Shown here: positions 1 through 64,000 of the stretch, piece after piece
Layout: every line of letters starts with the position of its first letter
Position numbering within the stretch: position 1 is the stretch's first letter
Sequence record: PQ821640
DNA: 64,000 nt
From: Escherichia phage SD2
Reading direction: 5' to 3' (one strand)
The notes under the pieces: model-generated
Databases searched by the model: none
The model's input: only the letters and a program-made list of their open reading frames with translations
What the model was told of the DNA's origin: nothing
Position numbers and translations under genes: made by a program

Positions 1-835
1 CTTTTAAAGATGCAAACGGAACTATTTCAAGGATCTTTTGTGCAAAACTCAATGCTTCACGATAAGAGTTGAAATATTTACGTACACGGTAACGACCTTC
101 CAATTTAGCAACACTCACGCTTACACCTGCTTCAATGAGTGAAGCATAGATTGGCATTTCACTTTCTGTCCACTCAAAGCTAACTTGTGTTCCTTTACAA
201 CTTTGTGCTCGCAAAGTCACTGTTAACATTTTTCTTTCATCTACTGCACAATTGATGCTGTGCCAGTGTGGATAAGCAAAATGATAATCTTTATCCTCTA
301 AAAGTTTAAAACCATTTTGTCCGAATTGTTCAAAGATGTTGTTGATTCTTTCTTGATTAATACCGCGTGAACTTGCTTCAAATACACAAGTAGGAATGCC
401 ATATTGTAAACTGTATGCCATTTCTTTTTCCATAGCAGCTTCACGGTTTTCAACAATATCCAACACCCATAACTTCTGTGCTTTTTCAGAACGTGTACGT
501 TGCCCCAGTTTAGAAAAACCTTCTTTATCATCGAATTTGTTAGTGATCCCTACTCGGAAGCCTAAATCTTTTCTCCACATTAGGTATACCACCATCTGAT
601 CATCTTTCAGAACATAAGGTGAAGCCCAAATACGATGGTTATGTGTCATATCTAAAGTCTTACCTTTAGCAGTAATAACATTCCTACCTTTTGTACGTGT
701 AGATAAAGTCTTATTTGTTACTTTTCTAAATGTAACTTTACCGTTAGAATAAGACTCTACCTTATCACCTATTTGCAGGTCTTTCATTGTAACCTGACCA
801 TTTTCGGTATTAAGTACCGTGTTTTCTGACACACA
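1..835 (-). mobile_element. putative intein (Hint domain, partial) inserted in helicase motif III
   Basis: Insert starts CVSENTVLNTENGQVTMKDLQIGDKV (block A-like, Cys1); TxxH block-B-like KGKTLDMTHNHRIW about 64 aa later; remainder of helicase motif III not seen before window edge. Confidence 0.5.
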
Positions 836-1597
836 TTGGAATTCATCACCAACTACCACAATTTGTTTTGCAGATTTAGCATTTCGCAGAATAGACAAGA
901 ATGCAGGGTTAACATCCTGGAATTCATCCCCAAAAATAATGTCATAACCAAGATCAGCACCAGACAATTCAAACAATTTTACATAGGTGTCGTGCGTCAT
1001 CAAAGTATCTGTGTTAGGGTCAATGCGCTCTCGCCACAATTGTTTTGCATACTTAACTACTTCTGTAATTAGTTTGTGTTCGTTAATACCTTTTCTTTTA
1101 ATATCTGCAAGATGTACACTAGGAAAATGTTTACGGCTGATAAAAGGATCATCCGAAAATTCAAACTTACCTACGGTTTGCTTGATCATTAAACCAATCA
1201 TAGCACGAGTTAAAAGTGTTTTCCCTCGTTTATCAATAAGATTATTAATCTTAAATTTCTTTGCTATCTCACTACCTGTACCTGCAACGTTAACATACTG
1301 TCCTTCTGGTCGGGACAGTTTTGCACGTAAACGATGATCCAGGAATTGATAGCAAATGGAATGCAATGTACGGCATTCTACATTTGGTGGCATCTTACGC
1401 CGTGCTTCTTCTGCCATGCTTTTATTGAAAGCTAAGTAAAGAATGCGATCTTCTGTACTGTTAGCCAGCAAATAAAGTGTTGACGTTTTTCCTGATCCAG
1501 ATTTAGCTTGGATAGTTAAAAACCGATGATCTGGAAAAGCCTCCTTAATAGCTGTTTGCTCTTCTGTTGGAGTAAAACTCAACTCTTTCTTAGCCAT
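1..1597 (-). CDS. UvrD/PcrA-like SF1 helicase, N-terminal part, interrupted by an intein; ORF runs off the window start
   Basis: Hand translation from ATG at 1597 stays open to position 1. Walker A AKSGSGKTST, motif Ia LAFNKSMAEEAR, motif II FGDEFQDVN, motif III VVVGDEFQ followed by Cys255 starting a Hint-like insert. Not in ORF track because no stop in window. Confidence 0.75.
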   Translation of the reverse strand, partial: MAKKELSFTPTEEQTAIKEAFPDHRFLTIQAKSGSGKTSTLYLLANSTEDRILYLAFNKSMAEEARRKMPPNVECRTLHSICYQFLDHRLRAKLSRPEGQYVNVAGTGSEIAKKFKINNLIDKRGKTLLTRAMIGLMIKQTVGKFEFSDDPFISRKHFPSVHLADIKRKGINEHKLITEVVKYAKQLWRERIDPNTDTLMTHDTYVKLFELSGADLGYDIIFGDEFQDVNPAFLSILRNAKSAKQIVVVGDEFQCVSENTVLNTENGQVTMKDLQIGDKVESYSNGKVTFRKVTNKTLSTRTKGRNVITAKGKTLDMTHNHRIWASPYVLKDDQMVVYLMWRKDLGFRVGITNKFDDKEGFSKLGQRTRSEKAQKLWVLDIVENREAAMEKEMAYSLQYGIPTCVFEASSRGINQERINNIFEQFGQNGFKLLEDKDYHFAYPHWHSINCAVDERKMLTVTLRAQSCKGTQVSFEWTESEMPIYASLIEAGVSVSVAKLEGRYRVRKYFNSYREALSFAQKILEIVPFASLK

Positions 1598-1598
1598 T

Positions 1599-2075
1599 TC
1601 AACCTCTCTTAATTTGTTTAACAAGCATAGGAACAAAATCTCGTTTTAAAATTTGTTCAATAATATGATCAGGTAGCTGTTGGAAATTATAATTAAACGC
1701 TACTGTCTCACCTTTAGGTGTTTCTACCCGCACATATAGCATGTTACGAAGTTTATCCACTTGTGCTGTATATTCTAAACCATGTAATTGATGCATTGCA
1801 AACATCAAATCATCAGTTTCAGTTTGGAATCTATCCCTTGTTTGCATCAAGGATAAGGTAAAAGGTAGATTTTCCCTAAGAGCCACCTTCTTAGGAATTA
1901 GTGAAGGGAAATACTCCCCAATAACTTCCTGTGTAAGCTGAATACACTCTTTTTCAAGTTGGTTTTGTTCCTTAAGTTCACAAACACTTTTTTGTAAAGT
2001 GTTAACCTCTTTTTGCAAAGCTGCTAGTTGAGCACTTAACTTTCTTTTTTGATTACGACCAAAACGTTTAGACAT
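1599..2075 (-). CDS. hypothetical protein (coiled-coil N-terminus)
   Basis: 158-aa ORF; SD AGGGGGA upstream of ATG at 2075; tightly packed with neighbours. Confidence 0.7.
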   Translation of the reverse strand: MSKRFGRNQKRKLSAQLAALQKEVNTLQKSVCELKEQNQLEKECIQLTQEVIGEYFPSLIPKKVALRENLPFTLSLMQTRDRFQTETDDLMFAMHQLHGLEYTAQVDKLRNMLYVRVETPKGETVAFNYNFQQLPDHIIEQILKRDFVPMLVKQIKRG

Positions 2076-2083
2076 ATTTCCCC

Positions 2084-2599
2084 CTAGTAAAACCCCTTAA
2101 CAATTTGTATTAACTCGGCACAACGGTTGACCAACTTTTCATCGTACAATACACGTTGTGGCATATGTTGTATAATATACTCCATTTGCTCATGCCATGT
2201 CCACTTTTCTTTTTTGTCCGGGATAACATCACTAGCACGAGAATTATCTTTTAATGTTTGTATAATCCAATTGCTTGGAAAGTGCTCTCCACCTTTTTTA
2301 AATGGTTTATAGTGGCCTAGAGTGAATTGAGAATCCCCTGTTAGAGCACCCAATTTATTTAGATGGATAATCAAACTACGAAACACGTAGTATTCATAGA
2401 TGTTATCCACCGTATAGCAAGCATAATATTTCAAGATGCCCTTATCTCGCGGATACTTACCAACATCCAGATTACACCAGTTGACATTTTCTGGATCATA
2501 GTTGTGTTCCTTAAGCCATATTTCTCTTTCATCAAAGTCTGGGTATATTACCGCCCTGCTTACAGAGTCAACAAGTGGAGATTGAGCATCAAAAAACAT
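2084..2599 (-). CDS. hypothetical protein
   Basis: 171-aa ORF; SD AAGGAA upstream of ATG at 2599. Confidence 0.7.
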   Translation of the reverse strand: MFFDAQSPLVDSVSRAVIYPDFDEREIWLKEHNYDPENVNWCNLDVGKYPRDKGILKYYACYTVDNIYEYYVFRSLIIHLNKLGALTGDSQFTLGHYKPFKKGGEHFPSNWIIQTLKDNSRASDVIPDKKEKWTWHEQMEYIIQHMPQRVLYDEKLVNRCAELIQIVKGFY

Positions 2600-2620
2600 T
2601 ATATTTTCCTTATTGGTTTA

Positions 2621-2986
2621 TTAAACGTTTTCTAAATCTTTTAAGGCATTACCCAACGTTAGAACAATAACATCGTTTGCTGCCTCTTCCCCATTGATAT
2701 TGGTGAAATTTGGTGTGACAAAAGTAACCATATAAAACTCGTCCACCTGGAAGACAGCAATAACACCGTCCATCTTAACATCTTGACGAAAGGAAAAACC
2801 AATCATCTTCTCTTGCAAAGGCATATCCCCTTCCTTCATTACTGCCAGGGAGTTTTCAGGAATGTTATATTTATCTGCTCCGATGTAGATGTACGTAATG
2901 TTATCTTTATCGTGATGATACAGGGTTGCTTTTTCCATATCTAAACCTGACAGATCAAATACGTTAATTTCTTGTGTAGTCTTCAT
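2621..2986 (-). CDS. hypothetical protein
   Basis: Track ORF 2621..3061 trimmed to ATG at 2986, which has GGGAGGA SD. Confidence 0.6.
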   Translation of the reverse strand: MKTTQEINVFDLSGLDMEKATLYHHDKDNITYIYIGADKYNIPENSLAVMKEGDMPLQEKMIGFSFRQDVKMDGVIAVFQVDEFYMVTFVTPNFTNINGEEAANDVIVLTLGNALKDLENV

Positions 2987-3350
2987 AAATATCCTCCCAA
3001 ATCCAATAATCATCTGTGTAAGTAGGATGCCTTTTATCCCACTCTGTTCTAGCCCAAGCAACCGCTGCTACCAATACATCACCATGACAAGGTTGAGGTG
3101 AGCAGAAGCAAACTAAGTCTTTCCCTTCTAATTCTAACAAATCCTCAAGAGTGATTTTACCACAACGAATTTGTTCCCACAACCACTCTTTATATCTTTG
3201 TATAGTTGATCCTCGTGGTTCATCATCCTTTAACTTAAAAGGATTTGCAAACTTTGAGGCTTTTAACCCCATATGAGGCATAGCTCTGCCAATGTACACT
3301 GCACCTTCAGGTATTACTTTACCTAAATGGTAGAAATTTAATACTTTCAT
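2964..3350 (-). CDS. DUF4326-like protein
   Basis: Track start 3374 is TTG; first ATG at 3350. Motifs VYIGR, NPF, LVCFCSPQPCHGDVL recalled as DUF4326 family. Confidence 0.55.
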   Translation of the reverse strand: MKVLNFYHLGKVIPEGAVYIGRAMPHMGLKASKFANPFKLKDDEPRGSTIQRYKEWLWEQIRCGKITLEDLLELEGKDLVCFCSPQPCHGDVLVAAVAWARTEWDKRHPTYTDDYWIWEDIYEDYTRN

Positions 3351-3351
3351 A

Positions 3352-3702
3352 TTAACCCAAACACATCTGTGCAATCAAGCCCTGTATAAATTTATTAGCT
3401 TCTTTACTGTCGTAATCAGTTTCTTCTGGATATCCATCTCCATCGTACACAACTGTACCTTCAATATACCCTGCCTCAATTAAGGCACGGATCATATCAA
3501 ATTGCCAGCATGAGTTACCAAATGGACGTTTACCATTAAAACACTCTTCTTCTCTCCATAACGTAGAGAGTAGTTGTCGGAAATATTCCCGTACAGTGAC
3601 AGTACCAAGATCTGAATCCTCAAACATAACATCCAGGGCATCAGGATTGCTTTTCTCTACATAAGGAATATATTTAACACCATTAATAGTTACATCAAGC
3701 AT
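3352..3702 (-). CDS. hypothetical protein
   Basis: 116-aa ORF; AAGGAGA SD; stop of upstream gene overlaps start (TAAATG). Confidence 0.7.
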   Translation of the reverse strand: MLDVTINGVKYIPYVEKSNPDALDVMFEDSDLGTVTVREYFRQLLSTLWREEECFNGKRPFGNSCWQFDMIRALIEAGYIEGTVVYDGDGYPEETDYDSKEANKFIQGLIAQMCLG

Positions 3703-4065
3703 TTATTTCTCCTTATCATCATATTCTAGGAACATATCTGCACGATATGCTTTACGCTCTTCAAACTTAGCAGGATCTACAACAATAAGCAATACAAGGT
3801 TAACATCTAAATACTTCTTAACAAATAGAAATAAATCTTTTCCACAGTTAAAACCTACACCAGTATAGGCATCCCCATATTGATCTACTGATTTAATCTT
3901 CTTACTAACCGTACACTCTATGCTATTCTTTTCTTCTTGGTATAAGGCTTTCCCACCCCAATATGTAAAGAATTTAGTACCGTCAGCACCAAGTTTAAAA
4001 CCTTCTGTTGCATGTCCAGCAAATGAAAGTAAACATAACCAAGTGATCATCAGGTACTTTAGCAT
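3703..4065 (-). CDS. hypothetical secreted protein (signal peptide)
   Basis: Start moved to Met19 (MLKYLMITWLCLLSFAGHA signal-like); overlaps stop of upstream gene. Confidence 0.6.
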   Translation of the reverse strand: MLKYLMITWLCLLSFAGHATEGFKLGADGTKFFTYWGGKALYQEEKNSIECTVSKKIKSVDQYGDAYTGVGFNCGKDLFLFVKKYLDVNLVLLIVVDPAKFEERKAYRADMFLEYDDKEK

Positions 4066-4066
4066 T

Positions 4067-4549
4067 TTAACCACCCAATTGCAAATGTTTAGAAAGAACA
4101 ATATCCCACTGATCACCACAACCGTTATCTATGCGGAACATAATGTACGTATCATCTTCTTCTACAACATATAACACCTCATAGGAATTACAACAGCCTT
4201 CCCAATTTTTAACAGCCTCTGGTGTATCATGTGTAAAAATTTCATTACCATCATACGACCAAAACAAAGGGGTGAGGTTTTCGAACGTCAGTAAAGTAGG
4301 GTTTACTTCATCTTTAACTGCTTCCTCATATTCTTTATGTGTTTGTACTGCTTTAGTTAGTGTACTCATGTCTATCTCCTTTTCTCCTTCTTGACTATGA
4401 AGGATAGCGAACTCTCTAAACTCCACCTCACGCCATGTTTTCAGGTAGTGCTTTATAATTTGATCAACATCTGCCTGTTCAACGTTACTTTTCAAGCAAT
4501 AGTAGTCATGGTCTTCACCCATTCTACCCCATATGCTATACATTGTCAT
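4067..4549 (-). CDS. hypothetical protein
   Basis: 160-aa ORF in operon-like array. Confidence 0.7.
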   Translation of the reverse strand: MTMYSIWGRMGEDHDYYCLKSNVEQADVDQIIKHYLKTWREVEFREFAILHSQEGEKEIDMSTLTKAVQTHKEYEEAVKDEVNPTLLTFENLTPLFWSYDGNEIFTHDTPEAVKNWEGCCNSYEVLYVVEEDDTYIMFRIDNGCGDQWDIVLSKHLQLGG

Positions 4550-4817
4550 CTGATTGATCCTTCACATTGTTCTTGGCATACACAGGAATAACATCATGGT
4601 GATCTTTATTACTTTCGTCTGTTAAAGCCCAAAACAACTTACCTGCCGGATGTTTAAAGATGTAAGCAATAGGTTCCTCTTCCTGTGCTTCTTTGCTACG
4701 GATGCCATCCCGCCAGGCAAGCCAAGTGTAGATCATCATCTCTTGACGTTCTTCTTCATTAGGCCACAGATGGGGTAGAAAGTTTTTATCAAACCATTGC
4801 TTAAATTCTTCAGTCAT
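4536..4817 (-). CDS. hypothetical protein
   Basis: 93-aa ORF; GGAG SD upstream of ATG at 4817. Confidence 0.7.
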   Translation of the reverse strand: MTEEFKQWFDKNFLPHLWPNEEERQEMMIYTWLAWRDGIRSKEAQEEEPIAYIFKHPAGKLFWALTDESNKDHHDVIPVYAKNNVKDQSDDNV

Positions 4818-4827
4818 AGTCTACTCC

Positions 4828-4992
4828 TTAGCGTACAAAGTTAACTTCTGCTTCTTTCAACTTTGACACTTCTACATAACCACCATGATCATCTTTAATC
4901 CATTCTTTTCCTTTACGGATGATAACAGGGTAGGTAGAGTGAGTAAGTTTAGGTACAGATCTTTTTGTTTTAGTGATAGAAATGTTTTGCAT
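4828..4992 (-). CDS. small hypothetical protein (54 aa)
   Basis: Hand-translated MQNISITKTKRSVPKLTHSTYPVIIRKGKEW...; GGAG SD; below track cutoff. Confidence 0.4.
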   Translation of the reverse strand: MQNISITKTKRSVPKLTHSTYPVIIRKGKEWIKDDHGGYVEVSKLKEAEVNFVR

Positions 4993-5052
4993 AGTAGTCT
5001 CCTTAGTAAATTTTACATAGAGTCTAGATTATTTAGTAGGTAGAGTCAATAA

Positions 5053-5319
5053 CTAATTACTGTTAGATCTGTACTCTGTCTTCCATTCACAATGGTAAAC
5101 TTCAACAGGTTCTAACTTCCAGTGTTCAGGAACTAGTTCAGGACAATATCTACAAAAGAGAAATAGATAGATAACTAAGACAGGTATTAAATAGTAAAAT
5201 GGTATACGATCATAACCATACTTACGAGATAACATGTAGACATATAGATAGGGTATAACAATTAATCCTATAACTATAAGTAAGAAGAGAAGTATAAACC
5301 TTAGTGTAGTAACATCCAT
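5053..5319 (-). CDS. hypothetical membrane protein
   Basis: 88 aa with long hydrophobic stretch; AGGAGA SD. Confidence 0.6.
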   Translation of the reverse strand: MDVTTLRFILLFLLIVIGLIVIPYLYVYMLSRKYGYDRIPFYYLIPVLVIYLFLFCRYCPELVPEHWKLEPVEVYHCEWKTEYRSNSN

Positions 5320-5397
5320 AGTATTCTCCTATACAGTAATATACTCTGTTCCTGCCCCTCCATGAGTGACAGGAACAATATCTATAGAGAATACTAA

Positions 5398-5458
5398 CTC
5401 GCTTCGCTCGTCACCTTTCAGGTTTAGGGTAGCATGTTTTTCTGAAAAAGTCAATACT
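5398..5458 (+). repeat. about 60-bp element, first copy (see 30747..30805)
   Basis: Same orientation on the plus strand although flanking genes are on the minus strand. Confidence 0.6.
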
Positions 5459-5483
5459 CTCCACAAAACTTTACAAAATACTT

Positions 5484-5756
5484 TTACATAGGTACAACAG
5501 AGTCTGTTTTGAAGTCGTACATATGATTTACACCTGTGATTTTTGACATAGAGATTGCACGTTTAGCACCTGCAATTACCTGGTCTGTCTTCTTAATCTC
5601 TTCACGGAACTTACGTACAGTTAGAGAGAAGAAACGATGATCCATCCATTGACGATTCACACGATCACGCTTGAAGTGACGGAAATCTTCAATCTGTTTA
5701 TTGCGCAATCGGCGCAGTACATGCAATAATTTATAGTAAGGGTGTTTATTTTTCAT
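5484..5756 (-). CDS. hypothetical basic protein
   Basis: 90-aa ORF; GGAGAA SD. Confidence 0.6.
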   Translation of the reverse strand: MKNKHPYYKLLHVLRRLRNKQIEDFRHFKRDRVNRQWMDHRFFSLTVRKFREEIKKTDQVIAGAKRAISMSKITGVNHMYDFKTDSVVPM

Positions 5757-5759
5757 AAT

Positions 5760-6188
5760 TTATTCTCCAAATCGAAAATCGTCAATATCATCAAACCATA
5801 CACAATGGCGAGTCCTTTCTTTTTCTGTTGCAGACATTGTTTCAACAGCTTTAGGACTAAGCACAACAGGAATGTAACGAACAGGTCGTTCATAATAGTA
5901 GCCATACTTTTCTGTATTAGCTGCCTCAAAGACTTTACGGCGTTCTTCAAGATCTTCTATGGTGAATCCTACCATATAACCATCATGTTTGCTACCCCAT
6001 CCTTCCTCACTTTCAACAATCGGGATATAAAAGCCGTTACGCGTCCCTGACGCTGGTTCCTCTTGAGCCTGAAGGCAAGCCTCCCATCCTGCTTTAAAGA
6101 CGTTATAGAGCGATTTACGCACGTTATGAGTGCCGCTTTCGCTTGCTGGATAGAGTTCATTAAACTTGTCTTGGATTTGTTGTGTCAT
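5760..6188 (-). CDS. hypothetical protein
   Basis: 142-aa ORF; AAGGGG SD. Confidence 0.7.
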   Translation of the reverse strand: MTQQIQDKFNELYPASESGTHNVRKSLYNVFKAGWEACLQAQEEPASGTRNGFYIPIVESEEGWGSKHDGYMVGFTIEDLEERRKVFEAANTEKYGYYYERPVRYIPVVLSPKAVETMSATEKERTRHCVWFDDIDDFRFGE

Positions 6189-6331
6189 ACTCGCCCCTTA
6201 GTGATTATTTGACCAGCTAAACAAATAGCTTGTAGTACAATAAAGAAGTAGCCTAATTTTACACTACCCAATACCCAGAATGCAATGTTTGCAAACAAAC
6301 AAAAAGTAATATTAAGTCTAAAGAATAACAT
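6185..6331 (-). CDS. small hydrophobic protein (48 aa)
   Basis: Hand translation MLFFRLNITFCLFANIAFWVLG...; start abuts upstream stop; stop overlaps next start (ATGA). Confidence 0.35.
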   Translation of the reverse strand: MLFFRLNITFCLFANIAFWVLGSVKLGYFFIVLQAICLAGQIITKGRV

Positions 6332-6532
6332 TTAATCCCCTTCATATTTAGGTAAAGGCATATATGCCACAATGGGAGGGTAATCAAAGTGAAAATGATG
6401 GTTCACCACAATAATCTTACCAGACATACTTTTATGCACTTCACAATACCCTTTTCCACCATCTTCCATTACCACCACATACTCACCTAGTGGGATATCG
6501 TATGGATCTTCTACTTTTACCCATTCTGTCAT
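6332..6532 (-). CDS. hypothetical protein
   Basis: Track ORF 6332..6598 starts at GTG with no SD; internal ATG at 6532 has GAGGAG SD and ATGA overlap with upstream small ORF. Confidence 0.55.
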   Translation of the reverse strand: MTEWVKVEDPYDIPLGEYVVVMEDGGKGYCEVHKSMSGKIIVVNHHFHFDYPPIVAYMPLPKYEGD

Positions 6533-6684
6533 TTTGTAGACTCCTCGTAGTAAGGTAAAGCCCTGATCAGTTGTTCTGAAGTGCCATTTTGCACCCACGT
6601 AACACCATTGTCAACAGAAACATACCCTTTTTTGTCAATAAATTTACGCAGACAGCCAGTGAACTTATTTTTGTAGATAACCAT
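6529..6684 (-). CDS. small hypothetical protein (51 aa)
   Basis: Hand translation MVIYKNKFTGCLRKFIDKKGYVSVDNG...; AAGGAG SD. Confidence 0.4.
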   Translation of the reverse strand: MVIYKNKFTGCLRKFIDKKGYVSVDNGVTWVQNGTSEQLIRALPYYEESTK

Positions 6685-6696
6685 CTTTACTCCTTG

Positions 6697-7050
6697 TTAC
6701 ATCCACAGGTTATGAAAATACTTAGCAAACAAAATACGACCTTCTAAACGATCTTGCCGTTGTTTTTCATTAACTTCTTCTGGTGGAGTTGAGTCCTTAA
6801 AAGAAGACTCCATTTTTTCAAGAATTTCTAACCAGTGTTCTGCTGCTCGTTCTTCCATATAAGGTAGATAGTCACCTTTAGCGTGTGGGTACATCCGACG
6901 AAGTAACCCACTAGGAATTTTAACATTGTTTGTGGCTATCACTTTTGCACGATACGCAGAAAGTGCATTGTAGATCAGTTTACTTAGTGTCACATCCAGA
7001 TCAAGAAGATCACTCTCTTCAAATTGAATTTCATCGTGTACAATTTTCAT
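6697..7050 (-). CDS. hypothetical protein
   Basis: 117-aa ORF. Confidence 0.65.
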   Translation of the reverse strand: MKIVHDEIQFEESDLLDLDVTLSKLIYNALSAYRAKVIATNNVKIPSGLLRRMYPHAKGDYLPYMEERAAEHWLEILEKMESSFKDSTPPEEVNEKQRQDRLEGRILFAKYFHNLWM

Positions 7051-7334
7051 CGTGCCTTCTCCCGATCTGCATCTAATTTCAACAAGAAATCTGTATACTC
7101 TTCCGAACCTTGGTGTAAAAACATGTGATAAGAGCTTACCAGTTTCTTCGTTGTCGTATAACGTTCCATTTCCCCAACAACACCTCCACCTAGTGTGTAG
7201 AGCACAATACCTTCAACTCCAACATAGGTTACTACTTCAACCAAGTCTGTGTTATCCCAATAGTAGTTAGGTGACACAATAAGATCGCCCACTGCCAGTT
7301 TAATGTTTGCTACTTCGTCTTGTGAATAATACAT
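7047..7334 (-). CDS. hypothetical protein
   Basis: 95-aa ORF; 4-nt overlap with neighbour. Confidence 0.65.
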   Translation of the reverse strand: MYYSQDEVANIKLAVGDLIVSPNYYWDNTDLVEVVTYVGVEGIVLYTLGGGVVGEMERYTTTKKLVSSYHMFLHQGSEEYTDFLLKLDADREKAR

Positions 7335-7346
7335 TTGGTTCTCCTC

Positions 7347-7640
7347 TCACATTAAGACACGTTTTGTGTTGATGGGAGCATCATCAAACATGTTAAGAAC
7401 ATTGTCAAGCAGTTTTACTAATTCATTTGTAATTTGTTCCCTTGAACGGGAGGAAGTGAGCACTTTGCTTTCACCAACAATATGCATAACTTTTATAGGA
7501 GCATCTAAAATGATGTTGTGCTGACGATCCTCTTCAAAAGAAGCCAACCATTTCTCATTGTTACCGTGCAAGGCTACAATCACACCAAAACCGTTAATTG
7601 TTTCAGAAATATTCTTAGTTGCTAAAGTAATGTTCATCAT
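7347..7640 (-). CDS. hypothetical protein
   Basis: 97-aa ORF; first gene of the leftward block next to the divergent region. Confidence 0.65.
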   Translation of the reverse strand: MMNITLATKNISETINGFGVIVALHGNNEKWLASFEEDRQHNIILDAPIKVMHIVGESKVLTSSRSREQITNELVKLLDNVLNMFDDAPINTKRVLM

Positions 7641-7696
7641 CTACCTCTTTTGTTACGATACACACAGAGTACCAGAAACTAATTTCAGATCAAGTA

Positions 7697-7724
7697 TTGA
7701 CATACTGTTTTATTGTGCTAATCT
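7697..7724 (+). promoter_or_regulatory. sigma70-like promoter (TTGACA-16-TAATCT)
   Basis: TTGACA at 7697-7702, -10-like 7719-7724, upstream of ORF starting 7757. Confidence 0.5.
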
Positions 7725-7756
7725 TAATGCATACACAAATGAGAGGAGATAAACGA

Positions 7757-8308
7757 ATGCAAAACACCGATCTGACTTGGGTAGAAGCCAAAGAAGCAAT
7801 GTTAAAAGGCAAACGTGTTAAACATAAATACTTTTGCGAAGGGGAATGGTTTGAAATGCGTAACCAATCCCTTGTAGACGAAAAAGGAAATAACATGGAA
7901 CAATGGTTCAAAAATGAAATTTGGCAGGGAACAGGTTGGTCTATAGTTGAAGATCAGCCTAACTCAAGCGCACTGTTTAGCCCTATTATGTATCGCGTCA
8001 TCGGTGCTTTAGTTGTTGATCACGGGATTGCAGTGGAAAAAGAATGCTGGGAAGAGGTATCTTTTTTCAACCTGGCTTCTTATGCAAAAAGCCATATGCA
8101 CTTGTTTGAAGAAGGGGGTGAATTTGTTCTTCGTATGCGCTATGGCAAAGAATTCAGATTACCACTTGATAATGATGTAGACACTGTTGTAAAATGGTTA
8201 GCAGAGCATTATGCTTACGATGCAATTTGTGGTCGCAGCTTCGGTAACGAACGCTGGGACATGATTTGTGAAAAATATGATTTTGAGCCGGAATACGGAG
8301 TTTTATAA
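7757..8308 (+). CDS. hypothetical protein with DUF2829-like N-terminus
   Basis: Track ORF began at TTG inside the promoter; ATG at 7757 has GAGAGGAG SD. N-terminus TWVEAKEAMLKGKRVKHKYFCEGEWFEM. Confidence 0.6.
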   Translation: MQNTDLTWVEAKEAMLKGKRVKHKYFCEGEWFEMRNQSLVDEKGNNMEQWFKNEIWQGTGWSIVEDQPNSSALFSPIMYRVIGALVVDHGIAVEKECWEEVSFFNLASYAKSHMHLFEEGGEFVLRMRYGKEFRLPLDNDVDTVVKWLAEHYAYDAICGRSFGNERWDMICEKYDFEPEYGVL

Positions 8309-8559
8309 TGTTAAGTATCAAACCTAAAATGATAACAGCAGATGAAGCAGACTTTATTTTCAAATGTGGACGTGTATGGAGAGAATTCACAAAAGGGAAT
8401 GAAGTGGTTGTTGTTGTCGAACACAAGATATCTATCCAGGATCTGTTTGGACAATATGTTGATGTTATTAAATTAGGTATTGACAAGGGTTTAGTTGAGG
8501 TGTTAACATTAGATCAAGTTGAAGCAGAGCACCTCGATAAAGTGGTGGTTGAATTTTAA
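8308..8559 (+). CDS. hypothetical protein
   Basis: 83-aa ORF; start overlaps upstream stop. Confidence 0.6.
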   Translation: MLSIKPKMITADEADFIFKCGRVWREFTKGNEVVVVVEHKISIQDLFGQYVDVIKLGIDKGLVEVLTLDQVEAEHLDKVVVEF

Positions 8560-8579
8560 AATACAGACGGGAGAAAGGT

Positions 8580-8753
8580 ATGAGTTTCTTTGTTACAGTA
8601 TTTATGGCTATCTGGATTGTAGTCTCACTCGTTCTTTTCCTGGTGGGTTGTCTGGAAGAGATTAAGAAAGCAGTTATTTGCGGTTTCTTTGGCTTTATTA
8701 TCTCTCCTGCCTGGATGTGGTTCTTCATTATGATTGGTTTCCTTAAAAGGTAA
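8580..8753 (+). CDS. small membrane protein (57 aa)
   Basis: Hand translation MSFFVTVFMAIWIVVSLVLFLVGCLEE...; GGGAGAAAGG SD. Confidence 0.5.
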   Translation: MSFFVTVFMAIWIVVSLVLFLVGCLEEIKKAVICGFFGFIISPAWMWFFIMIGFLKR

Positions 8754-8767
8754 GTGAGGAATAAAGA

Positions 8768-9205
8768 ATGAGTAAAACAAACGCAATCGCAGATAAAGCA
8801 ACGGATGTACTTCTGAACATGGTTAACGTCACTATTCAAACAATGAGTGATGTTGTGGAGTTTGGAAAACAACAAATTCCAGAAGTAATCCATCAATTAC
8901 TAGTGTGGAAAGCAGTATCCGCAGGTTTATGGCAACTTTTTAGTATTTGCTTTATGTTTATTACTTTTATTGCTGTGCGGAACCTCGTAAAAGCAATTAA
9001 AGATAAAGAATGCCTGTGGTCACGAGATCGCTATGGTGAAGTATCTGCTTTACCTATTGTTGGTCTTGTTGTCTGTGCTTTCTTTTTCTTTTTAGGATTT
9101 GTTATTTTCTTTTCGAATTTTGATTGGCTAAAAATCATTATTGCACCAAAAGTGTATCTGATTGAATTTGCTGCTGATTTAATTCGTTCATCTCAACAAA
9201 AATAA
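8768..9205 (+). CDS. hypothetical membrane protein
   Basis: 145 aa with several hydrophobic segments. Confidence 0.7.
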   Translation: MSKTNAIADKATDVLLNMVNVTIQTMSDVVEFGKQQIPEVIHQLLVWKAVSAGLWQLFSICFMFITFIAVRNLVKAIKDKECLWSRDRYGEVSALPIVGLVVCAFFFFLGFVIFFSNFDWLKIIIAPKVYLIEFAADLIRSSQQK

Positions 9206-9216
9206 AAGGGGTTAAA

Positions 9217-10344
9217 ATGAAATACACGATTTATGGTGATATTGTAAGTGTAAATAAAGATATGGGTGTGGAATCTAATTATCTTCCACCTGGATTCTAT
9301 ACTGTTAGTCGTGATCCCCTTGGCAATTATTTTTTAAGCCGTGGTAATCTAACAGGTGTACCGGATGTTCTGTATGGTGAAACAGAAAAACGAGCAAATC
9401 ACGTTATCCGTACATTCCATCGCCGGAGTGCACAAGGTAAAAATACAGGTTTGCTTCTGACAGGAACTAAGGGCAGTGGTAAAACTATGTTAGCCAAGCT
9501 CATTAGTCGTGACCTTGTAGAAGAAGGTATTCCAACTATTATGGTTACTCAAGCCTACAGTGATGCTAATTTCATTGAACTTATTAGCAAGATCACCGAC
9601 AAAGCAGTGATTATTTTTGACGAGTTTGATAAAGTGTATGAGAAGAAACAAGATCAAGAAGCACTTCTCACTTTGTTAGATGGTACTGGCAGTGGTAATA
9701 AACTGTTTATTCTAACTAAAAACAGTGGCTTTATCTCTGAATTCTTTCTAAATCGTCCTAGTCGTGTGTTTTATAATTTTAATTATGATAAAATCTCACT
9801 AGAAACTATGATTGACTATTTAGATAAAAACCTGGATAACAAAGCACACTTTGATAATTTCCAAAGACTTTGGGATGTAAGTTTAGAGTTGTCCTTTGAT
9901 GTGATCCAAGGTATAGTAGAAGAACTTAATTTCTACCCTGATTTATCCTTTAAAGAATGCATCTCTATGATGGGCGTTTCTTTGGGTGGTGGTAATAAAT
10001 GGGATATCAGCAGCGTTGTTATTAATGGAAAACTTCAGAAAGTTAGCTGGGTATCTAGTTGGCATAACTTCACACCTGCAATCTTTTTAGGTGGTTCGTG
10101 CACACTAGACGTGTACTTGTCATCTCCAAGTGATGCAGACTCTAAAGAAGCCCTTGCTAATAGCTCTTACGTGGTTTTTGATGATGAAGGCGATGCTCGA
10201 ATTCCATTGAATGCGACAAAAATGAAAGCAGATCTTATTACAGGCGGTAAAATCGTTGTGTTTAGTGATGATCCAGAAGATTCTTTCCGTATTGTTCTGG
10301 AACCAACTATCACCAATGGTGCAACTTTGGCAAGTGTGTTTTAA
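9217..10344 (+). CDS. AAA+ family ATPase
   Basis: Walker A GTKGSGKTMLAK; Walker B VIIFDEFD. Confidence 0.75.
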   Translation: MKYTIYGDIVSVNKDMGVESNYLPPGFYTVSRDPLGNYFLSRGNLTGVPDVLYGETEKRANHVIRTFHRRSAQGKNTGLLLTGTKGSGKTMLAKLISRDLVEEGIPTIMVTQAYSDANFIELISKITDKAVIIFDEFDKVYEKKQDQEALLTLLDGTGSGNKLFILTKNSGFISEFFLNRPSRVFYNFNYDKISLETMIDYLDKNLDNKAHFDNFQRLWDVSLELSFDVIQGIVEELNFYPDLSFKECISMMGVSLGGGNKWDISSVVINGKLQKVSWVSSWHNFTPAIFLGGSCTLDVYLSSPSDADSKEALANSSYVVFDDEGDARIPLNATKMKADLITGGKIVVFSDDPEDSFRIVLEPTITNGATLASVF

Positions 10345-10360
10345 GTAAGCCAGCAAATAA

Positions 10361-10385
10361 AAACCCGCTTCGGCGGGTTTTCTTG
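10361..10385 (+). terminator. rho-independent terminator
   Basis: CCCGCTTCGGCGGG hairpin followed by TTTTCTT. Confidence 0.75.
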
Positions 10386-10418
10386 CATTAATGCCAGATT
10401 TAATAAGAGGAGTAGTAG

Positions 10419-11408
10419 ATGGCAGCACCAAAATCATGGGAACAATATAAAGAAGAGTGTATACCAATAGCAGAGAGTAAGCAAATCCAAATCTTAGGAT
10501 GGACGGGACAATGGAAAGGGGTCCACACAAAACTTGATTTGTTGTGCCATTGTGGTTATAAATGGGATACTACAAGTATTAACAGTTTTAAATGTGGTAG
10601 CGGTTGTCCACAATGTAGGAGGAAGAATATAAGGAAGTCACAAACAATGTCCGACGATCAACATATTGCAGATTTCTTTTCTACAGGGGAATTTAAGGAA
10701 GGCACTATCTTCACTAACACAGGAACACGGGGTAAAGGATGTAGGAATATTATCTGGATGGTTGAATGTCCTGTTTGCTCTCATGATGAATATGTTCAAG
10801 CAGGTGTTTGTGATGGTAAATTTTACTCTGAAGGAGATAACCTTAAACGAGGGTATATTCCGTGTCGTTGTGGGAACTATCGGTATACAGAAGACCAGAT
10901 CACCTATAGGGTAAAAAAGGAAGTAGAAGGGAAAGGGTATGTCTGGGTAGATTGGATTACCAAACCCTCTTCTATAGGTAAGTTTAAATATCTTTGTCTT
11001 GTGCATGGTGAGCAGATAGGGAGTGCTAATAATTTATTAAGCCTCGGTCGAGGTTGTCCTATGTGTGCTGGTCATAGTCAGCAGCAGTTATATATTAATA
11101 TTGTTAAGGATGATAATATTATAGTTGCTCTTAAGTTTGGTATAGCTAAAGATAGTGATAGGCGATTAAACATTCAAAATAGCCGTAATCTGTTTTTTAT
11201 GGAACGTATTTGTTTATATGATTTTAGCACAGTGAAACAGTGTAAGGCTGCTGAAAGAGCTATAAAGAAAAAATTAAAAACTGGTATTTTAACAGCAAGA
11301 GAGTTGAAAGACGGTCATACAGAAACAGTAAGTGTTTCTGATTTGGAAAATCTTCAAAAAATTATTACACAATATGGTGGCAAGTTAGTATACAATAAGG
11401 AGGTGTAA
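10419..11408 (+). CDS. Cys-rich zinc-ribbon repeat protein, C-terminal T5orf172/GIY-YIG-like region
   Basis: Repeated CxxC pairs (CHCGYKW, GCPQC, CPVCSHDEY, CRCG, GCPMCAGH); AGAGGAG SD. Confidence 0.65.
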   Translation: MAAPKSWEQYKEECIPIAESKQIQILGWTGQWKGVHTKLDLLCHCGYKWDTTSINSFKCGSGCPQCRRKNIRKSQTMSDDQHIADFFSTGEFKEGTIFTNTGTRGKGCRNIIWMVECPVCSHDEYVQAGVCDGKFYSEGDNLKRGYIPCRCGNYRYTEDQITYRVKKEVEGKGYVWVDWITKPSSIGKFKYLCLVHGEQIGSANNLLSLGRGCPMCAGHSQQQLYINIVKDDNIIVALKFGIAKDSDRRLNIQNSRNLFFMERICLYDFSTVKQCKAAERAIKKKLKTGILTARELKDGHTETVSVSDLENLQKIITQYGGKLVYNKEV

Positions 11409-11960
11409 ATGCGGATTACTGATAAGTATGTGTTCTTCTTTTCAGCAAAAGATGAATTTAGCAACTGGTATCTATCATCTTTTATTGAACCTTTAGCACC
11501 CAAGTATAATAATTCTATTACAAGTTCTGTTGAATTTACTTGTGTGGAACAATATATGATGTGGAGAAAAGCATGTTTGTTTTATGATTACAGTATTGCA
11601 TCTTCTATTTTAACCGGAGATCTAAGATATACAGGAGAAAAAGAACAAGCATATTATAAGCGACTAGGCAGATTAGTTAAAGATTATGATGAAGATACCT
11701 GGACTTCTTTACGGGAGAAGATTGTCAAACGTGGTTTGTATCTTAAATACACACAAAATGAAGATCTCAAAAATAAACTTATAACCTACGCAGATAAGGA
11801 GTTCGTAGAGGCAAGCCCTTATGATTCTATTTATGGTATCAAAATGGGGATGTGGGATCGTGACGTGGAAAATAAGGACTGTTGGAAAGGACAAAATCTT
11901 TTAGGAAAATGGCATACAGACCTTGCTGTTTATCTAAAAGCACAATCTGATATTTCCTGA
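11409..11960 (+). CDS. NADAR (YbiA-like, DUF1768) domain protein
   Basis: FFFSAKDEFSNWYLSSF, EQYMMWRKA and GQNLLGKWHTDLAVYL align with my recollection of E. coli YbiA; AAGGAGG SD. Confidence 0.7.
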   Translation: MRITDKYVFFFSAKDEFSNWYLSSFIEPLAPKYNNSITSSVEFTCVEQYMMWRKACLFYDYSIASSILTGDLRYTGEKEQAYYKRLGRLVKDYDEDTWTSLREKIVKRGLYLKYTQNEDLKNKLITYADKEFVEASPYDSIYGIKMGMWDRDVENKDCWKGQNLLGKWHTDLAVYLKAQSDIS

Positions 11961-12020
11961 TATTTTGAAAATTTTTATTTTTATAAAAAGGGGTGTGGGT
12001 TTCATGTACGGAAATTCACC

Positions 12021-12041
12021 CTCTGAATAATATATTCAGAG
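12021..12041. repeat. perfect inverted repeat CTCTGAATA-ATA-TATTCAGAG
   Basis: 9-bp stem, 3-nt loop, read directly; overlaps a second palindrome CAGAGTA...TACTCTG (12037-12062). Confidence 0.6.
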
Positions 12042-12174
12042 TAAATATTATTTTGTACTCTGTTAATAAATTATTTAATTTGTTTGTTGGATTATGATAT
12101 CTGGTTTTTAAAAGGCATACTATCTCTTAACTACTACTTATAACAGAACAGTAAAATCATTTTTATAAAAAGGA

Positions 12175-12382
12175 CAAAATTATTTAAAGTTTTTACAGAT
12201 TTTTGGATACAAATTTTGAAAATGAAAAGTTCAAGTTTGGTCAAAATTATTTAAAGTTTTTGTATGTATTTCTATCCAGATTTTGAAAATGAAAACTTCA
12301 ATTTTTTAAAAATTCCCCAGTTTATTTAAAGTTTTTTTACCTTTTTCCGTAGAAAAATCAAAAATGAAAAGTTCAATTTCGT
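12175..12382. repeat. three tandem direct repeats of about 68 bp
   Basis: Each unit begins TTATTTAAAGTTTTT and ends TTTTGAAAATGAAAAGTTCAA; AT-rich, non-coding. Confidence 0.7.
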
Positions 12383-12400
12383 GTTTTTATGGGTATGCGT

Positions 12401-12515
12401 ATGATAATCATTCTCATTTGTAAATGAGAATCATTATCATTTAATTATGTAAATGATAAGCATTCTCACTAAGAGAATGAGAATCATTAGCAAATGAGAA
12501 TTTTTCTCATTTGCA
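12401..12515. promoter_or_regulatory. cluster of five or more Fur-box-like dyad motifs
   Basis: ATGATAATCATTCTCATT, AATGAGAATCATTATCATT, ATGATAAGCATTCTCA, GAGAATGAGAATCATTAGC, AATGAGAATTTTTCTCATT; compare E. coli Fur box GATAATGATAATCATTATC. Confidence 0.45.
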
Positions 12516-12772
12516 GAATAACGCGCAGGGGCGGTGTTTGTCTCGCGCTCCCGTGTCCCCTCGCCATACAATAAGAATAGCATAACCAACAACAAAAGCA
12601 AGCGATTATTTTTATCTTTACATTTCTTTACAAATTTATTTTAGACGAGCTACCGGCGATCAACCTTCCAACCAGTGCCCCTGGTATGTTAGCCCCGCCT
12701 TTACGCCGTGGGGGTGGCGCTTCCTCTTCTGTATGTAAAACAGTATAAGCCCGATCCCTGGGCTTGTCAAGA

Positions 12773-13039
12773 TTATTTTTTGTTTTCTTGCCAGGATAGG
12801 ACACCTAACCAAAAATACATGTCGCCCCGTGCCCCTGGCGGGATCTTGCTTTCCCCGCCGCCACTGCAAGCCCATAAATAACCATTTACGAACGTATCAA
12901 AGTGATCTATCTCTTCCACCTTATGATCGCCCAGGTTGAGAACGGTTTCAACCTTTAAGCCCGTTGCGCTTGCTACCTGGTGCACCGTGCCGCCTTGCCA
13001 GCCCAATGAGTGCATGAGATGTAAAGGAGTATTTGTCAT
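12773..13039 (-). CDS. hypothetical protein inside a GC-rich, compositionally atypical segment
   Basis: 88-aa ORF on the opposite strand to the surrounding plus block, within 12520-13130 which is visibly GC-richer; overlapping track ORFs in other frames judged spurious. Confidence 0.4.
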   Translation of the reverse strand: MTNTPLHLMHSLGWQGGTVHQVASATGLKVETVLNLGDHKVEEIDHFDTFVNGYLWACSGGGESKIPPGARGDMYFWLGVLSWQENKK

Positions 13040-13149
13040 GGTATCGCCCTTTCTTTGATGTGCGCCCTGGTTGGCGCGGTAGAAAGATAATAGCCGTTTC
13101 CTTTATAGATAGCAAGCAAAAAAGAAATGAAAAAAGATTAAAAAAATGG

Positions 13150-13209
13150 TTGACGTTCCTCACCTGGTAGCGTAGTATTCATCTTGTCGAGGGGCGGCAA
13201 TAGTGCCGC
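13150..13209 (+). promoter_or_regulatory. promoter (TTGACG-17-TAGTAT) plus 5' hairpin GCGGC-AATAGT-GCCGC
   Basis: Read directly; upstream of ORF 13234. Confidence 0.6.
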
Positions 13210-13233
13210 TCATAACAGAAGAGAGAAATAATC

Positions 13234-13506
13234 ATGGCATCATATAGCGCATCAATGATCGTAGCTGGCATCACTGGTAAACCTATGCGCGGTGGCGGAT
13301 CTTTCGCTAACATCAATATTGATGGACGTTTATCCCTGGACGCAGCGATCACAGTGGCACGGGAAACGTTTAAAAAAGAATGTAATTTCAATAAACAAGA
13401 TTATCTCGGTTTCGCTATTGAAAAAACCGCGCGATTTGTGGATTATAAAAGCCCGAAAATGATCGACACTACACTAAAAGCGCAAGATGTAGCGTTTTTG
13501 CTTTAA
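13234..13506 (+). CDS. hypothetical early protein
   Basis: 90 aa; preceded by promoter-hairpin cassette. Confidence 0.7.
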   Translation: MASYSASMIVAGITGKPMRGGGSFANINIDGRLSLDAAITVARETFKKECNFNKQDYLGFAIEKTARFVDYKSPKMIDTTLKAQDVAFLL

Positions 13507-13509
13507 GTC

Positions 13510-13569
13510 TTGACACTGAAAAATAATTTGGTAATATATACTCCATAAGGCGGGAAATGGTTTCCCGCC
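13510..13569 (+). promoter_or_regulatory. promoter (TTGACA-16-TAATAT) plus hairpin GGCGGGAAA-TGG-TTTCCCGCC
   Basis: Perfect 9-bp stem at 13549-13569, read directly. Confidence 0.65.
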
Positions 13570-13591
13570 AAAACAAAGAAAGGGTAACACA

Positions 13592-13954
13592 ATGAGCAAG
13601 CAAATCAATACTATCATGTTAAACCTGGTATCTTTCCGCGATGACGTGAAAAACCTTTCGCGTGATGCAGTGGATGCACGGATCGAAAGCTATCGCACAC
13701 AGATCGCAACGTTACCGCTGAAACGTGATCAACATGCCGCTAATATGATGCTTGATGCTATGATTAAAAAGATGATTCAATGTGATCTTACCCTGGCTTA
13801 TGAATATGCTGGCGATCTCTTTGTAACATATAGCAAGCCCGTTCCAGGTATGAGCACCACGGAAGAATTGCATGCCTTAAATCTGCGACAAGATGCATGG
13901 GATAACATGCGCCGTGTTATGGTATGGGTAGAAAGCGGTAAAATTTACGAATAA
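13592..13954 (+). CDS. hypothetical early protein
   Basis: 120 aa; AAGGG SD. Confidence 0.7.
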   Translation: MSKQINTIMLNLVSFRDDVKNLSRDAVDARIESYRTQIATLPLKRDQHAANMMLDAMIKKMIQCDLTLAYEYAGDLFVTYSKPVPGMSTTEELHALNLRQDAWDNMRRVMVWVESGKIYE

Positions 13955-13960
13955 AAACGG

Positions 13961-14014
13961 TTGACATTGCACTAAAACCTGATAAGCTATCTTAAAGCGG
14001 GAATTGTTCCCGCT
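13961..14014 (+). promoter_or_regulatory. promoter (TTGACA) plus hairpin AGCGGGAA-TTG-TTCCCGCT
   Basis: Read directly; -10 weak. Confidence 0.5.
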
Positions 14015-14032
14015 TACATAGGATAAAACTTT

Positions 14033-14179
14033 ATGAAACAATATGTAATGAGTATTCATACCAAAAACGGCGCTACTGTTACGACTCCGGCACGGTTTGC
14101 ACTTGTAAACCGTTGCAAGAGACTAAAACGAGAGTTAAAAAATAACCGTGCAACGGGCTTTAAACGCTGGGGAGGATAA
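14033..14179 (+). CDS. small basic protein (48 aa)
   Basis: Hand translation MKQYVMSIHTKNGATVTTPARFALVNRCKRLKRELKNNRATGFKRWGG. Confidence 0.5.
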   Translation: MKQYVMSIHTKNGATVTTPARFALVNRCKRLKRELKNNRATGFKRWGG

Positions 14180-14181
14180 TC

Positions 14182-14442
14182 TTGTTTTTTCTAAAAGTTT
14201 TTGATAATGTGATCGCTTTTGAACATGCTACAACGTTCGACCTGGCGAGATACGCTATCAGGTTTAAAGATAATGTTTATCCCCGTGCTGGCGGCGGTTA
14301 CACTATTTTTAATCATCGCAACGCGCAACTGACTGATGTAACTAATCCAGATCCTGGAGTGTATCGCATAGGCTGGCTACCGTCAAAAGACGCGGCAAGC
14401 ATGTTTAAGTTATGTAAACTACTAACAGAAGAGGCGAACTAA
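14182..14442 (+). CDS. hypothetical protein, TTG start
   Basis: GGGAGG 6 nt upstream of TTG; no in-frame ATG near the start. Confidence 0.45.
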   Translation: MFFLKVFDNVIAFEHATTFDLARYAIRFKDNVYPRAGGGYTIFNHRNAQLTDVTNPDPGVYRIGWLPSKDAASMFKLCKLLTEEAN

Positions 14443-14443
14443 C

Positions 14444-14998
14444 ATGGGGCGTGAATATGTGATCCAGTCCTGGGTAAAGCATGACGCAAATGATCCGCGC
14501 ATAATACCAGATGACATGATCGATCACATGGTGGGGTATAGCGGGGAGCAGATAGGAAATCGAGCGGCAAAGAGCAACGGCAACACCAGAACGAGATCCG
14601 TTCGCCCTGGATGGCTGGCAAATGGTAACGCTGACATTGCAAGCGCCGCAGATCCAAGCGATGACGCTAAAAATAATCCCTTGTATAACATTGATCCGGC
14701 TTTTAAGGTGTTGGAAGAGTATCCCGCTAAATTAGCCGCACTAGATAAAGCATACGAAGAAAAACGGGTGGCATGGACTGTATACAACACCGCTAAAATG
14801 GTGCTAGATGCAAAATTGATTAAAGCCCAGGAGAAGATCAATAAACTTGTTACCATAGCGCAAGAGGAAGACCAGGACGACCAGGAGGAAGAGGAAGAAA
14901 TCATGCCTATCCTGGAAGAGGAAGAGATCCAGCCATACATGCCGACGGAAGAGGAAAAAAGACAAGCCTTAAAAAATTATAAAAATTGTATTGTGTAA
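14444..14998 (+). CDS. hypothetical protein with acidic C-terminal tail
   Basis: 184 aa ending in an EDQDDQEEEEE-rich tail. Confidence 0.7.
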   Translation: MGREYVIQSWVKHDANDPRIIPDDMIDHMVGYSGEQIGNRAAKSNGNTRTRSVRPGWLANGNADIASAADPSDDAKNNPLYNIDPAFKVLEEYPAKLAALDKAYEEKRVAWTVYNTAKMVLDAKLIKAQEKINKLVTIAQEEDQDDQEEEEEIMPILEEEEIQPYMPTEEEKRQALKNYKNCIV

Positions 14999-15001
14999 GG
15001 C

Positions 15002-15057
15002 TTGACATATGCAAACAAGCCCCGTAATATGTACCACATAGAGCGGGGCAACGCCCC
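15002..15057 (+). promoter_or_regulatory. promoter (TTGACA-17-TAATAT) plus hairpin GGGGC-AAC-GCCCC, no ORF directly downstream
   Basis: Followed by a second promoter rather than an RBS. Confidence 0.55.
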
Positions 15058-15079
15058 ATAAGGTGAAATAAAAAATCAC

Positions 15080-15108
15080 TTGACACCTGAAATCAGTAAG
15101 CTATAATG
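15080..15108 (+). promoter_or_regulatory. sigma70 consensus promoter (TTGACA-17-TATAAT)
   Basis: Perfect -35 and -10 hexamers. Confidence 0.65.
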
Positions 15109-15144
15109 CTTATATAAATTAAAGCGTTACTAAGGAATAAAATC

Positions 15145-15510
15145 ATGGCTAAAAATATTAATGTTTCTGCTTATGCTACCCTGGCTAATACTGCTAAAAT
15201 TGAACTATCCAGCATTGAAGCGGTACATATTAGCGCCCGTCGCTGGTTTCAAAAGTCTTATGGTAATACTTATTTCTCTTTGATGGTTGACGTTGAGATC
15301 GGCGGTAAACTGATTGAAGTCGTTAACGTTCCGTTTCATTATGGTTATGGTGATCATTTTGATACCGTTGCCCTGGAAGAGTTTAGCAAGGTTATCAACC
15401 TGGAAGGTAAAGAGTTTTCAAATTATGCTTATCTTTCCCGTTTTTGCCGTGATAATGGGATCGCTGTATACAGTCATGCAAGCGATGTTAAACGTAAAAA
15501 AGATTTATAA
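15145..15510 (+). CDS. hypothetical early protein
   Basis: 121 aa. Confidence 0.7.
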   Translation: MAKNINVSAYATLANTAKIELSSIEAVHISARRWFQKSYGNTYFSLMVDVEIGGKLIEVVNVPFHYGYGDHFDTVALEEFSKVINLEGKEFSNYAYLSRFCRDNGIAVYSHASDVKRKKDL

Positions 15511-15516
15511 AAAGCA

Positions 15517-15576
15517 TTGACAGCACGAATAAAAAGAGTAAAATGTTTCATATCAGGACGGGGGAACGGTTTCCCC
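15517..15576 (+). promoter_or_regulatory. promoter (TTGACA-16-TAAAAT) plus hairpin GGGGGAA-CGG-TTTCCCC
   Basis: Read directly. Confidence 0.55.
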
Positions 15577-15599
15577 TCCTAACAAAGAGAGAAATAAAA

Positions 15600-15782
15600 A
15601 TGGCTAAATGCACTATTTGTAAGAAAGAAATAGTATTAGTTCCAAGCGCCCGTGAACGTGCCGCTAAGTTCGGTGGCAAACCGTCAGACTATACGAAAAT
15701 GTTTACTACCCATGCAGCTTGTCAAGTAGCAAAACGTTCACAAGAAAGCGTAGAATTAATGCGTAAACTTTCCAAAAAATAA
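15600..15782 (+). CDS. small Cys-containing protein (60 aa), possible zinc ribbon
   Basis: Track ORF started inside the promoter; ATG at 15600 follows GAGAGA; CTICKK...HAAC. Confidence 0.6.
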   Translation: MAKCTICKKEIVLVPSARERAAKFGGKPSDYTKMFTTHAACQVAKRSQESVELMRKLSKK

Positions 15783-15785
15783 GTA

Positions 15786-15844
15786 TTGACAAAGTATTTT
15801 ATTACTATATAATGGTTTACATCGAGAGCGGGAATAGTTCCCGC
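15786..15844 (+). promoter_or_regulatory. promoter (TTGACA-16-TATAAT) plus hairpin GCGGGAA-TAG-TTCCCGC
   Basis: Read directly. Confidence 0.65.
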
Positions 15845-15868
15845 CTCACTGAAAAAGAGATTAACATC

Positions 15869-16108
15869 ATGGCTAAATCTAAAATGTACAACGGTCACAA
15901 AAATAAAACTCATTGGAATGTAAGCCTTTGGATTAATAACGATCCAGGTTTTTATAATATGGCAAAAGAATTTATAGCCGTGAACAACAATAAAGATAAC
16001 GCCGCGCGTGAAATGATGTCATTACTTAACGAAATGGGCCAAAATACTACGCCAGATGGCTATAAATTCAGTAAAACCAGTATCCGCGCCGCTATGGTAG
16101 GAATGTAA
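15869..16108 (+). CDS. hypothetical early protein
   Basis: Start trimmed to ATG after the hairpin (MAKSKMYNG...). Confidence 0.65.
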   Translation: MAKSKMYNGHKNKTHWNVSLWINNDPGFYNMAKEFIAVNNNKDNAAREMMSLLNEMGQNTTPDGYKFSKTSIRAAMVGM

Positions 16109-16117
16109 TAAAAGCAG

Positions 16118-16177
16118 TTGACAACGTTTTTTAATCTGGTATAGTTTATCACATAGGGCGGGAAATGGTTTCCCGCC
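16118..16177 (+). promoter_or_regulatory. promoter (TTGACA-16-TATAGT) plus hairpin GGCGGGAAA-TGG-TTTCCCGCC
   Basis: Read directly. Confidence 0.65.
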
Positions 16178-16199
16178 AAATGAAAGAAAGGTTATCATT

Positions 16200-16427
16200 A
16201 TGGCTATCGTTATTGTTCGCGTATCCGGCACGGTTGGAATCTCCCAGGTAGTAGCAGTTATCACCGAGAAGAAAGGGGATGATCTTCACTCCTCCTTGAA
16301 TAGCTGGGCGGTCGCTAATTTCGGGCAATGGTCGAGCGTTGAGTATATCGAATCCTACCAGGTGCCAACGATTAGCCTAACCGATCTGAATGTTGATCGC
16401 TTATTGTGCCTGGATGGATTAAACTAA
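16200..16427 (+). CDS. hypothetical early protein
   Basis: 75 aa. Confidence 0.65.
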   Translation: MAIVIVRVSGTVGISQVVAVITEKKGDDLHSSLNSWAVANFGQWSSVEYIESYQVPTISLTDLNVDRLLCLDGLN

Positions 16428-16435
16428 AAATAATC

Positions 16436-16491
16436 TTGACAAGATAACTAAAATCAGTAAAATGTAATGCATAGGGCGGCAATAGTGCCGC
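16436..16491 (+). promoter_or_regulatory. promoter (TTGACA-16-TAAAAT) plus hairpin GCGGC-AATAGT-GCCGC
   Basis: Read directly. Confidence 0.65.
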
Positions 16492-16514
16492 TCATAGTAA
16501 GAGAGATTATCAAA

Positions 16515-16730
16515 ATGGCTAATATCCGCACACTGTTAAAAAATGCAAGTCAAGTTTTATTTTCAGATGACGAGTATTTCAACAAAGACATTACAGGCGT
16601 GAAAAATTTAAAAGACGTGAAGGATGTTATCGGTATCCGTGGATCTTTACGTAAAGGTGACATATACGGTAACAAGGTGCAATATAAACTATCAAAAGAT
16701 TATGATTTTACTTTGACAATTATTTCATAA
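16515..16730 (+). CDS. hypothetical early protein
   Basis: Start trimmed to ATG at 16515 (MANIRTLL...). Confidence 0.65.
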   Translation: MANIRTLLKNASQVLFSDDEYFNKDITGVKNLKDVKDVIGIRGSLRKGDIYGNKVQYKLSKDYDFTLTIIS

Positions 16731-16737
16731 AACTACT

Positions 16738-16797
16738 TGCAAACCTGGTAAAATAAAGTAAACTATATTCATTAAGGCGGTGGAATAGCCCACCGCC
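16738..16797 (+). promoter_or_regulatory. promoter-like region plus hairpin GGCGGTGG-AATAGC-CCACCGCC
   Basis: 8-bp perfect stem; promoter hexamers less clear (TTGCAA, TAAACT). Confidence 0.45.
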
Positions 16798-16820
16798 TAA
16801 CAAAGAGAAGAGGAAACATC

Positions 16821-16991
16821 ATGATCACTTTCGCTACCCGTGAAGCCGCTCGCAACGTTGCACGTAAAGTTAACGCCGCCAACCTGGGCGCTACGCTTAA
16901 AGCCCCGGTGAAAGATGAATCAGGAAAATGGATCTTTCCTGGTCTGCGTCACGCTGATAAGCTGGGGACATTAACGTTAAAAAATAAATAA
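16821..16991 (+). CDS. small hypothetical protein (56 aa)
   Basis: Hand translation MITFATREAARNVARKVNAANLG...; GAGGAAA SD. Confidence 0.55.
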   Translation: MITFATREAARNVARKVNAANLGATLKAPVKDESGKWIFPGLRHADKLGTLTLKNK

Positions 16992-16998
16992 TATCCGC

Positions 16999-17027
16999 TT
17001 GACAGTAGCATCATTTATAAGTAAAGT
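16999..17027 (+). promoter_or_regulatory. sigma70-like promoter (TTGACA-17-TAAAGT)
   Basis: Read directly; no hairpin of the usual type. Confidence 0.45.
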
Positions 17028-17121
17028 AACAACAACGGCGGGAAAATTATTGGTTATATATTGCAAGCATGATCATAACTTTGGCAAAATATCATAACGT
17101 AGCGTAATCGAGAGGAAAAAC

Positions 17122-17259
17122 ATGAACGCATCACAGCAGATCGAAAAATTCAACCGCAGCAAGGCGCGTAAAAATTGGAACGAAGAGATCACCAAGAAAG
17201 GCGATAAGCGGAACAAAACAAAAAGAGATCGCAGCACAAAAAGACACTGGAACGAATAA
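17122..17259 (+). CDS. small basic protein (45 aa)
   Basis: MNASQQIEKFNRSKARKNWNEEITKKGDKRNKTKRDRSTKRHWNE; GAGAGGAAA SD; terminator immediately downstream. Confidence 0.5.
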   Translation: MNASQQIEKFNRSKARKNWNEEITKKGDKRNKTKRDRSTKRHWNE

Positions 17260-17262
17260 CAA

Positions 17263-17287
17263 AAAGGGCGCAATAAGCGCCCTTTTA
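17263..17287 (+). terminator. rho-independent terminator
   Basis: GGGCGC-AATAA-GCGCCC then TTTT. Confidence 0.75.
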
Positions 17288-17377
17288 GCTTATATAGAGG
17301 CTTGTTACCCATAGGCAATGGTAACGCCAGGGCAAGCCTATAAATCAACGTTAGACGGCTTTACAGGAGCTTTAAAA

Positions 17378-17560
17378 ATGAGATTAGAAGAAATAAGCAA
17401 GGCACTAGCCCAGGGGCAAAGGTTATGCGCCCGATATCGTGATCAATATGGCTTTATAACTAGCGGCGTGATCCTGGGGATTGAAGGCAATAAAATTTTT
17501 ATTGACACGTTGAAAAACGTTGTATATAGTGACAATATAATCTCAATAAAACATATATGA
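17378..17560 (+). CDS. hypothetical protein (60 aa)
   Basis: Start at ATG after CAGGAG SD; track ORF begins earlier at 17318. Confidence 0.5.
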   Translation: MRLEEISKALAQGQRLCARYRDQYGFITSGVILGIEGNKIFIDTLKNVVYSDNIISIKHI

Positions 17561-17568
17561 GGCAAGAA

Positions 17569-17970
17569 ATGAAAAAATTATTGATCGCTGGTTTAATCTC
17601 TTTTGGCATGGTTGGAACATCTAGCGCGGCGATATCCTCCACAGTAGCAGAATTAAGCGCCGTTGATGCAATGGAAAACGTCATGATCATTAATAACGCG
17701 ATCCCCGATGAAATCATGGAGGATTCACACATGATCGCTTATGGTGCTGTTACACAATTAACGGCAAAAATAGATAAATCTATTGTTAATGGCTTAAATG
17801 AAGATGTACCATGTGAAATTATTACCAGTGTGCTAACGACTCAAAATTTTACGCCGTGGCTAAAAAGTATTCAAAAGGTACACAGCACCGCCGCAGATCG
17901 TAGCAATGAAAAACTAGTGTCAGCACTTGCAACGTATACCCTAGCAAAATGTACCGAGATAAAAGGTTGA
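17569..17970 (+). CDS. hypothetical secreted/periplasmic protein
   Basis: MKKLLIAGLISFGMVGTSSAA signal-peptide-like N-terminus; GAGG SD. Confidence 0.65.
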   Translation: MKKLLIAGLISFGMVGTSSAAISSTVAELSAVDAMENVMIINNAIPDEIMEDSHMIAYGAVTQLTAKIDKSIVNGLNEDVPCEIITSVLTTQNFTPWLKSIQKVHSTAADRSNEKLVSALATYTLAKCTEIKG

Positions 17971-17993
17971 CAATATAGAAAGCACGTTATAAG
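17967..17993 (+). promoter_or_regulatory. sigma70-like promoter (TTGACA-15-TATAAG)
   Basis: Read directly. Confidence 0.45.
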
Positions 17994-18015
17994 ATACACA
18001 ACAAAGGAGAACCAC

Positions 18016-18318
18016 ATGAACGGCATAGCTAAAACGTTTTTTCTTTTTTCTGGTGTAAATGATCCATCAATAAAAGTCGATAGTGTAAAAGAAAACAATA
18101 CTATCACCGCTAAATTGTTTCAAGATGAAACAAATAACGTGCTAATCATTAATCTTAAAGAAATAACGAAAGGTTATTATACTATTGCTTACCATGCGAT
18201 CTATCATGCGGGTACTAGTGAGGAAGTGCAAACAAGCAACAACGAAAGCGCGGCGCTACCTGGTGATCTGGTGCTGGGCGTTATCAGTTTAATTGTCAAT
18301 GATTTTTTTAAGGAGTAA
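18016..18318 (+). CDS. hypothetical protein
   Basis: 100 aa; AAGGAG SD. Confidence 0.65.
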   Translation: MNGIAKTFFLFSGVNDPSIKVDSVKENNTITAKLFQDETNNVLIINLKEITKGYYTIAYHAIYHAGTSEEVQTSNNESAALPGDLVLGVISLIVNDFFKE

Positions 18319-18322
18319 AACC

Positions 18323-18418
18323 ATGCCCTATTTACATTTATTTTTCGGTATCTTATTGACAGGATCTTTTTTCTTCTGTATGCTTGTTTCTATTGTAAAC
18401 CACGTTTTAAGACATTAA
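18323..18418 (+). CDS. tiny hydrophobic peptide (31 aa)
   Basis: MPYLHLFFGILLTGSFFFCMLVSIVNHVLRH; AAGGAG SD. Confidence 0.3.
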   Translation: MPYLHLFFGILLTGSFFFCMLVSIVNHVLRH

Positions 18419-18427
18419 GGAAACAGC

Positions 18428-18547
18428 ATGAAAATTATTCCCGTACAGTATAGCGTAATAAATCCAGCATATGAGGAAGGAAGGAAAACAAGCATGGCTT
18501 TATGTTGTATTACTACTATAGCCATGTTATTATATATTGTGTTTTAA
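18428..18547 (+). CDS. tiny membrane peptide (39 aa)
   Basis: MKIIPVQYSVINPAYEEGRKTSMALCCITTIAMLLYIVF; AAGGAAA SD. Confidence 0.3.
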   Translation: MKIIPVQYSVINPAYEEGRKTSMALCCITTIAMLLYIVF

Positions 18548-18576
18548 TAGGTTTTATAGTTGTACGCTTTAAAGGC

Positions 18577-18604
18577 TTGACAATTTTTTGTTATGCTTTA
18601 AAAT
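18577..18604 (+). promoter_or_regulatory. sigma70-like promoter (TTGACA-16-TAAAAT)
   Basis: Read directly. Confidence 0.45.
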
Positions 18605-18647
18605 ATATCTTGAAAACGGCAAAGGCCGCAAACAAAAGGGTAAAATT

Positions 18648-18971
18648 ATGAAATCTGTGATCGGTGTTTATTTGGATAACTCTGATTTTTTCTATCATCG
18701 TGCGCGTTTCCTTGATGCGATTGAAATGATAGAATCAGGCTTTAAAGAGTATCGCCTTGCACATGATGACCTGGAAGCATTACAGGGCAATAGTGTTTTT
18801 ACATTGCAAGCTAAAGCACTATGTAAAAGCCGGATCGACATTGCGAGCAAAAAGATAGAACGCGGCATGTCCTGGTTACGCACCGCAGAAATTAACATGG
18901 GGCAATGGTACGGCGAAAACTTAGAAAATAAACTCACTTTTGTAAATGTAGAAAATCTTAAAGATTATTGA
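18648..18971 (+). CDS. hypothetical protein
   Basis: Start trimmed to ATG at 18648. Confidence 0.6.
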   Translation: MKSVIGVYLDNSDFFYHRARFLDAIEMIESGFKEYRLAHDDLEALQGNSVFTLQAKALCKSRIDIASKKIERGMSWLRTAEINMGQWYGENLENKLTFVNVENLKDY

Positions 18972-19033
18972 TTGACAGCACGCCTGATAAGGAGTATATT
19001 GTATCTCATAGAGCGGGGAAATGGTTTCCCCGC
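18972..19033 (+). promoter_or_regulatory. promoter (TTGACA-17-TATATT) plus hairpin GCGGGGAAA-TGG-TTTCCCCGC
   Basis: Read directly. Confidence 0.65.
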
Positions 19034-19053
19034 CTTAACAGAAGAGATAAGAT

Positions 19054-19338
19054 ATGAAAATCACAAAAGCACTTTTCAACTATGCAGCACGTCGCGGATT
19101 ATGCTTATCCGTTGAAAATTTAGGAAAAGAAGATTTTTTGTGCTTTTGGGAGCTTGAGAATGATAATGAGTGGATCTTCTCTTATTCTATCTGCAAAGAT
19201 CAAAATGGTTGCTTGTTAACCTGGCACGGTAATATCTATTTGCCGGAAGAAATAAAACAAGAATTACCAGGCACGATCATGACTGAGAAACAGCTTAAGG
19301 AAGTGATCAATTTTGTAAGGCAAAACATTAAAAAATAA
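19054..19338 (+). CDS. hypothetical early protein
   Basis: 94 aa. Confidence 0.7.
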   Translation: MKITKALFNYAARRGLCLSVENLGKEDFLCFWELENDNEWIFSYSICKDQNGCLLTWHGNIYLPEEIKQELPGTIMTEKQLKEVINFVRQNIKK

Positions 19339-19339
19339 T

Positions 19340-19400
19340 TTGACAGTAGGCAAACAACGTAGTAAAGTTTACCACATAGGGCGGGAAATGGTTTCCCGCC
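19340..19400 (+). promoter_or_regulatory. promoter (TTGACA-17-TAAAGT) plus hairpin GGCGGGAAA-TGG-TTTCCCGCC
   Basis: Read directly. Confidence 0.6.
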
Positions 19401-19418
19401 AGAATAGAGAGAACTAAA

Positions 19419-19523
19419 ATGATTATTCTTACCATGATGTGCGCGGCGGTTATTATTCCTTTGATAACGCTTATTGTTTCTGAGATCGATGATCTTCTCT
19501 TTGAAAGAAGTTTAAAAAAGTAA
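19419..19523 (+). CDS. tiny membrane peptide (34 aa)
   Basis: MIILTMMCAAVIIPLITLIVSEIDDLLFERSLKK. Confidence 0.4.
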   Translation: MIILTMMCAAVIIPLITLIVSEIDDLLFERSLKK

Positions 19524-19585
19524 TTGACAACGGCTAATAAGCTGATAATATGTATCACATAGGGCGGGGCAATAAGGCAACGCCC
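19524..19585 (+). promoter_or_regulatory. promoter (TTGACA-17-TAATAT) plus weaker hairpin GGGCG...CGCCC
   Basis: 5-bp stem with long loop. Confidence 0.5.
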
Positions 19586-19603
19586 ACTAATGAGGGTAGC
19601 ATC

Positions 19604-19708
19604 ATGTTAGAGAAAATTTTCACGGTTGTAATAGTGGGCCTGGCGTTATCGGTTGGAGTGATTGCAACTATGGCTAACATGATCCTATCTTCCCACGGTA
19701 TCGGCTAA
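19604..19708 (+). CDS. tiny membrane peptide (34 aa)
   Basis: MLEKIFTVVIVGLALSVGVIATMANMILSSHGIG. Confidence 0.4.
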   Translation: MLEKIFTVVIVGLALSVGVIATMANMILSSHGIG

Positions 19709-19722
19709 AAGAGAAACACAAC

Positions 19723-20109
19723 ATGAAAACAGAAATCATTATTGAAATCATCAACGGTTATAAAGAAGCCTTTATTTTTGCTGAATCAGCAAGGGATCAT
19801 GAAGGTAATTTTATTGATAACTTAGACGATTATGATTTTTCAGATCAAGCCCATCAACGGATCATTAATGACGTAGCGGCTTATTGTGATGCCAATGATG
19901 CTGCTATCTCTGAGGCAATGAGCGACGGCGCAACAGCAAACCAGATCGGGAATGATTTACATTTTACCCGTAACGGTCACGGCGTAGGTTTTTGGGATCG
20001 CCCTGAAATATACACTACTAACACCGCCAACCGCCTAACAAATGCAGCTAGATTAATGCCATCGGTGCATGCTTACATTGGTGAAGATAATTTGATTTAT
20101 ATTGAATAA
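19723..20109 (+). CDS. hypothetical protein
   Basis: 128 aa. Confidence 0.7.
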   Translation: MKTEIIIEIINGYKEAFIFAESARDHEGNFIDNLDDYDFSDQAHQRIINDVAAYCDANDAAISEAMSDGATANQIGNDLHFTRNGHGVGFWDRPEIYTTNTANRLTNAARLMPSVHAYIGEDNLIYIE

Positions 20110-20115
20110 AAAGTG

Positions 20116-20174
20116 TTGACACCGATCCCCAATATGGTATTATTTACCACGTAGGCGGGAAATGGTTTCCCGCC
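20116..20174 (+). promoter_or_regulatory. promoter (TTGACA-16-TATTAT) plus hairpin GGCGGGAAA-TGG-TTTCCCGCC
   Basis: Read directly. Confidence 0.65.
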
Positions 20175-20198
20175 AGGTAATCAAAAAAGGTAAACATT

Positions 20199-20588
20199 AT
20201 GCGCAACCTGATTTCTGTTTCTAACGTTGAAAAATTTCAATCCTTGCAGGGTATCATTAACAACGTAGCGCCTTTTTTAGTCAATGGCTTGATTGCAAAG
20301 ATGAAAAATAAACATCATGCGGCATGGTCTGCTTATTGCTTTGATAATGATGAAAAAGCGGCTGAAATGATGTTAAATATGCTTTTGGATAGTGTAGAAT
20401 CATCTTTACCGGAAAACATCGCAGAAGAGATCACCTATCGTTATAATATGGCGATCACTTACCAGGAGGTTGCGCAATTCAACATGATGGATGATGACGA
20501 ACAACAGGATCAAGAAATGTTCTGGGAGTATGCAGATCGTCAATCGGCTTTTGATGAAAAGTTAGCGATGTATTATAACGAATATTAA
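20199..20588 (+). CDS. hypothetical acidic protein
   Basis: 129 aa. Confidence 0.7.
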   Translation: MRNLISVSNVEKFQSLQGIINNVAPFLVNGLIAKMKNKHHAAWSAYCFDNDEKAAEMMLNMLLDSVESSLPENIAEEITYRYNMAITYQEVAQFNMMDDDEQQDQEMFWEYADRQSAFDEKLAMYYNEY

Positions 20589-20602
20589 TACACGGTAAAA
20601 GA

Positions 20603-20630
20603 AAGGGGCGCACTAAGCGCCCTTTTTTGT
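20603..20630 (+). terminator. rho-independent terminator
   Basis: GGGCGC-ACTAA-GCGCCC then TTTTTT. Confidence 0.75.
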
Positions 20631-20973
20631 ATTCTTTTTTCACGATGGAAACAACACGTAAAGAATAGGCGTAAAGGTGGCGTAAAACAGCCTAAAACCG
20701 ATTATAACCGCTTAAACAAGGTAGGGATGATTAATCACCTTACCAGGATGAAAAAGCCGTTATAAAGCTATCTAGAGCGTTTAAAGCACATAGGAAATAA
20801 TTTGCTTTTTATCTTGCCTTTTATTCTGCTTTTGATTATTATTATGGAACGGGCGGCACCTGGGAGCAGGGGAAGATAATCACCGGACGATCTTATTATA
20901 TATTGATAGCTTCCACCTATCAAACAACAAAACATTAAAGAAATAAACTATCAAATCTTTACAATCTCACCTA

Positions 20974-21033
20974 TTGACACCGGATCGCCCTTATACTAAG
21001 ATGTATCACGTAGGCGGGAAGTGGTTTCCCGCT
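20974..21033 (+). promoter_or_regulatory. promoter (TTGACA-17-TAAGAT) plus hairpin GCGGGAAG-TGG-TTTCCCGC
   Basis: Read directly. Confidence 0.55.
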
Positions 21034-21051
21034 CAATATAGGAATCATATC

Positions 21052-21282
21052 ATGATCGAACAAATTAAACGCGCTGAGGCTATTAACGGCAATGTGATCT
21101 ACTCTGTCAGCAATAACGAAAAAGGCGTACCTTATGCAGCGGTGATAGTACAGCCTGACGGTGATTATTGGTTTACTGTATACGGATCTTATTCTTTTGG
21201 GCGTCCAGTACATGATAAAATTTTGAAAGTAGCTAATCCCACTGGGAAGAATATCACAGTAGAAAAATTCTTTGAAAAATAA
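21052..21282 (+). CDS. hypothetical early protein
   Basis: Start trimmed to ATG at 21052. Confidence 0.65.
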   Translation: MIEQIKRAEAINGNVIYSVSNNEKGVPYAAVIVQPDGDYWFTVYGSYSFGRPVHDKILKVANPTGKNITVEKFFEK

Positions 21283-21357
21283 CTTGCTTTATAGCCTCTG
21301 TTAATTTATAGTTATCGTGTAGGGCAAGCAATTTTAAACGGTAAACGAGGAATCTCC

Positions 21358-21741
21358 ATGAGCAATATCATCAACCTGGCGGCTACTGTAAACGGTAAAG
21401 ATTTTAACGGCGCTGTAGATCGTGATCCTATGTGGTACTTGTCAGTATTTAAAGGCGATCTGGTTGAAGTTAGAACAACCGAAGGGTATAGCGATGATTA
21501 TAAATGCGAGATCCATTTACATAACTGGTACACGGGGAAAACTTATGCGCTAAACCATGCGTTTATCGGGAAAATTGAATATCGCGAGATGATCGACGAA
21601 GAAACGGGGCAAGATTTTAGCGATTATGTTTATATTCGTTCAGAAACATTAGCCGAACGTTTGATCGAGAAAATGAAAGCAAAAAATAAAATTAATTTAG
21701 CTCATTGGCTTGATATAACAAACGATCCGGCTTATAAGTAA
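21358..21741 (+). CDS. hypothetical protein
   Basis: 127 aa; GAGGAA SD. Confidence 0.7.
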   Translation: MSNIINLAATVNGKDFNGAVDRDPMWYLSVFKGDLVEVRTTEGYSDDYKCEIHLHNWYTGKTYALNHAFIGKIEYREMIDEETGQDFSDYVYIRSETLAERLIEKMKAKNKINLAHWLDITNDPAYK

Positions 21742-21751
21742 ATAACATTTC

Positions 21752-21785
21752 ACACCAGGGCGCACAAAGCGCCCTTTCTTTTTTA
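21752..21785 (+). terminator. rho-independent terminator
   Basis: AGGGCGC-ACAAA-GCGCCCT then TTCTTTTTT. Confidence 0.75.
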
Positions 21786-21988
21786 CCTAAATAAAGATGA
21801 TAGCTTTTACCTATCAAAAACGTTCACCGAAAAAAGTGAATAGATCGCGGTATCGAGCTAATCAAGGAGCAGATGAACAACCATACCATGAAGATCATAA
21901 GGCGCTTACAACGTGTTTTAGACCGCTTATTTTTAATTTCTTCATGTAACTATCTGGCAAAAACAGCCTTTTTCTTGTCTTTCCTCTT

Positions 21989-22065
21989 AAATGATAATCA
22001 TTCTTATTTATAGCTGATTATTTATGCAATAAACTGAATAATGTAATAATGATAATCATTCTTAA
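21989..22065. promoter_or_regulatory. two direct copies of AATGATAATCATTCTTA (Fur-box-like)
   Basis: At about 21989 and 22047 inside an AT-rich non-coding region. Confidence 0.45.
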
Positions 22066-22890
22066 CTTAAGACCATCTAACCTATAAAATAATAAGTTAT
22101 CTAACTAAATTAAAACTAATTATCTCACCTTTATTTATAACTTACTGTTACTATCTCATTGATAACCTTATATTAAACAACAATAACTAATATAAATTAT
22201 TACTAAGCTAAATATAATCTATCTAACCTTTAAAACTATAATTATAATCTATCGAATTGTTGCACAAAGTAACTATTAAATTGTTAGTAACATTACTAAA
22301 TAATTAATATCCTATCTATTTATGATCTAATCTTTACCTTCCTATTTATTACCTAAATAATCATTTCATACCGTAATCATTTCATACAATAATTATAACA
22401 AGAAATATAATTAACAAGCGTATCATTAGCAGCCTATGCCGGACACATAGGCGGCTAATAATAACGCAACTACACACCCCACATAATAACCATCACCGAT
22501 AGTTATTATTTGTGCTTATGTAGCTTGCAACAACTGCAAGCGCAACAATATACATGGTATATTGTATTCCCTTACATTGTTGCGGTGCGTTATTATTAGC
22601 TAATGTTTGGAACATTGGCTATAATATAAGCTATCCAATAATAAACATAGTGAATAATAACCCTGATGATCATAATGCGCCACCTTCCAGGGGGCGCTAT
22701 GTGAACACAAAGAAATCTTTCTTGTCAAGAAAAATATTACCATTATTGCGCAAAATTATTTACATCTGAATAGATGGTTTTTCATACTATTGCCCCATAT
22801 AGCCTATCATTTGTTGAGCCTACTTTCTTAAAAGCGCAATAAATTAGAATTATCTTGATTTTTAGGGCGTTTTATAGTATAGAAAATATG

Positions 22891-22915
22891 CAAATGATAA
22901 TCATTATCAGTTATC
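22891..22915. promoter_or_regulatory. Fur-box-like site AATGATAATCATTATC
   Basis: 16 consecutive matches to the E. coli Fur consensus as I recall it. Confidence 0.5.
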
Positions 22916-23070
22916 TTCCACGGGTGGCACTATTTCACGCAGGATCATTTCATTTGGCAAGGTGTATATAGATGTTTAGACTTGCCAAGCCATTGATTTG
23001 CTTAGAATTTATCTGTTTTGTTGTGAGTAATGCCTTTCTTGCTCAGAAAATAATCAAAAGTCTTATAAGT

Positions 23071-23114
23071 CATTGAATGATAATGCAAATGATAATAATT
23101 CTCATTGATATTTG
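23071..23114. promoter_or_regulatory. degenerate tandem Fur-box-like motifs
   Basis: GAATGATAATGCAAATGATAATAATTCTCATTGATA. Confidence 0.4.
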
Positions 23115-23512
23115 AGGGGGACGGTCAGCAGAAATCGGGGGGCGCTGAAAATCGCGTTAAGCACCTCTCGCAAGCGAGCAGTATTTTGCGGCAAGTTATT
23201 GATATTATTGACTTTACGCTTATGAAAAGGGGGTGTGTCGAAATAAATCGGGTATACCGGAAAATTTTTGTGGCATAGATATTTATTTGTCTATATTATG
23301 TACAAAGGGGTGTGTTAAAAATATTAGGTATATATAGAATAATTGATAGGGAAATCCTATACTAAATCCTTCATTATTGCAGCGGGTGAAAGACAGAATC
23401 GAAGATGCAAATAATGCTTGCATTGGATAGAAATGTCTGTATAGTGGTTTGCATACCGCGCACGACGCGTTTCCATTTTCAATAAAATGTTAGCATTATG
23501 GGGAGGTAGAAA

Positions 23513-23980
23513 ATGAGCGAAAAACCAGTGAGAGCTTCCACAATATTGGAAGCATACCTGCAATGCGTTGTAGATTACGTCAAGAGAAACTCCAGCCTAC
23601 TGGACGTCTACCGTGCAGATGATGGCGATGTTGGTATTGTCTATGTGAAACACACTTTATCCGCGCGTAATGAGGTTTTCCGTGCAAGTATGTTAGGGTG
23701 TGATCGTGTTCGTGTGAACTATTTAGACCCGAACTATCGCCATGCTCTTGAAGATATTGAAGATTATCTTCCTCGCTGCCCGACAGGTAATGCAAAAGTG
23801 GCAGAAGAAGCCCCACAAGGTGTTGATTATCGTGTAGCCTTGTGGAAAAAGGCACGTCAACTACAAGTGCTGAATGAAATGAAAGAAGAGATTGAAAAAG
23901 AACTGAAAGAAGATTTTGGTATGCTTCCAAAAGACGCTTTGAAATGGTATGATGAACTAGGAGGAGAAAGTTATGAATAA
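23513..23980 (+). CDS. hypothetical protein
   Basis: 155 aa; GGGGAGG SD. Confidence 0.7.
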   Translation: MSEKPVRASTILEAYLQCVVDYVKRNSSLLDVYRADDGDVGIVYVKHTLSARNEVFRASMLGCDRVRVNYLDPNYRHALEDIEDYLPRCPTGNAKVAEEAPQGVDYRVALWKKARQLQVLNEMKEEIEKELKEDFGMLPKDALKWYDELGGESYE

Positions 23981-24149
23981 AGGAACTACTGTATATTTAG
24001 TGACTAAGAACACCCCAGGTTGGAATCAGTGCACAACAACTCCGTATAAGATTTGTGCAACATTGGAACTAGCACGACGTGCAGAAGCAGAAGTTGATGC
24101 TATGCGATACAGCTATGGTGAAATCATTCCTTTTACTCTTCAACAATAA
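23973..24149 (+). CDS. small hypothetical protein (58 aa)
   Basis: MNKGTTVYLVTKNTPGWNQCTTTPYKICATLELARR...; GGAGGAG SD; overlaps upstream stop. Confidence 0.45.
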   Translation: MNKGTTVYLVTKNTPGWNQCTTTPYKICATLELARRAEAEVDAMRYSYGEIIPFTLQQ

Positions 24150-24160
24150 GGATTTGTGTA

Positions 24161-24613
24161 ATGTTTGAAATTGGTAAAGTGTATCGTTTTAAGAACGCAT
24201 CTTATATCCGTAAGTTTGCTAATATGTCTGAGTGCAATAGCAGGATTGCTTCTTTCTTAGGTGATTCCTATTTTCGTGTATTAGATGTGGATGACTGGTA
24301 TGGTGTCACTGCTTTGCAATCCTTAGCAGGAGAACAAGAAATTATCGCTCAAAATGAAGGAGACTTTCTTCAGTGTTACACGTTGCTTGCAAAAAGTGAG
24401 TTTGAATACTTTGTAGAAGTATTAGAAGAAGCACCAAAAAGTAAACACGAAGAGAAATACCTGCTTGTAGTGGATGGAGTTCCGATCATGGAAACCATCT
24501 CCCGTGAGGAAGTTGAAAAAGAGGCAAAACGTTACAAACTGGATCGTACACAGAGTGTAGTCGAAGTCTATTCTCTTGTTGGTGTTGCAGATATTAATGT
24601 GACCATTGTATAA
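24161..24613 (+). CDS. hypothetical protein
   Basis: 150 aa. Confidence 0.7.
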   Translation: MFEIGKVYRFKNASYIRKFANMSECNSRIASFLGDSYFRVLDVDDWYGVTALQSLAGEQEIIAQNEGDFLQCYTLLAKSEFEYFVEVLEEAPKSKHEEKYLLVVDGVPIMETISREEVEKEAKRYKLDRTQSVVEVYSLVGVADINVTIV

Positions 24614-24825
24614 TATATATGTAATGACAGATACATTCTTCGTGTATCTGATAAGTCTCCTATGTTTGACTGGCGGGGCTGGTGGCTACTGGCTCCGATG
24701 CAAGGTCTGACTGACGTGGAAAAGGAGGCTTATGTGTATACAAAAGAAGAGATAGAAGATAGCCTTTATTTGACAGATAATATTAAGAATGGTATCTTTG
24801 AGTGTAAATTGAAAGGAGAGGAAGA

Positions 24826-25125
24826 ATGACTGTTACAGAAAAACTGCGCTGTATTGCAAAGCAAAGTGGGGAAGGCTTATGGTTTCCTATTGATGAAGTT
24901 ATTCAAGACTGTTATGATCAGGCAAAAACTGGCAAATACTCCAAGGCATTTAAACCATCTGTTTTCGGTTTGGATGACTACCCGACAAATGAACAAGCAA
25001 AGAAACGTCAAGTTGATTTGATTGATCTTGCTATGGAAGCACTACGAGAGCGTGGACTTAGTAAGGTGTATGCTTTAAACACCAAAGAAGGTTTTGTAGA
25101 TTCAGTGATCGTAGACTGGCATTAA
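24826..25125 (+). CDS. hypothetical protein
   Basis: 99 aa; AAGGAGAGGAAG SD. Confidence 0.7.
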   Translation: MTVTEKLRCIAKQSGEGLWFPIDEVIQDCYDQAKTGKYSKAFKPSVFGLDDYPTNEQAKKRQVDLIDLAMEALRERGLSKVYALNTKEGFVDSVIVDWH

Positions 25126-25134
25126 GGAGAAGCC

Positions 25135-25503
25135 ATGCAAGAGAATAATAAAGTGTGTAACATGAAAAGCAGCCCCTATTTGCTACAATTTTATGAGTGG
25201 TGGTTGGAACAAGAAGATACAAACTTTAGCAAAAAGCATTATGGTCTTTGCACGTGTCTTGTAGACTTCTTATACAACATTGCTTGGATAAAAGATGTTG
25301 AGAATGTAGCAAACCTTCAAGCCTCTGTACGAGAGGAAATGAAGGAACAGTTTAAGAAAGCAGGTTTGAACCATTTACATCCATTTAATACAGATTTCTC
25401 ACATTACTTTACAGAAACAGAGTTAGGCATTGCACACCTTAACAAAGAACGTGTACAATGGGTGATTGATCGTATTCGTGATATGGAGAAATACAATGGT
25501 TAA
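25135..25503 (+). CDS. hypothetical protein, paralog of 26127..26711
   Basis: Shares LLQFY, LHPFN and HLNKxRxxWV motifs with the 26127 ORF. Confidence 0.7.
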   Translation: MQENNKVCNMKSSPYLLQFYEWWLEQEDTNFSKKHYGLCTCLVDFLYNIAWIKDVENVANLQASVREEMKEQFKKAGLNHLHPFNTDFSHYFTETELGIAHLNKERVQWVIDRIRDMEKYNG

Positions 25504-25714
25504 GTTTAAAACTTTCTGTGCAATCTCTGTTTGTCTTATTCTTGCATACGTGTTATTCTCTGGTATCATTCGTTTAGGTGATCATATGGCAAGAGAAGCT
25601 CGTGAAAGTGAAGCTAAAAAAGAACAGTGTATTGTGTTCAAGCATCAAAGAAATGCTGAAAAGTTTCTCGCACTTGATTGCAATCGTTATGTATCTTATC
25701 AAATGTATGAGTAA
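25496..25714 (+). CDS. membrane-anchored small protein, paralog of 30205..30429
   Basis: N-terminal TM helix then C-x3-KH-x3-AE-x-FL; start trimmed to ATG at 25496. Confidence 0.6.
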   Translation: MVKFKTFCAISVCLILAYVLFSGIIRLGDHMAREARESEAKKEQCIVFKHQRNAEKFLALDCNRYVSYQMYE

Positions 25715-25723
25715 GGAGGATTT

Positions 25724-25948
25724 ATGGTAAAACGTCTGGAATGGGATGCGTGTACTGCTCACGCTTGTCACTGCGATATTGTGGAAGATCCTAATGGAGA
25801 AATGGTGTATTATGAGAACTACGAAGCATTGCACAATGCTGTGATTGCTTTGCTGGATGATATTAGCTCACGCTACCCAGGACAACAATTCACGTGTCCA
25901 CATATTCAACTGTTAGCCAAACTTACGGAGTATCCAAGTGTTCCATAA
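25724..25948 (+). CDS. hypothetical protein, paralog of 31078..31341
   Basis: Shares CDIVxDPxGxxV motif. Confidence 0.65.
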   Translation: MVKRLEWDACTAHACHCDIVEDPNGEMVYYENYEALHNAVIALLDDISSRYPGQQFTCPHIQLLAKLTEYPSVP

Positions 25949-26126
25949 TATGGGTGTCCCTGAACAACTACTCTTTATTGTAGGACTAGTAGGCTTATTG
26001 GCGGCTGGAGCTAAAGCCGCTTCTCACACGCGTCACATAATGTTAAGATTTCTATTCCTGCTCCCTTCTATCCTCGTACTACTAGTCATACTGATCGATA
26101 ACATTTTTCACAATTAAGGAGAGGTC

Positions 26127-26711
26127 ATGAGTAAAATTATACCAAGCAGTTATGAATTATTGCAGTTTTATGTATATTATATAGACTGGGTTACTAGATC
26201 GAATGTTAAAGACAATGCGATGTTTAGTAAAAGCATCTGTTTAACGGAAAGTATCTTCCGTTATTGGCACACAGGCAGAAAGTGTACACACAGTGAAGCT
26301 ATGCGCATTGTAGGTGAATACCTGGAGCAATTGCAAAAAGCAGAACTTCCTGTCCTTCACCCATTCAACGAATCTAAAGAAGAATTAGAACAAGAGTGTA
26401 GGGAAGGTAAGTGCCATTTGAATAAAAAACGTATTGAATGGGTAAGGCAACGTTTAGCCGATGCAGGAAAGACTCCTAGTGACTCTGACTATACGTGGTA
26501 CGATGTAGAGGGTTTAGTTCAAGGTTTTGAGGCTTGTGCTATAGATAATACCAACTTTGCCAAAATTTTATGCGAGGTTTATGATCTGGCAGATAAAATC
26601 CGAAATCAAGGATGGAAACAAGAGCATAAAGAATCATATGAACGTCTTGACAAGATTTTCAAACAGATCTATTCTAACCACAAAGAGATGTTCCAAATGG
26701 AGGATGTGTAA
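26127..26711 (+). CDS. hypothetical protein (paralog family)
   Basis: 194 aa; GGAGAGG SD. Confidence 0.7.
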   Translation: MSKIIPSSYELLQFYVYYIDWVTRSNVKDNAMFSKSICLTESIFRYWHTGRKCTHSEAMRIVGEYLEQLQKAELPVLHPFNESKEELEQECREGKCHLNKKRIEWVRQRLADAGKTPSDSDYTWYDVEGLVQGFEACAIDNTNFAKILCEVYDLADKIRNQGWKQEHKESYERLDKIFKQIYSNHKEMFQMEDV

Positions 26712-27394
26712 TGAAAGAGATTATGTTTGAAGGTCATCGTTACGAAGTCCCAGACAATGCAAATTTCATGGCTCGTGATATCACTGGAGATGTGTTCTGG
26801 TTTGAAGATGAACCTGTGTTTTCGAACAAACACTGGTTTTCACAACAATCTTCTTCTGAAAATATGACTTTTGGCTACGTAGAACCTAAAGTCTGTTGCA
26901 GAGCAGCTTCTTCTTTGGTAAAAATTTCCCAGGATGATCAAGAAAATACTCCAGATGTTGTTAGTGCACTACTGAAGTACATTGCAGAACTTGAGAAGAA
27001 AATTAAAGAAGCAGAAACTAAGGTGAAAGCACGATCAGCAATCATTGAAGCTATGTCTGAACGTATTTTAGAACTAGAAGATTTGTGTGGAGAGGCTTAT
27101 CAAGTGGTTGGTGCACTGGCTTGTGAAGCACAAATGTTTGAAACTTCAGAGCAAGTTTCACATATGTTAGATAATTTAAGTGAATGTAAAATGATTCATG
27201 ATGATGTATTGCCATTCTGTTGCAATGTTAACAAAACAGAGCAAACAGAAGATTCAGAAACAGTTTATGTTCCGCTAATGTGTGTTCCAGATCATCTAAA
27301 AGGTGTATTCTCTTGTAAATGGTCACTGTTGAGCGTTACTAATTGTGGTGAAAACTATTCTGCTAACATTGAATTGCTAAAACACGTTAAATAA
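26711..27394 (+). CDS. hypothetical protein with coiled-coil segment
   Basis: 227 aa. Confidence 0.7.
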   Translation: MKEIMFEGHRYEVPDNANFMARDITGDVFWFEDEPVFSNKHWFSQQSSSENMTFGYVEPKVCCRAASSLVKISQDDQENTPDVVSALLKYIAELEKKIKEAETKVKARSAIIEAMSERILELEDLCGEAYQVVGALACEAQMFETSEQVSHMLDNLSECKMIHDDVLPFCCNVNKTEQTEDSETVYVPLMCVPDHLKGVFSCKWSLLSVTNCGENYSANIELLKHVK

Positions 27395-27404
27395 GGAGAG
27401 TAAG

Positions 27405-27809
27405 ATGTGGTCTGTTAAAATCAAATATAATGCGCAGTATTATGGTGGAAAACCTTACGAAGTTGTTATTTGTGATTGTATCTCTAAAGACGTTGCACAG
27501 CTTTGTGGCGCTGGTGTTAGTGAAGCTATGAACAAAATGCATAATTCTACTGTGCGTTTCCTGGATCGGGATATTCCAGAAGATGTAAATGACTATGGTT
27601 ACGAAGTTATTTACAGTGAAGGTAAGAAGCTCTCTATTGAAGATGCACTTAAAGCACTACCTGCTATGTGCAACCCGACACCAGAAGCAGTTAAAGAGAT
27701 TTTACCAGAATCCAACCCCGATGAATATGCTTCTATGGTTGCTTCAGATATGTGGAATCTCTGTCGAGAAACTATGATTAAAAATCTTGTGGAGATGGCA
27801 CATGAGTAA
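27405..27809 (+). CDS. hypothetical protein
   Basis: 134 aa; AAGGAGAG SD. Confidence 0.7.
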   Translation: MWSVKIKYNAQYYGGKPYEVVICDCISKDVAQLCGAGVSEAMNKMHNSTVRFLDRDIPEDVNDYGYEVIYSEGKKLSIEDALKALPAMCNPTPEAVKEILPESNPDEYASMVASDMWNLCRETMIKNLVEMAHE

Positions 27810-28020
27810 AACGCACTTTATACATCCGTTTGATCCAAAGAACAAGGCGGTCATACACCGCCGTTGGACTGAAACGCGCATTACAAAATGTCCTGTGCCA
27901 GCAGCACAGGAATATAACAAAACATATAAAGCAGAATTCGTGGAGTACACCTTTGTGAATAACAAAGGGAAGGAGGTTTATGTTCCAGAATACTGCCTTT
28001 GGATAAAATGGGAGGAATAA
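27802..28020 (+). CDS. hypothetical protein
   Basis: Start trimmed to ATG at 27802; overlaps upstream stop. Confidence 0.6.
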   Translation: MSKTHFIHPFDPKNKAVIHRRWTETRITKCPVPAAQEYNKTYKAEFVEYTFVNNKGKEVYVPEYCLWIKWEE

Positions 28021-28187
28021 TGCAAACATTTTTTATCGACAAGTTCAACAAAAATATGAACACGTGGATGGCAACATTCACTATGCAATTTGCGTCATTT
28101 AAAGAGGCTCAAGAATGGTGCGATCAACACAAGGATTTTGATTTTTACTATCAAATTAATCCAAATCTCTCTCCAGAGGAGAAATAA
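28020..28187 (+). CDS. small hypothetical protein (55 aa)
   Basis: ATG at 28020 after GGGAGGA; TAATG overlap with upstream stop. Confidence 0.5.
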   Translation: MQTFFIDKFNKNMNTWMATFTMQFASFKEAQEWCDQHKDFDFYYQINPNLSPEEK

Positions 28188-28188
28188 T

Positions 28189-28533
28189 ATGTTGGCTGAT
28201 ATTGAAATCCTTATGTACCGACAAGGTATGATCAAGATGTGGCTGGATTCTTTTAGCAACATATACTGCACAGTGCGATCAGCAGAGGAGCGTAAAACGC
28301 TTATTTTATCTGCTATTATTGATAAACAACGTTTCTTCAAAGAAGTTTTGCAAACAGGATTCTCCGATGCAGGAGTAGAGATTGCAACTCTTAGTCTTGG
28401 GGTGCTGTCTTACTTGGAGTCCGTTGTTTTATATGTCTTCTCTTTAGAAGAAGACTTGCAATTGGAAGCATTAAAACTTATTCTAAATGCTGCAATTGAC
28501 ATAGAACAAAATCGAATTGATTCTTTTGAATAA
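28189..28533 (+). CDS. hypothetical protein
   Basis: Start trimmed to ATG at 28189 after GGAGAA. Confidence 0.65.
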   Translation: MLADIEILMYRQGMIKMWLDSFSNIYCTVRSAEERKTLILSAIIDKQRFFKEVLQTGFSDAGVEIATLSLGVLSYLESVVLYVFSLEEDLQLEALKLILNAAIDIEQNRIDSFE

Positions 28534-28549
28534 AAATAAGGAGAAAACT

Positions 28550-29008
28550 ATGCAAGAGGTTAAACATTATCCACATGGTCGTAGTTTTGTAGCTGTATGG
28601 CATGTTCCTGCTCGTAATGAACTGTTTTGTGCATCTTTTCATTATAAAGATGGACAATATTTCACCTATGACGAAACGATGGATGATTTTATCCCAGAGT
28701 GCGATCATGGGTATACACCAATGTTCTTTAAACGTATGAAAGCTCGTTTCTTCGTTACAGATGTTGATGGTGAACCTACTTGGCACATCGAAGAAGATTG
28801 GCAATATTCTGTGGATATTAAAGAAGCCCCAGAATGGGCTACACTGCTGGTACACGTCAAAACCCCTACCCTTGACGTTATGGCGTGGGTTAATCATGAT
28901 GATACCCATTTCCAATACATAAATAGTAGCACAGAAATTTCTGGTGAGATTATTGGTCGTTGGAAACCTACGAATCAGGTTGCTATTGTTGGATATAAGA
29001 CAGTATAA
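28550..29008 (+). CDS. hypothetical protein
   Basis: Start trimmed to ATG at 28550 after AAGGAGAA. Confidence 0.7.
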   Translation: MQEVKHYPHGRSFVAVWHVPARNELFCASFHYKDGQYFTYDETMDDFIPECDHGYTPMFFKRMKARFFVTDVDGEPTWHIEEDWQYSVDIKEAPEWATLLVHVKTPTLDVMAWVNHDDTHFQYINSSTEISGEIIGRWKPTNQVAIVGYKTV

Positions 29009-29009
29009 T

Positions 29010-29204
29010 ATGAAAAATAGCGTAGACTGGGATGATTTATCCGATTTTGAAAAATGGTTCTTAGGTAGTGGTTGTTATGCAGATGGGGATCTCGAAAGAG
29101 ATCCTTCTGGAAACTACACTATGCCATTAACCCAAGGTTTTTATGAGTGCTGGTGCGCAGCACAAGACAACGTACTGAATAAGGAGACAACACAATGCAA
29201 TTAA
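29010..29204 (+). CDS. hypothetical protein (64 aa)
   Basis: Start at first ATG after upstream stop. Confidence 0.5.
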   Translation: MKNSVDWDDLSDFEKWFLGSGCYADGDLERDPSGNYTMPLTQGFYECWCAAQDNVLNKETTQCN

Positions 29205-29434
29205 ACATCGGACAACCAATTTTTGATGCAGATACTGGTCAATATGCAGTAATTGTTGCTCGTATGAGCGGTGATGATTTTATTGTTTCAGAACTACTTG
29301 AATCAGATCCGCAACTGCGCGTAGTATGTGACCTATATCTTCGAGACGAAAGTGATCGCATTGCACTGAAAGAAGATGGTATGCTCTACTACACCTGGAC
29401 TAGAGATCCTGGGGTAACGGAGGTAGAGGTATAA
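29195..29434 (+). CDS. hypothetical protein
   Basis: 79 aa. Confidence 0.65.
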   Translation: MQLNIGQPIFDADTGQYAVIVARMSGDDFIVSELLESDPQLRVVCDLYLRDESDRIALKEDGMLYYTWTRDPGVTEVEV

Positions 29435-29733
29435 TGGTAAGGAACAGGGGTTTACATAAAAGAAGACACCTTACTTACTGGCATCGTAAAGTACATGAAC
29501 CTGTATCAAAGAAAGAATGGCAATACCTGCCTTATGGAAAGGAGCGAAGAAAGTATTTGTTAGCTCATTTAAGGGTACATGGTTCGCTTCCTGTTAACAG
29601 TAAGTGGCAATTGCAAACAGCTTATGACGAAGATATGAAATATTTGTTAAAGAGAGGCATTATTTGCCTTGTTAAGATAGGGCGATGGAAATCTCGTCAA
29701 TCCTATATCGTACTTAAACAGGAGAAACCATGA
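29434..29733 (+). CDS. hypothetical basic protein
   Basis: 99 aa. Confidence 0.65.
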   Translation: MVRNRGLHKRRHLTYWHRKVHEPVSKKEWQYLPYGKERRKYLLAHLRVHGSLPVNSKWQLQTAYDEDMKYLLKRGIICLVKIGRWKSRQSYIVLKQEKP

Positions 29734-29981
29734 ATATCAAAGATGTTGTAGCATACGTAGCAGATGAAGTTAAAAACCATACAAGTTTACTGAAAGTAAT
29801 GGTTGTGGTTAAAAATGGCATTGGACAAGTAAACGTACAACATGTCTTATCTGATACTGTATATAATGTGTTTGAATGTAAAGACACACCTCATGGAGTA
29901 CGTGTGGTGTATATTGATAACAATTTCAAAGAGTGTGTGAGACATACCTTAAAAAATGAGCTAAGGATCACAACCTTATGA
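29730..29981 (+). CDS. hypothetical protein
   Basis: 83 aa. Confidence 0.65.
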   Translation: MNIKDVVAYVADEVKNHTSLLKVMVVVKNGIGQVNVQHVLSDTVYNVFECKDTPHGVRVVYIDNNFKECVRHTLKNELRITTL

Positions 29982-30151
29982 GTTATTATGTTGTACCTTA
30001 TGCCAATAAGTGGAGAGTAAGAGAAACTTGTTTTCTATTCTCCTGGTGGGCTACATTCGGAGATGGTTGTGGAAATGATACAGGAAAGCCTGTAGAGTAT
30101 GACACAAAAGAAGAATGTGAACAGTGGATAAAATTAACACAAAGATGTTGA
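29978..30151 (+). CDS. small hypothetical protein (57 aa)
   Basis: MSYYVVPYANKWRVRETCFLFSWWATFGDGCGND... Confidence 0.45.
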   Translation: MSYYVVPYANKWRVRETCFLFSWWATFGDGCGNDTGKPVEYDTKEECEQWIKLTQRC

Positions 30152-30176
30152 CACGATCTTAACTTCTTGTTAGTAT
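30148..30176 (+). promoter_or_regulatory. sigma70-like promoter (TTGACA-17-TAGTAT)
   Basis: Read directly. Confidence 0.5.
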
Positions 30177-30204
30177 CAATGTGTACTAACGATAAGGAGG
30201 GTTT

Positions 30205-30429
30205 ATGAAGTCTGTAAACAAGTTGCAACAATTTTTGTTATCAACAGCAATCTTTTTGCTTTTGTTAATTGGTATTCTGTATGGTGCATCTAACTTATAC
30301 AATCTACACAACAATGTAGAACATAACATAGAGAAGTGCACCATTCTAAAACACAATAAACAAGCAGAAGATTTCTTAAAGAATAAATGTTACAACTACA
30401 TTGATTATGAGGAGACAAATAATGATTAA
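30205..30429 (+). CDS. membrane-anchored small protein (paralog of 25496..25714)
   Basis: AAGGAGGG SD; TM helix then CTILKHNKQAEDFL. Confidence 0.65.
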   Translation: MKSVNKLQQFLLSTAIFLLLLIGILYGASNLYNLHNNVEHNIEKCTILKHNKQAEDFLKNKCYNYIDYEETNND

Positions 30430-30664
30430 AGAATTAGGCATGCGAGTATACAGTGAGTGGACTCCAAGCAATGGCCCAGGAGTTGTTGCAGCTAAGTGTA
30501 TCAATGGTCGTATTGAGTACCTGGAAGGTTATGAAGATAATGAAGAGTTAGTAGATTATGCTAAATCTTTTATTGAAGATGATACAGACTTTATTGTATT
30601 ATATGATACAGGAGAGTTAGAGTATGGATATGATGGAGATGGGGATATCTTTGAACTTCAATAA
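30422..30664 (+). CDS. hypothetical acidic protein
   Basis: Start trimmed to ATG at 30422 after GAGGAGA. Confidence 0.6.
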   Translation: MIKELGMRVYSEWTPSNGPGVVAAKCINGRIEYLEGYEDNEELVDYAKSFIEDDTDFIVLYDTGELEYGYDGDGDIFELQ

Positions 30665-30746
30665 GAGTAGTAAGTAAGATATAAAGAGTGTATAGTTAGT
30701 AACATTACATATACTCTTTCCATGTATAACATGGAATATTCTCTAC

Positions 30747-30805
30747 CTCGCTATCGCTCGGTATATAAGATTAGGGTAGCATGTTTTTTACGAAAAGTAA
30801 AACTG
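30747..30805 (+). repeat. about 60-bp element, second copy of the one at 5398..5458
   Basis: CTCGCTATCGCTCG...TTAGGGTAGCATGTTTTTT...GAAAAGTAAAACTG versus CTCGCTTCGCTCG...TTAGGGTAGCATGTTTTTC...GAAAAAGTCAATACT. Confidence 0.6.
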
Positions 30806-30859
30806 TTTGTACCGATTGATAGCAGGTTTTTAATAGATTTTATCTATGAGGAGTAGAAA

Positions 30860-31078
30860 TTGTACAAATTATATAAAGCAAAAGATAAGTTTACGGGTAA
30901 TACATCTGGTTTCTATGTAACACCTCGTGGTGTTGCTGTGTTCGATTGGATCTCTGGTACTCCAGATCGTGAAATGATCTCTCTTGTAAAACTGTCGGAA
31001 CAAGAGTACACTTACGGTGACATTACAACATTCTATTCTCGTGCAGAAAATCCAAAACTGATCGCGGAGTGGGAATAA
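30860..31078 (+). CDS. hypothetical protein, TTG start
   Basis: GAGGAG 7 nt upstream of TTG. Confidence 0.5.
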   Translation: MYKLYKAKDKFTGNTSGFYVTPRGVAVFDWISGTPDREMISLVKLSEQEYTYGDITTFYSRAENPKLIAEWE

Positions 31079-31341
31079 TGGTTACACGATATGGCTTAGA
31101 GGTGTACAGCCAAGGTGCTGCTGGTCAGTGTGATATTGTACCAGATCCAGAAGGGGATTATGTTCTTCTTGCTGATTACAATAAGCTAGAAGAAAGACTT
31201 CTGGCTGTGTATGCTAAAGAAAACAAAACAATCTGCCCTTATTGCAGTGGAATGGGTTGGGTGGTTGCAGATGTTGGACAAATGTACGAATGTGTGCCTT
31301 GTAAAACCACAGGATTTATTGAAAAGGATACTGACAAATGA
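31078..31341 (+). CDS. hypothetical Cys-containing protein (paralog of 25724..25948)
   Basis: ATG at 31078 overlaps upstream stop (TAATG); CPYCSG...CVPC. Confidence 0.6.
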   Translation: MVTRYGLEVYSQGAAGQCDIVPDPEGDYVLLADYNKLEERLLAVYAKENKTICPYCSGMGWVVADVGQMYECVPCKTTGFIEKDTDK

Positions 31342-31586
31342 CTGTAGCAGATAAAATGAGAGAACTGGCAGAAAACGCAGAACTTAACAAAGCAAAGGAT
31401 AGTCTACAAAATATCTACTCGTATATTGAGAGAGCAGCTAAAGATGGAGACAGAGAAGTTGCTATATATACGCTTTATCCAACTTTTGTAAAAGTTAACT
31501 TGGATGCTGAAGGTTTTTCAACTTTTATTGATACAGAAACATCTCATTACGACGAAAACTTTACTCGAATAGTTATTCGATGGTAA
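31338..31586 (+). CDS. hypothetical protein
   Basis: 82 aa. Confidence 0.65.
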   Translation: MTVADKMRELAENAELNKAKDSLQNIYSYIERAAKDGDREVAIYTLYPTFVKVNLDAEGFSTFIDTETSHYDENFTRIVIRW

Positions 31587-31691
31587 ATTTCTGACATTTA
31601 TACGCCCTGGCTACCTGGGCGTAATAAATTCAGCTTATATTTGATCCGCGCCTTCGGCGCTTAGGCAAAGCCACGCCACACAGGAGGGTTT

Positions 31692-32102
31692 ATGTTCAAA
31701 TGGTTAAAAGGGTTTCTAACATCTTTGGCAGAACCTAAGCAAGATGTTATTAAAAGCTCTATCACAGGAAAACCGCTTGTTATAGTCACAGGCGGCTTTG
31801 GTCATGGGTTTTCTCTTAAACAAACAGATATAGGTTTACAGGGGTGTCTGATTAGCTTTAGAATCACTCAATTAGGAGATAATAGACAAACAATCTTAGA
31901 TCTTTTCAATGGGGAGTTTGATGATTATTTATCTAAGAGGGATAAAGAACGTCTGATCGAGCATATAAAACACCGCTATGAGCGTGGTGGTTACTATTTA
32001 GAGACAAAACGTAATTCACAAGGTGATCTTGACATAGTTAGCATAGCGTGGGATAATGAATTTAAAACTAAACTTGGTAAACTTCTGGAGGAGTTATGGT
32101 AA
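31692..32102 (+). CDS. hypothetical protein
   Basis: 136 aa; AGGAGGG SD. Confidence 0.7.
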   Translation: MFKWLKGFLTSLAEPKQDVIKSSITGKPLVIVTGGFGHGFSLKQTDIGLQGCLISFRITQLGDNRQTILDLFNGEFDDYLSKRDKERLIEHIKHRYERGGYYLETKRNSQGDLDIVSIAWDNEFKTKLGKLLEELW

Positions 32103-32278
32103 ATATTAAAACAGGTGATATTGTACGTCTTGCCAGCGAAGAAATGTTAATGACTGTAATGGTATCTACTTACGATACTTGCGAAGTGGTGTGGTTTGAT
32201 GTTAATGAGCAACTACAGAAAGCTACATTTGATAAACGTATGCTTCGTAAAGTTGAAGAAGTGAAGGAGGAAGAATAA
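32096..32278 (+). CDS. hypothetical protein (60 aa)
   Basis: Overlaps neighbours by a few nt. Confidence 0.55.
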   Translation: MVNIKTGDIVRLASEEMLMTVMVSTYDTCEVVWFDVNEQLQKATFDKRMLRKVEEVKEEE

Positions 32279-32279
32279 T

Positions 32280-32492
32280 ATGGGAATGTTGCTTCGTGTT
32301 TTTGTGTTTCTTATGTTCTGGATTATCGTTGGTAACGGTATTGTATTTTTGATTTTTCCTGAAGTGATGACAGGTAATGAAAATAAGGCAGTGCCTTACA
32401 TTATGCTTATCGGTTACGGTATTGGTACACTTGGACTACTGTTTGCTGATTGGTTAATCAATACTTTGTTCTCTAAGTACAGGAACAACTAA
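32280..32492 (+). CDS. small membrane protein
   Basis: 70 aa, two hydrophobic segments. Confidence 0.6.
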   Translation: MGMLLRVFVFLMFWIIVGNGIVFLIFPEVMTGNENKAVPYIMLIGYGIGTLGLLFADWLINTLFSKYRNN

Positions 32493-32493
32493 T

Positions 32494-32766
32494 ATGTCGG
32501 AAAACTTACCTAATGTTTTCTTTTGTTTTGTAGATGGTGTTACACAAGAAATTATAGTTGACGAAGAAGGTATGTTTACTTATTTTGCATCTGAAGAAGA
32601 GGCAAAACTATCAGCTATGAAATGTATAAGCCAAATGTCAGTACCTGCTGTCAACAGGTTCGGTATTGCCCAGGTGTATAAAACAGTAACAGAGTTTACA
32701 CCAGATCGAAAACTAACTTTTCTTAACGTTCACTTTGTTTGTAAGTTTAGTGAACTACGACATTAA
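32494..32766 (+). CDS. hypothetical protein
   Basis: 90 aa. Confidence 0.65.
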   Translation: MSENLPNVFFCFVDGVTQEIIVDEEGMFTYFASEEEAKLSAMKCISQMSVPAVNRFGIAQVYKTVTEFTPDRKLTFLNVHFVCKFSELRH

Positions 32767-32780
32767 AAGCAGGAGTAAAA

Positions 32781-33380
32781 ATGAAAGAATATTGGAGTGG
32801 TGAGAAGGGCTTGCTAAAGCCAGGGATGCTTTTGCGAGTAAAGAACATGTTGATCACACAAGATTACATAATGCCTAATCCTGGAGCATTAGTAGAATTC
32901 CTTACTGCGCGAGATCAACCTGGGGTTGGTGAAATGTGGATTGTAACGTGGATATCTCTCGATAGTAAATTGCGCGTTGCTCCTATTGACCCAAAACACT
33001 TGGAATCTCCTTACGCCAGCATTGATTCTCGGATCATAGATTTGGCTAGAGTTTATAAAGCTAGGACTGGTGTAGAATTAGATGTAGAAATTTTAAATCA
33101 ATGTATTGACTTCTTACCTGAAAAAGTGCATAATGCACAACAAGAAGATAGCAGTTTAGAAGTTATTCTTCTGAATGATGGGATGTTCTCTGGTTTAGCA
33201 TCTGTAGATTTTCCAATAACATTAAGATTGTTACCTGGAGAATACGTACTGGATGAAGATACTATTGCTATATCCTCTAAAATTTTAGAACTCATTCCAG
33301 GTGCAAGGTGTGTTGGTGATACATCTTCCTTGCTGTTTACTCTGAATGAAGAAGCCGTTATAGTTAAAAAGGAGAAGTAA
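32781..33380 (+). CDS. hypothetical protein
   Basis: 199 aa; AGGAG SD. Confidence 0.7.
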   Translation: MKEYWSGEKGLLKPGMLLRVKNMLITQDYIMPNPGALVEFLTARDQPGVGEMWIVTWISLDSKLRVAPIDPKHLESPYASIDSRIIDLARVYKARTGVELDVEILNQCIDFLPEKVHNAQQEDSSLEVILLNDGMFSGLASVDFPITLRLLPGEYVLDEDTIAISSKILELIPGARCVGDTSSLLFTLNEEAVIVKKEK

Positions 33381-33485
33381 ATGATGACGTTTATTGTTGG
33401 TGTTGTTGTTGGTTATTTTGGTCACAAGTATCAGGATGTTATCATCGCTAAAGTTGACGAAGTAATCGAAAAATTTAAACACTAA
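33381..33485 (+). CDS. tiny membrane peptide (34 aa)
   Basis: MMTFIVGVVVGYFGHKYQDVIIAKVDEVIEKFKH; GGAGAAG SD. Confidence 0.4.
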   Translation: MMTFIVGVVVGYFGHKYQDVIIAKVDEVIEKFKH

Positions 33486-33536
33486 TTTTCTAAAAGGCTG
33501 TACTATTGTGCAGCCTATCTTTCAAAGGAGAGTAAA

Positions 33537-33710
33537 ATGTTCAAAGATACCAATTATAAATGTGTACATTGTGGTAAATCTTTTGGTGATCACCAAGCTA
33601 AGACGTTCAATTGTCCACGAAAAGGGCGAGGTAGCTTTAAAGGTTTTAATCCATCCCACGTTTATTCTCCCAACTACGAGAAACCAGAAGAAGAAAAATT
33701 TGTAATCTGA
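33537..33710 (+). CDS. small zinc-ribbon-like protein (57 aa)
   Basis: MFKDTNYKCVHCGKSFGDHQAKTFNCPRKG...; AAGGAGAG SD; replaces overlapping track ORF 33508..33705. Confidence 0.5.
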   Translation: MFKDTNYKCVHCGKSFGDHQAKTFNCPRKGRGSFKGFNPSHVYSPNYEKPEEEKFVI

Positions 33711-33719
33711 GGAGGCAAT

Positions 33720-34007
33720 ATGGAACTAGTACAAGAAGTTTATGAAAAACTAAAAGAAGAGAGTCTTGATTGGCCTGAACATGCTCTTATTGTCGTCAAA
33801 GATACTAATGGTGAAATAAAATTCTCAAGTGTGAGTGAAGACGATGTTGTTTTAAGTCCTACAGGATATTATATGAGAGGTGTTACGTGTCTGTTCAACA
33901 CCAAAGTGTATCCTGAAGTTAAACTTAGTTACGGTGAACCTGATCATCCAGAAATCGTTACACGTAATGAATATGAAAATTATTATTTTGCTCGTGAAAG
34001 CAAATAA
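33720..34007 (+). CDS. hypothetical protein
   Basis: 95 aa; GAGGAGG SD. Confidence 0.7.
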   Translation: MELVQEVYEKLKEESLDWPEHALIVVKDTNGEIKFSSVSEDDVVLSPTGYYMRGVTCLFNTKVYPEVKLSYGEPDHPEIVTRNEYENYYFARESK

Positions 34008-34015
34008 GGAAAACT

Positions 34016-34339
34016 ATGCAAAAAATAAATACTGGTTCTCGTCCTAAACAGAAGCAAACAAAAGCAAGGGTATCTTATGTTGATAACTCTTGTTATAATT
34101 TCAAAAATGTTAAAGAAGTTATCATTGATGAAAAAGAAGGTTTGATTCACATTTCATCTGAACGTTTGAAAGGTAGTGTTACTCTTCGTGAGAATGTATC
34201 TATACCTATGAAAGTTGTGGTTACACTCTGTGTTGATAAGCCAGATGTTGTTAACTACTATGTGTTCCGTGATAGTTGTATTTCATCACATAATAAGATT
34301 TTTAAATCTTCGCACGTTAAAACAAAACACATTGTATAA
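34016..34339 (+). CDS. hypothetical protein
   Basis: 107 aa; AAGGAAA SD. Confidence 0.7.
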   Translation: MQKINTGSRPKQKQTKARVSYVDNSCYNFKNVKEVIIDEKEGLIHISSERLKGSVTLRENVSIPMKVVVTLCVDKPDVVNYYVFRDSCISSHNKIFKSSHVKTKHIV

Positions 34340-34344
34340 CACAT

Positions 34345-34370
34345 AAACCCGCTTCGGCGGGTTTTCTTGT
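34345..34370 (+). terminator. rho-independent terminator (same module as 10361)
   Basis: CCCGCTTCGGCGGG then TTTTCTT. Confidence 0.75.
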
Positions 34371-34424
34371 ATATACGCTCTTTATCTGTTATAAACACTT
34401 TTACCATAAACAATAGGAGGTATT

Positions 34425-34646
34425 ATGTCTGTAGTTGTAGAAGGTAGTATTGGTTTCTTAGTAGATAACCCTCACCCTTTCGTGGTTAAGGTTCATATTC
34501 AAGAAAAGGTAAGCAACAATACGTGGCTGTGCTTGTTAGATAGTAAGATACACTCTTATACAGAGGTTTATCTTCACACTTGGCAAATTGGTACAATAAC
34601 AGCAGAGGATGAATTGATAATTGAACTATATGAACGAGATCTATAG
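34425..34646 (+). CDS. hypothetical protein
   Basis: 73 aa; AGGAGG SD. Confidence 0.65.
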   Translation: MSVVVEGSIGFLVDNPHPFVVKVHIQEKVSNNTWLCLLDSKIHSYTEVYLHTWQIGTITAEDELIIELYERDL

Positions 34647-34727
34647 ATGACTTTATTAGAGAGTATAGTAGTGTTAATCATCTTTATCATTGTTGTCATA
34701 GGATATTTTACAGAAGACTAAAATAAA

Positions 34728-34759
34728 GCCCCTAGAATCGCTTCTAGGGGCTTTTGTTT
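34728..34759. terminator. bidirectional terminator at the convergence of plus and minus blocks
   Basis: GCCCCTAG-AATCGCT-TCTAGGGGC flanked by A-run upstream and T-run downstream. Confidence 0.7.
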
Positions 34760-34821
34760 GTATTAGGTAGGGAAACGTATTACTAAAATAAAAAGTGCGT
34801 TAGAATGCGTTACAGGAGGTT

Positions 34822-35079
34822 TTAGGAATGCATAAAATCTTCTTCAGGGCAGGTTGAGAGATAAGAGATGCACGTTGGGACAACAACAACATTGTCTTTA
34901 AGGTTTTCAACCAAGCCTTTTGTAATCCCAGCCACTGCCCCGTTAATATCTGCTTGACGGATACCAAAGCCTTGTTGTGCGGATAGATAACAAAATCCCT
35001 CACCTTTCTGTTGATTGTTATTGAAGTAATAAACGTAGTGCATCATAAAATGGTCTTTAACGATTTGTTCTGTGGTCAT
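34822..35079 (-). CDS. hypothetical protein
   Basis: 85 aa; AGGAGA SD. Confidence 0.55.
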   Translation of the reverse strand: MTTEQIVKDHFMMHYVYYFNNNQQKGEGFCYLSAQQGFGIRQADINGAVAGITKGLVENLKDNVVVVPTCISYLSTCPEEDFMHS

Positions 35080-35090
35080 AATATTCTCCT

Positions 35091-35114
35091 ATAAGAAAAG
35101 GGGCTTTCGCCCCC
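35091..35114 (-). terminator. rho-independent terminator
   Basis: GGGGC-TTTC-GCCCC with T-run on the minus strand. Confidence 0.6.
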
Positions 35115-35123
35115 TTGGTTAAG

Positions 35124-35936
35124 TTATTTAGTCAAATGATCTTCTATCATTTTTATGAAAGCAGGATTGCTAAAAGCATCTGCGGCCTTTTCTCGATAAA
35201 CAAAGACTCCTCTATCTTCGTAAAGAAGAGTTTCTTCGTAATTAATTCCTGGGTTAACAACAATCATTTTTGTACCCATATTAAGTGCAGGGAATAATTC
35301 CCAATTAAAATTGATAACTTGGTTTGAACATCCTACTACTACAACCAAATCTTGCATGGTCAAAGTATCAAACAAGTGAGCCATATCTGCATACAAAGGT
35401 GCAGCCTCACCAAAAAATACAACATTAGGCTTCACCCAGTTGTAATCATCTATGTTTATACTGTTGTAACCAATATCTACCAGTGTTTTGTAATCCCCAG
35501 GATGCATACGGTAAACTACTTCAGGAAGATATCCGTGCACGTGGATAACAGAATCCCTGTCTACACCTGCTCGCTCTAGTAGATCATCAACGTTTGTTGT
35601 CAAGTTTACTACTTGGTTAGGATATTCCTTAAACCACTTTGCTATTTGAATATGTGCAGCATTAGGTTGTACATCTTTAAGCTCAACACGTCTTTTGTTA
35701 TAAAATTCGTGTGTTTTGGCATACAAATCCATACCGTTTTCGTCTACACCACCAACCACTGGAAGATCTGGTGATGTTCTCACACGATAACCTGCTTGGA
35801 AAGCTCCAATATCGCAGATCTCTTCTAAATCCCATTCTTCCCATAAGGCACGACCACTATCTGTGTCTGTTCGGAATGTTCGAATCCCACTGTCTGCACT
35901 TAAACCAGCTCCACTAACAAAAATTACTCTTCGCAT
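35124..35936 (-). CDS. Sir2-family (sirtuin-like) NAD-binding protein, no Cys4 zinc module seen
   Basis: GAGLSADSGIRTFR, TTNVDDLLERAG, HVHG, PNVVFFGE, VVVGCS match sirtuin core motifs as I recall them. Confidence 0.75.
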   Translation of the reverse strand: MRRVIFVSGAGLSADSGIRTFRTDTDSGRALWEEWDLEEICDIGAFQAGYRVRTSPDLPVVGGVDENGMDLYAKTHEFYNKRRVELKDVQPNAAHIQIAKWFKEYPNQVVNLTTNVDDLLERAGVDRDSVIHVHGYLPEVVYRMHPGDYKTLVDIGYNSINIDDYNWVKPNVVFFGEAAPLYADMAHLFDTLTMQDLVVVVGCSNQVINFNWELFPALNMGTKMIVVNPGINYEETLLYEDRGVFVYREKAADAFSNPAFIKMIEDHLTK

Positions 35937-36493
35937 TCAATATCCTCTTCGTAATCATCATACCAAGAAGATGCGTCGTAACGCTCTTCCTCTTCAAAAT
36001 CCCAATTAATTTCTACTCCAAAATCTAAAAACAATTTAACAATGTTTTCTGTAGAATAGTATTTATCATAAGCGTTAGCTAGTTCCCAATACTTATCACT
36101 CAATTTTTTATAATTAGGATCATTATAATCATGAGCTACTTTATCACCATAATCATACATCTCTTGTTCAGCTTTAAGCATAGCTTCTGGTGTAAGAAGA
36201 TTAGGGAACGGACGATTTCTTTCTTTTAACTTAGAAGCAATCCAGTTTGCAACATTCGCCACTTCACCATCTCGATTATCACCTAAACAACTTGCATAAT
36301 CTCCATCTTCGTAAGTGCCTAAATCCCCACTGACTTCATGTACAATAGATGAATACGATCCACACGTTTCACAATCTGAAAAAGTGTCTACTGTTGTAAT
36401 ATCAATAGATAAAACTGGTAAAGCCATAGCTTCTTTCACACAAGCCTCCTCATATAATAACATATCATCAAAACCCATATATCCTCCAGACAA
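35924..36493 (-). CDS. hypothetical acidic protein
   Basis: 189 aa. Confidence 0.7.
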   Translation of the reverse strand: MSGGYMGFDDMLLYEEACVKEAMALPVLSIDITTVDTFSDCETCGSYSSIVHEVSGDLGTYEDGDYASCLGDNRDGEVANVANWIASKLKERNRPFPNLLTPEAMLKAEQEMYDYGDKVAHDYNDPNYKKLSDKYWELANAYDKYYSTENIVKLFLDFGVEINWDFEEEERYDASSWYDDYEEDIECEE

Positions 36494-36520
36494 ATAAAGC
36501 CCCTGGTTGGGGGCTTTGGT
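36493..36520 (-). terminator. rho-independent terminator
   Basis: AGCCCCCAACCAGGGGCT hairpin with T-run on the minus strand. Confidence 0.6.
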
Positions 36521-36533
36521 TAAGTTTTACGGA

Positions 36534-37145
36534 TTATACCAGACTTTTAAGGTAGTTGTCAAGTGCTTCTTGATCACCTTGACAAACATAGCAACGGAAG
36601 TCTTGAGCAGAAGGTTCTTTGTCCTCTTCCCAATCCCAATAGACAGTACCTTTGTAGCGTGAACCTGGGAACTCGAAGTACGCTACATGGGTAATATGGT
36701 GTGGGCCACCCCAAAACTCTGTAAAAGTAAATTGAGGATACGCTGCTTTAACTGTATTTTCAAACCAAGTTTTACGATCTAATGCTTCGTTTATAAAATA
36801 AGCATGGCGTTCCATTTCATCCCAATCTTTCCAAACGCATTTTTCATCCAAAGAAAAAACAAAATTCTCACTGTTAAAATCGTCTGTATCTGATTCCAAA
36901 ATATCATAATCATGTGCGCTAGGTATCCACCATCCAGCTTCTAATAGTGCTTTCGCAGGTACAAAACCTTTTTCAGCGTATTGATCAAATTCTTTTACTC
37001 TACGTACAGTGCAGTATTCATCTTCACCACCAATGTCCAGTATACAAGCGCCTTTGCGTCTTGCTGCAAGACCATGTGTATCAAAAACTACAACACTACC
37101 TTCACCATCTTCACGATCTACTTGATATGCAACTTTTTGAGTCAT
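36534..37145 (-). CDS. hypothetical protein
   Basis: 203 aa. Confidence 0.7.
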   Translation of the reverse strand: MTQKVAYQVDREDGEGSVVVFDTHGLAARRKGACILDIGGEDEYCTVRRVKEFDQYAEKGFVPAKALLEAGWWIPSAHDYDILESDTDDFNSENFVFSLDEKCVWKDWDEMERHAYFINEALDRKTWFENTVKAAYPQFTFTEFWGGPHHITHVAYFEFPGSRYKGTVYWDWEEDKEPSAQDFRCYVCQGDQEALDNYLKSLV

Positions 37146-37268
37146 ATTACCCCCAATGTATATGGGAAATTAACCAAAAGATAAATTCCCAAAAACACCA
37201 ACCAAGAAAAGTTAATGGAATTATAAAAGCTATCAAAGCAGTCTTCCAGCCTTTCCACAATGTTTCCA

Positions 37269-38258
37269 TCATTCCTCCATACACTTAAGAATATGTGCAA
37301 TGACAGGTATAGTCCAACCATTACCTAACATCTTATATGCTTGTGTGTTACTACTTACTTTAAAGTAATCATCTGGAACACCTTGTAAGCGGCAACACTC
37401 TTTAACCGTTAACTTTCTATAATGCACACCTTCACTCAATTTTTCAAAGGCATCCAGATATCTTCCAGGTGGAATGTAAGCTAATAGTACGTCTTTCGGC
37501 ACAGTCGTGAGGCAACGAGTTTTTTCACTGTCCTGAACTTCCAAGCAATGTACCAAACGATCAGTTTTAGATGTACTACGTTTGCCATTTTCATTAATTC
37601 TACGCCCATATATTGCCGCTGGATAAAAAACCAGTTGTCTGCGACTCTTTTCAAAATACTGTTCTATATTACCACCTTTGGCATAATTTGCATCTATGCA
37701 ATACGCCTTGTCCCTGTCTACAATACTATCATCTTCAATGATATCTTGCAACACTTCATTGGTAATATCCCAAGGCTTTATTTCCCAATTGCACCAGTAT
37801 AAACGTTGTCTATTCTGTGCCGTGAAATCTGCGGAGTTAATGAACACAGGATCAACACCTAAGTAACTTGTGATCACGTTTTCCCACTCCACCTTCATCT
37901 TAACGTTTTCAAGCATGAACTTAACATTAGGGTTAAACTTTTTAATATGTTCAAGGATTTCAACATATTCAAAGAACAGTTTAGATCGCGGATCTTGAAA
38001 GTTCAAACCCTTACCAGAAGAAGAGAAGCCTTGGCACGGACTACCACCTAGCAAAAGATCAATTTCTCCCCACGGGATATCCCATTCTCTCCATTTTGTA
38101 ACATCACCTAATTGAACAATATCTGGAAAATTGGCTTGGCTTTCAGCTATGGCAAATTTGTCCAACTCTGAAGCATAATACTTATCTACTTCAATACCTG
38201 CACTTTTTAGTGCAAGCATTCCTCCTGACATACCATCAAAAAGACTTAAAACTTTCAT
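37269..38258 (-). CDS. DNA (cytosine-5)-methyltransferase
   Basis: Motif I FDGMSGG, motif IV GGSPCQGFS, motif VI ENV. Confidence 0.9.
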   Translation of the reverse strand: MKVLSLFDGMSGGMLALKSAGIEVDKYYASELDKFAIAESQANFPDIVQLGDVTKWREWDIPWGEIDLLLGGSPCQGFSSSGKGLNFQDPRSKLFFEYVEILEHIKKFNPNVKFMLENVKMKVEWENVITSYLGVDPVFINSADFTAQNRQRLYWCNWEIKPWDITNEVLQDIIEDDSIVDRDKAYCIDANYAKGGNIEQYFEKSRRQLVFYPAAIYGRRINENGKRSTSKTDRLVHCLEVQDSEKTRCLTTVPKDVLLAYIPPGRYLDAFEKLSEGVHYRKLTVKECCRLQGVPDDYFKVSSNTQAYKMLGNGWTIPVIAHILKCMEE

Positions 38259-38671
38259 TATTGCTTCTTCTCCTTAACACTAGCTGGTAATTCTGCCTTA
38301 AGGCAGAAGTTTAAACGGTAAGCCTCATTTTCATTTAAAAGTACAGATTCACACGATAACCAGAACAAGAGATCCTCAATACTAGGACTGTGAAGCCAAC
38401 AGTGCAGAAGAGAATGTTGTTCTATATCAATGTAATTTAGCAACAAGCCTTGTAAGGCGTAACTAGTTCCTGTCGTTTTTGCTTTTTCAAGGATGATATT
38501 GTGTTTACTAACAACCTTCTTTCTAAGACCAAACCATTTATTAACAACAACAGTCTCTTCTTGTAGTTGTTTTCTTATTTTCTCACATTCTTTAACTACA
38601 ATCTGCATCTTATCCACTGCTGATTGAAGTTGTTCTTTTGTTGGGTTTACAAAATAGTCACTATAATACAT
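38258..38671 (-). CDS. hypothetical protein
   Basis: 137 aa; sigma70-like promoter immediately upstream on the minus strand. Confidence 0.65.
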   Translation of the reverse strand: MYYSDYFVNPTKEQLQSAVDKMQIVVKECEKIRKQLQEETVVVNKWFGLRKKVVSKHNIILEKAKTTGTSYALQGLLLNYIDIEQHSLLHCWLHSPSIEDLLFWLSCESVLLNENEAYRLNFCLKAELPASVKEKKQ

Positions 38672-38726
38672 ACTAATCTCCTCTTCTGTTTTTGTGTAGT
38701 TTATTCGAAAAAACTGGTGTTGTCAA

Positions 38727-38747
38727 CAAAAAACCCGCCGAAGCGGG
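38727..38747 (-). terminator. rho-independent terminator (reverse complement of the 10361/34345 module)
   Basis: Minus strand reads CCCGCTTCGGCGGG then TTTTTTG. Confidence 0.75.
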
Positions 38748-38753
38748 TTTATA

Positions 38754-39011
38754 TTATTCTACAGGAATTTCTTCACCAAGAGAAACTTCCAAACGGAATG
38801 CTTTACTTTCAATACATTCACTACCTTTTAAGAAATCGAATTGCACTATAGACTGACTTAATAGAATAGATAGAATCACATCGCAATCTTCACTAGGAGC
38901 CAGATGTTTGTATTCTTCCTTCAAGGTAACATCATAAAAACATAAATCCCCTACTCCTAGTTCATCCCATCCTTCCCACGCATCTACAAAGTTAAACTCT
39001 AAACCTTTCAT
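38754..39011 (-). CDS. hypothetical protein
   Basis: 85 aa. Confidence 0.6.
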   Translation of the reverse strand: MKGLEFNFVDAWEGWDELGVGDLCFYDVTLKEEYKHLAPSEDCDVILSILLSQSIVQFDFLKGSECIESKAFRLEVSLGEEIPVE

Positions 39012-39532
39012 ACAACCTCCTCGTAATTGTTATTGTGTTTTACTGTCTCAACATACAATAAAGATTCCATCTGTAAGACATTACCAGAAATAATAAATCC
39101 ATAAGCCATTTCAGATGTGTCTATATCATACGCCCCGTCTTCCGGTTTAGCAAAGTGTAAAACTATTTCATCTGGGTTTTCTTCATCCCATATTTTAGAA
39201 ATTTTCCGAACCAGAATATTAGCTAAAATAGTTGACATTCGGGATAAAGCTGTATCCTCGTATCTTTTAAAACCTAACCAATAGAGGTTAAGAATTTCTA
39301 CTTCTTCTTGTGTTAAGTTTTTGTCTAAAGTAATCAGATCTGTAGGATACATCGTTTTTGTTGAATCTACTATTACAAAACCTGGAGTGTTATGAAAAAC
39401 AATCTTAACTTTATCACGTATGAAGTTTAAACCTTGTGCCTCAACTATATATTGTATTGTAGGTACAATATCGTTTGTTACATCAATAAAGCTATCTTTA
39501 ATGACGCTTATATTATTTCTGGACAAGACCAT
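39008..39532 (-). CDS. hypothetical protein
   Basis: 174 aa. Confidence 0.7.
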   Translation of the reverse strand: MVLSRNNISVIKDSFIDVTNDIVPTIQYIVEAQGLNFIRDKVKIVFHNTPGFVIVDSTKTMYPTDLITLDKNLTQEEVEILNLYWLGFKRYEDTALSRMSTILANILVRKISKIWDEENPDEIVLHFAKPEDGAYDIDTSEMAYGFIISGNVLQMESLLYVETVKHNNNYEEVV

Positions 39533-40091
39533 TCTCCTCTAAAATAGGTTTAATAAATTCGAAGATTTGTTTTTTACTTTTACCTCGAATATTAAAACAA
39601 GGAACATTAAACTTTTTAGCCAACATCCAAGCTGTTCTTGTACCACCTAAAGGATCTCCATTTTTATCTGTATTTGCACAAGCTAAAAGAAAACAAGATG
39701 GTTTTGGATTCTCAAGATCTCTGCCAAGAACTTGGTGGATATTCCTTTGATGTAATTTTTTAGCACCTTGAGATAATCTGTCCCAAGCAGGATGCAATTC
39801 TTTTGCATATTGCAAGGTTAGAGCATAGTTTACACTATCTGGTCTGTCAAGAACAATAACCTCTCCCTCTATCTCATTACCTTTAAACGAAGGCCAAGGA
39901 ATGTATATTTCTTTCTTTGTATTGTTTCCACTATCATATACCCCGCATTCAAATGCGGAATCTGCGCCTTCTGCTTTACCAGATCGTAAAATGAACCATG
40001 TAGATAACCATTTGGCAACAGCTACCATAGTGTCCCATTCTTCGTCTGTAATATCTCTGCTACCAACACCTGTGTAGAATAAATCGCTCAT
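39513..40091 (-). CDS. putative SLOG/DprA-like Rossmann-fold protein
   Basis: Track ORF trimmed to ATG at 40091 (AAGGAGAA SD); GVGSRD and SGKAEGADSAFECG resemble DprA/LOG-type motifs; tentative. Confidence 0.5.
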   Translation of the reverse strand: MSDLFYTGVGSRDITDEEWDTMVAVAKWLSTWFILRSGKAEGADSAFECGVYDSGNNTKKEIYIPWPSFKGNEIEGEVIVLDRPDSVNYALTLQYAKELHPAWDRLSQGAKKLHQRNIHQVLGRDLENPKPSCFLLACANTDKNGDPLGGTRTAWMLAKKFNVPCFNIRGKSKKQIFEFIKPILEENGLVQK

Positions 40092-40101
40092 GGTTTTCTC
40101 C

Positions 40102-40422
40102 TTAACAAGTAATATTGGGAATAATACTGGGAGTAACAATTGGAGTAATAGGGTACGTAAACCAAGGGCTTCCAATTTCCCAAGGACTATAAGGTGTACG
40201 AGGATCAAATGGAGGCGTTACTTGAGGCTTTTTCCAAATCTCCGCTAGTTGTTTCTTCCATTTATCCCTTGCTGTATCGTTATCTTCATCCAACTGTTCG
40301 TCATTATCTTTTATTTCTGATTTTGGAAATAAAAGCTCTTTGACTAACTCAACGTCTTCCGTTTCAATAGTAGTTTCTTTCGTAATATTCCCTACCGTCT
40401 CTTTAATTGTGACTTTATACAT
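40102..40422 (-). CDS. hypothetical protein
   Basis: 106 aa. Confidence 0.6.
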   Translation of the reverse strand: MYKVTIKETVGNITKETTIETEDVELVKELLFPKSEIKDNDEQLDEDNDTARDKWKKQLAEIWKKPQVTPPFDPRTPYSPWEIGSPWFTYPITPIVTPSIIPNITC

Positions 40423-41168
40423 TAGTCCTCCTCTAAAGTAGAATAAAATTGTAACGTATTTGAATCATCAAAATATGCAAAGGTTAAATTACCATTGAAC
40501 ACAGATCCAGTATCCATATATACCCTATTACTGCTAATTACAGGTTTAGGAACATAAGAATGCCCGTGAAATACATAATCTACTCCTGAAACTCTAGGAA
40601 GAAGAATCCCTTCAAGGGCGCAATCTATCATATCACGATCCCACATTAAAGATTCTGTGAATCGAGATACTTGTTCTTTATTCATATTCGAACAAAATGG
40701 CAAAACTTCCGTCACTGGTAGATGTTCCAAAACTGAAGGATATCCTCCGTGAATAAAGCCTAGTTTCATATTACGATAGTTGACAACAAGTACAACAGGT
40801 AAATCTTCTAGCATCAAAGCAAGAGCAGTTGCACCTTCTTCTCCACACTCATTTAGAACTGTATGGCCTCCGTTCTGAAACCAACATTCGTAATATCGCC
40901 TATCACCTTCTAGCAACCCTTTAATCATCATATCTTCGTGATTTCCACGAATAGCATAGCGATTTAGCTTTCTGGTGAATTCAACGGTACAACGAAAATT
41001 CTGCTTGCCGCGATCTGTAAGATCTCCTAAAGATACAACAACATCTTGATCTCGAATACCTAAAGTATTAACACCTTTCTGGTATAAATCAAAGCAACCA
41101 TGTAAATCACCAATAATAAACAGGTCTTGATCATCTTTTACACTAATTTCTTGATATACTAGCATCAA
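40422..41168 (-). CDS. Ser/Thr protein phosphatase (calcineurin-like metallophosphoesterase)
   Basis: GDLHGC, GDLTDRG, GNHE motifs. Confidence 0.8.
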   Translation of the reverse strand: MMLVYQEISVKDDQDLFIIGDLHGCFDLYQKGVNTLGIRDQDVVVSLGDLTDRGKQNFRCTVEFTRKLNRYAIRGNHEDMMIKGLLEGDRRYYECWFQNGGHTVLNECGEEGATALALMLEDLPVVLVVNYRNMKLGFIHGGYPSVLEHLPVTEVLPFCSNMNKEQVSRFTESLMWDRDMIDCALEGILLPRVSGVDYVFHGHSYVPKPVISSNRVYMDTGSVFNGNLTFAYFDDSNTLQFYSTLEED

Positions 41169-41491
41169 CTCTCCTCAAAATCCATAAGTATAAAGATATT
41201 AACTTTACCTTCTATATTATGTTCTACAACAAGATCTGCAAATTCTTTGTAGGCTTTTTCTTCTATTTGCTCAATGTGAGACGCTACATCTTTGTATATA
41301 GCGTCACCATCTACTTTAACAAGGAGGAATAGAGATCTTACCTCAATCTCTTTATTTTTACGGGGTAGAAAATCGACGGCTTCTTGTATACGCCAGCCGA
41401 GATACCCTGGAGTCCTTTGAATATCCTCCAAATGACTTTCTAAGATTTCCCTTCCTTTGTCTATTAAAGCCTGTTCTGTCGTTATTTTCAT
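41165..41491 (-). CDS. hypothetical protein
   Basis: 108 aa. Confidence 0.65.
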   Translation of the reverse strand: MKITTEQALIDKGREILESHLEDIQRTPGYLGWRIQEAVDFLPRKNKEIEVRSLFLLVKVDGDAIYKDVASHIEQIEEKAYKEFADLVVEHNIEGKVNIFILMDFEES

Positions 41492-41501
41492 CCCCTTCTC
41501 C

Positions 41502-42074
41502 TTAATGTGTTAATGAAACTGCGTAACTAAACACAGGTTCAGATATTACATCGGCTACAGTAATAAAAACGTCCTCATCTTGCGTTGTTTCTACACGACA
41601 TACAGTTACACCATTTACCACAAATTCAACGCAATGTGGAATATCTTCACAAACGAATGTAGTGTAAGTAACACCCAAAGCATCATACAAAGATTTAACA
41701 GTATTTGCAAGTGCCGCAGTTTCTTCTTTTTCTGAAACAATGAATGCTGTAACAACAAGATTGTTTGCATAGTTTAGACTGTCCTCTATAGCCAATGATT
41801 TACAAGGTAGTAATGCAAAATATTTACCTGGTTTAATCAGACCTGCTTCCCATTGATTCAAAATTGCCTGGGATGGTTTAGTAATATAAAACAGATTTTC
41901 ACTTGGGTTATCAATATTACTTCTGGCAATACAACGTGAAGGATTATTAATATCAAACACATGATCAAAATCTACACAAACTGGTAAACTGAAAGGTGTA
42001 AATTTTTTACCTAATAATCCTACTGCTGACAATATGTTTGCTGTGCTTATCTTCCCGTTAAAAGCTAAACGCAT
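41502..42074 (-). CDS. hypothetical protein
   Basis: 190 aa. Confidence 0.7.
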   Translation of the reverse strand: MRLAFNGKISTANILSAVGLLGKKFTPFSLPVCVDFDHVFDINNPSRCIARSNIDNPSENLFYITKPSQAILNQWEAGLIKPGKYFALLPCKSLAIEDSLNYANNLVVTAFIVSEKEETAALANTVKSLYDALGVTYTTFVCEDIPHCVEFVVNGVTVCRVETTQDEDVFITVADVISEPVFSYAVSLTH

Positions 42075-42085
42075 ATTTAACTCCT

Positions 42086-42289
42086 TTAACTAGCAACCGT
42101 AACTTCCGAACTTTCTTCTTTCGTACTATCTACGATATGCCTGGTGGCAATATACGAGACTTGCCAGTTACCATCTGGTGTAGTCTCAATAAGTACCCTA
42201 TCTACTTCGAGAAAATGCAAAAATTCAACCATCGCTCGCTTCGATAGGAATTGTTTTTTAACAGTCTCCTCAAAAGATTGAACTGCCAT
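42086..42289 (-). CDS. hypothetical protein
   Basis: 67 aa. Confidence 0.55.
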   Translation of the reverse strand: MAVQSFEETVKKQFLSKRAMVEFLHFLEVDRVLIETTPDGNWQVSYIATRHIVDSTKEESSEVTVAS

Positions 42290-42298
42290 GTTTCCTCC

Positions 42299-42961
42299 TT
42301 ATTTAATATCCAATTTTGCACAAAGACGTTGTACCGCTTTGGCATCGAACAAACTCCCACGAATAGTTCTCTTTCCTGATTCATTCAGATGCTTTGCAAT
42401 CGTCATATATGGCGTTTTACAAGCTCTGTATGCAACTAAAGAATCTTTTAAAGAAAGCGCAAACTCTTTTGAGCGTTTTGCTTCTTCTGTTTTCGTATAA
42501 TCTGTTCTTTTGTATTTAGGGTTTGCTGCACCAAGAAGCGTTCCCTTCGCTTTTGCTACCTTAAGGCTCTTCTTAACACGATCAGATATTGCACGAGCCT
42601 CTTCTTCTGCCAGAACTGCTAAAATATTTATTATCATATTTTCAGCGGAGGGCATAGTTGCTATCCGTACATTAATCATCTCTAACAAGGTTGCAACAGA
42701 AGCTGTGTTACGTCCCAGACGGTCAACCTTAGCAACAACAAGTGTAGCACCTGTTTCTTTGCAAAGATTAACAGCTTTTACAAGCTCTCTACGTTGCTTC
42801 CAATCGCCTTTACCAGAATAAAACTCTGCAAAGCTACCTACAATAGTATAATTTTCTTGTGAATCCAGGAAGCGTTGGATATCTGCTTCCTGTGATTCTA
42901 TACCATACTGGTTGCCTTGTTGTTTCTTCTTAGAAAGTCGATGATACAGTACAAACTTCAT
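42299..42961 (-). CDS. small serine recombinase (resolvase/invertase family)
   Basis: N-terminal YHRLSKKKQQ with catalytic Ser, VAKVDRLGRN motif, C-terminal HTH-like segment. Confidence 0.85.
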   Translation of the reverse strand: MKFVLYHRLSKKKQQGNQYGIESQEADIQRFLDSQENYTIVGSFAEFYSGKGDWKQRRELVKAVNLCKETGATLVVAKVDRLGRNTASVATLLEMINVRIATMPSAENMIINILAVLAEEEARAISDRVKKSLKVAKAKGTLLGAANPKYKRTDYTKTEEAKRSKEFALSLKDSLVAYRACKTPYMTIAKHLNESGKRTIRGSLFDAKAVQRLCAKLDIK

Positions 42962-43018
42962 AACACCCTCCTGTTCTGTTGCAGGAAGTATGCACTACCT
43001 TAATGTTAAAGTCAACAG

Positions 43019-43234
43019 TTAAGTAGTGGTAATATCATCCTCTTGAATATCAGGGTCAACTTCTGCAAAGATAGCCTCTACAGGAATTTCTTCACCTGCT
43101 ATTCTAGAAAGAAGCACTGAACCAATAGCTTTTGCGTGTTCTTCGGATTCCGCATAAACATTAGTTCCTGTGTCTTTTTTCTTAGTTTCGTTAAAATATA
43201 CCAGATAGTAATTGTATGCCATTATTCTTCCCAA
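43019..43234 (-). CDS. hypothetical protein
   Basis: 71 aa. Confidence 0.55.
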   Translation of the reverse strand: MGRIMAYNYYLVYFNETKKKDTGTNVYAESEEHAKAIGSVLLSRIAGEEIPVEAIFAEVDPDIQEDDITTT

Positions 43235-43473
43235 TCGTTGTTACGAGCACTTTCAAGAACCTTGACAACTTCTGCGTACTCTACAGCTAAACCAGCACAC
43301 ACTTCAGCTTGTTTTGCAATTGCTTGCTTAAAGAACATAGCGATTGCAACACTCTGTGTTGTGTGAATGTTATCTGCTTTAGTTGATACATGAAGATCAA
43401 AATCTTCTTCATCAAAGGTGAGTTCCATAGTAACAATAAATTTCTCGGTCATAAAAATGCTCCTCTTAAACAA
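43222..43473 (-). CDS. hypothetical protein
   Basis: 83 aa. Confidence 0.6.
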   Translation of the reverse strand: MFKRSIFMTEKFIVTMELTFDEEDFDLHVSTKADNIHTTQSVAIAMFFKQAIAKQAEVCAGLAVEYAEVVKVLESARNNDWEE

Positions 43474-43975
43474 AATAGAAAGGTTGAGTTAAACCCAGCC
43501 TGTTTTTTGGGTCGTAGACGTACCAAGCATATGCTGTCTTGTCAGTACCACCTGCAACAAAAGATGGTCGTTCAGAAAGAACAATCAAATTTGTTGGTGG
43601 ATTCTGTTTATGGAATTCCCTTCGTTTAATAGACTCTAGGAACCCAAGACGCAACAAGTATATGCAAACGTCTGCTTCTTTTAAGCTCTTTTGCAAGAAC
43701 TCAAGTGCAAGTCTGAATGGTGGATTTGTGATTATAATATCCGGCTTAGTATGCCATTCGTGGTTAAAATAATCCTTCCCTTCTTCTAACTCACAATATT
43801 CTGATCCTTCTGGAAAATATTGATAAATTGCAGCAGCAGCGCCTTTACATGGTTCTGCAAAAATAAAACCTTCTTCTTTAAGGTTATTAAAATCTATTAC
43901 ACTAAATAATGCATTTATACATTTTTGTGGAGTAGGATAGTAATCAGTTGGTGGACGATCATACTTATTTGCCAC
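43466..43975 (-). CDS. DNA N6-adenine methyltransferase (phage type)
   Basis: Catalytic NPPF in DIIITNPPF and an N-terminal Tyr/Pro-rich segment. Confidence 0.75.
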   Translation of the reverse strand: MANKYDRPPTDYYPTPQKCINALFSVIDFNNLKEEGFIFAEPCKGAAAAIYQYFPEGSEYCELEEGKDYFNHEWHTKPDIIITNPPFRLALEFLQKSLKEADVCIYLLRLGFLESIKRREFHKQNPPTNLIVLSERPSFVAGGTDKTAYAWYVYDPKNRLGLTQPFYFV

Positions 43976-44393
43976 TACTTAAAATCTCCTCTTTTGTGAT
44001 TTCAGGGTTTTCTTCAAAAACCATAATATCTCTTAAGAACGTTAATTCTTCCATAGATACTGGTATTGTATCTTCTTCTGTTTTTCGTTTACATAAGTCG
44101 TCAAGAAAGTTTTTAACGCTTTCTGACACATCATAAAATTTCAACAGTTGATAATCACAGGAGGAGATCCTATCTAGTTCTAACATTCTTTCTAAGATAT
44201 TTTCTGTGTTGCCGTACAACACACGAACTTCTCCGAAAGGGTTGACTAAATATTGTGAAGTTCTGAACCATCCCTTTTTAGATACAGTGTAACGCTGTTC
44301 TGCTAAACTTTCAATAAAATTTTTAGCCCTTTTACAGTTTTGTTCTAAAGAGTAGTAGGCTTTTTCTACAAAGATTACAGGTACTGGTAACAT
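43965..44393 (-). CDS. hypothetical protein
   Basis: 142 aa; AGGAGGA SD. Confidence 0.65.
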   Translation of the reverse strand: MLPVPVIFVEKAYYSLEQNCKRAKNFIESLAEQRYTVSKKGWFRTSQYLVNPFGEVRVLYGNTENILERMLELDRISSCDYQLLKFYDVSESVKNFLDDLCKRKTEEDTIPVSMEELTFLRDIMVFEENPEITKEEILSSGK

Positions 44394-44407
44394 ATCTCCT
44401 CCTAATA

Positions 44408-44424
44408 ACCCCCGTGAGGGGGTT
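44408..44424 (-). terminator. intergenic hairpin (possible attenuator or processing site)
   Basis: AACCCCC-GTGA-GGGGGTT; no clear T-run. Confidence 0.35.
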
Positions 44425-44433
44425 TATGTTAGA

Positions 44434-45087
44434 TTAATTATCAGAGGATACTTTATCAAGTTTTTCAGAGACTGTCAATACTTTTTCTTGTGATTCTTTC
44501 ATTTCTGCTAAAATACTTTCAGCTTCATCACTATCAGGATCACCAGTCAACAGCATACTAATTAGTTGCTCCTTGCTGAAGTTCAGAATATCTTCCGCTG
44601 TTAGCTCCAGTTGTTCTTCAATCTCTTCGACAAAAGTTTCACCGCCTGAAAAAGCATCTCGTAGTTTTGCAACTTCCATCGCTTCTTCTGGGGTTGCCCC
44701 AGCGTCTAAAGCTGCTAAAGCAAAATCTGCCCCACTACCAACAGCATAGTAATCTTCAGTTAAAGGATATGCTCGCGTTGGATTATTACCCTCGTGCATA
44801 TAAATTTTACCGTCTGGGTGAACAACCAATGCCACAAACTCTTCATCTTCTTTATCAGGATCTGACTGGATCACCAAGCCTGGGATTGTCTCTTGTGCTG
44901 CCTGGCACTGTAAGTTTTGTTCGAACCAAGAAAAGAAAGTCAGGATAGAAGACAGACGTCCTGCACCACCAACAAGGTAATCCCCAATTTTACGCACTTT
45001 CTTGAAATTTAAAGTGTCTACTCGATTACCTACTGTTACTTTACCGTCAGATAGAATTTTGTTATGTGTTGCAATAATTGTTGTCAT
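44434..45087 (-). CDS. HslV-like N-terminal-nucleophile peptidase with acidic C-terminal extension
   Basis: MTTIIATHNKILSDGKVTVGN, FxxVRKIGDYLVGGAG and AVGSGADFALAAL resemble E. coli HslV as I recall it; Thr2 as putative nucleophile. Confidence 0.7.
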   Translation of the reverse strand: MTTIIATHNKILSDGKVTVGNRVDTLNFKKVRKIGDYLVGGAGRLSSILTFFSWFEQNLQCQAAQETIPGLVIQSDPDKEDEEFVALVVHPDGKIYMHEGNNPTRAYPLTEDYYAVGSGADFALAALDAGATPEEAMEVAKLRDAFSGGETFVEEIEEQLELTAEDILNFSKEQLISMLLTGDPDSDEAESILAEMKESQEKVLTVSEKLDKVSSDN

Positions 45088-45578
45088 TGTACTTCCTCCT
45101 GTAGTGTTTTAAGGACTGCTTTACCACCGCTTACATACTTACGTAGGTAATCAATAGCTCTTAGTGTTTCTTTATCCACAAGAATTTTATTGGTTCTTGT
45201 TAGTGGATGATTTAGTAAATCACTGCAATTTCTTACTAACATAGATTTCTTGTGAAAGATACTGCTAAGAAAAAGAAGTTTAGAATCTTCTTCATCAATC
45301 AGGAGTAATTCTGAATTAGACCCAGCTACATTTATTATACACTCAAACAAGCCTTCTTGACTATCAGATAATTCCTGGTAATATTTAGTTAGCCAATCCT
45401 CTCCTTTTAACCAACTAAAAAACATCTGAACTTTTTGCAAAGTTGTCATGTTCTCTAAACGAAGAGATATTTCTTTTTCAATCTTGTCAATATAAATCTG
45501 TCTAAACTCATTCGGCTTAACTAAGCCAGCTTGATAGCATTCATCAATACCATTGCGATCAATCTCAATTAGCGTCAT
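45084..45578 (-). CDS. hypothetical protein
   Basis: 164 aa. Confidence 0.65.
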   Translation of the reverse strand: MTLIEIDRNGIDECYQAGLVKPNEFRQIYIDKIEKEISLRLENMTTLQKVQMFFSWLKGEDWLTKYYQELSDSQEGLFECIINVAGSNSELLLIDEEDSKLLFLSSIFHKKSMLVRNCSDLLNHPLTRTNKILVDKETLRAIDYLRKYVSGGKAVLKTLQEEVQ

Positions 45579-45614
45579 TTAACCTCCATAATAGGCATCC
45601 TTGCCTTGTAATTA

Positions 45615-46367
45615 TTAATATACTTCCGTGATGAACTGAGACAAACGGGAACGTTGGTTATCAGCAGTTGTCATTTCAACATAACCAATAAAATCTACAA
45701 TAGCTTCCCTTTCTCCTTCTTCGTTAATAGGAACAACACGATCTAACAAATCACCTAACCCGTTAGCTCTTCGTTTAATTGCATATGTTTGATTAACATC
45801 GCCCATAATGACAATACGTGTATTAAGACCTGCTCGCTCAAGGAGAAGTTTTACTGTGTTTGGTGACATAAGTTGAACTTCATCAATAAGAATAATGCTG
45901 TTATCCCACGTAGCACCTAGTGCATAGTTCGGAATATTAAGTTCAATTTTGCCACTTGCAATATCGTTTTCCAATTTATTTGCAGTCATAAACTGTTGGA
46001 AAATTCTTTTAGTTGACTCGTAGTGTGCTGCTAGTTTATCAGTCTTATCTCCAGATAAGAAACCGATTTGGTCATCACCTACTTCTGTCGGGTTTTTAAG
46101 GAAAATCAACTTTCTGAAGTCACCAGCTTTAAGCATTTGCAATGCTTTCCATAGTGCTGTTGTCGTTTTTCCTGTTCCTGCTGGGGCATTCACAATGGTT
46201 AAATCATTCCAAACCATGCTTCTTACAATAGCTTCTTGATTCCCAACAGGGGTAAATTCATCAAGACGGTAATCATCATTTCCTACTGCTTTAGCCGCAT
46301 AACGACTGGCACGTTTGTCATCATTGGCTGCTGATTGACGACGAGCCTTTGCGGTTTTATTTCCCAT
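45615..46367 (-). CDS. phoH: PhoH-like ATPase
   Basis: Walker A APAGTGKTTTA, Walker B ILIDEVQ. Confidence 0.85.
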   Translation of the reverse strand: MGNKTAKARRQSAANDDKRASRYAAKAVGNDDYRLDEFTPVGNQEAIVRSMVWNDLTIVNAPAGTGKTTTALWKALQMLKAGDFRKLIFLKNPTEVGDDQIGFLSGDKTDKLAAHYESTKRIFQQFMTANKLENDIASGKIELNIPNYALGATWDNSIILIDEVQLMSPNTVKLLLERAGLNTRIVIMGDVNQTYAIKRRANGLGDLLDRVVPINEEGEREAIVDFIGYVEMTTADNQRSRLSQFITEVY

Positions 46368-46379
46368 GTTTGCACTCCT

Positions 46380-46405
46380 TATAAAAGGGGCTTTCGCCCC
46401 TTTGT
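46380..46405 (-). terminator. rho-independent terminator
   Basis: GGGGC-TTTC-GCCCC then T-run on the minus strand. Confidence 0.7.
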
Positions 46406-46906
46406 TTAGTTATAAGCGTCTAATGTTCCAGTTTTAAGCACCTGAATTACACGCTCTGCGCGATTAGGCGTTTGGCGATACCATTTACTTTTACGTAAAT
46501 TTATAGAGGCTTGAGTATAATATGAATTACTCACTAAAGTCAAGCTATTTTTGAAAGATTCTGCACCTTTCAATCCCATTTGAAATACCATATTAATAAT
46601 AGCCATTTTACGATTAGGACTTACTTTATCGTAAATAGGAGATAATATGGTGCTTGAATGGATTTGTTGTATCGCTTTCTTTACGTCACTCTCAAAGATT
46701 CTTCTAGCTTCCGCTTCAGTAATAACTCCATTGGTTTTTCTACCTACTAAGTTATCAAGAATGCGTATAGCTTCTGCTTTATCTTTGAGTTTTGTCAGAA
46801 GGTGTCCAATACCAACTGTCCAATACCCTTCGGTATCAGGATATACAGTTAGCTTTAGTCCTTCATCAAAACGTAACATATCAAACACATCAACTACTTT
46901 AGCCAT
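46406..46906 (-). CDS. T4-type lysozyme (GH24 endolysin)
   Basis: DEGLKLTVYPDTEGYWTVGIGHLL closely matches the T4 lysozyme N-terminus as I recall it. Confidence 0.9.
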   Translation of the reverse strand: MAKVVDVFDMLRFDEGLKLTVYPDTEGYWTVGIGHLLTKLKDKAEAIRILDNLVGRKTNGVITEAEARRIFESDVKKAIQQIHSSTILSPIYDKVSPNRKMAIINMVFQMGLKGAESFKNSLTLVSNSYYTQASINLRKSKWYRQTPNRAERVIQVLKTGTLDAYN

Positions 46907-46918
46907 GTTTTCCTTATA

Positions 46919-47062
46919 TTAGTCGCCCTCCCCATGATCTAGCTCTTGAAACAGTAGGTGTTCAGGAGACATTTCACGTTTAGGCTTCGTCTTTTTAGTT
47001 TGGGACTTAAGCTCTGTTGCCAAAGCACGAGAAAAGATCTTACGTTTCTGTTTACCTTTCAT
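46919..47062 (-). CDS. small basic protein (47 aa)
   Basis: MKGKQKRKIFSRALATELKSQTKKTKPKREMSPEHLLFQ...; GGAG SD. Confidence 0.4.
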   Translation of the reverse strand: MKGKQKRKIFSRALATELKSQTKKTKPKREMSPEHLLFQELDHGEGD

Positions 47063-47066
47063 ATTG

Positions 47067-47333
47067 TTACTCCGCAATCTGAGCCATGAATTCACGTAGT
47101 TCAGAAAAACCTCCTACGTGGGTTAGCTGTTCACCATCTTCCACAAAAATCTGAGGAAATGTGCGTGGTAGAACACCTGTTTTCTCTAAAACCAGATTCT
47201 GAATCTGATCTAAAGAATAGTCTTCATCTAAGGTAAGATATTTAAAATCCTGTTCACGCTGTTCTAGTAGAATCTTAGCGTTAGTGCAGAAAGGACAATT
47301 TGGTTTACCGTAGATAATAAAATTCATTTTCAC
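47067..47333 (-). CDS. glutaredoxin-like protein
   Basis: CPFC active-site motif in IIYGKPNCPFCTNAK. Confidence 0.85.
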   Translation of the reverse strand: MKMNFIIYGKPNCPFCTNAKILLEQREQDFKYLTLDEDYSLDQIQNLVLEKTGVLPRTFPQIFVEDGEQLTHVGGFSELREFMAQIAE

Positions 47334-48160
47334 TCCTTGTTTAAAAGTATAGTTAAAGTTCTTACAATACCGCTATCAACACTTCGCGGATTTAAAGTAG
47401 GATCTGTTTTTAAATAAGATGTTGCTGGTCTGACTGCTTTGGAATTATAGGTTGAAGCAGATACAGGATTAACTGTAACAGATAAATCTATAACAAGAAA
47501 TATCTTTCGTGCAAAATCATACCAAGAAATATAATCTGCACCTGCATAGTGTACAATTTTACTATTTACACCATCTTTTACAAGTTTAAAAATTGTTTCT
47601 GCAAGATCAGGTGCATAAGTAGGACATGACAAATGATCACATACTACATTAAATTCTTTTTGACCACCGTTGTAGCGTTCCAACATAGTTTTCAAAAAGT
47701 TATGTCCAAATTCACTATAAACAGAAGCTGTTCTGATAATAAGTGCTGTAGGACAAACTGTTTGTACTAAAGTTTCACCTAATTGTTTACTGTAACCGTA
47801 GGTGTTCAAGGGGTTTGTTTTACTATCTTCTGTGCCAGCAACATGCCCATCAAAAACATAGTCTGTTGAAATATGTACAAACTGTATCAGTAAATCATTA
47901 CATGCTTTGGCAATGTTTGTTGCACCGTATGCATTAACATTTATACAGGTGTTAACATCTTCTTCAGCTTTATCTACTGCCGTGTAAGCCGCACAATTCA
48001 CAACAACATCAGGCACATGCTGTACAAGACTATTCATAACATCTTTAAAGTTGGTAATGTCTACATCACTTGCTTCAATCAAAATAACATCTTCGGGCGC
48101 AACTTTTGCCAAAGACTGTCCTAATTGACCTTTTGAACCAAAGATTAAAAATTTTGTCAA
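47330..48160 (-). CDS. rmlD: dTDP-4-dehydrorhamnose reductase
   Basis: N-terminal Rossmann FGSKGQLG; last gene of an rmlB-A-C-D array; overlaps rmlC by 4 nt. Confidence 0.8.
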   Translation of the reverse strand: MTKFLIFGSKGQLGQSLAKVAPEDVILIEASDVDITNFKDVMNSLVQHVPDVVVNCAAYTAVDKAEEDVNTCINVNAYGATNIAKACNDLLIQFVHISTDYVFDGHVAGTEDSKTNPLNTYGYSKQLGETLVQTVCPTALIIRTASVYSEFGHNFLKTMLERYNGGQKEFNVVCDHLSCPTYAPDLAETIFKLVKDGVNSKIVHYAGADYISWYDFARKIFLVIDLSVTVNPVSASTYNSKAVRPATSYLKTDPTLNPRSVDSGIVRTLTILLNKE

Positions 48161-48711
48161 AATATGATCTCCTTTAGTGTTTTGGCTTGCTGATCTTTTT
48201 GTGACAAGATAGGTTTAAAATTAATATCATTAAAGATTAAATCAAAACCCCAATCAATATTGATATCTGGATCATTCCACGCAAGACTACACTCTGAAGT
48301 CGGATCGTAATATTCTGTACATTTATATTCAAAATCAGCAATGTCACTAATCACAACAAAGCCATGAGCGAAACCAGGAGGAATCCAAAATTGTGTTTTA
48401 TTCTTTTCAGATAAGAGAACACCTACCCATTCTCCAAATGTTGGACTACCAACCCTAATATCTACAGCAACATCATAAACTTCACCACGAACACAACGTA
48501 CTAACTTCCCTTGTGGGTTTTTCTTTTGAAAATGAAGCCCACGTAGAACTCCTCGAATAGAACGTGAGTGGTTATCCTGGACAAAGTTTTGTTTACCTAT
48601 GTATTGATCATATAAAGCCTGATTAAAACTTTCTAAGAAAAAGCCACGTTCATCTCCGTAAACGTCAGGTTGAATGATCAACAAATCTTCGATTTTTGTT
48701 GCTTGAATCAT
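48157..48711 (-). CDS. rmlC: dTDP-4-dehydrorhamnose 3,5-epimerase
   Basis: Cupin-type RmlC sequence; operon context. Confidence 0.85.
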   Translation of the reverse strand: MIQATKIEDLLIIQPDVYGDERGFFLESFNQALYDQYIGKQNFVQDNHSRSIRGVLRGLHFQKKNPQGKLVRCVRGEVYDVAVDIRVGSPTFGEWVGVLLSEKNKTQFWIPPGFAHGFVVISDIADFEYKCTEYYDPTSECSLAWNDPDINIDWGFDLIFNDINFKPILSQKDQQAKTLKEIIF

Positions 48712-48723
48712 TTAATTCCCCCT

Positions 48724-49593
48724 TTATTTTAATTTAAGTAAATACTTACCGTAGTCTGTTTTACTTAAAACCTCTCCAGAATTTTTTACAGAATCTAAAG
48801 TAATCCATTCATTTTTAAAAGCAATCTCTTCCAGGCATGCAACCTTCATACCTTGTTGCTTTTCTATTGCATGAACAAATTGAGATGCCTCCATAAGACT
48901 TTCATGTGTTCCTGTATCCAGCCAAGTGAAACCTCTTCCTAGTTTACAGACACGTAAAGTTTTTTCTTTCCAGTACATCTCATTTATATCTGTAATCTCT
49001 AACTCCCCTCTAGCAGAAGGTTTAACGCTCTTAGCTTTCTGTATAACAGAATTATCGTAAAAGTACAAGCCTGTGATTGCGTAGTTGCTTTTTGGTGCTT
49101 TTGGTTTTTCTTCAATACTCACCACTGTACCTTCAGAATCAAACTCAACAACACCAAATCTTTCAGGATCATTTACGTGATACCCAAAAATATTAGCTCC
49201 ACCATTCTTTTCAATATGTTCTTTAGCAGAATCTAAAATGCTACCAAAACTCTGACCAAAGAATAAATTATCACCTAGCACAAGTGCTACAGAATCTTCA
49301 CCAATAAAGTTCTCACCAATAATAAAGGCTTCTGCTAAACCTTTTGGGCTGTTCTGTACTGCATACTGTAGGGAAATACCAAAAGAAGAACCATCACCTA
49401 AAAGATTTACAAAATTAATTTGATCTTCTGGTGTTGTAATTATTAGTATTTCCCTAATTCCAGAAAGCATTAGGACAGAGAGTGGATAATAAATCATAGG
49501 CTTATCGTAAATTGGTAATAGTTGTTTACTAAACCCTTTAGTAACTGGGTAAAGTCTTGTTCCGCTACCACCTGCTAAGATAATACCTTTCAT
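48724..49593 (-). CDS. rmlA: glucose-1-phosphate thymidylyltransferase
   Basis: [18 protein letters not shown] signature N-terminus. Confidence 0.9.
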
Positions 49594-49601
49594 ACTCCTC
49601 C

Positions 49602-50591
49602 TTAAACTTTATTTTCCCACCACTCTTTGTTATCTACATACCAATCAATGGTTGAATAAAGTTTTTCTTCAAATGTGCCTTTAGCTTTCCACCCTAATTC
49701 CTTTTCAATCTTATAAGGATTCACTTCATATCTTAGATCATGCCCAGGTCTATCTGTAACCATCTCAATTAGGCTACAAGCATCTGTTTCAGATGGATAC
49801 ACCGCATCCATATAATCACAAATCATATAGATTACATCAATATTAGTTCTAGGGTTTCTGCTCCCAATATTATATGTTTCTCCAGATTTGCCTTTAGTTA
49901 CTACTAGGTGTAATGCTTCTGCGTGATCGTCAACGTATAACCAGTCTCTTACTTGAAGACCATTGCCATAAACAGGGATTGGTTTATTCATCAAGATATT
50001 TGTTATCGTTTTAGGTATTAGTTTTTCTGGATGATGATATGCTCCAAAATTATTTGAACAATTTGTTATAACTGTCGGAATACCATAAGTACGATGCCAC
50101 GCTCTTACCAAATGATCGCTTGCTGCCTTAGATGCAGCATATGGACTACTTGGCTTATAAGGATTCTGTTCTGTAAACGGATAATCCCCTTCTTCCAGAT
50201 CACCATACACTTCATCTGTTGAAATATGATGGAACATTTTAAGATTTGATTTATCTCCCATTAAACGAACAGCTTCTAGAAGATTAAATGTCCCAACAAT
50301 ATTTGAATTTATAAAAACACTCGGTGATGCTATTGAATTATCTACGTGACTTTCTGCTGCAAGATGCATTATATAATCTGGATTAACATCTGCCACAATC
50401 TTAGCAGTTAACTGCGCATTTGTCAAGTCAACACGACAAAACTTTACATTGGGTGTTTCTGATAAATTTCTAGGGTCTGAAGCGTAACCCCATTTATCTA
50501 TAACGTAAATATCATTTTTAGTATTTTTAGCCAGGAAACGAACTACCGCACTTCCAATAAAGCCTAAACCACCTGTTACTAAGTATTTCAT
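49602..50591 (-). CDS. rmlB: dTDP-glucose 4,6-dehydratase
   Basis: GGLGFIGS Rossmann motif and YAASKAASD catalytic YxxxK. Confidence 0.9.
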
Positions 50592-50785
50592 TTAGTCTCC
50601 TTCCAATTATTCCCTTCAGTAAAAATAATACCTTCATAAAACAACCATCTGGAACCTTTTTCAACAGGAACAGGAAGCTCTTCTTCAGTAAAGTTATAAA
50701 CCTCTCTAGCATCTTCTAAAAGTGATGCAAATGTTTTTGGACTTACTGTTACGCGAGGAGCATTGATCAGTTGATCTAGCATCAT
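50588..50785 (-). CDS. hypothetical protein
   Basis: Track ORF 50588..50878 trimmed to internal ATG with AAGGAGG SD. Confidence 0.5.
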   Translation of the reverse strand: MMLDQLINAPRVTVSPKTFASLLEDAREVYNFTEEELPVPVEKGSRWLFYEGIIFTEGNNWKETK

Positions 50786-50798
50786 TCTACTATCCTCC

Positions 50799-51125
50799 TT
50801 ACCAAACGTGTTGAGAAATAATAGTTTCCGTTTCAATGTTATATTTTTCAAGAAGTTGTGCATAGGCTTCTTTTGCATTCTTATTTAGTTGCTCAAGATC
50901 TACAGCTACACTTCCTTCGCCACCTTCTAAATAAATCCCATATATGCAATAAGATGCATCAGCGTCATAGAAAGGTGAGATACGGCTTAAATCAAGACCT
51001 TCTTGTAAGAACCAATTAAAATCTCCATCAAATTCTTCTTCAATTCTAGGATCTTCTCCTACAGCCTCTTCCCATTTATTAAAAGGCGCACCCTGTAATA
51101 TACGCCATGCAATATCAATTCCCAT
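50799..51125 (-). CDS. hypothetical acidic protein
   Basis: 108 aa. Confidence 0.6.
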   Translation of the reverse strand: MGIDIAWRILQGAPFNKWEEAVGEDPRIEEEFDGDFNWFLQEGLDLSRISPFYDADASYCIYGIYLEGGEGSVAVDLEQLNKNAKEAYAQLLEKYNIETETIISQHVW

Positions 51126-51261
51126 TATCTTCCTCCTCTTCTTTTTCTTCCGTATGAACGAAACCTAAACCGTTACAATTCCAACAAGGAATAAATTGTT
51201 CCATACTAACAATAAAATTCCCAGTGCCACCACAGACAGGACAAATACTTACATCATCCAT
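51115..51261 (-). CDS. small zinc-ribbon protein (48 aa)
   Basis: MDDVSICPVCGGTGNFIVSMEQFIPCWNCNGLGF...; GGAG SD. Confidence 0.4.
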   Translation of the reverse strand: MDDVSICPVCGGTGNFIVSMEQFIPCWNCNGLGFVHTEEKEEEEDNGN

Positions 51262-51263
51262 TA

Positions 51264-51470
51264 TTAAAGCTCCTCAATCTTTTCTAACATCTGTTTTAAC
51301 TCATTCTCTGTTAACAGAATTTCTGTGATACCATCATAAGTTTCTACCATCAGAGTAAAACATTTTTCTCCATCTGAACACACAAAAGCGCCACCTTCAT
51401 CTTCTGTTAAGTCAGAATTAATATCTACATCAACAAAATCAATCATCTTTTTCTCCTTTGATAATTTCAA
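51264..51470 (-). CDS. hypothetical protein
   Basis: 68 aa. Confidence 0.6.
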   Translation of the reverse strand: MKLSKEKKMIDFVDVDINSDLTEDEGGAFVCSDGEKCFTLMVETYDGITEILLTENELKQMLEKIEEL

Positions 51471-51657
51471 ACTTGGCTACACCATTAACTATAATATGAC
51501 CGCATGACATAACTCCTAGCCAATGATCACCATTCTTTTTTAAACGTTTGCCGTAAACATCACAGAAACCATTCTGTAATTCGGAAGCCTCATAAGAGGC
51601 TCCCTTTTCGAAAACGTCTTTGAAGTCAGAAATTAATCCAACACAAAGTAGTTTCAT
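51439..51657 (-). CDS. hypothetical protein
   Basis: 72 aa; TAATG coupling with nrdB stop. Confidence 0.55.
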   Translation of the reverse strand: MKLLCVGLISDFKDVFEKGASYEASELQNGFCDVYGKRLKKNGDHWLGVMSCGHIIVNGVAKFEIIKGEKDD

Positions 51658-52742
51658 TAGAAGTCTAACTCCTCGTCATCACTTACATCTTTATTTGCTG
51701 AATTCAGTTTGTAAGCTGTAATTTGGATCTCCTGTGCTGCTGCTTGAATTTGATCTGGATTTAACCAAACATCCATCCAAGGCAGTGGACTTTTCTTCGG
51801 TGCACGGAATTTGTGTTTCATTTTCAGTCTGCGATAGATAGGTGCAGCATTGAAGTAAACCCAAAGTTTGAACAACTCTGCGTTACCACCAACGATAACC
51901 CTTCCTTCACTAAACAGATAGTCACACCAATCTTCCTCTTGTCCAACTACCGTGTCAAGAATTTCTGTCAGAACGTCGATATTATCTTCGTATACTTTTC
52001 TCCAAACAGGATCTTTCAGCAGTGCATCAATAATAGCATAATCCATTTTAACGTGCAATAGTTCATCCAACATAATTTTTTGAATGAGTTTAGCTGCACC
52101 TACAAACAGTTGCTGCTCTGCTAAAGCAAATGTTGCAGCAAAAGAGGATATGAATTGAATGCCTTCCAGACCGATAAGTGCAATCATTCCTTTCAGGATC
52201 AGTAGACGAAGGTTATCATCCTTCTCAATCAGACCTAGAGCATATTTATGTCCTGCTTCTGCCAGATCACTCATTACCTCTTCAACTATACCCATCCTTT
52301 GGAAGATTCTTTCATTCTCCATAATCTGATCGATAACTTCATTTGGATTAGGGATACACTGACGAATAATTTCAGAATATGTCAAAGCGTGTAAAACTTC
52401 CATTTCCGATTGCTTCATCATCATTGCACATGCTTCGTTGTTGCTTAAAAATGGTGCAAACAAAGTGATAATTGATTTAGCAAGTGAATCATTTTCCCAT
52501 TGGAAAGATAGGTTTTTGATCATAACATCATAGTTGCTTTTAGAACAAGCTACGAAATCTTTTCGTGTCTGATCTAAGTCTACTTCGTTTTCATCCCAAT
52601 CTTGCTGTTTTTGTAGTTTGTACAGACGATGCATTTCTGGGTATGTTACATTAATAGAATCAAAAATACCTAACTGTTCTCCCAAAAATACAGGATAGAA
52701 ACCTTCTTTGTAAGTGTCGTTGTATAAATTAATCGCTGCCAT
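51657..52742 (-). CDS. nrdB: ribonucleotide reductase class Ia beta subunit
   Basis: Di-iron ligand region (EVLHALTYSEII) and overall R2-like sequence; GGAGG SD. Confidence 0.9.
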   Translation of the reverse strand: MAAINLYNDTYKEGFYPVFLGEQLGIFDSINVTYPEMHRLYKLQKQQDWDENEVDLDQTRKDFVACSKSNYDVMIKNLSFQWENDSLAKSIITLFAPFLSNNEACAMMMKQSEMEVLHALTYSEIIRQCIPNPNEVIDQIMENERIFQRMGIVEEVMSDLAEAGHKYALGLIEKDDNLRLLILKGMIALIGLEGIQFISSFAATFALAEQQLFVGAAKLIQKIMLDELLHVKMDYAIIDALLKDPVWRKVYEDNIDVLTEILDTVVGQEEDWCDYLFSEGRVIVGGNAELFKLWVYFNAAPIYRRLKMKHKFRAPKKSPLPWMDVWLNPDQIQAAAQEIQITAYKLNSANKDVSDDEELDF

Positions 52743-53064
52743 TTAAATCCTCCACAATATCACACATTGCTTTTATTGTATCAATGTGTTTTCTCTCCAT
52801 ACCATTCTCTATGTAAGCCTTCTCTAATGCGTTCCATACACTCTTTGTGAGTAGTACAGTAACCTCTCCATCATATCTTGCCCTGGTTAAAGCATACCAG
52901 GTAGCTTCGGGATCATTGGAAGCCCATATTTCAACACTGGAAAATTGAAAACCTGCAATATAATGGCAACACCAATCGAATGTAAAATCTTTACTATCTA
53001 CCAGTGTATAATTTCCCCAACGTCTTTGTGGTGTTGCTCCAGGTAATACAACTAATGTAGGCAT
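52729..53064 (-). CDS. hypothetical protein
   Basis: Track ORF trimmed to ATG at 53064, which follows the nrdA terminator and an AAGGAGG SD. Confidence 0.55.
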   Translation of the reverse strand: MPTLVVLPGATPQRRWGNYTLVDSKDFTFDWCCHYIAGFQFSSVEIWASNDPEATWYALTRARYDGEVTVLLTKSVWNALEKAYIENGMERKHIDTIKAMCDIVEDLNGSD

Positions 53065-53074
53065 ATTCCTCCTT

Positions 53075-53096
53075 AAGAAAGGGGGACAAAGCCCCC
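53075..53096 (-). terminator. rho-independent terminator after nrdA
   Basis: GGGGGCTTTGTCCCCC then TTTCTT on the minus strand. Confidence 0.7.
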
Positions 53097-53104
53097 TAGT
53101 TTCA

Positions 53105-55366
53105 TTACATCTTACAAGCCTCACAACCAGATTCTTCATCTTCTTGAGCGAGTGAGGTTGCCGATTTTGTTCTACTATTTAGATAGTACAAAGATTTACC
53201 ACCAAGTTTTGCAAACTGAAGGATATATTGCATTTCTGATTTAATGGATAAACGACCACCTTCCATCTTAGAATAGTCAATCCACTTATCACATGATGCA
53301 CCTTGATCTAAGAATTTAGTCAATAATCCATATGCTTCAGCCATATCTTTATCTGGCGTATCCCAAGCCGATTGGTAAATATCTTTTAGTTTATCATAGT
53401 CTGGCACAATAAATAGGACATTACCTTTTTGGCTTTGTTTATAAACTATAGTATCACGTACAGGATACACAGAGTTAGTCGTATTACTTACGAGACTACT
53501 GGACTCATTCGGAGCAATAGCTGCTAATACACTATTTCGGATACCGCCTTGTGCAATGATATCTTGTCGTAAACCTTCCCAATCCATTTTAAGTTTAAAA
53601 TTGCCAATATCGTCTACAGCTTTAGCGTAGGTATCAATAGGCAACCATCCTTCAGGCCATTTGGTTTTATGCATCCATTCTGCATTACCCTTCTCTTTTG
53701 CCAAACGAAGAGAAGCTCTTGCTAACCAGTAATAATGCCTTTCTGCTAATTCGTGAATTAGTTTTTTGCCGTAAGGATCTGAATAAGTAACAAAATTACT
53801 TGCCAGATAATGTGCAAGGTTTGTAATACCTACACCGATAGACCTACGTGCTTTAGCAGTGATTTCGTTATGTTTAAACGGATACTGCATTGTTTCAATA
53901 ACATTATCAATAGTTAGAACTGTATAATATGCAACATCTTCATATTCTTCTGGTGTAACACGACCAGCTACAATAGAAGACAGGAAGCATAATGCCAATT
54001 CTTGATCTTCTGTATTCTCACCTGTGAAAAGATCAGTTATATTGTGAAATGCTTTCGTAGGTAAGAAAATTTCTTGGCACAAGTTTGACTGATAAATAAC
54101 ATCCTTAAACGGAGTATGCCTATTAGCATTATCCGCAAAGAACATATAAATACGTCCTGTCTCTGCTCTTTGTGTAATAATTTCTGCCAGAAGATCTCGT
54201 GCTTTTACAAACTTCTTCTTAATACGTTTGCGACTAACTTTTTCATATACTTCTTCAAACTCTTCCTCGCTTTTATAAAGCGCCTCATAGAGTTCTGGTG
54301 CTTCGTCATAACTAACTAGCATCCAATCTTTACCTTTTGCTGCACGGCGCAGGAAAGCATTGTTTACTACGATAGAGTAATCAAGTTTATCTACTCGTTT
54401 TTCACTAACAGTAGTTGGGTTTTTCAAACGTACCAGATCTTCAAAATCAGGTTCTAATATTGTAAACGTTACTGTTGCACTTCCACCACGACTTGCTTGT
54501 TTTGATGCTCCAACACTTGTCTCCATCCATTTCAGATATGGTAAAAGACCACCGTGAACAATACGGTTGTTCTTAACACCTTGTCCTGTAGCACGGGTTT
54601 GGAGGTTAACACCAATACCTGCATTATTCAATGTATATTCATGCGCAAGATAGTTAGCAATTGCTAAAGATTCTGCTGTATCATCTGCTCTAAACAGACA
54701 ACAAGAAGCACTACCTTTAATCTTAGTACGCAAAGTTGTTAAATAAGGCGATGGTAAATTAATCTTAAGATCACTTACGTAGGTATATAGACGTTTAATG
54801 TCTTCTACTCTGCGATCTTTTGGTTGAATTTCCATTACCTTCATTGCTACACCAATGAATAAAAACTGTGGTGATTCAAAAACAACATCATTGATCGCAT
54901 CTTTCACAAGATACTTATCAACCATCTGGCGCAGTACGGAATAACCATAAGTTAGGTTTTTATCGTGATTGACAATTTTACCAATCTCAATAATTTCTTC
55001 TTCTGTATAATCCATTTTTCCCCAATAGCCTTTACTTACAGACATATTGTAGAAATCCAGGAGGGAGGGGATATTGTGATATCCCCCATGAGCCTGTTTA
55101 TAAATCATACCAAGAAGTAACCGACCTGCCATATCACTATATGCCTGATCTTTCTTATCAATACATGCTGCTATCATAGCTTTATGTAAATCACGAGTAG
55201 GCACACCGTCGTAACAACGTTTAACAGCTTCAAGTTCAATTTCAGACCAATTTAATTTACCAGCAGCAAACTCTGACCATTTACGAAGTTTTTCTGGATT
55301 AAATTCTTCTTTCTTGCCGTTTGTTTTTGTTACATAACGGATAGATTTGCTTAGATACTGAGTCAC
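53105..55366 (-). CDS. nrdA: ribonucleotide reductase class Ia alpha subunit
   Basis: 753 aa aligning along its length with my recollection of E. coli NrdA; C-terminal CEAC pair; apparent GTG start with AGGAG SD. Confidence 0.95.
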   Translation of the reverse strand: MTQYLSKSIRYVTKTNGKKEEFNPEKLRKWSEFAAGKLNWSEIELEAVKRCYDGVPTRDLHKAMIAACIDKKDQAYSDMAGRLLLGMIYKQAHGGYHNIPSLLDFYNMSVSKGYWGKMDYTEEEIIEIGKIVNHDKNLTYGYSVLRQMVDKYLVKDAINDVVFESPQFLFIGVAMKVMEIQPKDRRVEDIKRLYTYVSDLKINLPSPYLTTLRTKIKGSASCCLFRADDTAESLAIANYLAHEYTLNNAGIGVNLQTRATGQGVKNNRIVHGGLLPYLKWMETSVGASKQASRGGSATVTFTILEPDFEDLVRLKNPTTVSEKRVDKLDYSIVVNNAFLRRAAKGKDWMLVSYDEAPELYEALYKSEEEFEEVYEKVSRKRIKKKFVKARDLLAEIITQRAETGRIYMFFADNANRHTPFKDVIYQSNLCQEIFLPTKAFHNITDLFTGENTEDQELALCFLSSIVAGRVTPEEYEDVAYYTVLTIDNVIETMQYPFKHNEITAKARRSIGVGITNLAHYLASNFVTYSDPYGKKLIHELAERHYYWLARASLRLAKEKGNAEWMHKTKWPEGWLPIDTYAKAVDDIGNFKLKMDWEGLRQDIIAQGGIRNSVLAAIAPNESSSLVSNTTNSVYPVRDTIVYKQSQKGNVLFIVPDYDKLKDIYQSAWDTPDKDMAEAYGLLTKFLDQGASCDKWIDYSKMEGGRLSIKSEMQYILQFAKLGGKSLYYLNSRTKSATSLAQEDEESGCEACKM

Positions 55367-55377
55367 TTCCTCTCCTA

Positions 55378-55638
55378 TTAATTGTGCATGTTTAGAACAT
55401 CTACATCATAACCGCCACGCATCTCATTATATAAGCCATTTGCGTATAGAAAACCTTCAAAATGATCTATACCTTCAAAACCTTTTGCCTTTGCTTTGCG
55501 GTCTGCTTCTTGTCTTTTTGGTGATAATCTTTTAGATGTATCAAGGATAACTGTTACATTGCAACCTAATGTTTCATCAAAATAGACTTCAATTTCACAG
55601 CCTTCATATTTATTACTTTCTGTCATTTGGCCTCTCAA
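55378..55638 (-). CDS. hypothetical protein
   Basis: 86 aa. Confidence 0.6.
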   Translation of the reverse strand: MRGQMTESNKYEGCEIEVYFDETLGCNVTVILDTSKRLSPKRQEADRKAKAKGFEGIDHFEGFLYANGLYNEMRGGYDVDVLNMHN

Positions 55639-56049
55639 TTAGAATTCAGAATCATCATCTCGTGATGGATCATGTTCATTTCCGAAGTCTTCCATTTTGA
55701 TATGAGAGCTACCCCAACCTGTAAAATCTTCTTCTCCAAAGTGCAAAATATCTACACCTTGATAGATTCGCTTATATTTATAGTCTTGTCGAACTGGGAA
55801 AGTATACAATGTAGTATTTGCAAACACCACACGTCGATTGTTGTTACTACGAATATTAACACCACGTTCTACTGTATAATGTCCATCGGTAGACATACCA
55901 AGCATTACTAATGCTGCTCGCAATGTGGTGTTATGATACTCGTGAGGAATTTTTCCTCCGTGCTTTTTAGCCATTTCTTTCCAGATCGGTGTAGCCTTAA
56001 TGGTAGACATACTTACGGTCGCCCAAATGGTTGTATTAATTAGTGACAT
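55639..56049 (-). CDS. hypothetical protein
   Basis: 136 aa. Confidence 0.6.
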   Translation of the reverse strand: MSLINTTIWATVSMSTIKATPIWKEMAKKHGGKIPHEYHNTTLRAALVMLGMSTDGHYTVERGVNIRSNNNRRVVFANTTLYTFPVRQDYKYKRIYQGVDILHFGEEDFTGWGSSHIKMEDFGNEHDPSRDDDSEF

Positions 56050-56146
56050 AAATTCTCCTTCTCTCTTTTAAGGAGAGCATAGCTCTCCTAACGTTAGCCT
56101 ATACTACACGAATCTCAATTAAAAGTCAACTATAATTTTAAGTTGA

Positions 56147-57118
56147 TCACCATTTTGTATGGTTCGTCAAAAGTTGACGATGTTGAATCCAACCACAGAA
56201 GTTTCCACTCCACAAACGATGTTTACGATCCATATGTGTAATACCTTCTTCCCAAGAGGAAGGGAACGGAGGAATATTAATACCACCTTTCTGTTGTTTT
56301 AATCCTGACAAATCCATTTCTTTCATTGGCGTTGCCTGGTGTTCAAACGGAGATGCATGTACCTTTTGTCCAGACAGCAAACGAGAATAGATATCCAATG
56401 CTTTATCTTTAGTATCATTCAACTTACGATAACTTACCTGAGCGCAACAAGAAGCTGAAATAGCTTTTGCTTCATCTTCTGTCAACATTTTCTCGTTGGA
56501 GAAGGTTTCACCCAAGAAATAACGGATCATACCAGTTTCTGGATCTCGATCACGATTAACGTAAGGTGTATGCCATTCCCCTGGGAAAAGAAGATATGGT
56601 TCAGAAGATTCATACAGTTTTTTAATTTCTTTAGCAAGAGCCTCAATAGTAGGATCTGCATCAGCATCTACGCGCAACCACAAGAAGTTTTCTAGCTCTG
56701 TAGTGGTTACTACAGTCTTCATACGCTGAAATGGTTCTAGTAGGCGGTTTGCAACCTGTTTATGATAACCAGCAAGGGCAAACTCTTCTGCAAAACGTGC
56801 AGCACTTAGCGCAGCCAAGTCCCACCATTCTTTTGCAGTGTAACCTGCATCAATCAGGGCATCGTGATCTGTGCCTTTATCTTGCATACCTGGTTGGTTA
56901 GCACCAAAACGATAAGGACGTGCTGGAGATTGCCGTACCATTTCAATCAGGGTTTTAACAGGGATAGCTCGACTTGATGCTGCATTACGAGAAAACAAAC
57001 GATGCGTCATCAATTCAGAGTGAATGATTCGAGGATATTCAAGTTCAAAGGTAACAATATCCTTACCTTCGGATGTTTGAGAGTGTGCAATAATTTTTGC
57101 TGAAATAGAATTTGTCAT
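56147..57118 (-). CDS. ThyX-family (flavin-dependent thymidylate synthase-like) protein with atypical THR motif
   Basis: VTFELEYPRIIHSELMTHRLFSRNAASSRA aligns with the ThyX FTF...RHRxxSxNxxSxR region, but the first Arg of RHR is Thr; 323 aa, longer than typical ThyX. Confidence 0.6.
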   Translation of the reverse strand: MTNSISAKIIAHSQTSEGKDIVTFELEYPRIIHSELMTHRLFSRNAASSRAIPVKTLIEMVRQSPARPYRFGANQPGMQDKGTDHDALIDAGYTAKEWWDLAALSAARFAEEFALAGYHKQVANRLLEPFQRMKTVVTTTELENFLWLRVDADADPTIEALAKEIKKLYESSEPYLLFPGEWHTPYVNRDRDPETGMIRYFLGETFSNEKMLTEDEAKAISASCCAQVSYRKLNDTKDKALDIYSRLLSGQKVHASPFEHQATPMKEMDLSGLKQQKGGINIPPFPSSWEEGITHMDRKHRLWSGNFCGWIQHRQLLTNHTKW

Positions 57119-57127
57119 TATTTCTCC

Positions 57128-57718
57128 TTAAGGTAGTAAAATACTTTCAATTTCTTCCCACTGATTATTTAAACCAGTGATAATTACATTAGGAAGTTTC
57201 TTTAACTCTTCCAAATATGGATCTTCGTAAATAGTGTTGAAATATATTTTCAACGTTTCATCTGGAAACAGGACAAGATTTTCAGCCCTATCGTCAATAG
57301 TTACATCGCAAGGTAATAAGTATTTTTCTTTTGTTGCGAAAAAACCATTACCAGATGTTCTACTAAAATCCACTTTATCTAAAGATCGTGTTACGTGTCT
57401 ATATTTAGAACTAAGGTGTCCACCCTTAGTGTGACTCGCTATAGATATATTAGCTCCATTTGCAATTATACGATGAACAACATCTGTACTATTAGGTACT
57501 ACTCCCATAGTATCATATAGATGTTGGTTATCCCAAAAAGAGTAAGGATCTACACCAAATTGCTTTTTAAAATCAGGGAAATATTTCGTAATATCATAGT
57601 GCACAGTTTTATGTGTCTTATCAAATTTGATATTAGATCTACTTACCGCATTTAACCAATTTAACCATTCTATATCCGCTGGAGCTATTACTAAATCCCA
57701 ATCACATACTAGACGCAT
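57128..57718 (-). CDS. putative HAD-type 5'(3')-deoxyribonucleotidase
   Basis: Track ORF trimmed to ATG at 57718 (AGGAG SD); DWD near the N-terminus (VCDWDLVIA) resembles HAD motif I; tentative. Confidence 0.45.
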   Translation of the reverse strand: MRLVCDWDLVIAPADIEWLNWLNAVSRSNIKFDKTHKTVHYDITKYFPDFKKQFGVDPYSFWDNQHLYDTMGVVPNSTDVVHRIIANGANISIASHTKGGHLSSKYRHVTRSLDKVDFSRTSGNGFFATKEKYLLPCDVTIDDRAENLVLFPDETLKIYFNTIYEDPYLEELKKLPNVIITGLNNQWEEIESILLP

Positions 57719-58265
57719 TATTTCTCCTGTTATAACATTTTCTACACATTGTTTCGTAAATGTCTTCTCCTCCAATAACAATCTGTTCTTTAGAGTCGAT
57801 AAGTCTAGCATTGAAAATAGCTTTTCTTCCACATTTACAAATGCTTTTCAATTCTGTAATTGAATCTGCTATGGCTAATAACCGTTCAGAACCTTCAAAC
57901 AATTCTGTAGCAAAATCTGTTTTAAGTCCATAGCAGAATACAGGAATATCGTAATTATCTACCACATCTCCAAGAATGTCAACCATATCTTTAGTTAGGA
58001 ATTGTGATTCATCCACAAATACTGCATCTACTGGATTTTCTTTAAGTTGTGTATAAATTTCCAGCATATCTTCTTTTGTTTTAACTGGTTTTGCTTCCTC
58101 TTTAATACCTATCCTGGAAGCAATAGCACCACCAGATCTGGTATCTAAAGCTGAAGTTAAAAGAAGAACTTTCATATTTCTTTCTTTATAGTTCCAAGCT
58201 GTTTGTAGAAGATGTGTGCTTTTACCACTGTTCATCGGACTATATCGGAAATAAAGTTTAGCCAT
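57702..58265 (-). CDS. tdk: thymidine kinase
   Basis: MAKLYFRYSPMNSGKSTHLLQTAWNYKERNM closely matches the E. coli Tdk N-terminus as I recall it; C-terminal CxxC pairs. Confidence 0.9.
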   Translation of the reverse strand: MAKLYFRYSPMNSGKSTHLLQTAWNYKERNMKVLLLTSALDTRSGGAIASRIGIKEEAKPVKTKEDMLEIYTQLKENPVDAVFVDESQFLTKDMVDILGDVVDNYDIPVFCYGLKTDFATELFEGSERLLAIADSITELKSICKCGRKAIFNARLIDSKEQIVIGGEDIYETMCRKCYNRRNNASSM

Positions 58266-58310
58266 ATTTTCTCCTCTAACGCTCCCGTTTGTGGGAGCGA
58301 TAATACTTTA

Positions 58311-58886
58311 TTATTTCTCTTCGTCAAGAAGAATTTTTACTATTTGTTTTCTTCGCTTACTTACTGTACTTTCTGGTGAAATTCCGCGCTTCGTTAGCCA
58401 ATTTTTATCCTTTTTAGACTGGCATAAAGCTATCGCTTCCTTCTCCGCTTTTGCTTCCCTGAATGTCATATCGTGCTTGTCAGCATAAGCTAGGATAGCG
58501 TTACACTGCTTACAAACTACACGCAGGTCGTCTTCTGTTACATACAATAGGCGTAAAACAAAACTTGGGATATCTTCATAACAGGTTAATGTACCTGCTG
58601 CATTAATATGGTCTACTTGAAAATCTTTCATACCTCCTGTATGTCCACACAATTCACATTGACAATTCCAAACCTGTTTCGGTTTGCCTGTTTTCTTATC
58701 TAAAACTACATTGCCATCTTTATCCAACCTATCGGCTTTAAATCGTACAGATTGGATCTTTTTTATCTTATTCGGGTGTCTCACCCATGCTTTCCTTAAG
58801 CAACCCCTTAAATATGTATAAAAGGCTGCTTGAGTTTTCCAAGGTGTTCCATCTCCCCAAATAACTTTAGGTTCTTTATTTTCCAA
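58311..58886 (-). CDS. HNH-family endonuclease
   Basis: CQCELCGH...FQVDHINAAG...CKQCN pattern. Confidence 0.6.
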   Translation of the reverse strand: MENKEPKVIWGDGTPWKTQAAFYTYLRGCLRKAWVRHPNKIKKIQSVRFKADRLDKDGNVVLDKKTGKPKQVWNCQCELCGHTGGMKDFQVDHINAAGTLTCYEDIPSFVLRLLYVTEDDLRVVCKQCNAILAYADKHDMTFREAKAEKEAIALCQSKKDKNWLTKRGISPESTVSKRRKQIVKILLDEEK

Positions 58887-59076
58887 TAGTGCTCACCTTT
58901 TTAGCTACATAATCTCCAGGTGGAATGTTATATTTAAAGAAAAGCATACGGTCTAAACCCGCCTTACACATGTTTTCTGGGATTGTGATTGTATATAGGA
59001 GTTTATCTCCACGTTTATTGTATATTTTATATACTTCACCCTCTCCGTATTGTTTACCGTGAGAAGCCATCCACAC
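58876..59076 (-). CDS. hypothetical protein
   Basis: 66 aa. Confidence 0.55.
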   Translation of the reverse strand: MWMASHGKQYGEGEVYKIYNKRGDKLLYTITIPENMCKAGLDRMLFFKYNIPPGDYVAKKVSTIGK

Positions 59077-59455
59077 TCTCCTTCAATTGTTCAATAGCAT
59101 CTGCTGCTTCAATATACTTACCTTTATACATTGCTTTTAAAGCCTTACGAACAAGATCATCGTCTGTGTATAAATCAATTAGCTGATTAGCTAACTCAAT
59201 TTTTACAGGATTTTTTAAGTTAGGGTAGGCTTCATACAACATATTGTAATATTTATCACTCAATTCTTTTTCAATATGAATAACGTGAATCGCTTTGTTT
59301 AGGTTGATCACACGATCACCTTTGTTTCGACAAGCATACTTAGCTAATTTAGTGAAACAAGGAGTTGCACCAATTAGATATGCAAGTTCCAAAGGTTGCA
59401 TACGCATACGTTTGTAGTGATCACCATCAATTTGAATATCCAGTGCTGTAGTCAT
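59054..59455 (-). CDS. hypothetical protein
   Basis: 133 aa. Confidence 0.65.
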   Translation of the reverse strand: MTTALDIQIDGDHYKRMRMQPLELAYLIGATPCFTKLAKYACRNKGDRVINLNKAIHVIHIEKELSDKYYNMLYEAYPNLKNPVKIELANQLIDLYTDDDLVRKALKAMYKGKYIEAADAIEQLKESVDGFSR

Positions 59456-59465
59456 AAATCCTCCA

Positions 59466-59490
59466 AAAATAAAGGGGCTTTCGCCCCTTT
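59466..59490 (-). terminator. rho-independent terminator
   Basis: GGGGC-TTTC-GCCCC then TTTATTTTT on the minus strand. Confidence 0.7.
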
Positions 59491-59493
59491 TTA

Positions 59494-60456
59494 TTAAATT
59501 CCAATAACAGTGTTTACACGCTTCTCTTTGCTACGCAAATTAACACGTCCACGAGACAGGCTATTACATGATGTGCATCTTAGCACTTGGAATGTACTAA
59601 CCGCTGTTGTGTAAACCTTACCAGGAACAACTTCAAGGTGCTCTTTACCGCAACGAGGACAACGAAGTTTTTCATCGTCATAGAATGCAGATACGTTAGG
59701 ATGTTGTGGAATCCACGCACGAAGTTTGATGTAAAGATCTCTAAGAGAAACAACATCACCATCATTGTATGTTTGCATACGGAAGAAGGCGTGTCTGTCT
59801 CCTTCACAACATGCTTTCCACAAAGGAAAACCTTCATTATCAAGTTTAAAGTTTTCTGTATCAAAATACAAACACATTTCTTTAAGCGCATTAGAAGGTA
59901 GTGCAAACTGCTTCTTAGCTGCCTTGAGTGTATCAATTACAACATAGTGTGATGGTGGCTCCATACCGTGAAAAGCAAAACGTTGGTTAATATAAGCCTT
60001 ATCAAACTTAATACCGTTGTGCGCGATCACAATATCTGCATCGTCAAGCAAGTGCCACAGATCTTGACATAATTCCCAATCATCTGTATGATCTATGTCA
60101 AACAGAGGGTAATTGCTAAGGTTCTTACCTTCTACTTCTCCTGTTTCTAAATCAGCAGATGAATAGGAAAGCAAGTAACCTCGACGAATAACTTGTTCAG
60201 GTGCAATAAAGGCTTTGAAACGTGAGAAGCTATACACAATCTCCGGTGCTGTCTCTACGTCAATAATTTTAATTACTGGCCCACCTTTATCTTGCGGAGC
60301 ACCGCGATGTGGTGAATTTACACGAGCTAAGTAATCATTTACTGTGCTCTTCTTAGTAGAACTTCCCAACACCTCTTGTGCAATCTTACGCGAAGAATAA
60401 CCTTGTGCTTTCATAGATACAATCAAGGCTTTCTGTTCGTCTGTTAATTTACTCAA
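59494..60456 (-). CDS. DEDDh-type 3'-5' exonuclease with N-terminal HTH and C-terminal zinc ribbon
   Basis: IIDVETAP (Exo I), VIAHNGIKFDKAYI (Exo II), TYNDGD (Exo III-like); CPRCG...CTSCN at the C-terminus. Confidence 0.65.
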   Translation of the reverse strand: MSKLTDEQKALIVSMKAQGYSSRKIAQEVLGSSTKKSTVNDYLARVNSPHRGAPQDKGGPVIKIIDVETAPEIVYSFSRFKAFIAPEQVIRRGYLLSYSSADLETGEVEGKNLSNYPLFDIDHTDDWELCQDLWHLLDDADIVIAHNGIKFDKAYINQRFAFHGMEPPSHYVVIDTLKAAKKQFALPSNALKEMCLYFDTENFKLDNEGFPLWKACCEGDRHAFFRMQTYNDGDVVSLRDLYIKLRAWIPQHPNVSAFYDDEKLRCPRCGKEHLEVVPGKVYTTAVSTFQVLRCTSCNSLSRGRVNLRSKEKRVNTVIGI

Positions 60457-61487
60457 TGTTCCTCCTGCTCTGAAATATATGCTTGTAGCATACTTTCAAA
60501 AGTTGTTTCATCATTCGCCCAACGTTTCATATATACCAACTGAAAAATTGTCTCTATCCATTCGTCAGTTGTCATCTCTACTTCTTCACCATCCCAAGAA
60601 GTAAATTTAACGCCATCTGGGAACCATTCATAATACTGATCTTTAACTGTCTGAAAAAGTTCAGCCTGTGTTTTACATTTGGAAATAAGATTAAAGCAAG
60701 TAATATCTCCAAACTTAACATCGAAATCTTGGTAAGGTCGAATACTATCTGTCTTATCGCCCATTAGCATTTGATAAGCTAACCAGTAACTACCCCAACC
60801 CTTAATTTCTTTTTTCTTACCTTTTTCTACGATCCAGATATCACCGATAGATTCATCAATCAGAATAATACAAGGATTTTTATAAACACCATCCTCTTTA
60901 TAAAAGTTAAAGAGTAAACTTGGTGTGTGCAAGCTATCTTTGTCGATAGATGCTACAATATGAGAAAACTTACCAGTTTCCTTGTAGGCTTTATACCCTG
61001 CATACCCATAGATTTCTAAAGCATCATCTGCCTCAATACCAGTAACAACGTCACCGTTATGTTTTTCAACTAGATAATCTTTAGTATCTGATAAATGGAT
61101 TGGTCTTAAATCTGATCGTTCTGATTTATATTCTTTTGGCATTTTGAAAGAATGCCGGAAGGTTTTTCCTACCCCGATGACACCGCAATACTTTTGAAGT
61201 TTTAGGTGATCCATCATCTGGGTTATTTTTGTCTTTGCAGCTTGAAACGTAAAAGAAATATTATCTGGGACTATTTGAACATCTTTTATTTCAAAATCTT
61301 CTCTAGAGAACAACTTTTTACCAGAAGCTTCGCGTTGCGCGTTAAGTGCTCCTAACCATCCTCCAATATTTTTTGAAGATTTACCCCAAAAATCTGTTCT
61401 TGTTTCAAACTCTTTTACATTACCGGAAGCCTTGTGTACAGCGTGGATTTTTCTTTGTTCTAAAGCTGAAGACGCTTGGAACGCCAC
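60453..61487 (-). CDS. putative 5'-3' exonuclease / flap endonuclease family protein
   Basis: MLMGDKTDSIRPY resembles the FEN GDxxDNIPG motif; tentative. Confidence 0.45.
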   Translation of the reverse strand: MAFQASSALEQRKIHAVHKASGNVKEFETRTDFWGKSSKNIGGWLGALNAQREASGKKLFSREDFEIKDVQIVPDNISFTFQAAKTKITQMMDHLKLQKYCGVIGVGKTFRHSFKMPKEYKSERSDLRPIHLSDTKDYLVEKHNGDVVTGIEADDALEIYGYAGYKAYKETGKFSHIVASIDKDSLHTPSLLFNFYKEDGVYKNPCIILIDESIGDIWIVEKGKKKEIKGWGSYWLAYQMLMGDKTDSIRPYQDFDVKFGDITCFNLISKCKTQAELFQTVKDQYYEWFPDGVKFTSWDGEEVEMTTDEWIETIFQLVYMKRWANDETTFESMLQAYISEQEEH

Positions 61488-61579
61488 TTGATCGTAGTCT
61501 ATTGCAAGAATTGTGTTCTCGTCAACATATTTGTGCAGGTCTTCCGGTTGGATTAAAATGTAACCGCTAATATTACCTC

Positions 61580-61795
61580 CTATTCATCATCATCTGAACT
61601 CTCTGTTGAGAATGTTCGTGTGTAGGGACACTGACGACTTGCAGAAACCTCTATAACCTTGTCGTACATACCGTTAGAGTAAAAACAGTATTTTGTACTT
61701 CCAGAAACTTGTTCTCCAGAATTAATTAAAGTTATTTGACCAGCATAAGAATAAGAACTGATTACTAAAAGTAAACCGACAAGAAGTTTTTTCAT
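61580..61795 (-). CDS. small secreted protein
   Basis: MKKLLVGLLLVISSYSYAGQ signal-peptide-like N-terminus; GGAG SD. Confidence 0.6.
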   Translation of the reverse strand: MKKLLVGLLLVISSYSYAGQITLINSGEQVSGSTKYCFYSNGMYDKVIEVSASRQCPYTRTFSTESSDDDE

Positions 61796-61869
61796 GGTGT
61801 GTCTCCTTAAAAGCCCACCTAACTAAGTAGGTAGGCATATTAACACATATTAAATTAGTAAGTCAAGTA

Positions 61870-62754
61870 TTATTTTTGAATAGTTGACTTGATAAGGTCT
61901 TGCATAATACCACGGATTTCGTTAAAGCACAGAAGGACAGATGCTTCAAAAGATCCTTCTTCATCATTAAAGTATTTAGGGAATTTAATACCACTCAACT
62001 TAAATTCTTTATCAACAATAAAGTTAACGAAACCGTCATATTCCAGGCCAATGGCAACAACGTGCTTACCATCTTCCATAAGTTCTACTGCACGAGATTC
62101 ATAAAGGGACTCTTTACTCCATACAACCACACCTTCCGAATCTTCAAGTTTAATATAATTACCCAGGGTCAGTCGTTCAGCCTCATGTTCTTCTAAGATG
62201 GTATCAAAACCTTTAATAATGGCTTCTTCGTGTACACTAAACGGCAGAACTGGGAAAGTACCCAACACCTCACGAAGAAATACAGCAATATCTTCACTAA
62301 TTTTCTTAGAACCATTAAGAACATAGGTAATACTGTTTTCAGTGTCTACAACAACATAGTTATAGAAATCATCTGCCTCTGTTTCTGGGAGCAGAGAAAA
62401 GACAATATCAGCCTCAATTGCTTTTTTGCTTTCTTTGTCCAAGAAGAACTCTTTAGTAGGATTTGCAGCAATAAACTCTTGTTCCATCTCCTGGAGTTTT
62501 TCATTAAGAATGCGTTTAACTTTCTTCTTGTTAACTTTCTTAACAGACTGCCCTACTTTAATAACCTCTAAACCAGAGAACACTTTTACATAGGAACCAT
62601 CATCTTCAAAACGAACAAGACCAATGGTATGTGCTTGTTGCCCCTGTGCCACAACAAAATCCAGCGGTTTGTCTGTTACTGTGTTCAGTGCTGAAATAGA
62701 CAGACCATCACCAGAAATCAGGGTTACGCAAGATTTGAAATTTTTAGCAAACAT
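61870..62754 (-). CDS. rdgC: RdgC-like recombination-associated protein
   Basis: Track start is TTG; ATG at 62754 has GAGGAG SD. SLLPETEADDFYNYVVVDTEN...LREVLGTFPVLPFS aligns with my recollection of E. coli RdgC. Confidence 0.6.
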   Translation of the reverse strand: MFAKNFKSCVTLISGDGLSISALNTVTDKPLDFVVAQGQQAHTIGLVRFEDDGSYVKVFSGLEVIKVGQSVKKVNKKKVKRILNEKLQEMEQEFIAANPTKEFFLDKESKKAIEADIVFSLLPETEADDFYNYVVVDTENSITYVLNGSKKISEDIAVFLREVLGTFPVLPFSVHEEAIIKGFDTILEEHEAERLTLGNYIKLEDSEGVVVWSKESLYESRAVELMEDGKHVVAIGLEYDGFVNFIVDKEFKLSGIKFPKYFNDEEGSFEASVLLCFNEIRGIMQDLIKSTIQK

Positions 62755-62764
62755 AGTTTTCTCC

Positions 62765-63043
62765 TCAAATAACAACTACAAAATATTTTACACCATCATA
62801 TTCGACAATATGATCAGGATATTTAAATCCTTTATAAGATTTACCAAACAGACTAACAGCTTCATTAGCTTTGTTTTGCGGATTACTCAACCACTGTTCT
62901 TCTGTGTAAAACTTAAATTCTGTTCTCTTACCTTCTTTTTCTAAACCAACAATTTCCTGTGTGATATCTTCAATACCTGCATTCTTCAAGGATTTAATTA
63001 CCTGACGCAAACCGTGTTTAAAGATATCTTCTGCTGTTAACAT
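62765..63043 (-). CDS. hypothetical protein
   Basis: 92 aa; GGAGG SD. Confidence 0.6.
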   Translation of the reverse strand: MLTAEDIFKHGLRQVIKSLKNAGIEDITQEIVGLEKEGKRTEFKFYTEEQWLSNPQNKANEAVSLFGKSYKGFKYPDHIVEYDGVKYFVVVI

Positions 63044-63056
63044 AATACCTCCAATA

Positions 63057-63072
63057 AGCCCCCGAAGGGGCT
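63057..63072. terminator. intergenic hairpin (possible terminator)
   Basis: AGCCCC-CGAA-GGGGCT; T-rich on the plus side only. Confidence 0.4.
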
Positions 63073-63079
63073 TTATTTC

Positions 63080-63802
63080 TTAAGCAATGATTGCTGCGAT
63101 ATTAGGTTTAACAAAGGTAGATGGCTTCATAATTTTACCTTTGTCATCAAAGAATACGTATACCTTTTGAACTTCGTTATATACAGCATGTACTCCAGTA
63201 TAAGAACCTTCTGCACGATCTTTGCTTCGCATCTCGATAGCATCACACTCTTTTTCAAGAGCTTCAACAATATCCTTAGTTTCCCAAATAGCCAGGAGTT
63301 GCTTCTTGGTAGGATACTTGGACTCATTGCTATTCAACACTTCACGCATAACCTTCTTCTCGTTATAAACAGAACGCACCAAAGTATCTCGTGCCATACG
63401 TGTAAGTGTAAGAGACATTAGGGCAAATTGCAAGTCATTTTCTACCATTTTATCAAATTCAATGATAACATCGTAAATGTTTTCTGCCAGAACATCTCCT
63501 GTCGGCATTTCCAGAGCTTTATCAACACCTTCTTTACCAAAGAACATAAACGCCAGGTAGGATGCTACCACAAAAATATCTGCTGCTGCATCAAGTAATT
63601 CAACGTGATCATTTTCCTGTGCTGCTGCTTGGAACTCTTTTAGTTCTTCTCGTACAAAAGAAAGTTGAGCTTCAAACATCTCTTGAGTAAACTCTGGAGT
63701 TACGCCACCACGTGCCTTAGCATTCCAAGCAACAATTTGATCGGCAGCTTTGATAAAGAAGCTATTGTCCACTTTTACTTGTTTGAAAAAATTCTCGATC
63801 AT
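63080..63802 (-). CDS. putative MazG-like nucleotide pyrophosphohydrolase
   Basis: EELKEFQAAAQENDHVELLDAAADIFVV resembles the MazG EExxE...D motif; tentative. Confidence 0.45.
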   Translation of the reverse strand: MIENFFKQVKVDNSFFIKAADQIVAWNAKARGGVTPEFTQEMFEAQLSFVREELKEFQAAAQENDHVELLDAAADIFVVASYLAFMFFGKEGVDKALEMPTGDVLAENIYDVIIEFDKMVENDLQFALMSLTLTRMARDTLVRSVYNEKKVMREVLNSNESKYPTKKQLLAIWETKDIVEALEKECDAIEMRSKDRAEGSYTGVHAVYNEVQKVYVFFDDKGKIMKPSTFVKPNIAAIIA

Positions 63803-63811
63803 TATTTCTCC

Positions 63812-63991
63812 TTATTTAAAATATTGTTCTAACAAAACACTAATGCGAACTACCGATTCGCCCATATACGCCCCAGCACAGAGGAAAACAACAAATCTAC
63901 AAAAATTGCAGTACCATTTGTTCACTGGAAACGAGGCTAACATTATAATTGCAATAGCAATTAACATCATAAGAAATGTTACTAATACCAT
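63812..63991 (-). CDS. small membrane protein (59 aa)
   Basis: MVLVTFLMMLIAIAIIMLASFPVNKWYCNFCRFVVFLCAG...; GAGG SD; below track cutoff. Confidence 0.35.
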   Translation of the reverse strand: MVLVTFLMMLIAIAIIMLASFPVNKWYCNFCRFVVFLCAGAYMGESVVRISVLLEQYFK

Positions 63992-64000
63992 ATTTACCTC

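Follow-up and report, generated by a model that had tools for sequence, protein, structure and literature searches.

Conserved accessory enzyme genes at the distal end of a nucleotide-metabolism arm in coliphage SD2

Orphan C5-cytosine methyltransferases of the PF00145 family are known from jumbo coliphages of the PBECO4/phAPEC6 group, from phage ICP1, and from Bacillus phages of the SPR type, and the enzyme encoded by Escherichia phage SD2 has in common with them a full motif set, with no endonuclease partner found here. The gamma-class N6-adenine DNA methyltransferases, represented by M.TaqI, CamA, and the cores of type I HsdM, differ from a second SD2 methyltransferase, which has only 169 amino acids, lacks a separate target-recognition domain, matches neither Pfam nor NCBIfam models, and resembles the RNA m6A methyltransferases METTL5 and PH1948 just as closely. 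A third protein has the Rossmann-type SLOG fold and the GSR and SGxAxGxD motifs of the DprA/Smf and SLOG superfamily, with H. pylori DprA as its nearest fold; unlike DprA, it is a single 192-amino-acid domain that lacks the N-terminal SAM and the C-terminal winged-helix (DNA-binding) domains. A metallophosphatase contains all PPP signature motifs, as do lambda NinI and E. coli PrpA/PrpB, and the PrpA/PrpB models align with it over their full length. Finally, a serine recombinase shares the catalytic domain, the YxRxS serine, and the DRLxR motif with small serine recombinases and with the N-terminal part of large ones (CcrB, TP901-type), and its C-terminal stretch resembles the start of the Recombinase domain (PF07508), which one homolog carries. 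It differs from these recombinases in being encoded by strictly virulent phages and in having neither the zinc-ribbon nor the coiled-coil domain.

The window analyzed here, 64,000 nucleotides of SD2 (PQ821640), belongs to a Justusliebigvirus (phi92-like) virulent coliphage, with 99% identity to phage alia and 98% to BASEL phage Bas60. An earlier note had placed the five enzymes, interleaved with unknown open reading frames (ORFs), within 7 kb (37269 to 43975) and had proposed an anti-restriction and host-modulation island. All five genes were confirmed at the coordinates first noted, on the minus strand and with intact catalytic motifs, and 12 small ORFs without recognized domains lie between them, one of which (41502 to 42074) carries a tentative PHROG label. 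The five genes are conserved and previously annotated, and the cluster was already known. We consider it probable, at roughly 70%, that the 7 kb contains a series of independent accessory genes passed on vertically, and is neither one system nor an acquired island.

Genomic context and inheritance of the block

Between 34.8 and 64 kb, the minus-strand arm is rich in enzymes, including ligase, exonucleases, TK, ThyA, NrdAB, RmlABCD, and PhoH. Its genes run in the order ligase, NrdAB, RmlABCD, PhoH, the cluster, and Sir2, followed by a terminator at 34725 to 34754; here and below, predicted promoters and terminators are consensus matches only, from a pattern scan. The 7 kb is the distal end of this ~30-kb nucleotide/DNA-metabolism arm, and recognizable enzymes are less dense in it than in the 20 kb upstream. 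Because the whole arm is enzyme-rich, the clustering of five enzymes is no more than context explains.

The GC content of the stretch (0.35 to 0.38) is like that of the remainder of the window, and a search of the block for a compositional or mobility signature found none. The block is colinear across ~50 genomes of the genus, and its backbone is syntenic in phAPEC8, Citrobacter phage Tr1, and Klebsiella phage KP13-26, at 31 to 86% amino acid identity. These three other Stephanstirmvirinae lineages keep the order PhoH, small methyltransferase, phosphatase, and DprA-like gene, with identities of 77 to 86% for the methyltransferase, 65 to 76% for the phosphatase, and 66 to 78% for the DprA-like protein; rV5 also keeps the order PhoH, protease, small methyltransferase. 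Synteny extends across the Stephanstirmvirinae, and the "island" part of the earlier proposal is not supported. Only two parts are plastic, the C5-methyltransferase slot and the recombinase.

Two orphan methyltransferases and the restriction phenotype

The C5-cytosine DNA methyltransferase (37269 to 38258, minus strand; 329 amino acids) matched PF00145 (E = 1.6e-43), TIGR00675 (141 bits), phrog_116, and the PADLOC type II methyltransferase models. Its motif classes I, IV (PCQ), VI (ENV), VIII (QxRxR), and X (GNG) are complete, appearing as FDGMSG, PCQ, ENV, QNRQR, and GNG. The top PDB sequence matches were DNMT3A/B, M.HhaI, and M.HaeIII, the N-terminal half being slightly closer to DNMT3A/B than to the other two, and the protein is ~50% identical to methyltransferases of jumbo coliphages, Vibrio phage ICP1, and a Vibrio siphophage. 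Domain, PHROG, and PADLOC searches detected no endonuclease partner for either methyltransferase. Orthology to E. coli Dcm was considered and rejected, as the PRK10458 model scored 30 bits (cutoff, 710) and alignment was limited to the C-terminal motifs.

The methyltransferase start overlaps, at shared base 38258, the stop codon of a 137-amino-acid ORF (38258 to 38671, minus strand; phrog_16551). This ORF had no match in Pfam, NCBIfam, or PADLOC and resembles phAPEC8 gp193 (24% identity, E = 9e-13, same PHROG), which precedes a different methyltransferase. A terminator-like hairpin (38731 to 38750) followed by a sigma-70-like promoter, TTGACA-17-TAAACT (38726 to 38698), occupies 38698 to 38750 on the same strand, as also read directly from the sequence, which suggests that the ORF and the methyltransferase form a separate transcription unit; a terminator is annotated in phAPEC8 at the position equivalent to the hairpin. 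In the same slot, phAPEC8 carries a different 227-amino-acid C5-like methyltransferase (phrog_757 versus phrog_116 here), and the flanking genes are homologous between the genera although the methyltransferase differs. The locus is a conserved slot for C5-type methyltransferases, with its own terminator and promoter and with allele replacement between genera, the pattern expected of a gene under restriction-driven selection. Between the slot and the DprA-like gene lie ORFs of 85 amino acids (38754 to 39011, minus strand; phrog_4991; 44 to 49% identical in phAPEC8 and Tr1) and 174 amino acids (39008 to 39532, minus strand; phrog_8569; 31 to 34% identical in phAPEC8, Tr1, and KP13-26).

Published BASEL data allowed the anti-restriction claim to be compared with plating on defined restriction hosts, using Bas60, which shares 98% identity with the window in the 7-kb region, and Bas61 and Bas62, for which identity is ~98% across the 25 kb around it. 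In the raw data, Bas60 and Bas61, both with the C5-methyltransferase, and Bas62, without it, gave zero plaques on EcoRI, EcoRV, and EcoP1 hosts, so that any anti-restriction role would be narrow and site specific. Near-identical phages were also partly restricted by EcoKI and EcoCFT_II and were sensitive to Druantia III, ARMADA II, and retron Eco2. Bas62 has a natural 2.1-kb deletion, corresponding to window positions 36841 to 38960, that removes the C5-methyltransferase module; the deletion is viable, and its efficiency-of-plating phenotype is essentially the same as that of Bas60 and Bas61. Its value on EcoCFT_II was slightly lower (0.06 to 0.11 versus 0.11 to 0.56), a difference that might reflect a minor contribution of the module or strain noise. 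With no broad protection seen in near-identical phages, anti-restriction as a general function is not borne out.

In site counts, GGCC occurs at 0.23 of expectation, GGWCC once versus 16.8 expected, and AAGCTT once versus 19.6 expected, and many 6-mer palindromes are absent; no avoidance of GATC, CCWGG, or GCGC was seen. Palindrome avoidance looks like the main restriction-evasion strategy.

Taken together, these data bear on whether the 7 kb is a dedicated island whose genes jointly shield DNA from restriction and rewire host signaling. Two methyltransferases within 7 kb, a phosphatase and a Sir2 gene in or beside the stretch, allele replacement at the C5 slot, and sigma-70-like promoters suggestive of early expression are all in keeping with such an island. 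We nonetheless give it little credence, given full restriction of near-identical phages by EcoRI, EcoRV, and EcoP1 and partial restriction by EcoKI and EcoCFT_II, their sensitivity to the three further defense systems, the near-neutral natural deletion, the absence of a compositional or mobility signature, vertical inheritance of the block across genera, and a recombinase that sits at another locus in sister genera, so that the set is not co-inherited. What stands of the island proposal is two orphan methyltransferases, a C5 slot with allele replacement, and a plausibly host-modulating phosphatase.

The second methyltransferase (43466 to 43975, minus strand) is a predicted amino-methyltransferase with EPCKG and NPPF motifs that matched phrog_799 (E = 5e-56) and is annotated in GenBank as an N6-adenine DNA methyltransferase. 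Searches against Pfam, NCBIfam, and PDB sequences returned no match; its structure model has an amino-methyltransferase fold, and in some relatives a 4-Cys insert occupies the position expected for a recognition element. No other protein of the block is as conserved (up to 86% identity), which is not what is usually seen for an arms-race gene. Since its fold matches RNA m6A methyltransferases as well as DNA ones and a separate target-recognition domain is absent, DNA may not be the substrate. The protein, and perhaps the whole backbone from PhoH to the DprA-like gene, would then serve something other than DNA protection, the methyltransferase modifying RNA (rRNA/tRNA m6A) or acting in regulation and the phosphatase and SLOG protein interfering with host stress or immune signaling. 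This alternative appears rather unlikely: DNA m6A methyltransferases score nearly equally (MmeI 12.9, M.TaqI 12.8) and CamA is the best Foldseek match, PADLOC gave a weak type II methyltransferase match, distant homologs adjoin primase, RNR, and 5'-3' exonuclease genes in phage replication modules, and a GATC-type specificity would account for both the conservation and the absent GATC avoidance.

Recombinase, DprA-like protein, and phosphatase

The small serine recombinase (42299 to 42961, minus strand; 220 amino acids; PF00239, E = 8e-22) has a resolvase catalytic domain, followed by a short C-terminal region that resembles the beginning of the "Recombinase" domain of large serine recombinases. 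It contains the motifs YHRLS and DRLGR and matched phrog_125 and phrog_95, with weak matches to the CcrB, Mpi, and YneB models and PDB matches to Bin3 (a putative Tn552 DNA-invertase), Tn3 resolvase, and gamma-delta resolvase. A sigma-70-like promoter, TTGACT-17-CATACT, lies directly upstream (42987 to 43015, minus strand), and a −35/−10-like pair is found at the same place in all four recombinase copies compared, at either locus. The locus differs in phAPEC8 and Tr1, where the neighbors are unrelated. Within one subfamily, the gene and its own promoter form a cassette that occupies either of two loci.

The PHROGs and GenBank label "DNA invertase," together with the intact resolvase/invertase catalytic domain, would suit an invertase that switches an adjacent segment, such as a host-range determinant, as do Gin, Cin, and Hin. 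This is highly improbable. No segment near the gene is flanked by inverted repeats of at least 22 nucleotides, the long matches being reused terminator hairpins; the 25 kb around the gene is colinear, on one strand, in ~50 independent assemblies, among which orientation is not polymorphic; the locus and its neighbors change in sister genera; and Pfam HTH_7 was not matched. No res, hix, or att sites were found for the recombinase. Flanking it are ORFs of 67 amino acids (42086 to 42289), 67 amino acids (43019 to 43222; phrog_15892), and 76 amino acids (43222 to 43452; phrog_14731), all on the minus strand.

The stand-alone DprA/SLOG-type Rossmann-domain protein (39513 to 40091, minus strand) matched phrog_768 (E = 2e-60). 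It had no Pfam match itself; PF02481 is recorded in five homologs, and the motifs GSR, RSGxAxGxD, HxRNxxQxxG, and GGT are invariant across 44 homologs. Its AF2 model (pLDDT 96.7) gave HpDprA as the best Foldseek match, then Moco carrier protein, ShosA, the ThsA SLOG domain, YpsA, and LOG, at TM ~0.5. These matches include nucleotide-binding SLOG proteins, for instance ThsA and LOG. No connection to restriction is evident for either this protein or the recombinase.

The PPP-family metallophosphatase of the lambda NinI or PrpA/PrpB type (40422 to 41165, minus strand; 247 amino acids) matched PF00149 (E = 4e-14) and the NinI-like phrog_246 (E = 6e-77) and contains the motifs GDLHG, GDLTDRG, GNHE, HGG, and GH. 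PrpA and PrpB NCBIfam scores of 100 and 86 bits, far under the equivalog cutoffs of 326 and 332, mark it as a family member and not an ortholog. Its gene is flanked by ORFs of 106 amino acids (40102 to 40422; phrog_15301) and 108 amino acids (41165 to 41491; phrog_15398), both on the minus strand. The labeled 190-amino-acid ORF (41502 to 42074, minus strand; phrog_4806) is 59 to 65% identical across genera; its PHROGs and GenBank label, "histidyl tRNA synthetase," found no support in Pfam, NCBIfam, or PDB sequences, even with a four-sequence profile.

Proposed roles during infection

We propose that these 7 kb form the promoter-distal end of a long leftward nucleotide/DNA-metabolism arm whose genes would act separately. 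Early in infection, the lambda-NinI-like phosphatase may remove phosphate from host proteins phosphorylated on Ser, Thr, or Tyr. The DprA-like protein may bind single-stranded DNA and help load a recombinase for recombination-dependent replication, a role that fits the RdgC-like and exonuclease genes also encoded in the arm, and the serine recombinase would be a self-promoted cassette. The C5-methyltransferase would methylate replicating phage DNA at one short site, protecting progeny only from endonucleases with that same site, and the 169-amino-acid NPPF enzyme would most likely protect likewise at an adenine-containing site other than GAATTC, GATATC, or AGACC. Most restriction evasion would be provided by strong avoidance of palindromic sites.

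Conservation of the enzyme block and the position of its recombinase

Megablast searches with 37269-43975 matched 55 phage records, 53 of which span 80% or more of the query with identities of 95 to 99%, and the stretch is covered over 100% of its length at 97 to 99% identity in 53 genomes. The closest match is Escherichia phage alia (99.0%), with PaulScherrer (Bas60) at 98.0% and phi92 at 97.1%. These relatives belong to Justusliebigvirus (subfamily Stephanstirmvirinae), virulent myophages of ~147 kb. Four records named "Campylobacter phage" (MG065639, MG065645, MG065656, and MG065689) are nevertheless 98% identical to this coliphage region and probably carry a wrong host label or represent contaminants. 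All five enzyme genes of the block are labeled in relatives' records, as "DNA methyltransferase," "DprA-like," "NinI-like serine-threonine phosphatase," "DNA invertase" (the recombinase), and "putative N6 adenine methyltransferase" (the small methyltransferase [MTase]). Genes and annotations are public for phi92 and about 50 relatives, and the restriction phenotype has been published, but no study of methylomes or mutants for these genes turned up in the literature searched.

From 34.8 kb to the end of the window, every ORF lies on the minus strand, in an arm that includes, in order, DNA ligase, MazG-like, RdgC-like, two exonucleases, HNH, TK, ThyA, NrdA/B, and RmlA-D and, after these, glutaredoxin, lysozyme, PhoH, an HslV-like protease, the 37269-43975 block, and Sir2, followed by a bidirectional terminator at 34725-34754. 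The block is thus the tail of an enzyme-rich arm and not a cluster beyond chance. Flanking it in the same conserved arm are the HslV/proteasome-like peptidase (44434-45087; weak PF00227 match, phrog_1040) and the Sir2-family protein (35124-35936; PF02146, E = 3e-22), neither of which matched a PADLOC model.

The presence of five enzyme genes in the block was confirmed by profile matches, motifs, and folds. To the earlier note they had looked like an anti-restriction and host-modulation island, but the island reading is not supported. GC content is 0.35 to 0.38 across the block, the same as in its flanks, and a 25-kb query centered on it aligned colinearly, on one strand and mostly as a single piece, in about 50 genomes. 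By tblastn, the same gene order was recovered in three further lineages of the Stephanstirmvirinae (phAPEC8, Citrobacter phage Tr1, and Klebsiella phage KP13-26). With ORFs named by length in amino acids, the shared order is PhoH, o164, HslV-like, o142, small MTase, o76, o71, (o67), and a 190-aa ORF and then (o108), phosphatase, o106, DprA-like, o174, and o85 where the compared locus extends that far; ORFs in brackets are absent from some of the lineages. Conservation within the block is highest for the enzymes, at 77 to 86% identity for the small MTase, 65 to 76% for the phosphatase, and 66 to 78% for the DprA-like protein. The order of PhoH, protease, and small MTase is kept in rV5 (Vequintavirinae), where no phosphatase or DprA-like homolog was seen in the 18-kb locus compared. 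Variable parts are limited to the C5-MTase module, which is deleted in Bas62, and the position of the recombinase. No tRNA genes were found in the window by a tRNA scan, and an Rfam scan was blank. Given typical composition, presence in close relatives, synteny across genera, and no mobility signature, a coordinated island is improbable. We favor, with a probability of roughly 70%, the view that the DNA-metabolism arm ends in a series of accessory genes that are independent of one another and have been passed on by vertical descent.

The serine recombinase (42299-42961, minus strand) matches PF00239 at 78 bits, contains YHRLS (Ser10) and DRLGR, and is 51 to 78% identical across the subfamily. 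It lies beside the small MTase in Justusliebigvirus and KP13-26 only; in phAPEC8 and Tr1 it is found among the small early ORFs of the opposite block, on the plus strand. A −35/−10-like promoter pair precedes it in all four copies compared; in the window, a sigma-70 unit is predicted at 43015. The footprint of a mobile cassette was sought and rejected, as the 300-nt flanks of the gene show only chance similarity between its two alternative loci and no repeats common to both were found; the window offers no clean empty site, given that genera differ in how the plus-strand block is arranged. A rival reading, in line with the relatives' label, makes the protein an invertase with an adjacent switch. 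No convincing inverted or direct repeats that could serve as recombination sites were found near the gene, repeat searches there and across the window yielded only reused terminator hairpins and hence no invertible segment, and no orientation polymorphism was seen around it in about 50 genomes. An invertase acting on a neighboring switch is therefore highly improbable.

Several other elements were recorded along the window. Two tRNA synthetase labels from PHROGs and GenBank lack support: "histidyl tRNA synthetase" for the 190-aa ORF (41502-42074) was rejected, as Pfam, NCBIfam, PDB phmmer, and a four-sequence profile search gave nothing for it, and "putative aminoacyl-tRNA synthetase" at 35924-36493 has no Pfam support. 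A promoter that fits the sigma-70 consensus perfectly (TTGACA-18-TATAAT, with TG upstream) at 36533-36562 follows a terminator hairpin (36496-36517) and lies upstream of a 189-aa ORF and Sir2, which suggests a unit strongly transcribed by host RNA polymerase for the last arm genes. The GC-rich hairpin AAACCCGCTTCGGCGGGTTT occurs three times (10356-10381, 34343-34365, and 38730-38755) and resembles an intrinsic terminator that has been reused and apparently works in both directions. Two AT-rich, ORF-poor stretches are candidate origin or regulatory regions: 12175-12468, with tandem repeats of 67 bp (2 copies) and 29 bp (2.1 copies), and about 21750-23500, with a GC content of about 0.34 and a 16-bp repeat (2.4 copies) at 22356. 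The alia record has repeat regions annotated in the corresponding stretch, allowing for an ~1.8-kb indel.

The cytosine methyltransferase slot and sensitivity to restriction

The C5-MTase (37269-38258, minus strand) gave an end-to-end match to PF00145 (E = 1.6e-43, residues 1-327 of 329) and carries motifs I (FxGxG), IV (PCQ, with the catalytic Cys), VI (ENV), VIII (QNRQR), and X (GNG) at residues 7, 74, 117, 148, and 312, respectively. It is not an ortholog of Dcm or M.EcoRII (CCWGG), as NF007772 scored 30 bits against a cutoff of 710 and matched residues 280-328 only. Alignment with the "cytosine-specific methyltransferase" chains 3lx6 and 3me5, which we take to be Dcm-type enzymes, was likewise confined to the C terminus. 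Beyond the genus, its nearest relatives are encoded by jumbo coliphages, ICP1, and Vibrio phages and share about 50% identity with it.

A type II restriction-modification system was rejected, as no cognate endonuclease gene was recognized beside the MTase. Pfam searches were blank for the 137-aa, 203-aa, 142-aa, and 76-aa neighboring ORFs, NCBIfam returned nothing for the first three, and PADLOC, run on the 137-aa ORF among these neighbors, returned nothing; PADLOC matches to defense-type models were limited to the two MTases. The 203-aa neighbor is 67% conserved beside a different MTase and is therefore not a specificity-matched nuclease.

That different MTase occupies the same slot in phAPEC8. 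The upstream 137-aa ORF (phrog_16551) and downstream 203-aa ORF (phrog_8514) are homologous to phAPEC8 gp193 and gp195, respectively, between which lies a different 227-aa protein (phrog_757) with motifs FDGSG, FPPC, and ENP. The slot forms its own unit, in which a terminator hairpin (38731-38750) is followed by TTGACA-17-TAAACT (a predicted sigma-70 unit at 38726), a ribosome-binding site, and the 137-aa ORF (38258-38671). In phAPEC8 as well as in this genus, the stop codon of this ORF overlaps the start codon of whichever C5-type MTase is present; the ORF is 24% identical to its phAPEC8 counterpart. It could be a partner or regulator of the MTase.

A natural 2.1-kb deletion in JohannJBalmer (Bas62, MZ501084.1) corresponds to 36841-38960 of the window. 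The C5-MTase and the 137-aa ORF are lost, along with most of an 85-aa ORF and, from the 203-aa ORF, the N-terminal half; the deletion junction, at 6821-6845 of the compared MZ501084.1 stretch, shows short imperfect microhomology. Bas62 is viable, and the C5 module is therefore dispensable on K-12. Published plating data from the BASEL collection for the relatives Bas60, Bas61, and Bas62 do not support a general anti-restriction role for the block. All three formed zero plaques on EcoRI, EcoRV, and EcoP1 hosts, and Fun/Z blocked all three, while efficiencies of plating (EOP) were 0.1 to 0.7 on EcoKI and 0.46 to 1.3 on EcoCFT_I; on EcoCFT_II, the EOP was 0.11 to 0.56 for Bas60 and Bas61 and 0.06 to 0.11 for Bas62 (PMC8594841, S1 Data). 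Counted in both orientations, Bas60 contains 68 EcoRI and 108 EcoRV sites. Later work reported that Stephanstirmvirinae are sensitive to Druantia III, ARMADA II, and retron Eco2 and cites activation of retron Ec86/Eco1 by a phage C5-MTase.

Many palindromes are strongly avoided in the window: GGCC occurs 15 times against 64.5 expected (observed/expected [O/E], 0.23), GGWCC once against 16.8, and AAGCTT once against 19.6, and GGATCC, CTGCAG, CCATGG, GAGCTC, GTCGAC, CAGCTG, and AGCGCT are absent. GATC (O/E, 1.09), CCWGG (1.24), GCGC (1.11), GAATTC, and GATATC are not avoided. The pattern is genus specific. phAPEC8 (1-50000 of the compared stretch) shows no avoidance of AAGCTT or GGWCC and a stronger avoidance of GTAC than the window, while GATC, CCWGG, and GCGC are avoided in neither. 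Despite large differences at AAGCTT, GGWCC, and GTAC, no site tracked the MTase swap cleanly between the two phages, and the attempt to derive MTase targets from site avoidance was abandoned, as it pinned down neither enzyme's target. Judged from these counts and their divergence in phAPEC8, site avoidance appears to be the principal defense against restriction, and one that evolves fast.

The phosphatase, the DprA-like protein, and the small methyltransferase

The phosphatase (40422-41165, minus strand) scored 53.8 bits against PF00149 (cutoff, 21.5) and contains GDLHG, GDLTDRG, and GNHE with downstream histidines (positions 19, 47, 74, 139, and 201). It aligns with the PrpA and PrpB models over their full length, but its scores of 100 and 86 bits lie far below the NCBIfam equivalog cutoffs of 326 and 332, so orthology to either was rejected.

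The DprA-like and 169-aa MTase calls had been based only on PHROG labels and were therefore tested by structure. For the DprA-like protein (39513-40091, minus strand), the suggested SLOG/DprA-like identity was borne out at the fold level. Its AlphaFold2 model (pLDDT, 96.7) matched Helicobacter pylori DprA best (E = 7e-5), followed by other SLOG proteins. GSR, RSGxAxGxD, and GGT motifs are kept across 44 homologs, in which G10, S11, R12, G38, A40, G42, and D44 are invariant and S37 is at least 90% conserved. The query itself has no Pfam or NCBIfam match, and PF02481 is assigned to five of the homologs listed by the wider search. Like DprA/Smf, the protein has a Rossmann (SLOG) domain with GSR and SGxAxGxD; unlike DprA/Smf, it is a single domain of 192 aa that lacks the flanking SAM and C-terminal winged-helix domains.

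The small MTase (43466-43975, minus strand) has no Pfam, NCBIfam, or PDB sequence match. Its family motifs are EPCxG and ITNPPF, and its model (pLDDT, 91.6) is an amino-MTase Rossmann fold. It has the (D/N)PP(Y/F/W) motif and SAM-binding motif I of gamma-class N6-adenine MTases. It comprises one Rossmann core of 169 aa and lacks a target-recognition domain; the RPxF motif is followed by only a short variable loop, where some relatives carry a four-Cys insert. The call of an N6-adenine MTase holds for chemistry and fold, with DNA as a putative substrate; fold matches divide between DNA and RNA m6A MTases. Full restriction by EcoRI, EcoRV, and EcoP1, three systems sensitive to adenine methylation, indirectly excludes a nonspecific, global DNA adenine MTase. 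Distant homologs are located in phage replication modules.

It is possible, though unlikely, that the small MTase and the backbone around it serve a role other than on DNA. Taken jointly, the backbone of PhoH, HslV-like protease, 169-aa MTase, phosphatase, and DprA/SLOG would then not concern DNA protection: the MTase, which lacks a target-recognition domain, would place m6A on rRNA or tRNA, whether of the host or of the phage, and the stand-alone SLOG protein would be a sponge for nucleotide immune signals or a ShosA-like antitoxin mimic. We consider this combined reading doubtful; if it were true, the block would be a host-takeover and anti-abortive-infection module of Stephanstirmvirinae and, in part, Vequintavirinae. 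Under the favored reading of independent accessory genes, each MTase would protect progeny DNA narrowly, at specific sites, the phosphatase would act on host phosphoproteins, and the DprA-like domain, judged from its fold and place in the arm, may bind single-stranded DNA or load a recombinase (RecA).

The practical value of these findings is modest, and understanding of phage anti-restriction is unchanged; for phage therapy and users of the BASEL collection, the MTases give no general resistance to restriction. Three subjects are worth following up. One is the MTase slot together with the 137-aa ORF conserved alongside it. Another is Bas62, a ready-made natural knockout that could help to read C5-MTase specificity and could show whether defenses sensing phage C5-MTases, such as retron Ec86/Eco1, respond to this enzyme. 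The third is the uncharacterized 169-aa NPPF family, which has no Pfam model and no characterized member, although it is conserved in large coliphages of two subfamilies.

Follow-up and report, generated by a model that had tools for sequence, protein, structure and literature searches.

A small serine recombinase of lytic phi92-like phages, with a predicted early promoter and a possible role in the resolution of phage DNA

The window, by which we mean the whole stretch of 64,000 nucleotides from Escherichia phage SD2 (PQ821640) analysed here, contains a gene for a small serine recombinase. The best remaining explanation of this gene, to which we assign a probability of roughly 0.4, is that an active recombinase made early in infection performs resolution, i.e. 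deletion, between directly repeated copies of one phage site. The substrate would then be phage DNA and the reaction would be resolution. The gene is already known, since it has been annotated in GenBank from the publication of the phi92 genome onwards, as gp053 with product 'putative recombinase, resolvase family protein / DNA invertase'. Mentions of gp053-type genes in the literature are at the level of annotation only, and other papers on phi92-like phages overlook the gene and declare a recombinase absent. What is added here is largely negative, as neither signs of an invertase nor of an integrase were encountered, but it includes a domain assignment, a conserved predicted early promoter, kinship with plasmid recombinases and a relocation in Phapecoctavirus. 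Several large lytic phage lineages retain an intact site-specific recombinase under a predicted early promoter.

The stretch belongs to a Justusliebigvirus (phi92-like, Stephanstirmvirinae), a lytic E. coli myovirus of ~148 kb. Window positions 41000-45000 are matched at full coverage and 95-99.4% identity by 55 phage records, all Justusliebigvirus (megablast). The phi92 genome is linear with direct terminal repeats of 343 bp; window position 22817 corresponds to phi92 position 1 and the window runs from phi92 ~124.4 kb through the genome end to ~41.5 kb. The terminal repeat is present as a single copy (window 22817-23159), hence the window derives from a circularised or concatemer-type assembly. 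The recombinase ORF exists as the first-pass annotation had described it (Table 1). Its product differs in one residue from phi92 gp053 (FR775895 / NC_023693; 99.5% amino acid identity), the gene of which has the same neighbours and the same orientation.

Table 1. Position of the recombinase gene, its predicted expression signals, neighbouring genes and Fur-box matches in the window
Feature	Position	Strand	Basis
Small serine recombinase CDS, 220 aa, phi92 gp053 orthologue	42299..42961	(-)	ATG-start ORF; PF00239 match
Shine-Dalgarno GGAGGG, 4 nt 5' of the ATG	42966..42971	(-)	Read from sequence; phi92 RBS annotated at the same place
Predicted sigma-70-type promoter TTGACT-17-CATACT, in the 57-bp gap 5' of the recombinase	42987..43015	(-)	Consensus scan
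67-aa small ORF (phi92 gp052), adjoins the recombinase on its 3' side	42086..42289	(-)	ORF
NPPF-motif DNA methyltransferase (phi92 gp056), 0.5 kb upstream	43466..43975	(-)	PHROG 799, E 4.6e-56; no Pfam match
C5-cytosine DNA methyltransferase (phi92 gp043), 4 kb downstream	37269..38258	(-)	PF00145, E 1.6e-43
Fur-box matches	277, 12420, 12473, 22045, 22890, ~23075-23100

Residues 4-141 match the Pfam domain PF00239 'Resolvase, N-terminal domain' with an E-value of 8.4e-22 and a score of 78.3 bits, the cut-off being 23.3. The catalytic serine that had been noticed near the N-terminus is S10, within YHRLS, and the DRLGRN motif noticed along with it is found in the translation at residues 80-85. 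An alignment of 34 sequences, reaching down to 25% identity, has Q24, E46, R81, R84, E121 and R128 invariant, and Y6, R8, S10 and D80 at least 90% conserved. Equivalents of residues R8, S10, D67, R68 and R71 of gamma-delta resolvase are all present, as R8, S10, D80, R81 and R84. The AlphaFold model (mean pLDDT 90.3) displays the expected alpha/beta catalytic domain in residues 1-141, with the long E-helix formed by residues 108-138, and then a four-helix C-terminal domain. The protein thus has the full catalytic set and the predicted fold of a serine recombinase, and we infer that the enzyme is active. The IS607 type of serine transposase was ruled out, since it has a MerR-like HTH at the N-terminus, whereas here the protein opens with the catalytic domain (from residue 1-4) and binds DNA through its C-terminal part.

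The DNA-binding domain comprises approximately residues 150-220 and has, in the AlphaFold model, helices at 152-170, 172-180, 185-194 and 207-216. The C-terminal HTH of the first-pass annotation is confirmed in so far as the domain is helical and of the DNA-binding kind, but a Pfam profile search gave no HTH_7 match in it. Instead, 25 of the 34 relatives match the PF07508 'Recombinase' domain (best E-value 3.3e-7), of which the first helical part alone is represented in the 220-aa protein. The best overall fold match is Bxb1 integrase (E 2.4e-7), followed by the catalytic domain of Sin. The proposed class, resolvase/invertase-type, was therefore correct as far as it implied a small serine recombinase with complete catalytic residues, but it does not describe the PF07508-like C-terminus of those 25 relatives, nor does it fit Bxb1 as best fold match. 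By sequence and model, the protein looks like a cut-down version of the integrase type, consisting of the catalytic domain and the start of the recombinase domain, without zinc ribbon or coiled coil.

This likeness to the large serine integrases (Bxb1, phiC31, TP901-1) extends to the C-terminal motif IA..LN..G..T.RG....V.R, which is integrase-like and lies where PF07508 matches. The longer spacing between the catalytic serine and the next conserved glutamine in the 34-sequence alignment is presumably integrase-like too. However, large serine integrases measure 450-600 aa and have a full recombinase domain, a zinc ribbon and a coiled coil, which the phage recombinase lacks. PHROG 125 'DNA invertase' (E 1.5e-31) and PHROG 95 'integrase' (E 1.5e-25) are both matched. 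Membership of the NCBIfam families CcrB, Mpi, YneB and XisF was rejected, with scores of 35.7, 33.5, 29.8 and 25.8 bits versus cut-offs of 900, 272, 175 and 375, respectively.

No characterised enzyme is a close relative. Sequence matches to proteins with solved structures are weak, namely Sin with an E-value of 1e-5, Tn3 with 2e-5, gamma-delta with 7e-5 and Gin with 8e-4 to 1e-3. The Sin, Tn3 and gamma-delta resolvases share the catalytic fold and residues (Foldseek E ~1e-6, TM ~0.7 over the catalytic domain), with only ~25% sequence identity, and deletion between direct repeats, as performed by these enzymes, is the type of reaction proposed here. They differ in having an HTH_7 C-terminus and a multi-subsite res beside the gene, whereas the phage recombinase has a PF07508-like C-terminus and no res was found. 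Neither a transposase nor a plasmid backbone, as is characteristic of the Tn3, gamma-delta and Sin types, accompanies the gene; its surroundings, in a lytic phage, are a module for nucleotide metabolism and replication. The Gin, Hin, Cin and Pin invertases are of the same catalytic superfamily and of similar size, and Gin and Cin are phage-encoded too, but their DNA-binding domain is of a different type and the sequence match is weak (Gin ~1e-3).

The 57-bp gap upstream of the gene holds the predicted promoter and a weak 6-bp inverted repeat; an array of dyads was not seen in it, and a res site may lie at a distance or within a coding sequence. Six other lineages, those of L017, L018, L019, anhysbys/ESCO13, Vibrio phage P1 and Shewanella phage 1/4, have TTGACA or TTGATT at 17 bp from a -10 element directly 5' of the orthologue. 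A near-consensus sigma-70 promoter with 17-bp spacer is thus found in seven out of seven lineages, by which early expression as a transcription unit of its own is predicted. The recombinase is probably transcribed by the host RNA polymerase and, hence, made early in infection, as far as promoter sequences tell. A dyad common to the upstream regions of the seven lineages was not found, the shared feature being the sigma-70 promoter.

Both methyltransferases between which the first-pass annotation had placed an accessory cluster are real and lie on either side of the recombinase with other genes in between, nine ORFs separating it from the C5-cytosine enzyme; several GenBank records name the NPPF-motif enzyme an N6-adenine methyltransferase. 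The term accessory cluster is only partly apt: the block is collinear in all 55 close genomes and syntenic as far as Shewanella phage 1/4, but the recombinase gene itself has another position in the sister genus Phapecoctavirus. A functional link between recombinase and methyltransferases was not found, and known defence-system models gave no match for the recombinase or its small neighbours. Metagenomic phages that are 78%, 72% and 60% identical, and also Shewanella phage 1/4, retain the gene order PhoH, HslV-like, (methyltransferase), recombinase, (phosphatase), DprA-like, which identifies the recombinase as an old resident of the replication and nucleotide-metabolism module.

The gene is present in 55 of the 55 close genomes and has homologues in 161 phage records, including those of Phapecoctavirus (56% identity), Klebsiella (78%), Citrobacter Tr1 (51%), Vibrio, Shewanella and Cellulophaga phages. 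Orthologues of the neighbouring genes are in place in Phapecoctavirus anhysbys (gp051 59%, gp054 66%, methyltransferase 86%, PhoH 76%), but the recombinase slot is empty. The only other gene of the block without counterpart at the empty site is gp052, given that gp051, gp054 and gp055 are matched in a tblastn search of the anhysbys segment; an ORF of similar size follows the recombinase on its 3' side in L017 and L018 as well. The anhysbys recombinase, 56% identical, is encoded on the opposite strand at a distance of 16 kb, where it directly follows the phi92 gp013 homologue. Empty slot and distant copy together indicate that the gene has moved at least once. Alignment of occupied and empty sites of Justusliebigvirus and Phapecoctavirus revealed no flanking repeats and no shared core or motif. 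Vibrio phage P1 has the recombinase in yet another gene context.

The closest cellular homologues were identified by tblastn in 72,556 plasmids and are 34-36% identical over 97-99% of the length, the C-terminal domain included. Among the best plasmid matches are non-mobilisable plasmids of 5.8-7.3 kb from Marinovum, Phaeobacter and Synechococcus. The other recognisable genes of the Marinovum and Phaeobacter plasmids encode a replication initiator and ParA, whereas the remaining genes of the Synechococcus plasmid are unannotated. On small Rep/ParA replicons a recombinase typically resolves multimers. These plasmid 'recombinase family proteins' (Marinovum pMaD11, Phaeobacter pP18_i, Synechococcus pIITB3_2, Hymenobacter, Paracoccus) have the same two-domain layout as the phage protein and, like it, are encoded by free-standing genes with a non-coding region upstream. 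They differ in being carried by plasmids, where the expected role is multimer resolution, and there is no shared DNA site that could be transferred to the phage. A dyad TGTATAAGAAC-N~20-TTTATAC was observed between parA and recombinase at ~4290-4330 in pMaD11 (L009) and ~5010-5050 in pP18_i (L011), and is a candidate crossover site for that roseobacter family of mini-plasmids.

Under the proposed resolution of phage DNA, host RNA polymerase would read the gene from its own sigma-70 promoter early in infection. The resolvase-type catalytic domain and the short, integrase-like helical DNA-binding domain would then act on a single phage site, with dimers, concatemers or the two terminal repeats as the source of its direct copies. 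Either circular or concatemeric replication intermediates would be monomerised, or the enzyme would help to close the linear genome, which enters the cell with terminal repeats of 343 bp, into a circle. Repeats would not be expected in a single copy of the genome, because one site per genome would suffice. The resolution reading is favoured because homologues of as little as 25% identity keep the catalytic residues and the structure model is confident, because none of the 55 close genomes lacks the gene and 161 phage records have it, because the nearest cellular homologues reside on tiny Rep/ParA plasmids, two of which share the above dyad upstream of the gene, and because seven lineages have a predicted consensus sigma-70 promoter immediately 5' of it. 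We also count in its favour an independent guess in a genome paper (PMC10282059), made without data, that the resolvase keeps concatemers as single genomes.

The probability is kept at this tentative level by several observations. A res-like site was not found; the 57-bp gap is filled by the promoter, and the Phapecoctavirus gene abuts its neighbours. Resolution is also weakened as a reading because the gene changed position between sister genera, as a selfish or accessory gene would. The terminal repeats of the rV5-like phage LL12 are, with 459 bp, also short, and the phi92 annotation lists no rV5 or PVP-SE1 counterpart of gp053, though it does so for the neighbours; since rV5-like relatives with short terminal repeats seem to be without the gene, a life style with terminal repeats does not require it. 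Moreover, we know of no obvious need for multimer resolution in lytic phages that package from concatemers, which counts against this reading.

The role proposed is that of plasmid multimer-resolution recombinases and of the Cre/lox system of P1. In Cre/lox, a phage-encoded site-specific recombinase closes terminally redundant DNA into circles and resolves dimers. The analogy is functional only: Cre belongs to the tyrosine recombinases and comes from a phage-plasmid that is temperate, and no lox-like site is known here.

The main rival is a semi-autonomous accessory gene, or moron, whose target would lie outside the replication of the phage itself; it might rearrange DNA of the host or of competing mobile elements, or serve its own relocation, and confer a conditional advantage. 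We regard this as unlikely. It would agree with the gene's own host-type promoter, with the empty Phapecoctavirus slot and the 56% identical gene 16 kb off, next to the gp013 homologue and in opposite orientation, with the different context seen again in Vibrio phage P1 and with the fact that no cis site was found beside the gene. Against it stands the single fixed position in Justusliebigvirus, in the 78%, 72% and 60% identical metagenomic phages and in Shewanella phage 1/4, which points to long vertical inheritance. In addition, defence-system models were unmatched, the two insertion sites lack common repeats or a flanking motif, and no host target is known.

A bolder proposal, for which we see rather little chance, is that a mini integrase-like recombinase would, in the first minutes of infection, perform RecA-independent circularisation or monomerisation at or near the 343-bp repeats, or would rearrange DNA of the host or of rival elements. 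If true, either a Cre/lox-like system in virulent phages or such rearrangement of host or rival DNA would represent a new role of site-specific recombination in the lytic cycle.

A DNA invertase of the Gin/Hin/Cin kind or of the Bacteroides Mpi kind, flipping a phage segment or promoter such as that of tail fibres, is what the label of PHROG 125 suggests, which most GenBank records copy. There is also the weak match to the NCBIfam Mpi master invertase, 33.5 bits versus a cut-off of 272, and phi92 has several tail fibres and tailspikes. However, a screen of the 14 kb around the gene for repeats, inverted as well as direct, gave chance-level matches only. A comparison of the whole phi92 genome with itself yielded eight significant inverted pairs, all of them GC-rich terminator hairpins and none flanking the gene, and otherwise only the 343-bp terminal repeats and hairpin repeats of the early region. 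The earlier failure to find flanking inverted repeats is confirmed, to a distance of 14 kb from the gene and, terminator hairpins apart, for the complete phi92 genome.

Orientation was compared among isolates by means of three tiles of 22-25 kb, which took in all but ~75 kb of the genome; one of them, window 1-22000, gave many split matches and was too mosaic to score. Window 22001-46000, the 24 kb around the gene, is found on one strand in every one of ~55 Justusliebigvirus genomes; records in which it matches at two places are splits at the record start. The 25-kb module of tail fibres and tailspikes (phi92 70001-95000) likewise occurs on one strand in all ~55 genomes, without orientation differences, and the 10-12% of it that is not covered corresponds to replacement of tailspike cassettes rather than inversion. 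The sole unclear split, in phage J-01, is collinear by annotation, and the window aligns to phi92 wholly on the plus strand. The suggestion that a nearby segment is inverted is not upheld, given that inverted crossover sites are lacking and orientation is uniform over the two regions compared; a search for crossover sites near the gene and for heterogeneous orientation found neither, as far as assembled genomes show. With tail-fibre differences that are cassette replacements and no HTH_7 domain, we consider an invertase very unlikely, the reading being largely refuted already by these genome comparisons.

Highly improbable is a domesticated DNA-binding regulator or architectural protein that has lost recombination: several lineages have short inverted repeats across the promoter or 5' leader, as would fit autoregulation, but R8, S10, D80, R81, R84, E121 and R128 are all kept in very divergent homologues, which is unexpected if catalysis is dispensable.

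Weakest of all, and in our opinion barely credible, is an integrase- or excisionase-type enzyme that enables lysogeny or plasmid-like carriage: it draws on the PHROG 95 'integrase' match (E 1.5e-25), on a fold and a C-terminal domain type common to large serine integrases and on lifestyle-prediction tools that treat recombinases as temperate markers, whereas the protein of 220 aa has neither zinc ribbon nor coiled coil, the domains by which large serine integrases choose att sites, the 3-kb recombinase region was not matched anywhere among 5,426 complete E. coli genomes with their plasmids, all 84 of 84 homologue clusters from a search of 5.8 billion proteins are on contigs of phage size, at most 157 kb, and isolation papers describe the phages as strictly lytic.

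This has a practical side, as phi92-like and phAPEC8-like phages are frequent candidates for phage therapy. Screening and lifestyle-prediction tools raise the alarm of a temperate phage upon any gene for a recombinase, an invertase or an integrase. Since signs of integration and inversion are absent in the comparisons made, the gene need not disqualify phi92-like phages for therapy.

A number of other features were observed in the window, and of these the structured element, the Fur boxes and the paired blocks described below could not be tied to the recombinase. A non-coding element of ~180 nt (window 22425-22605, plus strand) is located ~210 bp upstream of the start of the terminal repeat. 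Phapecoctavirus, Citrobacter phage Tr1 and Klebsiella phage KP2025 have it too, with ~80% conservation. In an alignment of five sequences it shows six helices with 50 pairs, 97.9% of cells being paired, and 13 pairs with compensatory double changes; the observed value was reached in none of 500 shuffles, and slid-partner controls lie far lower. Rfam gave no match in the terminal region, this element included. The element probably represents a structured RNA of a new kind, or else a DNA structure, tied to the genome end, to packaging or to replication. The same base-pair covariation led us to reject it as a site for the recombinase, as it indicates folded RNA or DNA and not protein half-sites.

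The E. coli Fur-box consensus GATAATGATAATCATTATC has six matches with at most three mismatches in the window (Table 1), versus 0.03 expected. The box at 22890, which agrees at 17 of 19 positions, and the one at ~23075-23100 lie inside the 343-bp terminal repeat and are kept in Phapecoctavirus and a Klebsiella phage. This suggests iron-responsive, Fur-controlled early promoters in the phage subfamily, as predicted from the motif matches. The ATGATAATCATT motifs, which agree with the Fur box in 15-17 of its 19 positions, were rejected as crossover sites, since they are too short. At the left boundary of the terminal repeat, TGTTGAGC is invariant across genera and probably marks the terminase cut region. 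The structured element and the Fur-box cluster are probably more novel than the recombinase itself.

Two copies of a conserved non-coding block are found in the same orientation at window ~5360-5460 and ~30740-30830, 25.4 kb apart, with the early gene cluster and the terminus between them; Phapecoctavirus has the block as well. Its core is TTAGGGTA.CAT.TTTTT....AAAAGT.AA, the minus strand of which reads TTGACT-17-TACCCT. As recombinase sites these paired blocks, at ~5.4 kb and ~30.7 kb, were discarded for want of a consistent dyad. Direct repeats that contain hairpins, for instance TATCACATAGGGCGGCAATAGTGCCGCTCA, occupy gaps between small rightward early genes at window ~12880-21000 (phi92 138335-146453). 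Repeats of this type are partly conserved in Phapecoctavirus, and the region is highly mosaic among isolates.

Window 52759-53138, between the genes for two ribonucleotide reductase subunits, is without the HNH endonuclease gene of phi92 (gp074, phi92 29975-30631), which looks like presence and absence of a homing endonuclease. Finally, the records of 'Campylobacter phage' A150, A145, C3, A110a and B15 (MG065639, MG065645, MG065656, MG065689 and MG065650), with C. jejuni as listed host, are 98% identical to phi92-like or phAPEC8-like coliphages; by this identity, either a mistaken host label or contamination of the samples is probable.

Follow-up and report, generated by a model that had tools for sequence, protein, structure and literature searches.

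The peptidase locus

The window analysed here, the whole stretch of 64,000 nt from Escherichia phage SD2 (sequence record PQ821640), is 99% identical to the genomes of phi92-like phages (Justusliebigvirus) and carries on its minus strand a gene for a proteasome-like threonine peptidase, which lies downstream of a gene for a 164-aa protein and of a gene for a PhoH-like ATPase (Table 1). An identical (100%) protein is encoded in many phi92-like phages, where its deposited labels read 'peptidase HslV family' or '20S proteasome' (PHROG 1040). The feature is already known, both from this existing annotation and from a published bioinformatic description, to which we return below.

Table 1. Features of the peptidase locus and ATPase genes in the window
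Feature	Position	Strand	Basis or remark
Threonine peptidase gene, proteasome-like, homologue of phi92 gp058	44434..45087	-	Uninterrupted ORF, 217 aa + stop
Predicted catalytic Ntn-hydrolase core, residues 1-157	44617..45087	-	HslV and human beta5 alignments, AlphaFold, conservation in 227 relatives
Conserved helical linker motif, residues 158-181	44545..44616	-	Recurs in relatives with differing tails; model helices
Acidic, fast-evolving C-terminal tail, residues 182-217 + stop	44434..44544	-	Composition; identity among relatives; model
Ribosome-binding site GGAGGA of the peptidase gene	45094..45099	-	6 nt before the ATG; read from sequence
Gene for 164-aa protein, function not assigned	45084..45578	-	Upstream of the peptidase gene; stop overlaps peptidase start (ATGA)
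PhoH-like P-loop ATPase gene, nearest ATPase	45615..46367	-	Pfam PhoH PF02562, E 1.4e-35
Classical AAA-family ATPase gene	9217..10344	+	PF00004, 38.9 bits; ~34 kb from the peptidase gene

The translation of the peptidase gene begins with MTTIIAT. Because the ATG is the earliest start codon past the upstream in-frame stop, a propeptide is impossible. A scan for promoters and terminators around the gene returned counts similar to those in shuffled sequence, and neither the peptidase nor the two small ORFs beside it had a match in PADLOC.

Family assignment

The initial annotation had described the gene product as an HslV-like peptidase. As far as homology to the HslV/proteasome group is concerned, this was confirmed far beyond chance by PHROG 1040 ('peptidase HslV family', E 1.5e-62), by Pfam Proteasome PF00227 (24.4 bits; gathering score, 22.4), by the HslV chains of the PDB (E 2.4e-7 with the single sequence and 1.1e-12 with the family profile) and by the AlphaFold model described below. 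Further, human beta5 matched the peptidase family profile with an E value of 5e-5; when only the C-terminal half of the core was searched against the PDB, nothing useful was returned. The label thus holds for the superfamily of N-terminal-threonine peptidases but not for orthology with HslV: the peptidase scored 34.5 bits against the HslV equivalog NF003964 (cut-off 137) and 32.2 bits against TIGR03692 (cut-off 157.75), and its identity to E. coli HslV is 22% in the Foldseek alignment.

At E <= 1e-3, a deep search yielded 7038 cluster representatives, more distant proteasome-family proteins included. Many of them are ~140 aa long with an MTT start, and such proteins are reached by the peptidase-family profile at E 1e-18 to 1e-22. 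With the peptidase as query, tblastn hit a single place per record, and no second proteasome-family gene, as would be expected for an alpha subunit, is annotated in the complete genome of the phi92-like phage PHB05.

Active site

We next aligned the peptidase with members of the family of known structure. In proteasome numbering (given in parentheses), its active site consists of Thr2 (Thr1), Asp14 (Asp17), Lys30 (Lys33), Gly43 (Gly47), Ser118 (Ser129), Asp144 (Asp166) and Ser147 (Ser169). In the alignment with HslV, T2, D14, K30, G43 and S118 correspond to HslV T1, D17, K33, G48 and S124, so that the peptidase has the HslV-type catalytic residues at each position (Thr nucleophile, Lys33, Asp17, Gly and Ser124). 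Likewise, hhalign against human beta5, the sequence of which was checked against PDB 1iru_L, placed the peptidase motif G-S-G on G128-S129-G130 and the motif R-D-A-F-S-G-G on R165-D166...S169-G170 (span 165-171).

These residues are kept across 227 relatives of the peptidase: T2 in 215 of 217 ungapped rows, D14 in 218 of 220, K30 in 219 of 223 and G43 in 223 of 225. S118 is found in 210 relatives and is replaced by Thr in 15, D144 is found in 215, and position 147 is S or T in 217. All of the proteasome active-site positions are therefore present and conserved in the family, and the near invariance of the catalytic residues across the relatives argues for selection on enzymatic activity. The Met-Thr N-terminus, which had been taken to be consistent with a Thr nucleophile, accordingly proved to be part of a complete and conserved active site.

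Predicted fold and C-terminal extension

The AlphaFold model of the peptidase (pLDDT 82.7) has the proteasome beta-sandwich, and Foldseek matched it to HslV, archaeal 20S beta and the bacterial homologue BPH at about E 1e-9, with a TM-score of 0.55 for BPH versus ~0.65 for HslV and archaeal beta. Residues 68-84 are modelled as a loop without helix H2 (pLDDT 82-86). This loop occupies the site of helix H2 and the pore loop and is acidic across the peptidase family; where the alignment with HslV reaches the pore motif, the peptidase has acidic residues in place of basic/hydrophobic ones. The segment from H1 to S7 comprises 39 residues in the peptidase and 25-30 in short relatives.

The core is followed by a 60-residue extension (residues 158-217), in which 16 D/E stand against 5 K/R. 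The last 40 residues contain 11 D/E and 4 K/R, in agreement with the acidic tail of 40 residues that had been noticed at the outset. The extension begins with a linker motif, E-L-T-x-E...S-K-E-Q-L-I...L-L-T-G, which recurs where tails differ and which is modelled with helices at residues 164-169 and 172-181; the tail is modelled as helical between residues 187 and 213 with low confidence (pLDDT 50-70). Identity among close relatives falls from 82% in the core to 49% in the linker and 22% in the tail, and longer relatives bear other C-terminal modules. Fast-evolving modular tails of this kind are compatible with an action on specific host targets, which the initial annotation had suggested and which is possible.

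The tails of many long relatives resemble HeH/SAP or Rho_N helix pairs. Pfam returned single sub-threshold matches only (Ish1, 0.0088; Rho_N, 0.022), and the resemblance is therefore a tentative one.

Neighbouring genes and ATPases

The peptidase gene is flanked by the PhoH-like ATPase gene and two ORFs without assigned function, none of which encodes an AAA+ protein. The initial annotation was therefore right that no AAA+ unfoldase lies beside the peptidase gene and that the nearby PhoH is not HslU-like. For the window as a whole, its statement requires qualification, as a classical AAA-family ATPase is encoded on the plus strand (Table 1). A paralogue of this ATPase is encoded in the phage genome outside the window, and both PF00004 proteins have Walker A and B motifs and an RPxR arginine-finger-like motif. 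Neither HslU nor ClpX is annotated in the full PHB05 genome.

To follow the association of these ATPases with the peptidase, we compared their distributions and 50 peptidase loci. The AAA ATPase is found in 379 phage records, including those of Bacillus, Enterococcus and Staphylococcus phages, and these hosts are missing among the leading organisms of the 171 phage records that carry the peptidase. As unfoldase candidates, the AAA ATPase and its paralogue are disfavoured by this distribution, which includes many Gram-positive hosts and does not track that of the peptidase. PhoH adjoins the peptidase in the lineages of phi92, phAPEC8, FBKp34, Vibrio 1.187.O and Shewanella 1/40, with the peptidase being only 33-37% identical in the last two. 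The adjacency lies within a larger conserved block, in which glutaredoxin, lysozyme, PhoH and the peptidase are followed by invertase and DprA, and shared ancestry of the block explains it. Further, PhoH is absent near the peptidase in Vibrio 1.121.O, Erythrobacter, Caulobacter and all distant metagenomic loci; no recurrent ATPase was found at the distant loci, and some relatives adjoin NinB-like recombination genes. The functional link between PhoH and the peptidase was consequently downgraded to lineage synteny. The 164-aa protein, which is co-syntenic with the peptidase within the phage lineage, is a candidate partner.

Distribution and a natural deletion

A scan of 185,579 species-representative bacterial genomes with the long-form alignment of the peptidase detected one 425-nt contig only. 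The RefSeq genome of VEcB lacks 1130 nt between 8-nt repeats, an in-frame loss that takes away peptidase residues 1-64, the entire gene for the 164-aa protein and PhoH from residue 115 on. Another VEcB record has the peptidase gene intact, and the deletion may reflect a variant that arose in the laboratory or an error of assembly. As the deletion destroys the peptidase gene, it suggests that the gene is dispensable.

Proposed role and alternatives

Overall, the sequence and model data indicate that the protein is probably a phage proteasome homologue of the PPH/RPC type and a catalytically competent N-terminal-threonine peptidase, with orthology to HslV excluded. We consider it most likely that it acts as an accessory, unfoldase-independent threonine peptidase with tail-mediated targeting. 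Met1 would be cleaved by host methionine aminopeptidase, as it is in E. coli HslV, which also starts with MTTI, and its removal would expose the amine and the hydroxyl of the threonine as base and nucleophile. Proteasome subunits in isolation are inactive, and the activity of the peptidase would therefore depend on assembly, presumably into a homo-oligomer that is probably ring-shaped. Such an assembly may need no dedicated unfoldase to cleave peptides, unfolded proteins or particular target proteins, and its substrates may be recruited or gated by the C-terminal linker and tail, a part that points away from the ring in the proteasome family. From the position of the gene, we infer that the peptidase is co-expressed with the replication and nucleotide-metabolism genes of a long leftward array. 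It would be an accessory gene, dispensable for laboratory growth. The two AAA ATPases and the adjoining PhoH-like ATPase count against the unfoldase independence proposed here.

We weighed the possible ATPase partners. The E. coli host encodes hslVU, and the initial annotation had proposed that the protein may hijack HslU; in this case, the peptidase would replace HslV on the E. coli HslU hexamer and redirect ATP-dependent degradation to phage-useful targets. Among solved structures, HslV is nearest in sequence, E. coli HslV likewise starts with MTTI, and the hydrophobic H1 positions aligned to HslV F57 and F60 are retained. However, H2 residues A79 and K80 contribute to the pocket for the HslU C-terminal tail in the H. 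influenzae and E. coli complexes (PMC6429459), so that this pocket would be incomplete in the peptidase, which is modelled without H2. The acidic residues at the HslV pore motif and scores far under the HslV equivalog cut-offs also speak against the proposal, as does the presence of PPH in Actinobacteria, for which Table 1 of Fuchs et al. lists no HslV (PMC8665760). These results weaken the HslU proposal, which we disfavour and judge unlikely. A partner ATPase of the phage itself, either the PhoH-like protein, for which the 164-aa protein would serve as adaptor, or one or the other AAA ATPase, could instead unfold or deliver substrates. Five lineages, including the two with divergent peptidases, share the gene order PhoH, (small ORF), peptidase; the 164-aa gene overlaps the peptidase start, the VEcB deletion hits all three genes, and the two PF00004 proteins carry the ATPase motifs described above. 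PhoH, however, is not an AAA+ unfoldase, and the shared ancestry of the block, the loci without PhoH and the differing distributions of the AAA ATPase and the peptidase make a phage-encoded partner improbable. In its most specific form, the PhoH-like ATPase, a helical 164-aa adaptor and the peptidase would constitute a new nucleotide-dependent degradation machine with the acidic tail as docking element. If true, substrates would be delivered to an H2-less mini-proteasome by a PhoH-type P-loop ATPase that is not AAA+. PhoH-family proteins are linked to RNA metabolism. Adjacency, translational coupling and joint loss in VEcB are more simply explained by block synteny, and we regard such a machine as very unlikely.

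Alternatively, the protein could be a non-degradative enzyme, either a sequence-specific transpeptidase/ligase similar to connectase or a small-molecule amidohydrolase. Ntn hydrolases include many non-protease amidases, and the loss of H2, possibly with loss of the ring, would suit a monomeric enzyme; connectase is itself a proteasome homologue that acts as a ligase (PMC8665760). Against this, the peptidase has the complete proteasome-type set of residues, including Asp166 and Ser169, its model lacks the insertion between S3 and S4 that confers specificity on connectase (PMC8665760), and the gene neighbourhood indicates no small-molecule pathway. We hold a non-degradative function to be quite improbable. 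A role as head-maturation or other virion-processing protease would fill a gap in the PHB05 head module, which consists of portal, a 371-aa protein, decoration protein and major capsid protein with no annotated protease; the 371-aa protein matches no Pfam family and falls in a PHROG of unassigned function. The peptidase gene, however, is separated from the head module by ~35 kb and lies on the other strand amid replication/metabolism genes, it is deleted in the deposited VEcB genome, and its relatives occur in varied non-structural contexts, such as beside the NinB-like genes. Given the gene position and the natural VEcB deletion, this role was rejected as highly improbable. The same low probability applies to the idea that the protein works as a decoy, titrating or poisoning HslU or HslV of the host irrespective of catalysis: its similarity to HslV and a tail whose acidity could mimic substrate or nucleic acid would suit a decoy, but the catalytic residues are near-invariant and the HslU-docking wall is missing from the model. 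An accessory threonine peptidase thus remains the preferred reading.

Peptidases of the proteasome family normally depend on an unfoldase or on a partner ring. A large viral clade with neither H2 nor a conserved ATPase partner therefore raises the questions of how the enzyme assembles and is gated and of how a lytic phage benefits from a threonine protease of its own. Such a protease could help in taking over the host, in removing defence or regulatory proteins or in recycling amino acids. The phi92-like copy, the host of which is E. coli K-12, together with the deposited deletion genome, would suit an experimental entry point.

Comparison with known systems

HslV (ClpQ) is a dodecamer of two stacked hexameric rings. 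The peptidase shares with it the closest sequence relationship among solved structures, a similar core size and, with E. coli HslV, the identical MTTI start, from which HslV Thr1 is exposed by methionine removal. It differs from HslV in the modelled absence of helix H2, in the acidic segment in place of the pore motif, in the 60-residue C-terminal extension and in the lack of an hslU gene among its neighbours and in the PHB05 annotation. Further, the peptidase has the 20S-type RDxxSGG, where T. maritima HslV has GEICIYTNQ. With 20S beta subunits (archaeal beta and beta5), it shares PF00227 and the Ser129, Asp166, Ser169 and Gly170 motif, and archaeal 20S beta is among the best Foldseek matches of its model; it differs in having no propeptide, no alpha-subunit partner and neither helix H2 nor H5, and the sequence match is weak (E 5e-5). 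BPH of Thiobacillus denitrificans (PDB 5ovs/5ovt) is, like the peptidase, a group-I homologue without known unfoldase, has an acidic pore loop (PMC8665760) and was matched by Foldseek at E 3.6e-9, comparable with the HslV matches. In contrast to the peptidase, BPH has H2, forms a double heptameric ring and bears no C-terminal tail.

The phage proteasome homologues PPH and RPC were described by Fuchs, Alva and Lupas (2021; PMC8665760), and our literature search for functional studies of phage HslV-like, PPH or RPC proteins returned this bioinformatic paper only. Their hallmarks are the absence of helix H2 and of a propeptide and a phage origin; PPH (reference WP_042125023.1) has ~140 residues, and RPC (reference WP_140207863) consists of a PPH-like core with a C-terminal extension or domain. 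The same authors noted that some proteasome homologues may not form rings. The peptidase shares with PPH/RPC the proteasome-like beta-sandwich, the Thr1, Asp17, Lys33 and Gly47 positions, the lack of a propeptide, the lack of H2 in the model and the encoding by tailed phages. With its 217 aa, it is longer than PPH, and its 60-residue extension, directed away from the presumed ring as in RPC, fits the description of the latter, which was reported from Proteobacteria only and not from phages. In conclusion, the peptidase matches the sequence and predicted structural traits of PPH or of its C-terminally extended relative RPC.

Results

From the sequence alone, the initial annotation had described an open reading frame with a Met-Thr start and an acidic tail and with PhoH nearby, and this description proved correct. 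The product begins MTTIIATHNK, its last 60 residues hold 16 Asp or Glu against 5 Lys or Arg, and its neighbors are those listed in the table. No other start codon lies between this ATG and the in-frame stop upstream of it, which leaves no space for a propeptide; the 164-aa ORF ends in a stop codon that overlaps the peptidase start as ATGA. From its position, the gene would be expressed alongside replication and nucleotide-metabolism genes in a long leftward array. The same array holds genes for an invertase and an RmlD-like reductase, and RmlA, RmlB, and RmlC homologues of the dTDP-rhamnose pathway are annotated farther along in related genomes. Every intergenic gap in the vicinity of the peptidase gene contains a short G+C-rich inverted repeat, one of them (AACCCCC-GTGA-GGGGGTT) directly past the peptidase stop; the repeats are without a full T run and may serve in RNA processing or stability or as weak terminators. 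In our scan, terminator-like sites were in total about as numerous as in shuffled sequence.

Positions of the peptidase gene, neighboring features, and AAA-family ATPases (in the window unless stated)
Feature	Position	Strand	Remark
Peptidase ORF	45087 down to 44434	minus	uninterrupted, 217 aa
GGAGGA before peptidase ATG	45094-45099	minus	6-nt spacer
164-aa ORF	45084..45578	minus	upstream of peptidase
PhoH-like ATPase	45615..46367	minus	upstream of peptidase
T4-type lysozyme		same as peptidase	upstream flank
142-aa ORF		same as peptidase	downstream flank
DNA methyltransferase-like ORF		same as peptidase	downstream flank
Intergenic inverted repeats	44407-44424, 45593-45606, 46384-46403		
Hin-type DNA invertase	42299..42961	minus	leftward array
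RmlD-like reductase	47330..48160	minus	leftward array; dTDP-rhamnose pathway
Classical AAA-family ATPase	9217..10344	plus	375 aa; PF00004, 38.9 bits
Paralogue of this AAA ATPase	PHB05 118223-119383		outside the window

Over bases 40000-50000, the window shares 99% identity with E. coli phages of the phi92-like group (Justusliebigvirus, Stephanstirmvirinae), among them vB_EcoM_AMO3598, alia, and PHB05. Phi92 gp058 is 98.6% identical to the peptidase, and deposited proteins 100% identical to it are named 'peptidase HslV family', '20S proteasome', or 'putative proteasome component'; public records already carry the HslV-type annotation reached from the sequence. At least four of five records labeled 'Campylobacter phage' (MG065639, MG065645, MG065656, and MG065689; genomes of ∼146 kb) encode a peptidase 99% identical to the E. 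coli phage protein, and this host label is probably wrong or the result of contamination.

The peptidase matched PHROG 1040 (E 1.5e-62) and, just above the gathering score of 22.4, the Pfam Proteasome model (24.4 bits). Among solved structures, HslV was the best sequence match, with E 2.4e-7 for the single sequence and 1.1e-12 for a 21-sequence profile, and eukaryotic beta5 was second (E 5e-5). However, the peptidase stays far below the cut-offs of two NCBIfam HslV equivalog models (34.5 bits for a cut-off of 137, and 32.2 bits for one of 157.75). The AlphaFold model derived from the 21-sequence alignment (mean pLDDT 82.7; core mostly >90) retrieved HslV, archaeal 20S beta, and the bacterial proteasome homologue BPH nearly equally in Foldseek (E ∼1e-9, target-normalized TM 0.55-0.69). 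Given these near-equal matches and the equivalog shortfall, the peptidase is therefore a divergent proteasome-family member rather than HslV. A deep profile search of the family returned 7038 cluster representatives at E <= 1e-3, a number that includes more distant members of the proteasome family, and 1401 at E <= 1e-10; proteins of 138-155 aa with MTT at the start are frequent among them. In BFVD, this fold is represented by 47 viral clusters, some from jumbo phages.

In alignments, T2, D14, K30, G43, and S118 of the peptidase fall on T1, D17, K33, G48, and S124 of HslV. Further, profile alignment with human beta5 (a sequence identical to PDB 1iru_L) places G117-S118-G119 on G128-S129-G130 and R143-D144-A-F-S147-G148-G149 on R165-D166-A-Y-S169-G170-G171. 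Where the phage protein carries RDAFSGG, Thermotoga maritima HslV has GEICIYTNQ, and in that motif the peptidase is therefore nearer the 20S proteasome than HslV. All aligned active-site positions are nearly invariant among 227 family members, which argues for a working enzyme. Methionine aminopeptidase tolerates Thr as the residue after Met, and E. coli HslV begins with the same MTTI, so it is a reasonable inference that the Thr of the peptidase is exposed as the N-terminal nucleophile.

In the AlphaFold model, helix H1 (residues 45-67) is followed by a loop at 68-84, IPGLVIQSDPDKEDEEF (pLDDT 82-86), and then by the next strand; no second helix was found after H1. In HslV, the inter-subunit pocket for the HslU C-terminal tail is lined by F54, F57, and Q114 and, from H2, by A79 and K80 (PMC6429459). 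The acidic DKEDEE of the peptidase aligns to the HslV pore motif around L88, and across the whole family the loop at the H2 and pore-segment position averages 4.4 Asp/Glu against 1.0 Lys/Arg per ∼15 residues. The observation of the initial annotation was confirmed, and its HslV-like interpretation was right in part.

Past the last core strand (152-155), the model has two short helices, corresponding to the conserved linker, and then a long low-confidence helix. Identity to the peptidase among close relatives averages 82% in the core, 49% in the linker (158-181), and 22% in the tail (182-217). A linker motif, consisting of E-L-T-x-E, four or five residues, S/T-K-E-E-L-L, and F-G, recurs in otherwise dissimilar relatives, and relatives of 260-380 aa carry additional C-terminal modules. 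If the choice of target or location lay with the C-terminal ends, a conserved enzyme and linker with interchangeable ends would be expected, and these patterns suggest that the ends in this family may have such a role.

Among the longer relatives, P0061, P0063-P0067, P0069, P0071, and P0084 all have at their C-terminal end the conserved module W-x-x-N-T-G-x-x-P...W-[KR]-L, for which Pfam gave no match; some of this group have a Cys/His-rich segment (C-x-H...C-x-x-C) ahead of it. A HeH/SAP/Rho_N-like helix pair, L-K-x-x-A-x-x-L-G-I-x-Y-A-H-N-I-S-x-E-K-L, ends many long relatives (P0073, P0091-P0093, P0097, P0102, P0112, P0113, P0115, P0124, P0127, and P0133), and Pfam gave only sub-threshold matches on the C-terminal ends of long relatives (Ish1 0.0088, Rho_N 0.022). 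If real, the pair would suggest targeting of the peptidase to nucleic acid or the nucleoid.

In the deposited genome of phage VEcB (MT932211, NC_052663), a 267-aa protein joins PhoH residues 1-114 to peptidase residues 65-217. In the window, the same 8-nt GCAGCACA lies on the minus strand at both junctions of this in-frame deletion (46024-46031 and 44894-44901), the bounding copies being exactly 1130 nt apart, and such repeats are a signature of microhomology deletion. Thr2, Asp14, Lys30, and Gly43 of the peptidase are lost, as are the whole 164-aa gene and PhoH from residue 115 on; if the assembly is right, VEcB propagated without all three. A second VEcB record (OZ035773.1) has the peptidase gene intact; unless one of the records is erroneous, VEcB therefore seems to occur in both forms.

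The initial annotation had noted no HslU partner in the window, and this holds more widely: neither HslU nor ClpX is annotated in a complete phi92-like genome (PHB05). This genome encodes two paralogous classical AAA ATPases, and the one inside the window has Walker A GTKGSGKT, Walker B IIFDEFD, and an arginine-finger-like RPSR. It occurs in 379 phage records, many of them from phages of Bacillus, Enterococcus, Staphylococcus, and Lactococcus; the organisms most represented in the 171 peptidase-carrying records include none of these genera. The ATPase family is widespread in large myoviruses and is named 'FtsH-like protease' in some records.

The order lysozyme, PhoH, 164-aa ORF, peptidase, 142-aa ORF, methyltransferase was the same in all Stephanstirmvirinae-like loci examined. 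PhoH also adjoins the peptidase (there 33-37% identical) in Vibrio phage 1.187.O and Shewanella phage 1/40, and these phages have a larger block in common, in which ribonucleotide reductase or glutaredoxin, lysozyme, PhoH, and peptidase are followed by invertase and DprA; common descent is therefore enough to account for the adjacency. In Aeromonas phage 4L372D, six genes separate a weak PhoH match from the peptidase, and PhoH was absent near it in the Vibrio 1.121.O, Erythrobacter L02, and Caulobacter CcrColossus loci and in all distant metagenomic loci examined. The 164-aa protein is restricted to the phi92-like/Stephanstirmvirinae lineage and is predicted to be a confident helical bundle (pLDDT 93.4), for which comparison with the PDB returned nothing specific.

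Discussion

Overall, the results are best explained by an accessory, unfoldase-independent, and tail-directed PPH/RPC-type N-terminal-threonine peptidase (PPH/RPC being a published clade of phage proteasome homologues), a reading that we hold to be moderately probable. That it is a (predicted) active PPH/RPC-type threonine peptidase, rather than HslV, we propose with good confidence; independence from any unfoldase and tail-mediated targeting, taken jointly, are more tentative and fall somewhat short of an even chance. Such a peptidase would probably be oligomeric. It would need no unfoldase dedicated to it and would be directed or gated through the linker and tail at its C-terminus.

Hijacking of host HslU would fit the HslV match and the shared MTTI start, but the equivalog scores and the H2 missing from the model speak against it, and we consider it unlikely. 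A phage ATPase as the partner, PhoH being the adjacent candidate, is quite unlikely: the PhoH adjacency can be put down to common descent, neither HslU nor ClpX is annotated in the complete genome, and the AAA ATPase is distributed unlike the peptidase, and therefore no partner is supported. A literature search found no paper reporting a function for PPH/RPC-type phage peptidases. That the protein is a ligase or amidase is very unlikely. An inactive decoy, which the near-invariant catalytic positions argue against, and a head-maturation protease, for a gene placed among those of replication and nucleotide metabolism, are equally and extremely improbable. As a separate observation, the PHB05 head module (9805-11402, outside the window) has no prohead protease annotated from the portal to the major capsid protein, and Pfam gave no match for the 371-aa protein at this position, whose PHROG is one of unknown function.

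Public records already annotate the peptidase, and its family has been described in the literature, where the absence of a partner has also been pointed out. The present analysis shows that the PhoH adjacency is lineage synteny and that, throughout the family, an acidic segment replaces H2 and the pore segment. It further contributes a deletion in one deposited genome suggesting that the peptidase is dispensable, the retention of the 20S-type Asp166/Ser169 motif, and a conserved linker that connects the core to modular tails evolving fast. This E. coli phage would be well suited to studying the function of the peptidase. In cataloguing new proteasome homologues, Fuchs, Alva and Lupas (2021, PMC8665760) reported that helix H2 is missing in PPH and RPC alone among homologues, that only proteasome beta and HslV have propeptides, and that extensions at the C-terminus point away from the presumed ring and could serve as interaction sites. 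The SD2 peptidase shows all of these PPH/RPC traits (no H2, no propeptide, and a C-terminal extension) and very probably belongs to the published PPH/RPC clade, the two clusters being taken jointly.
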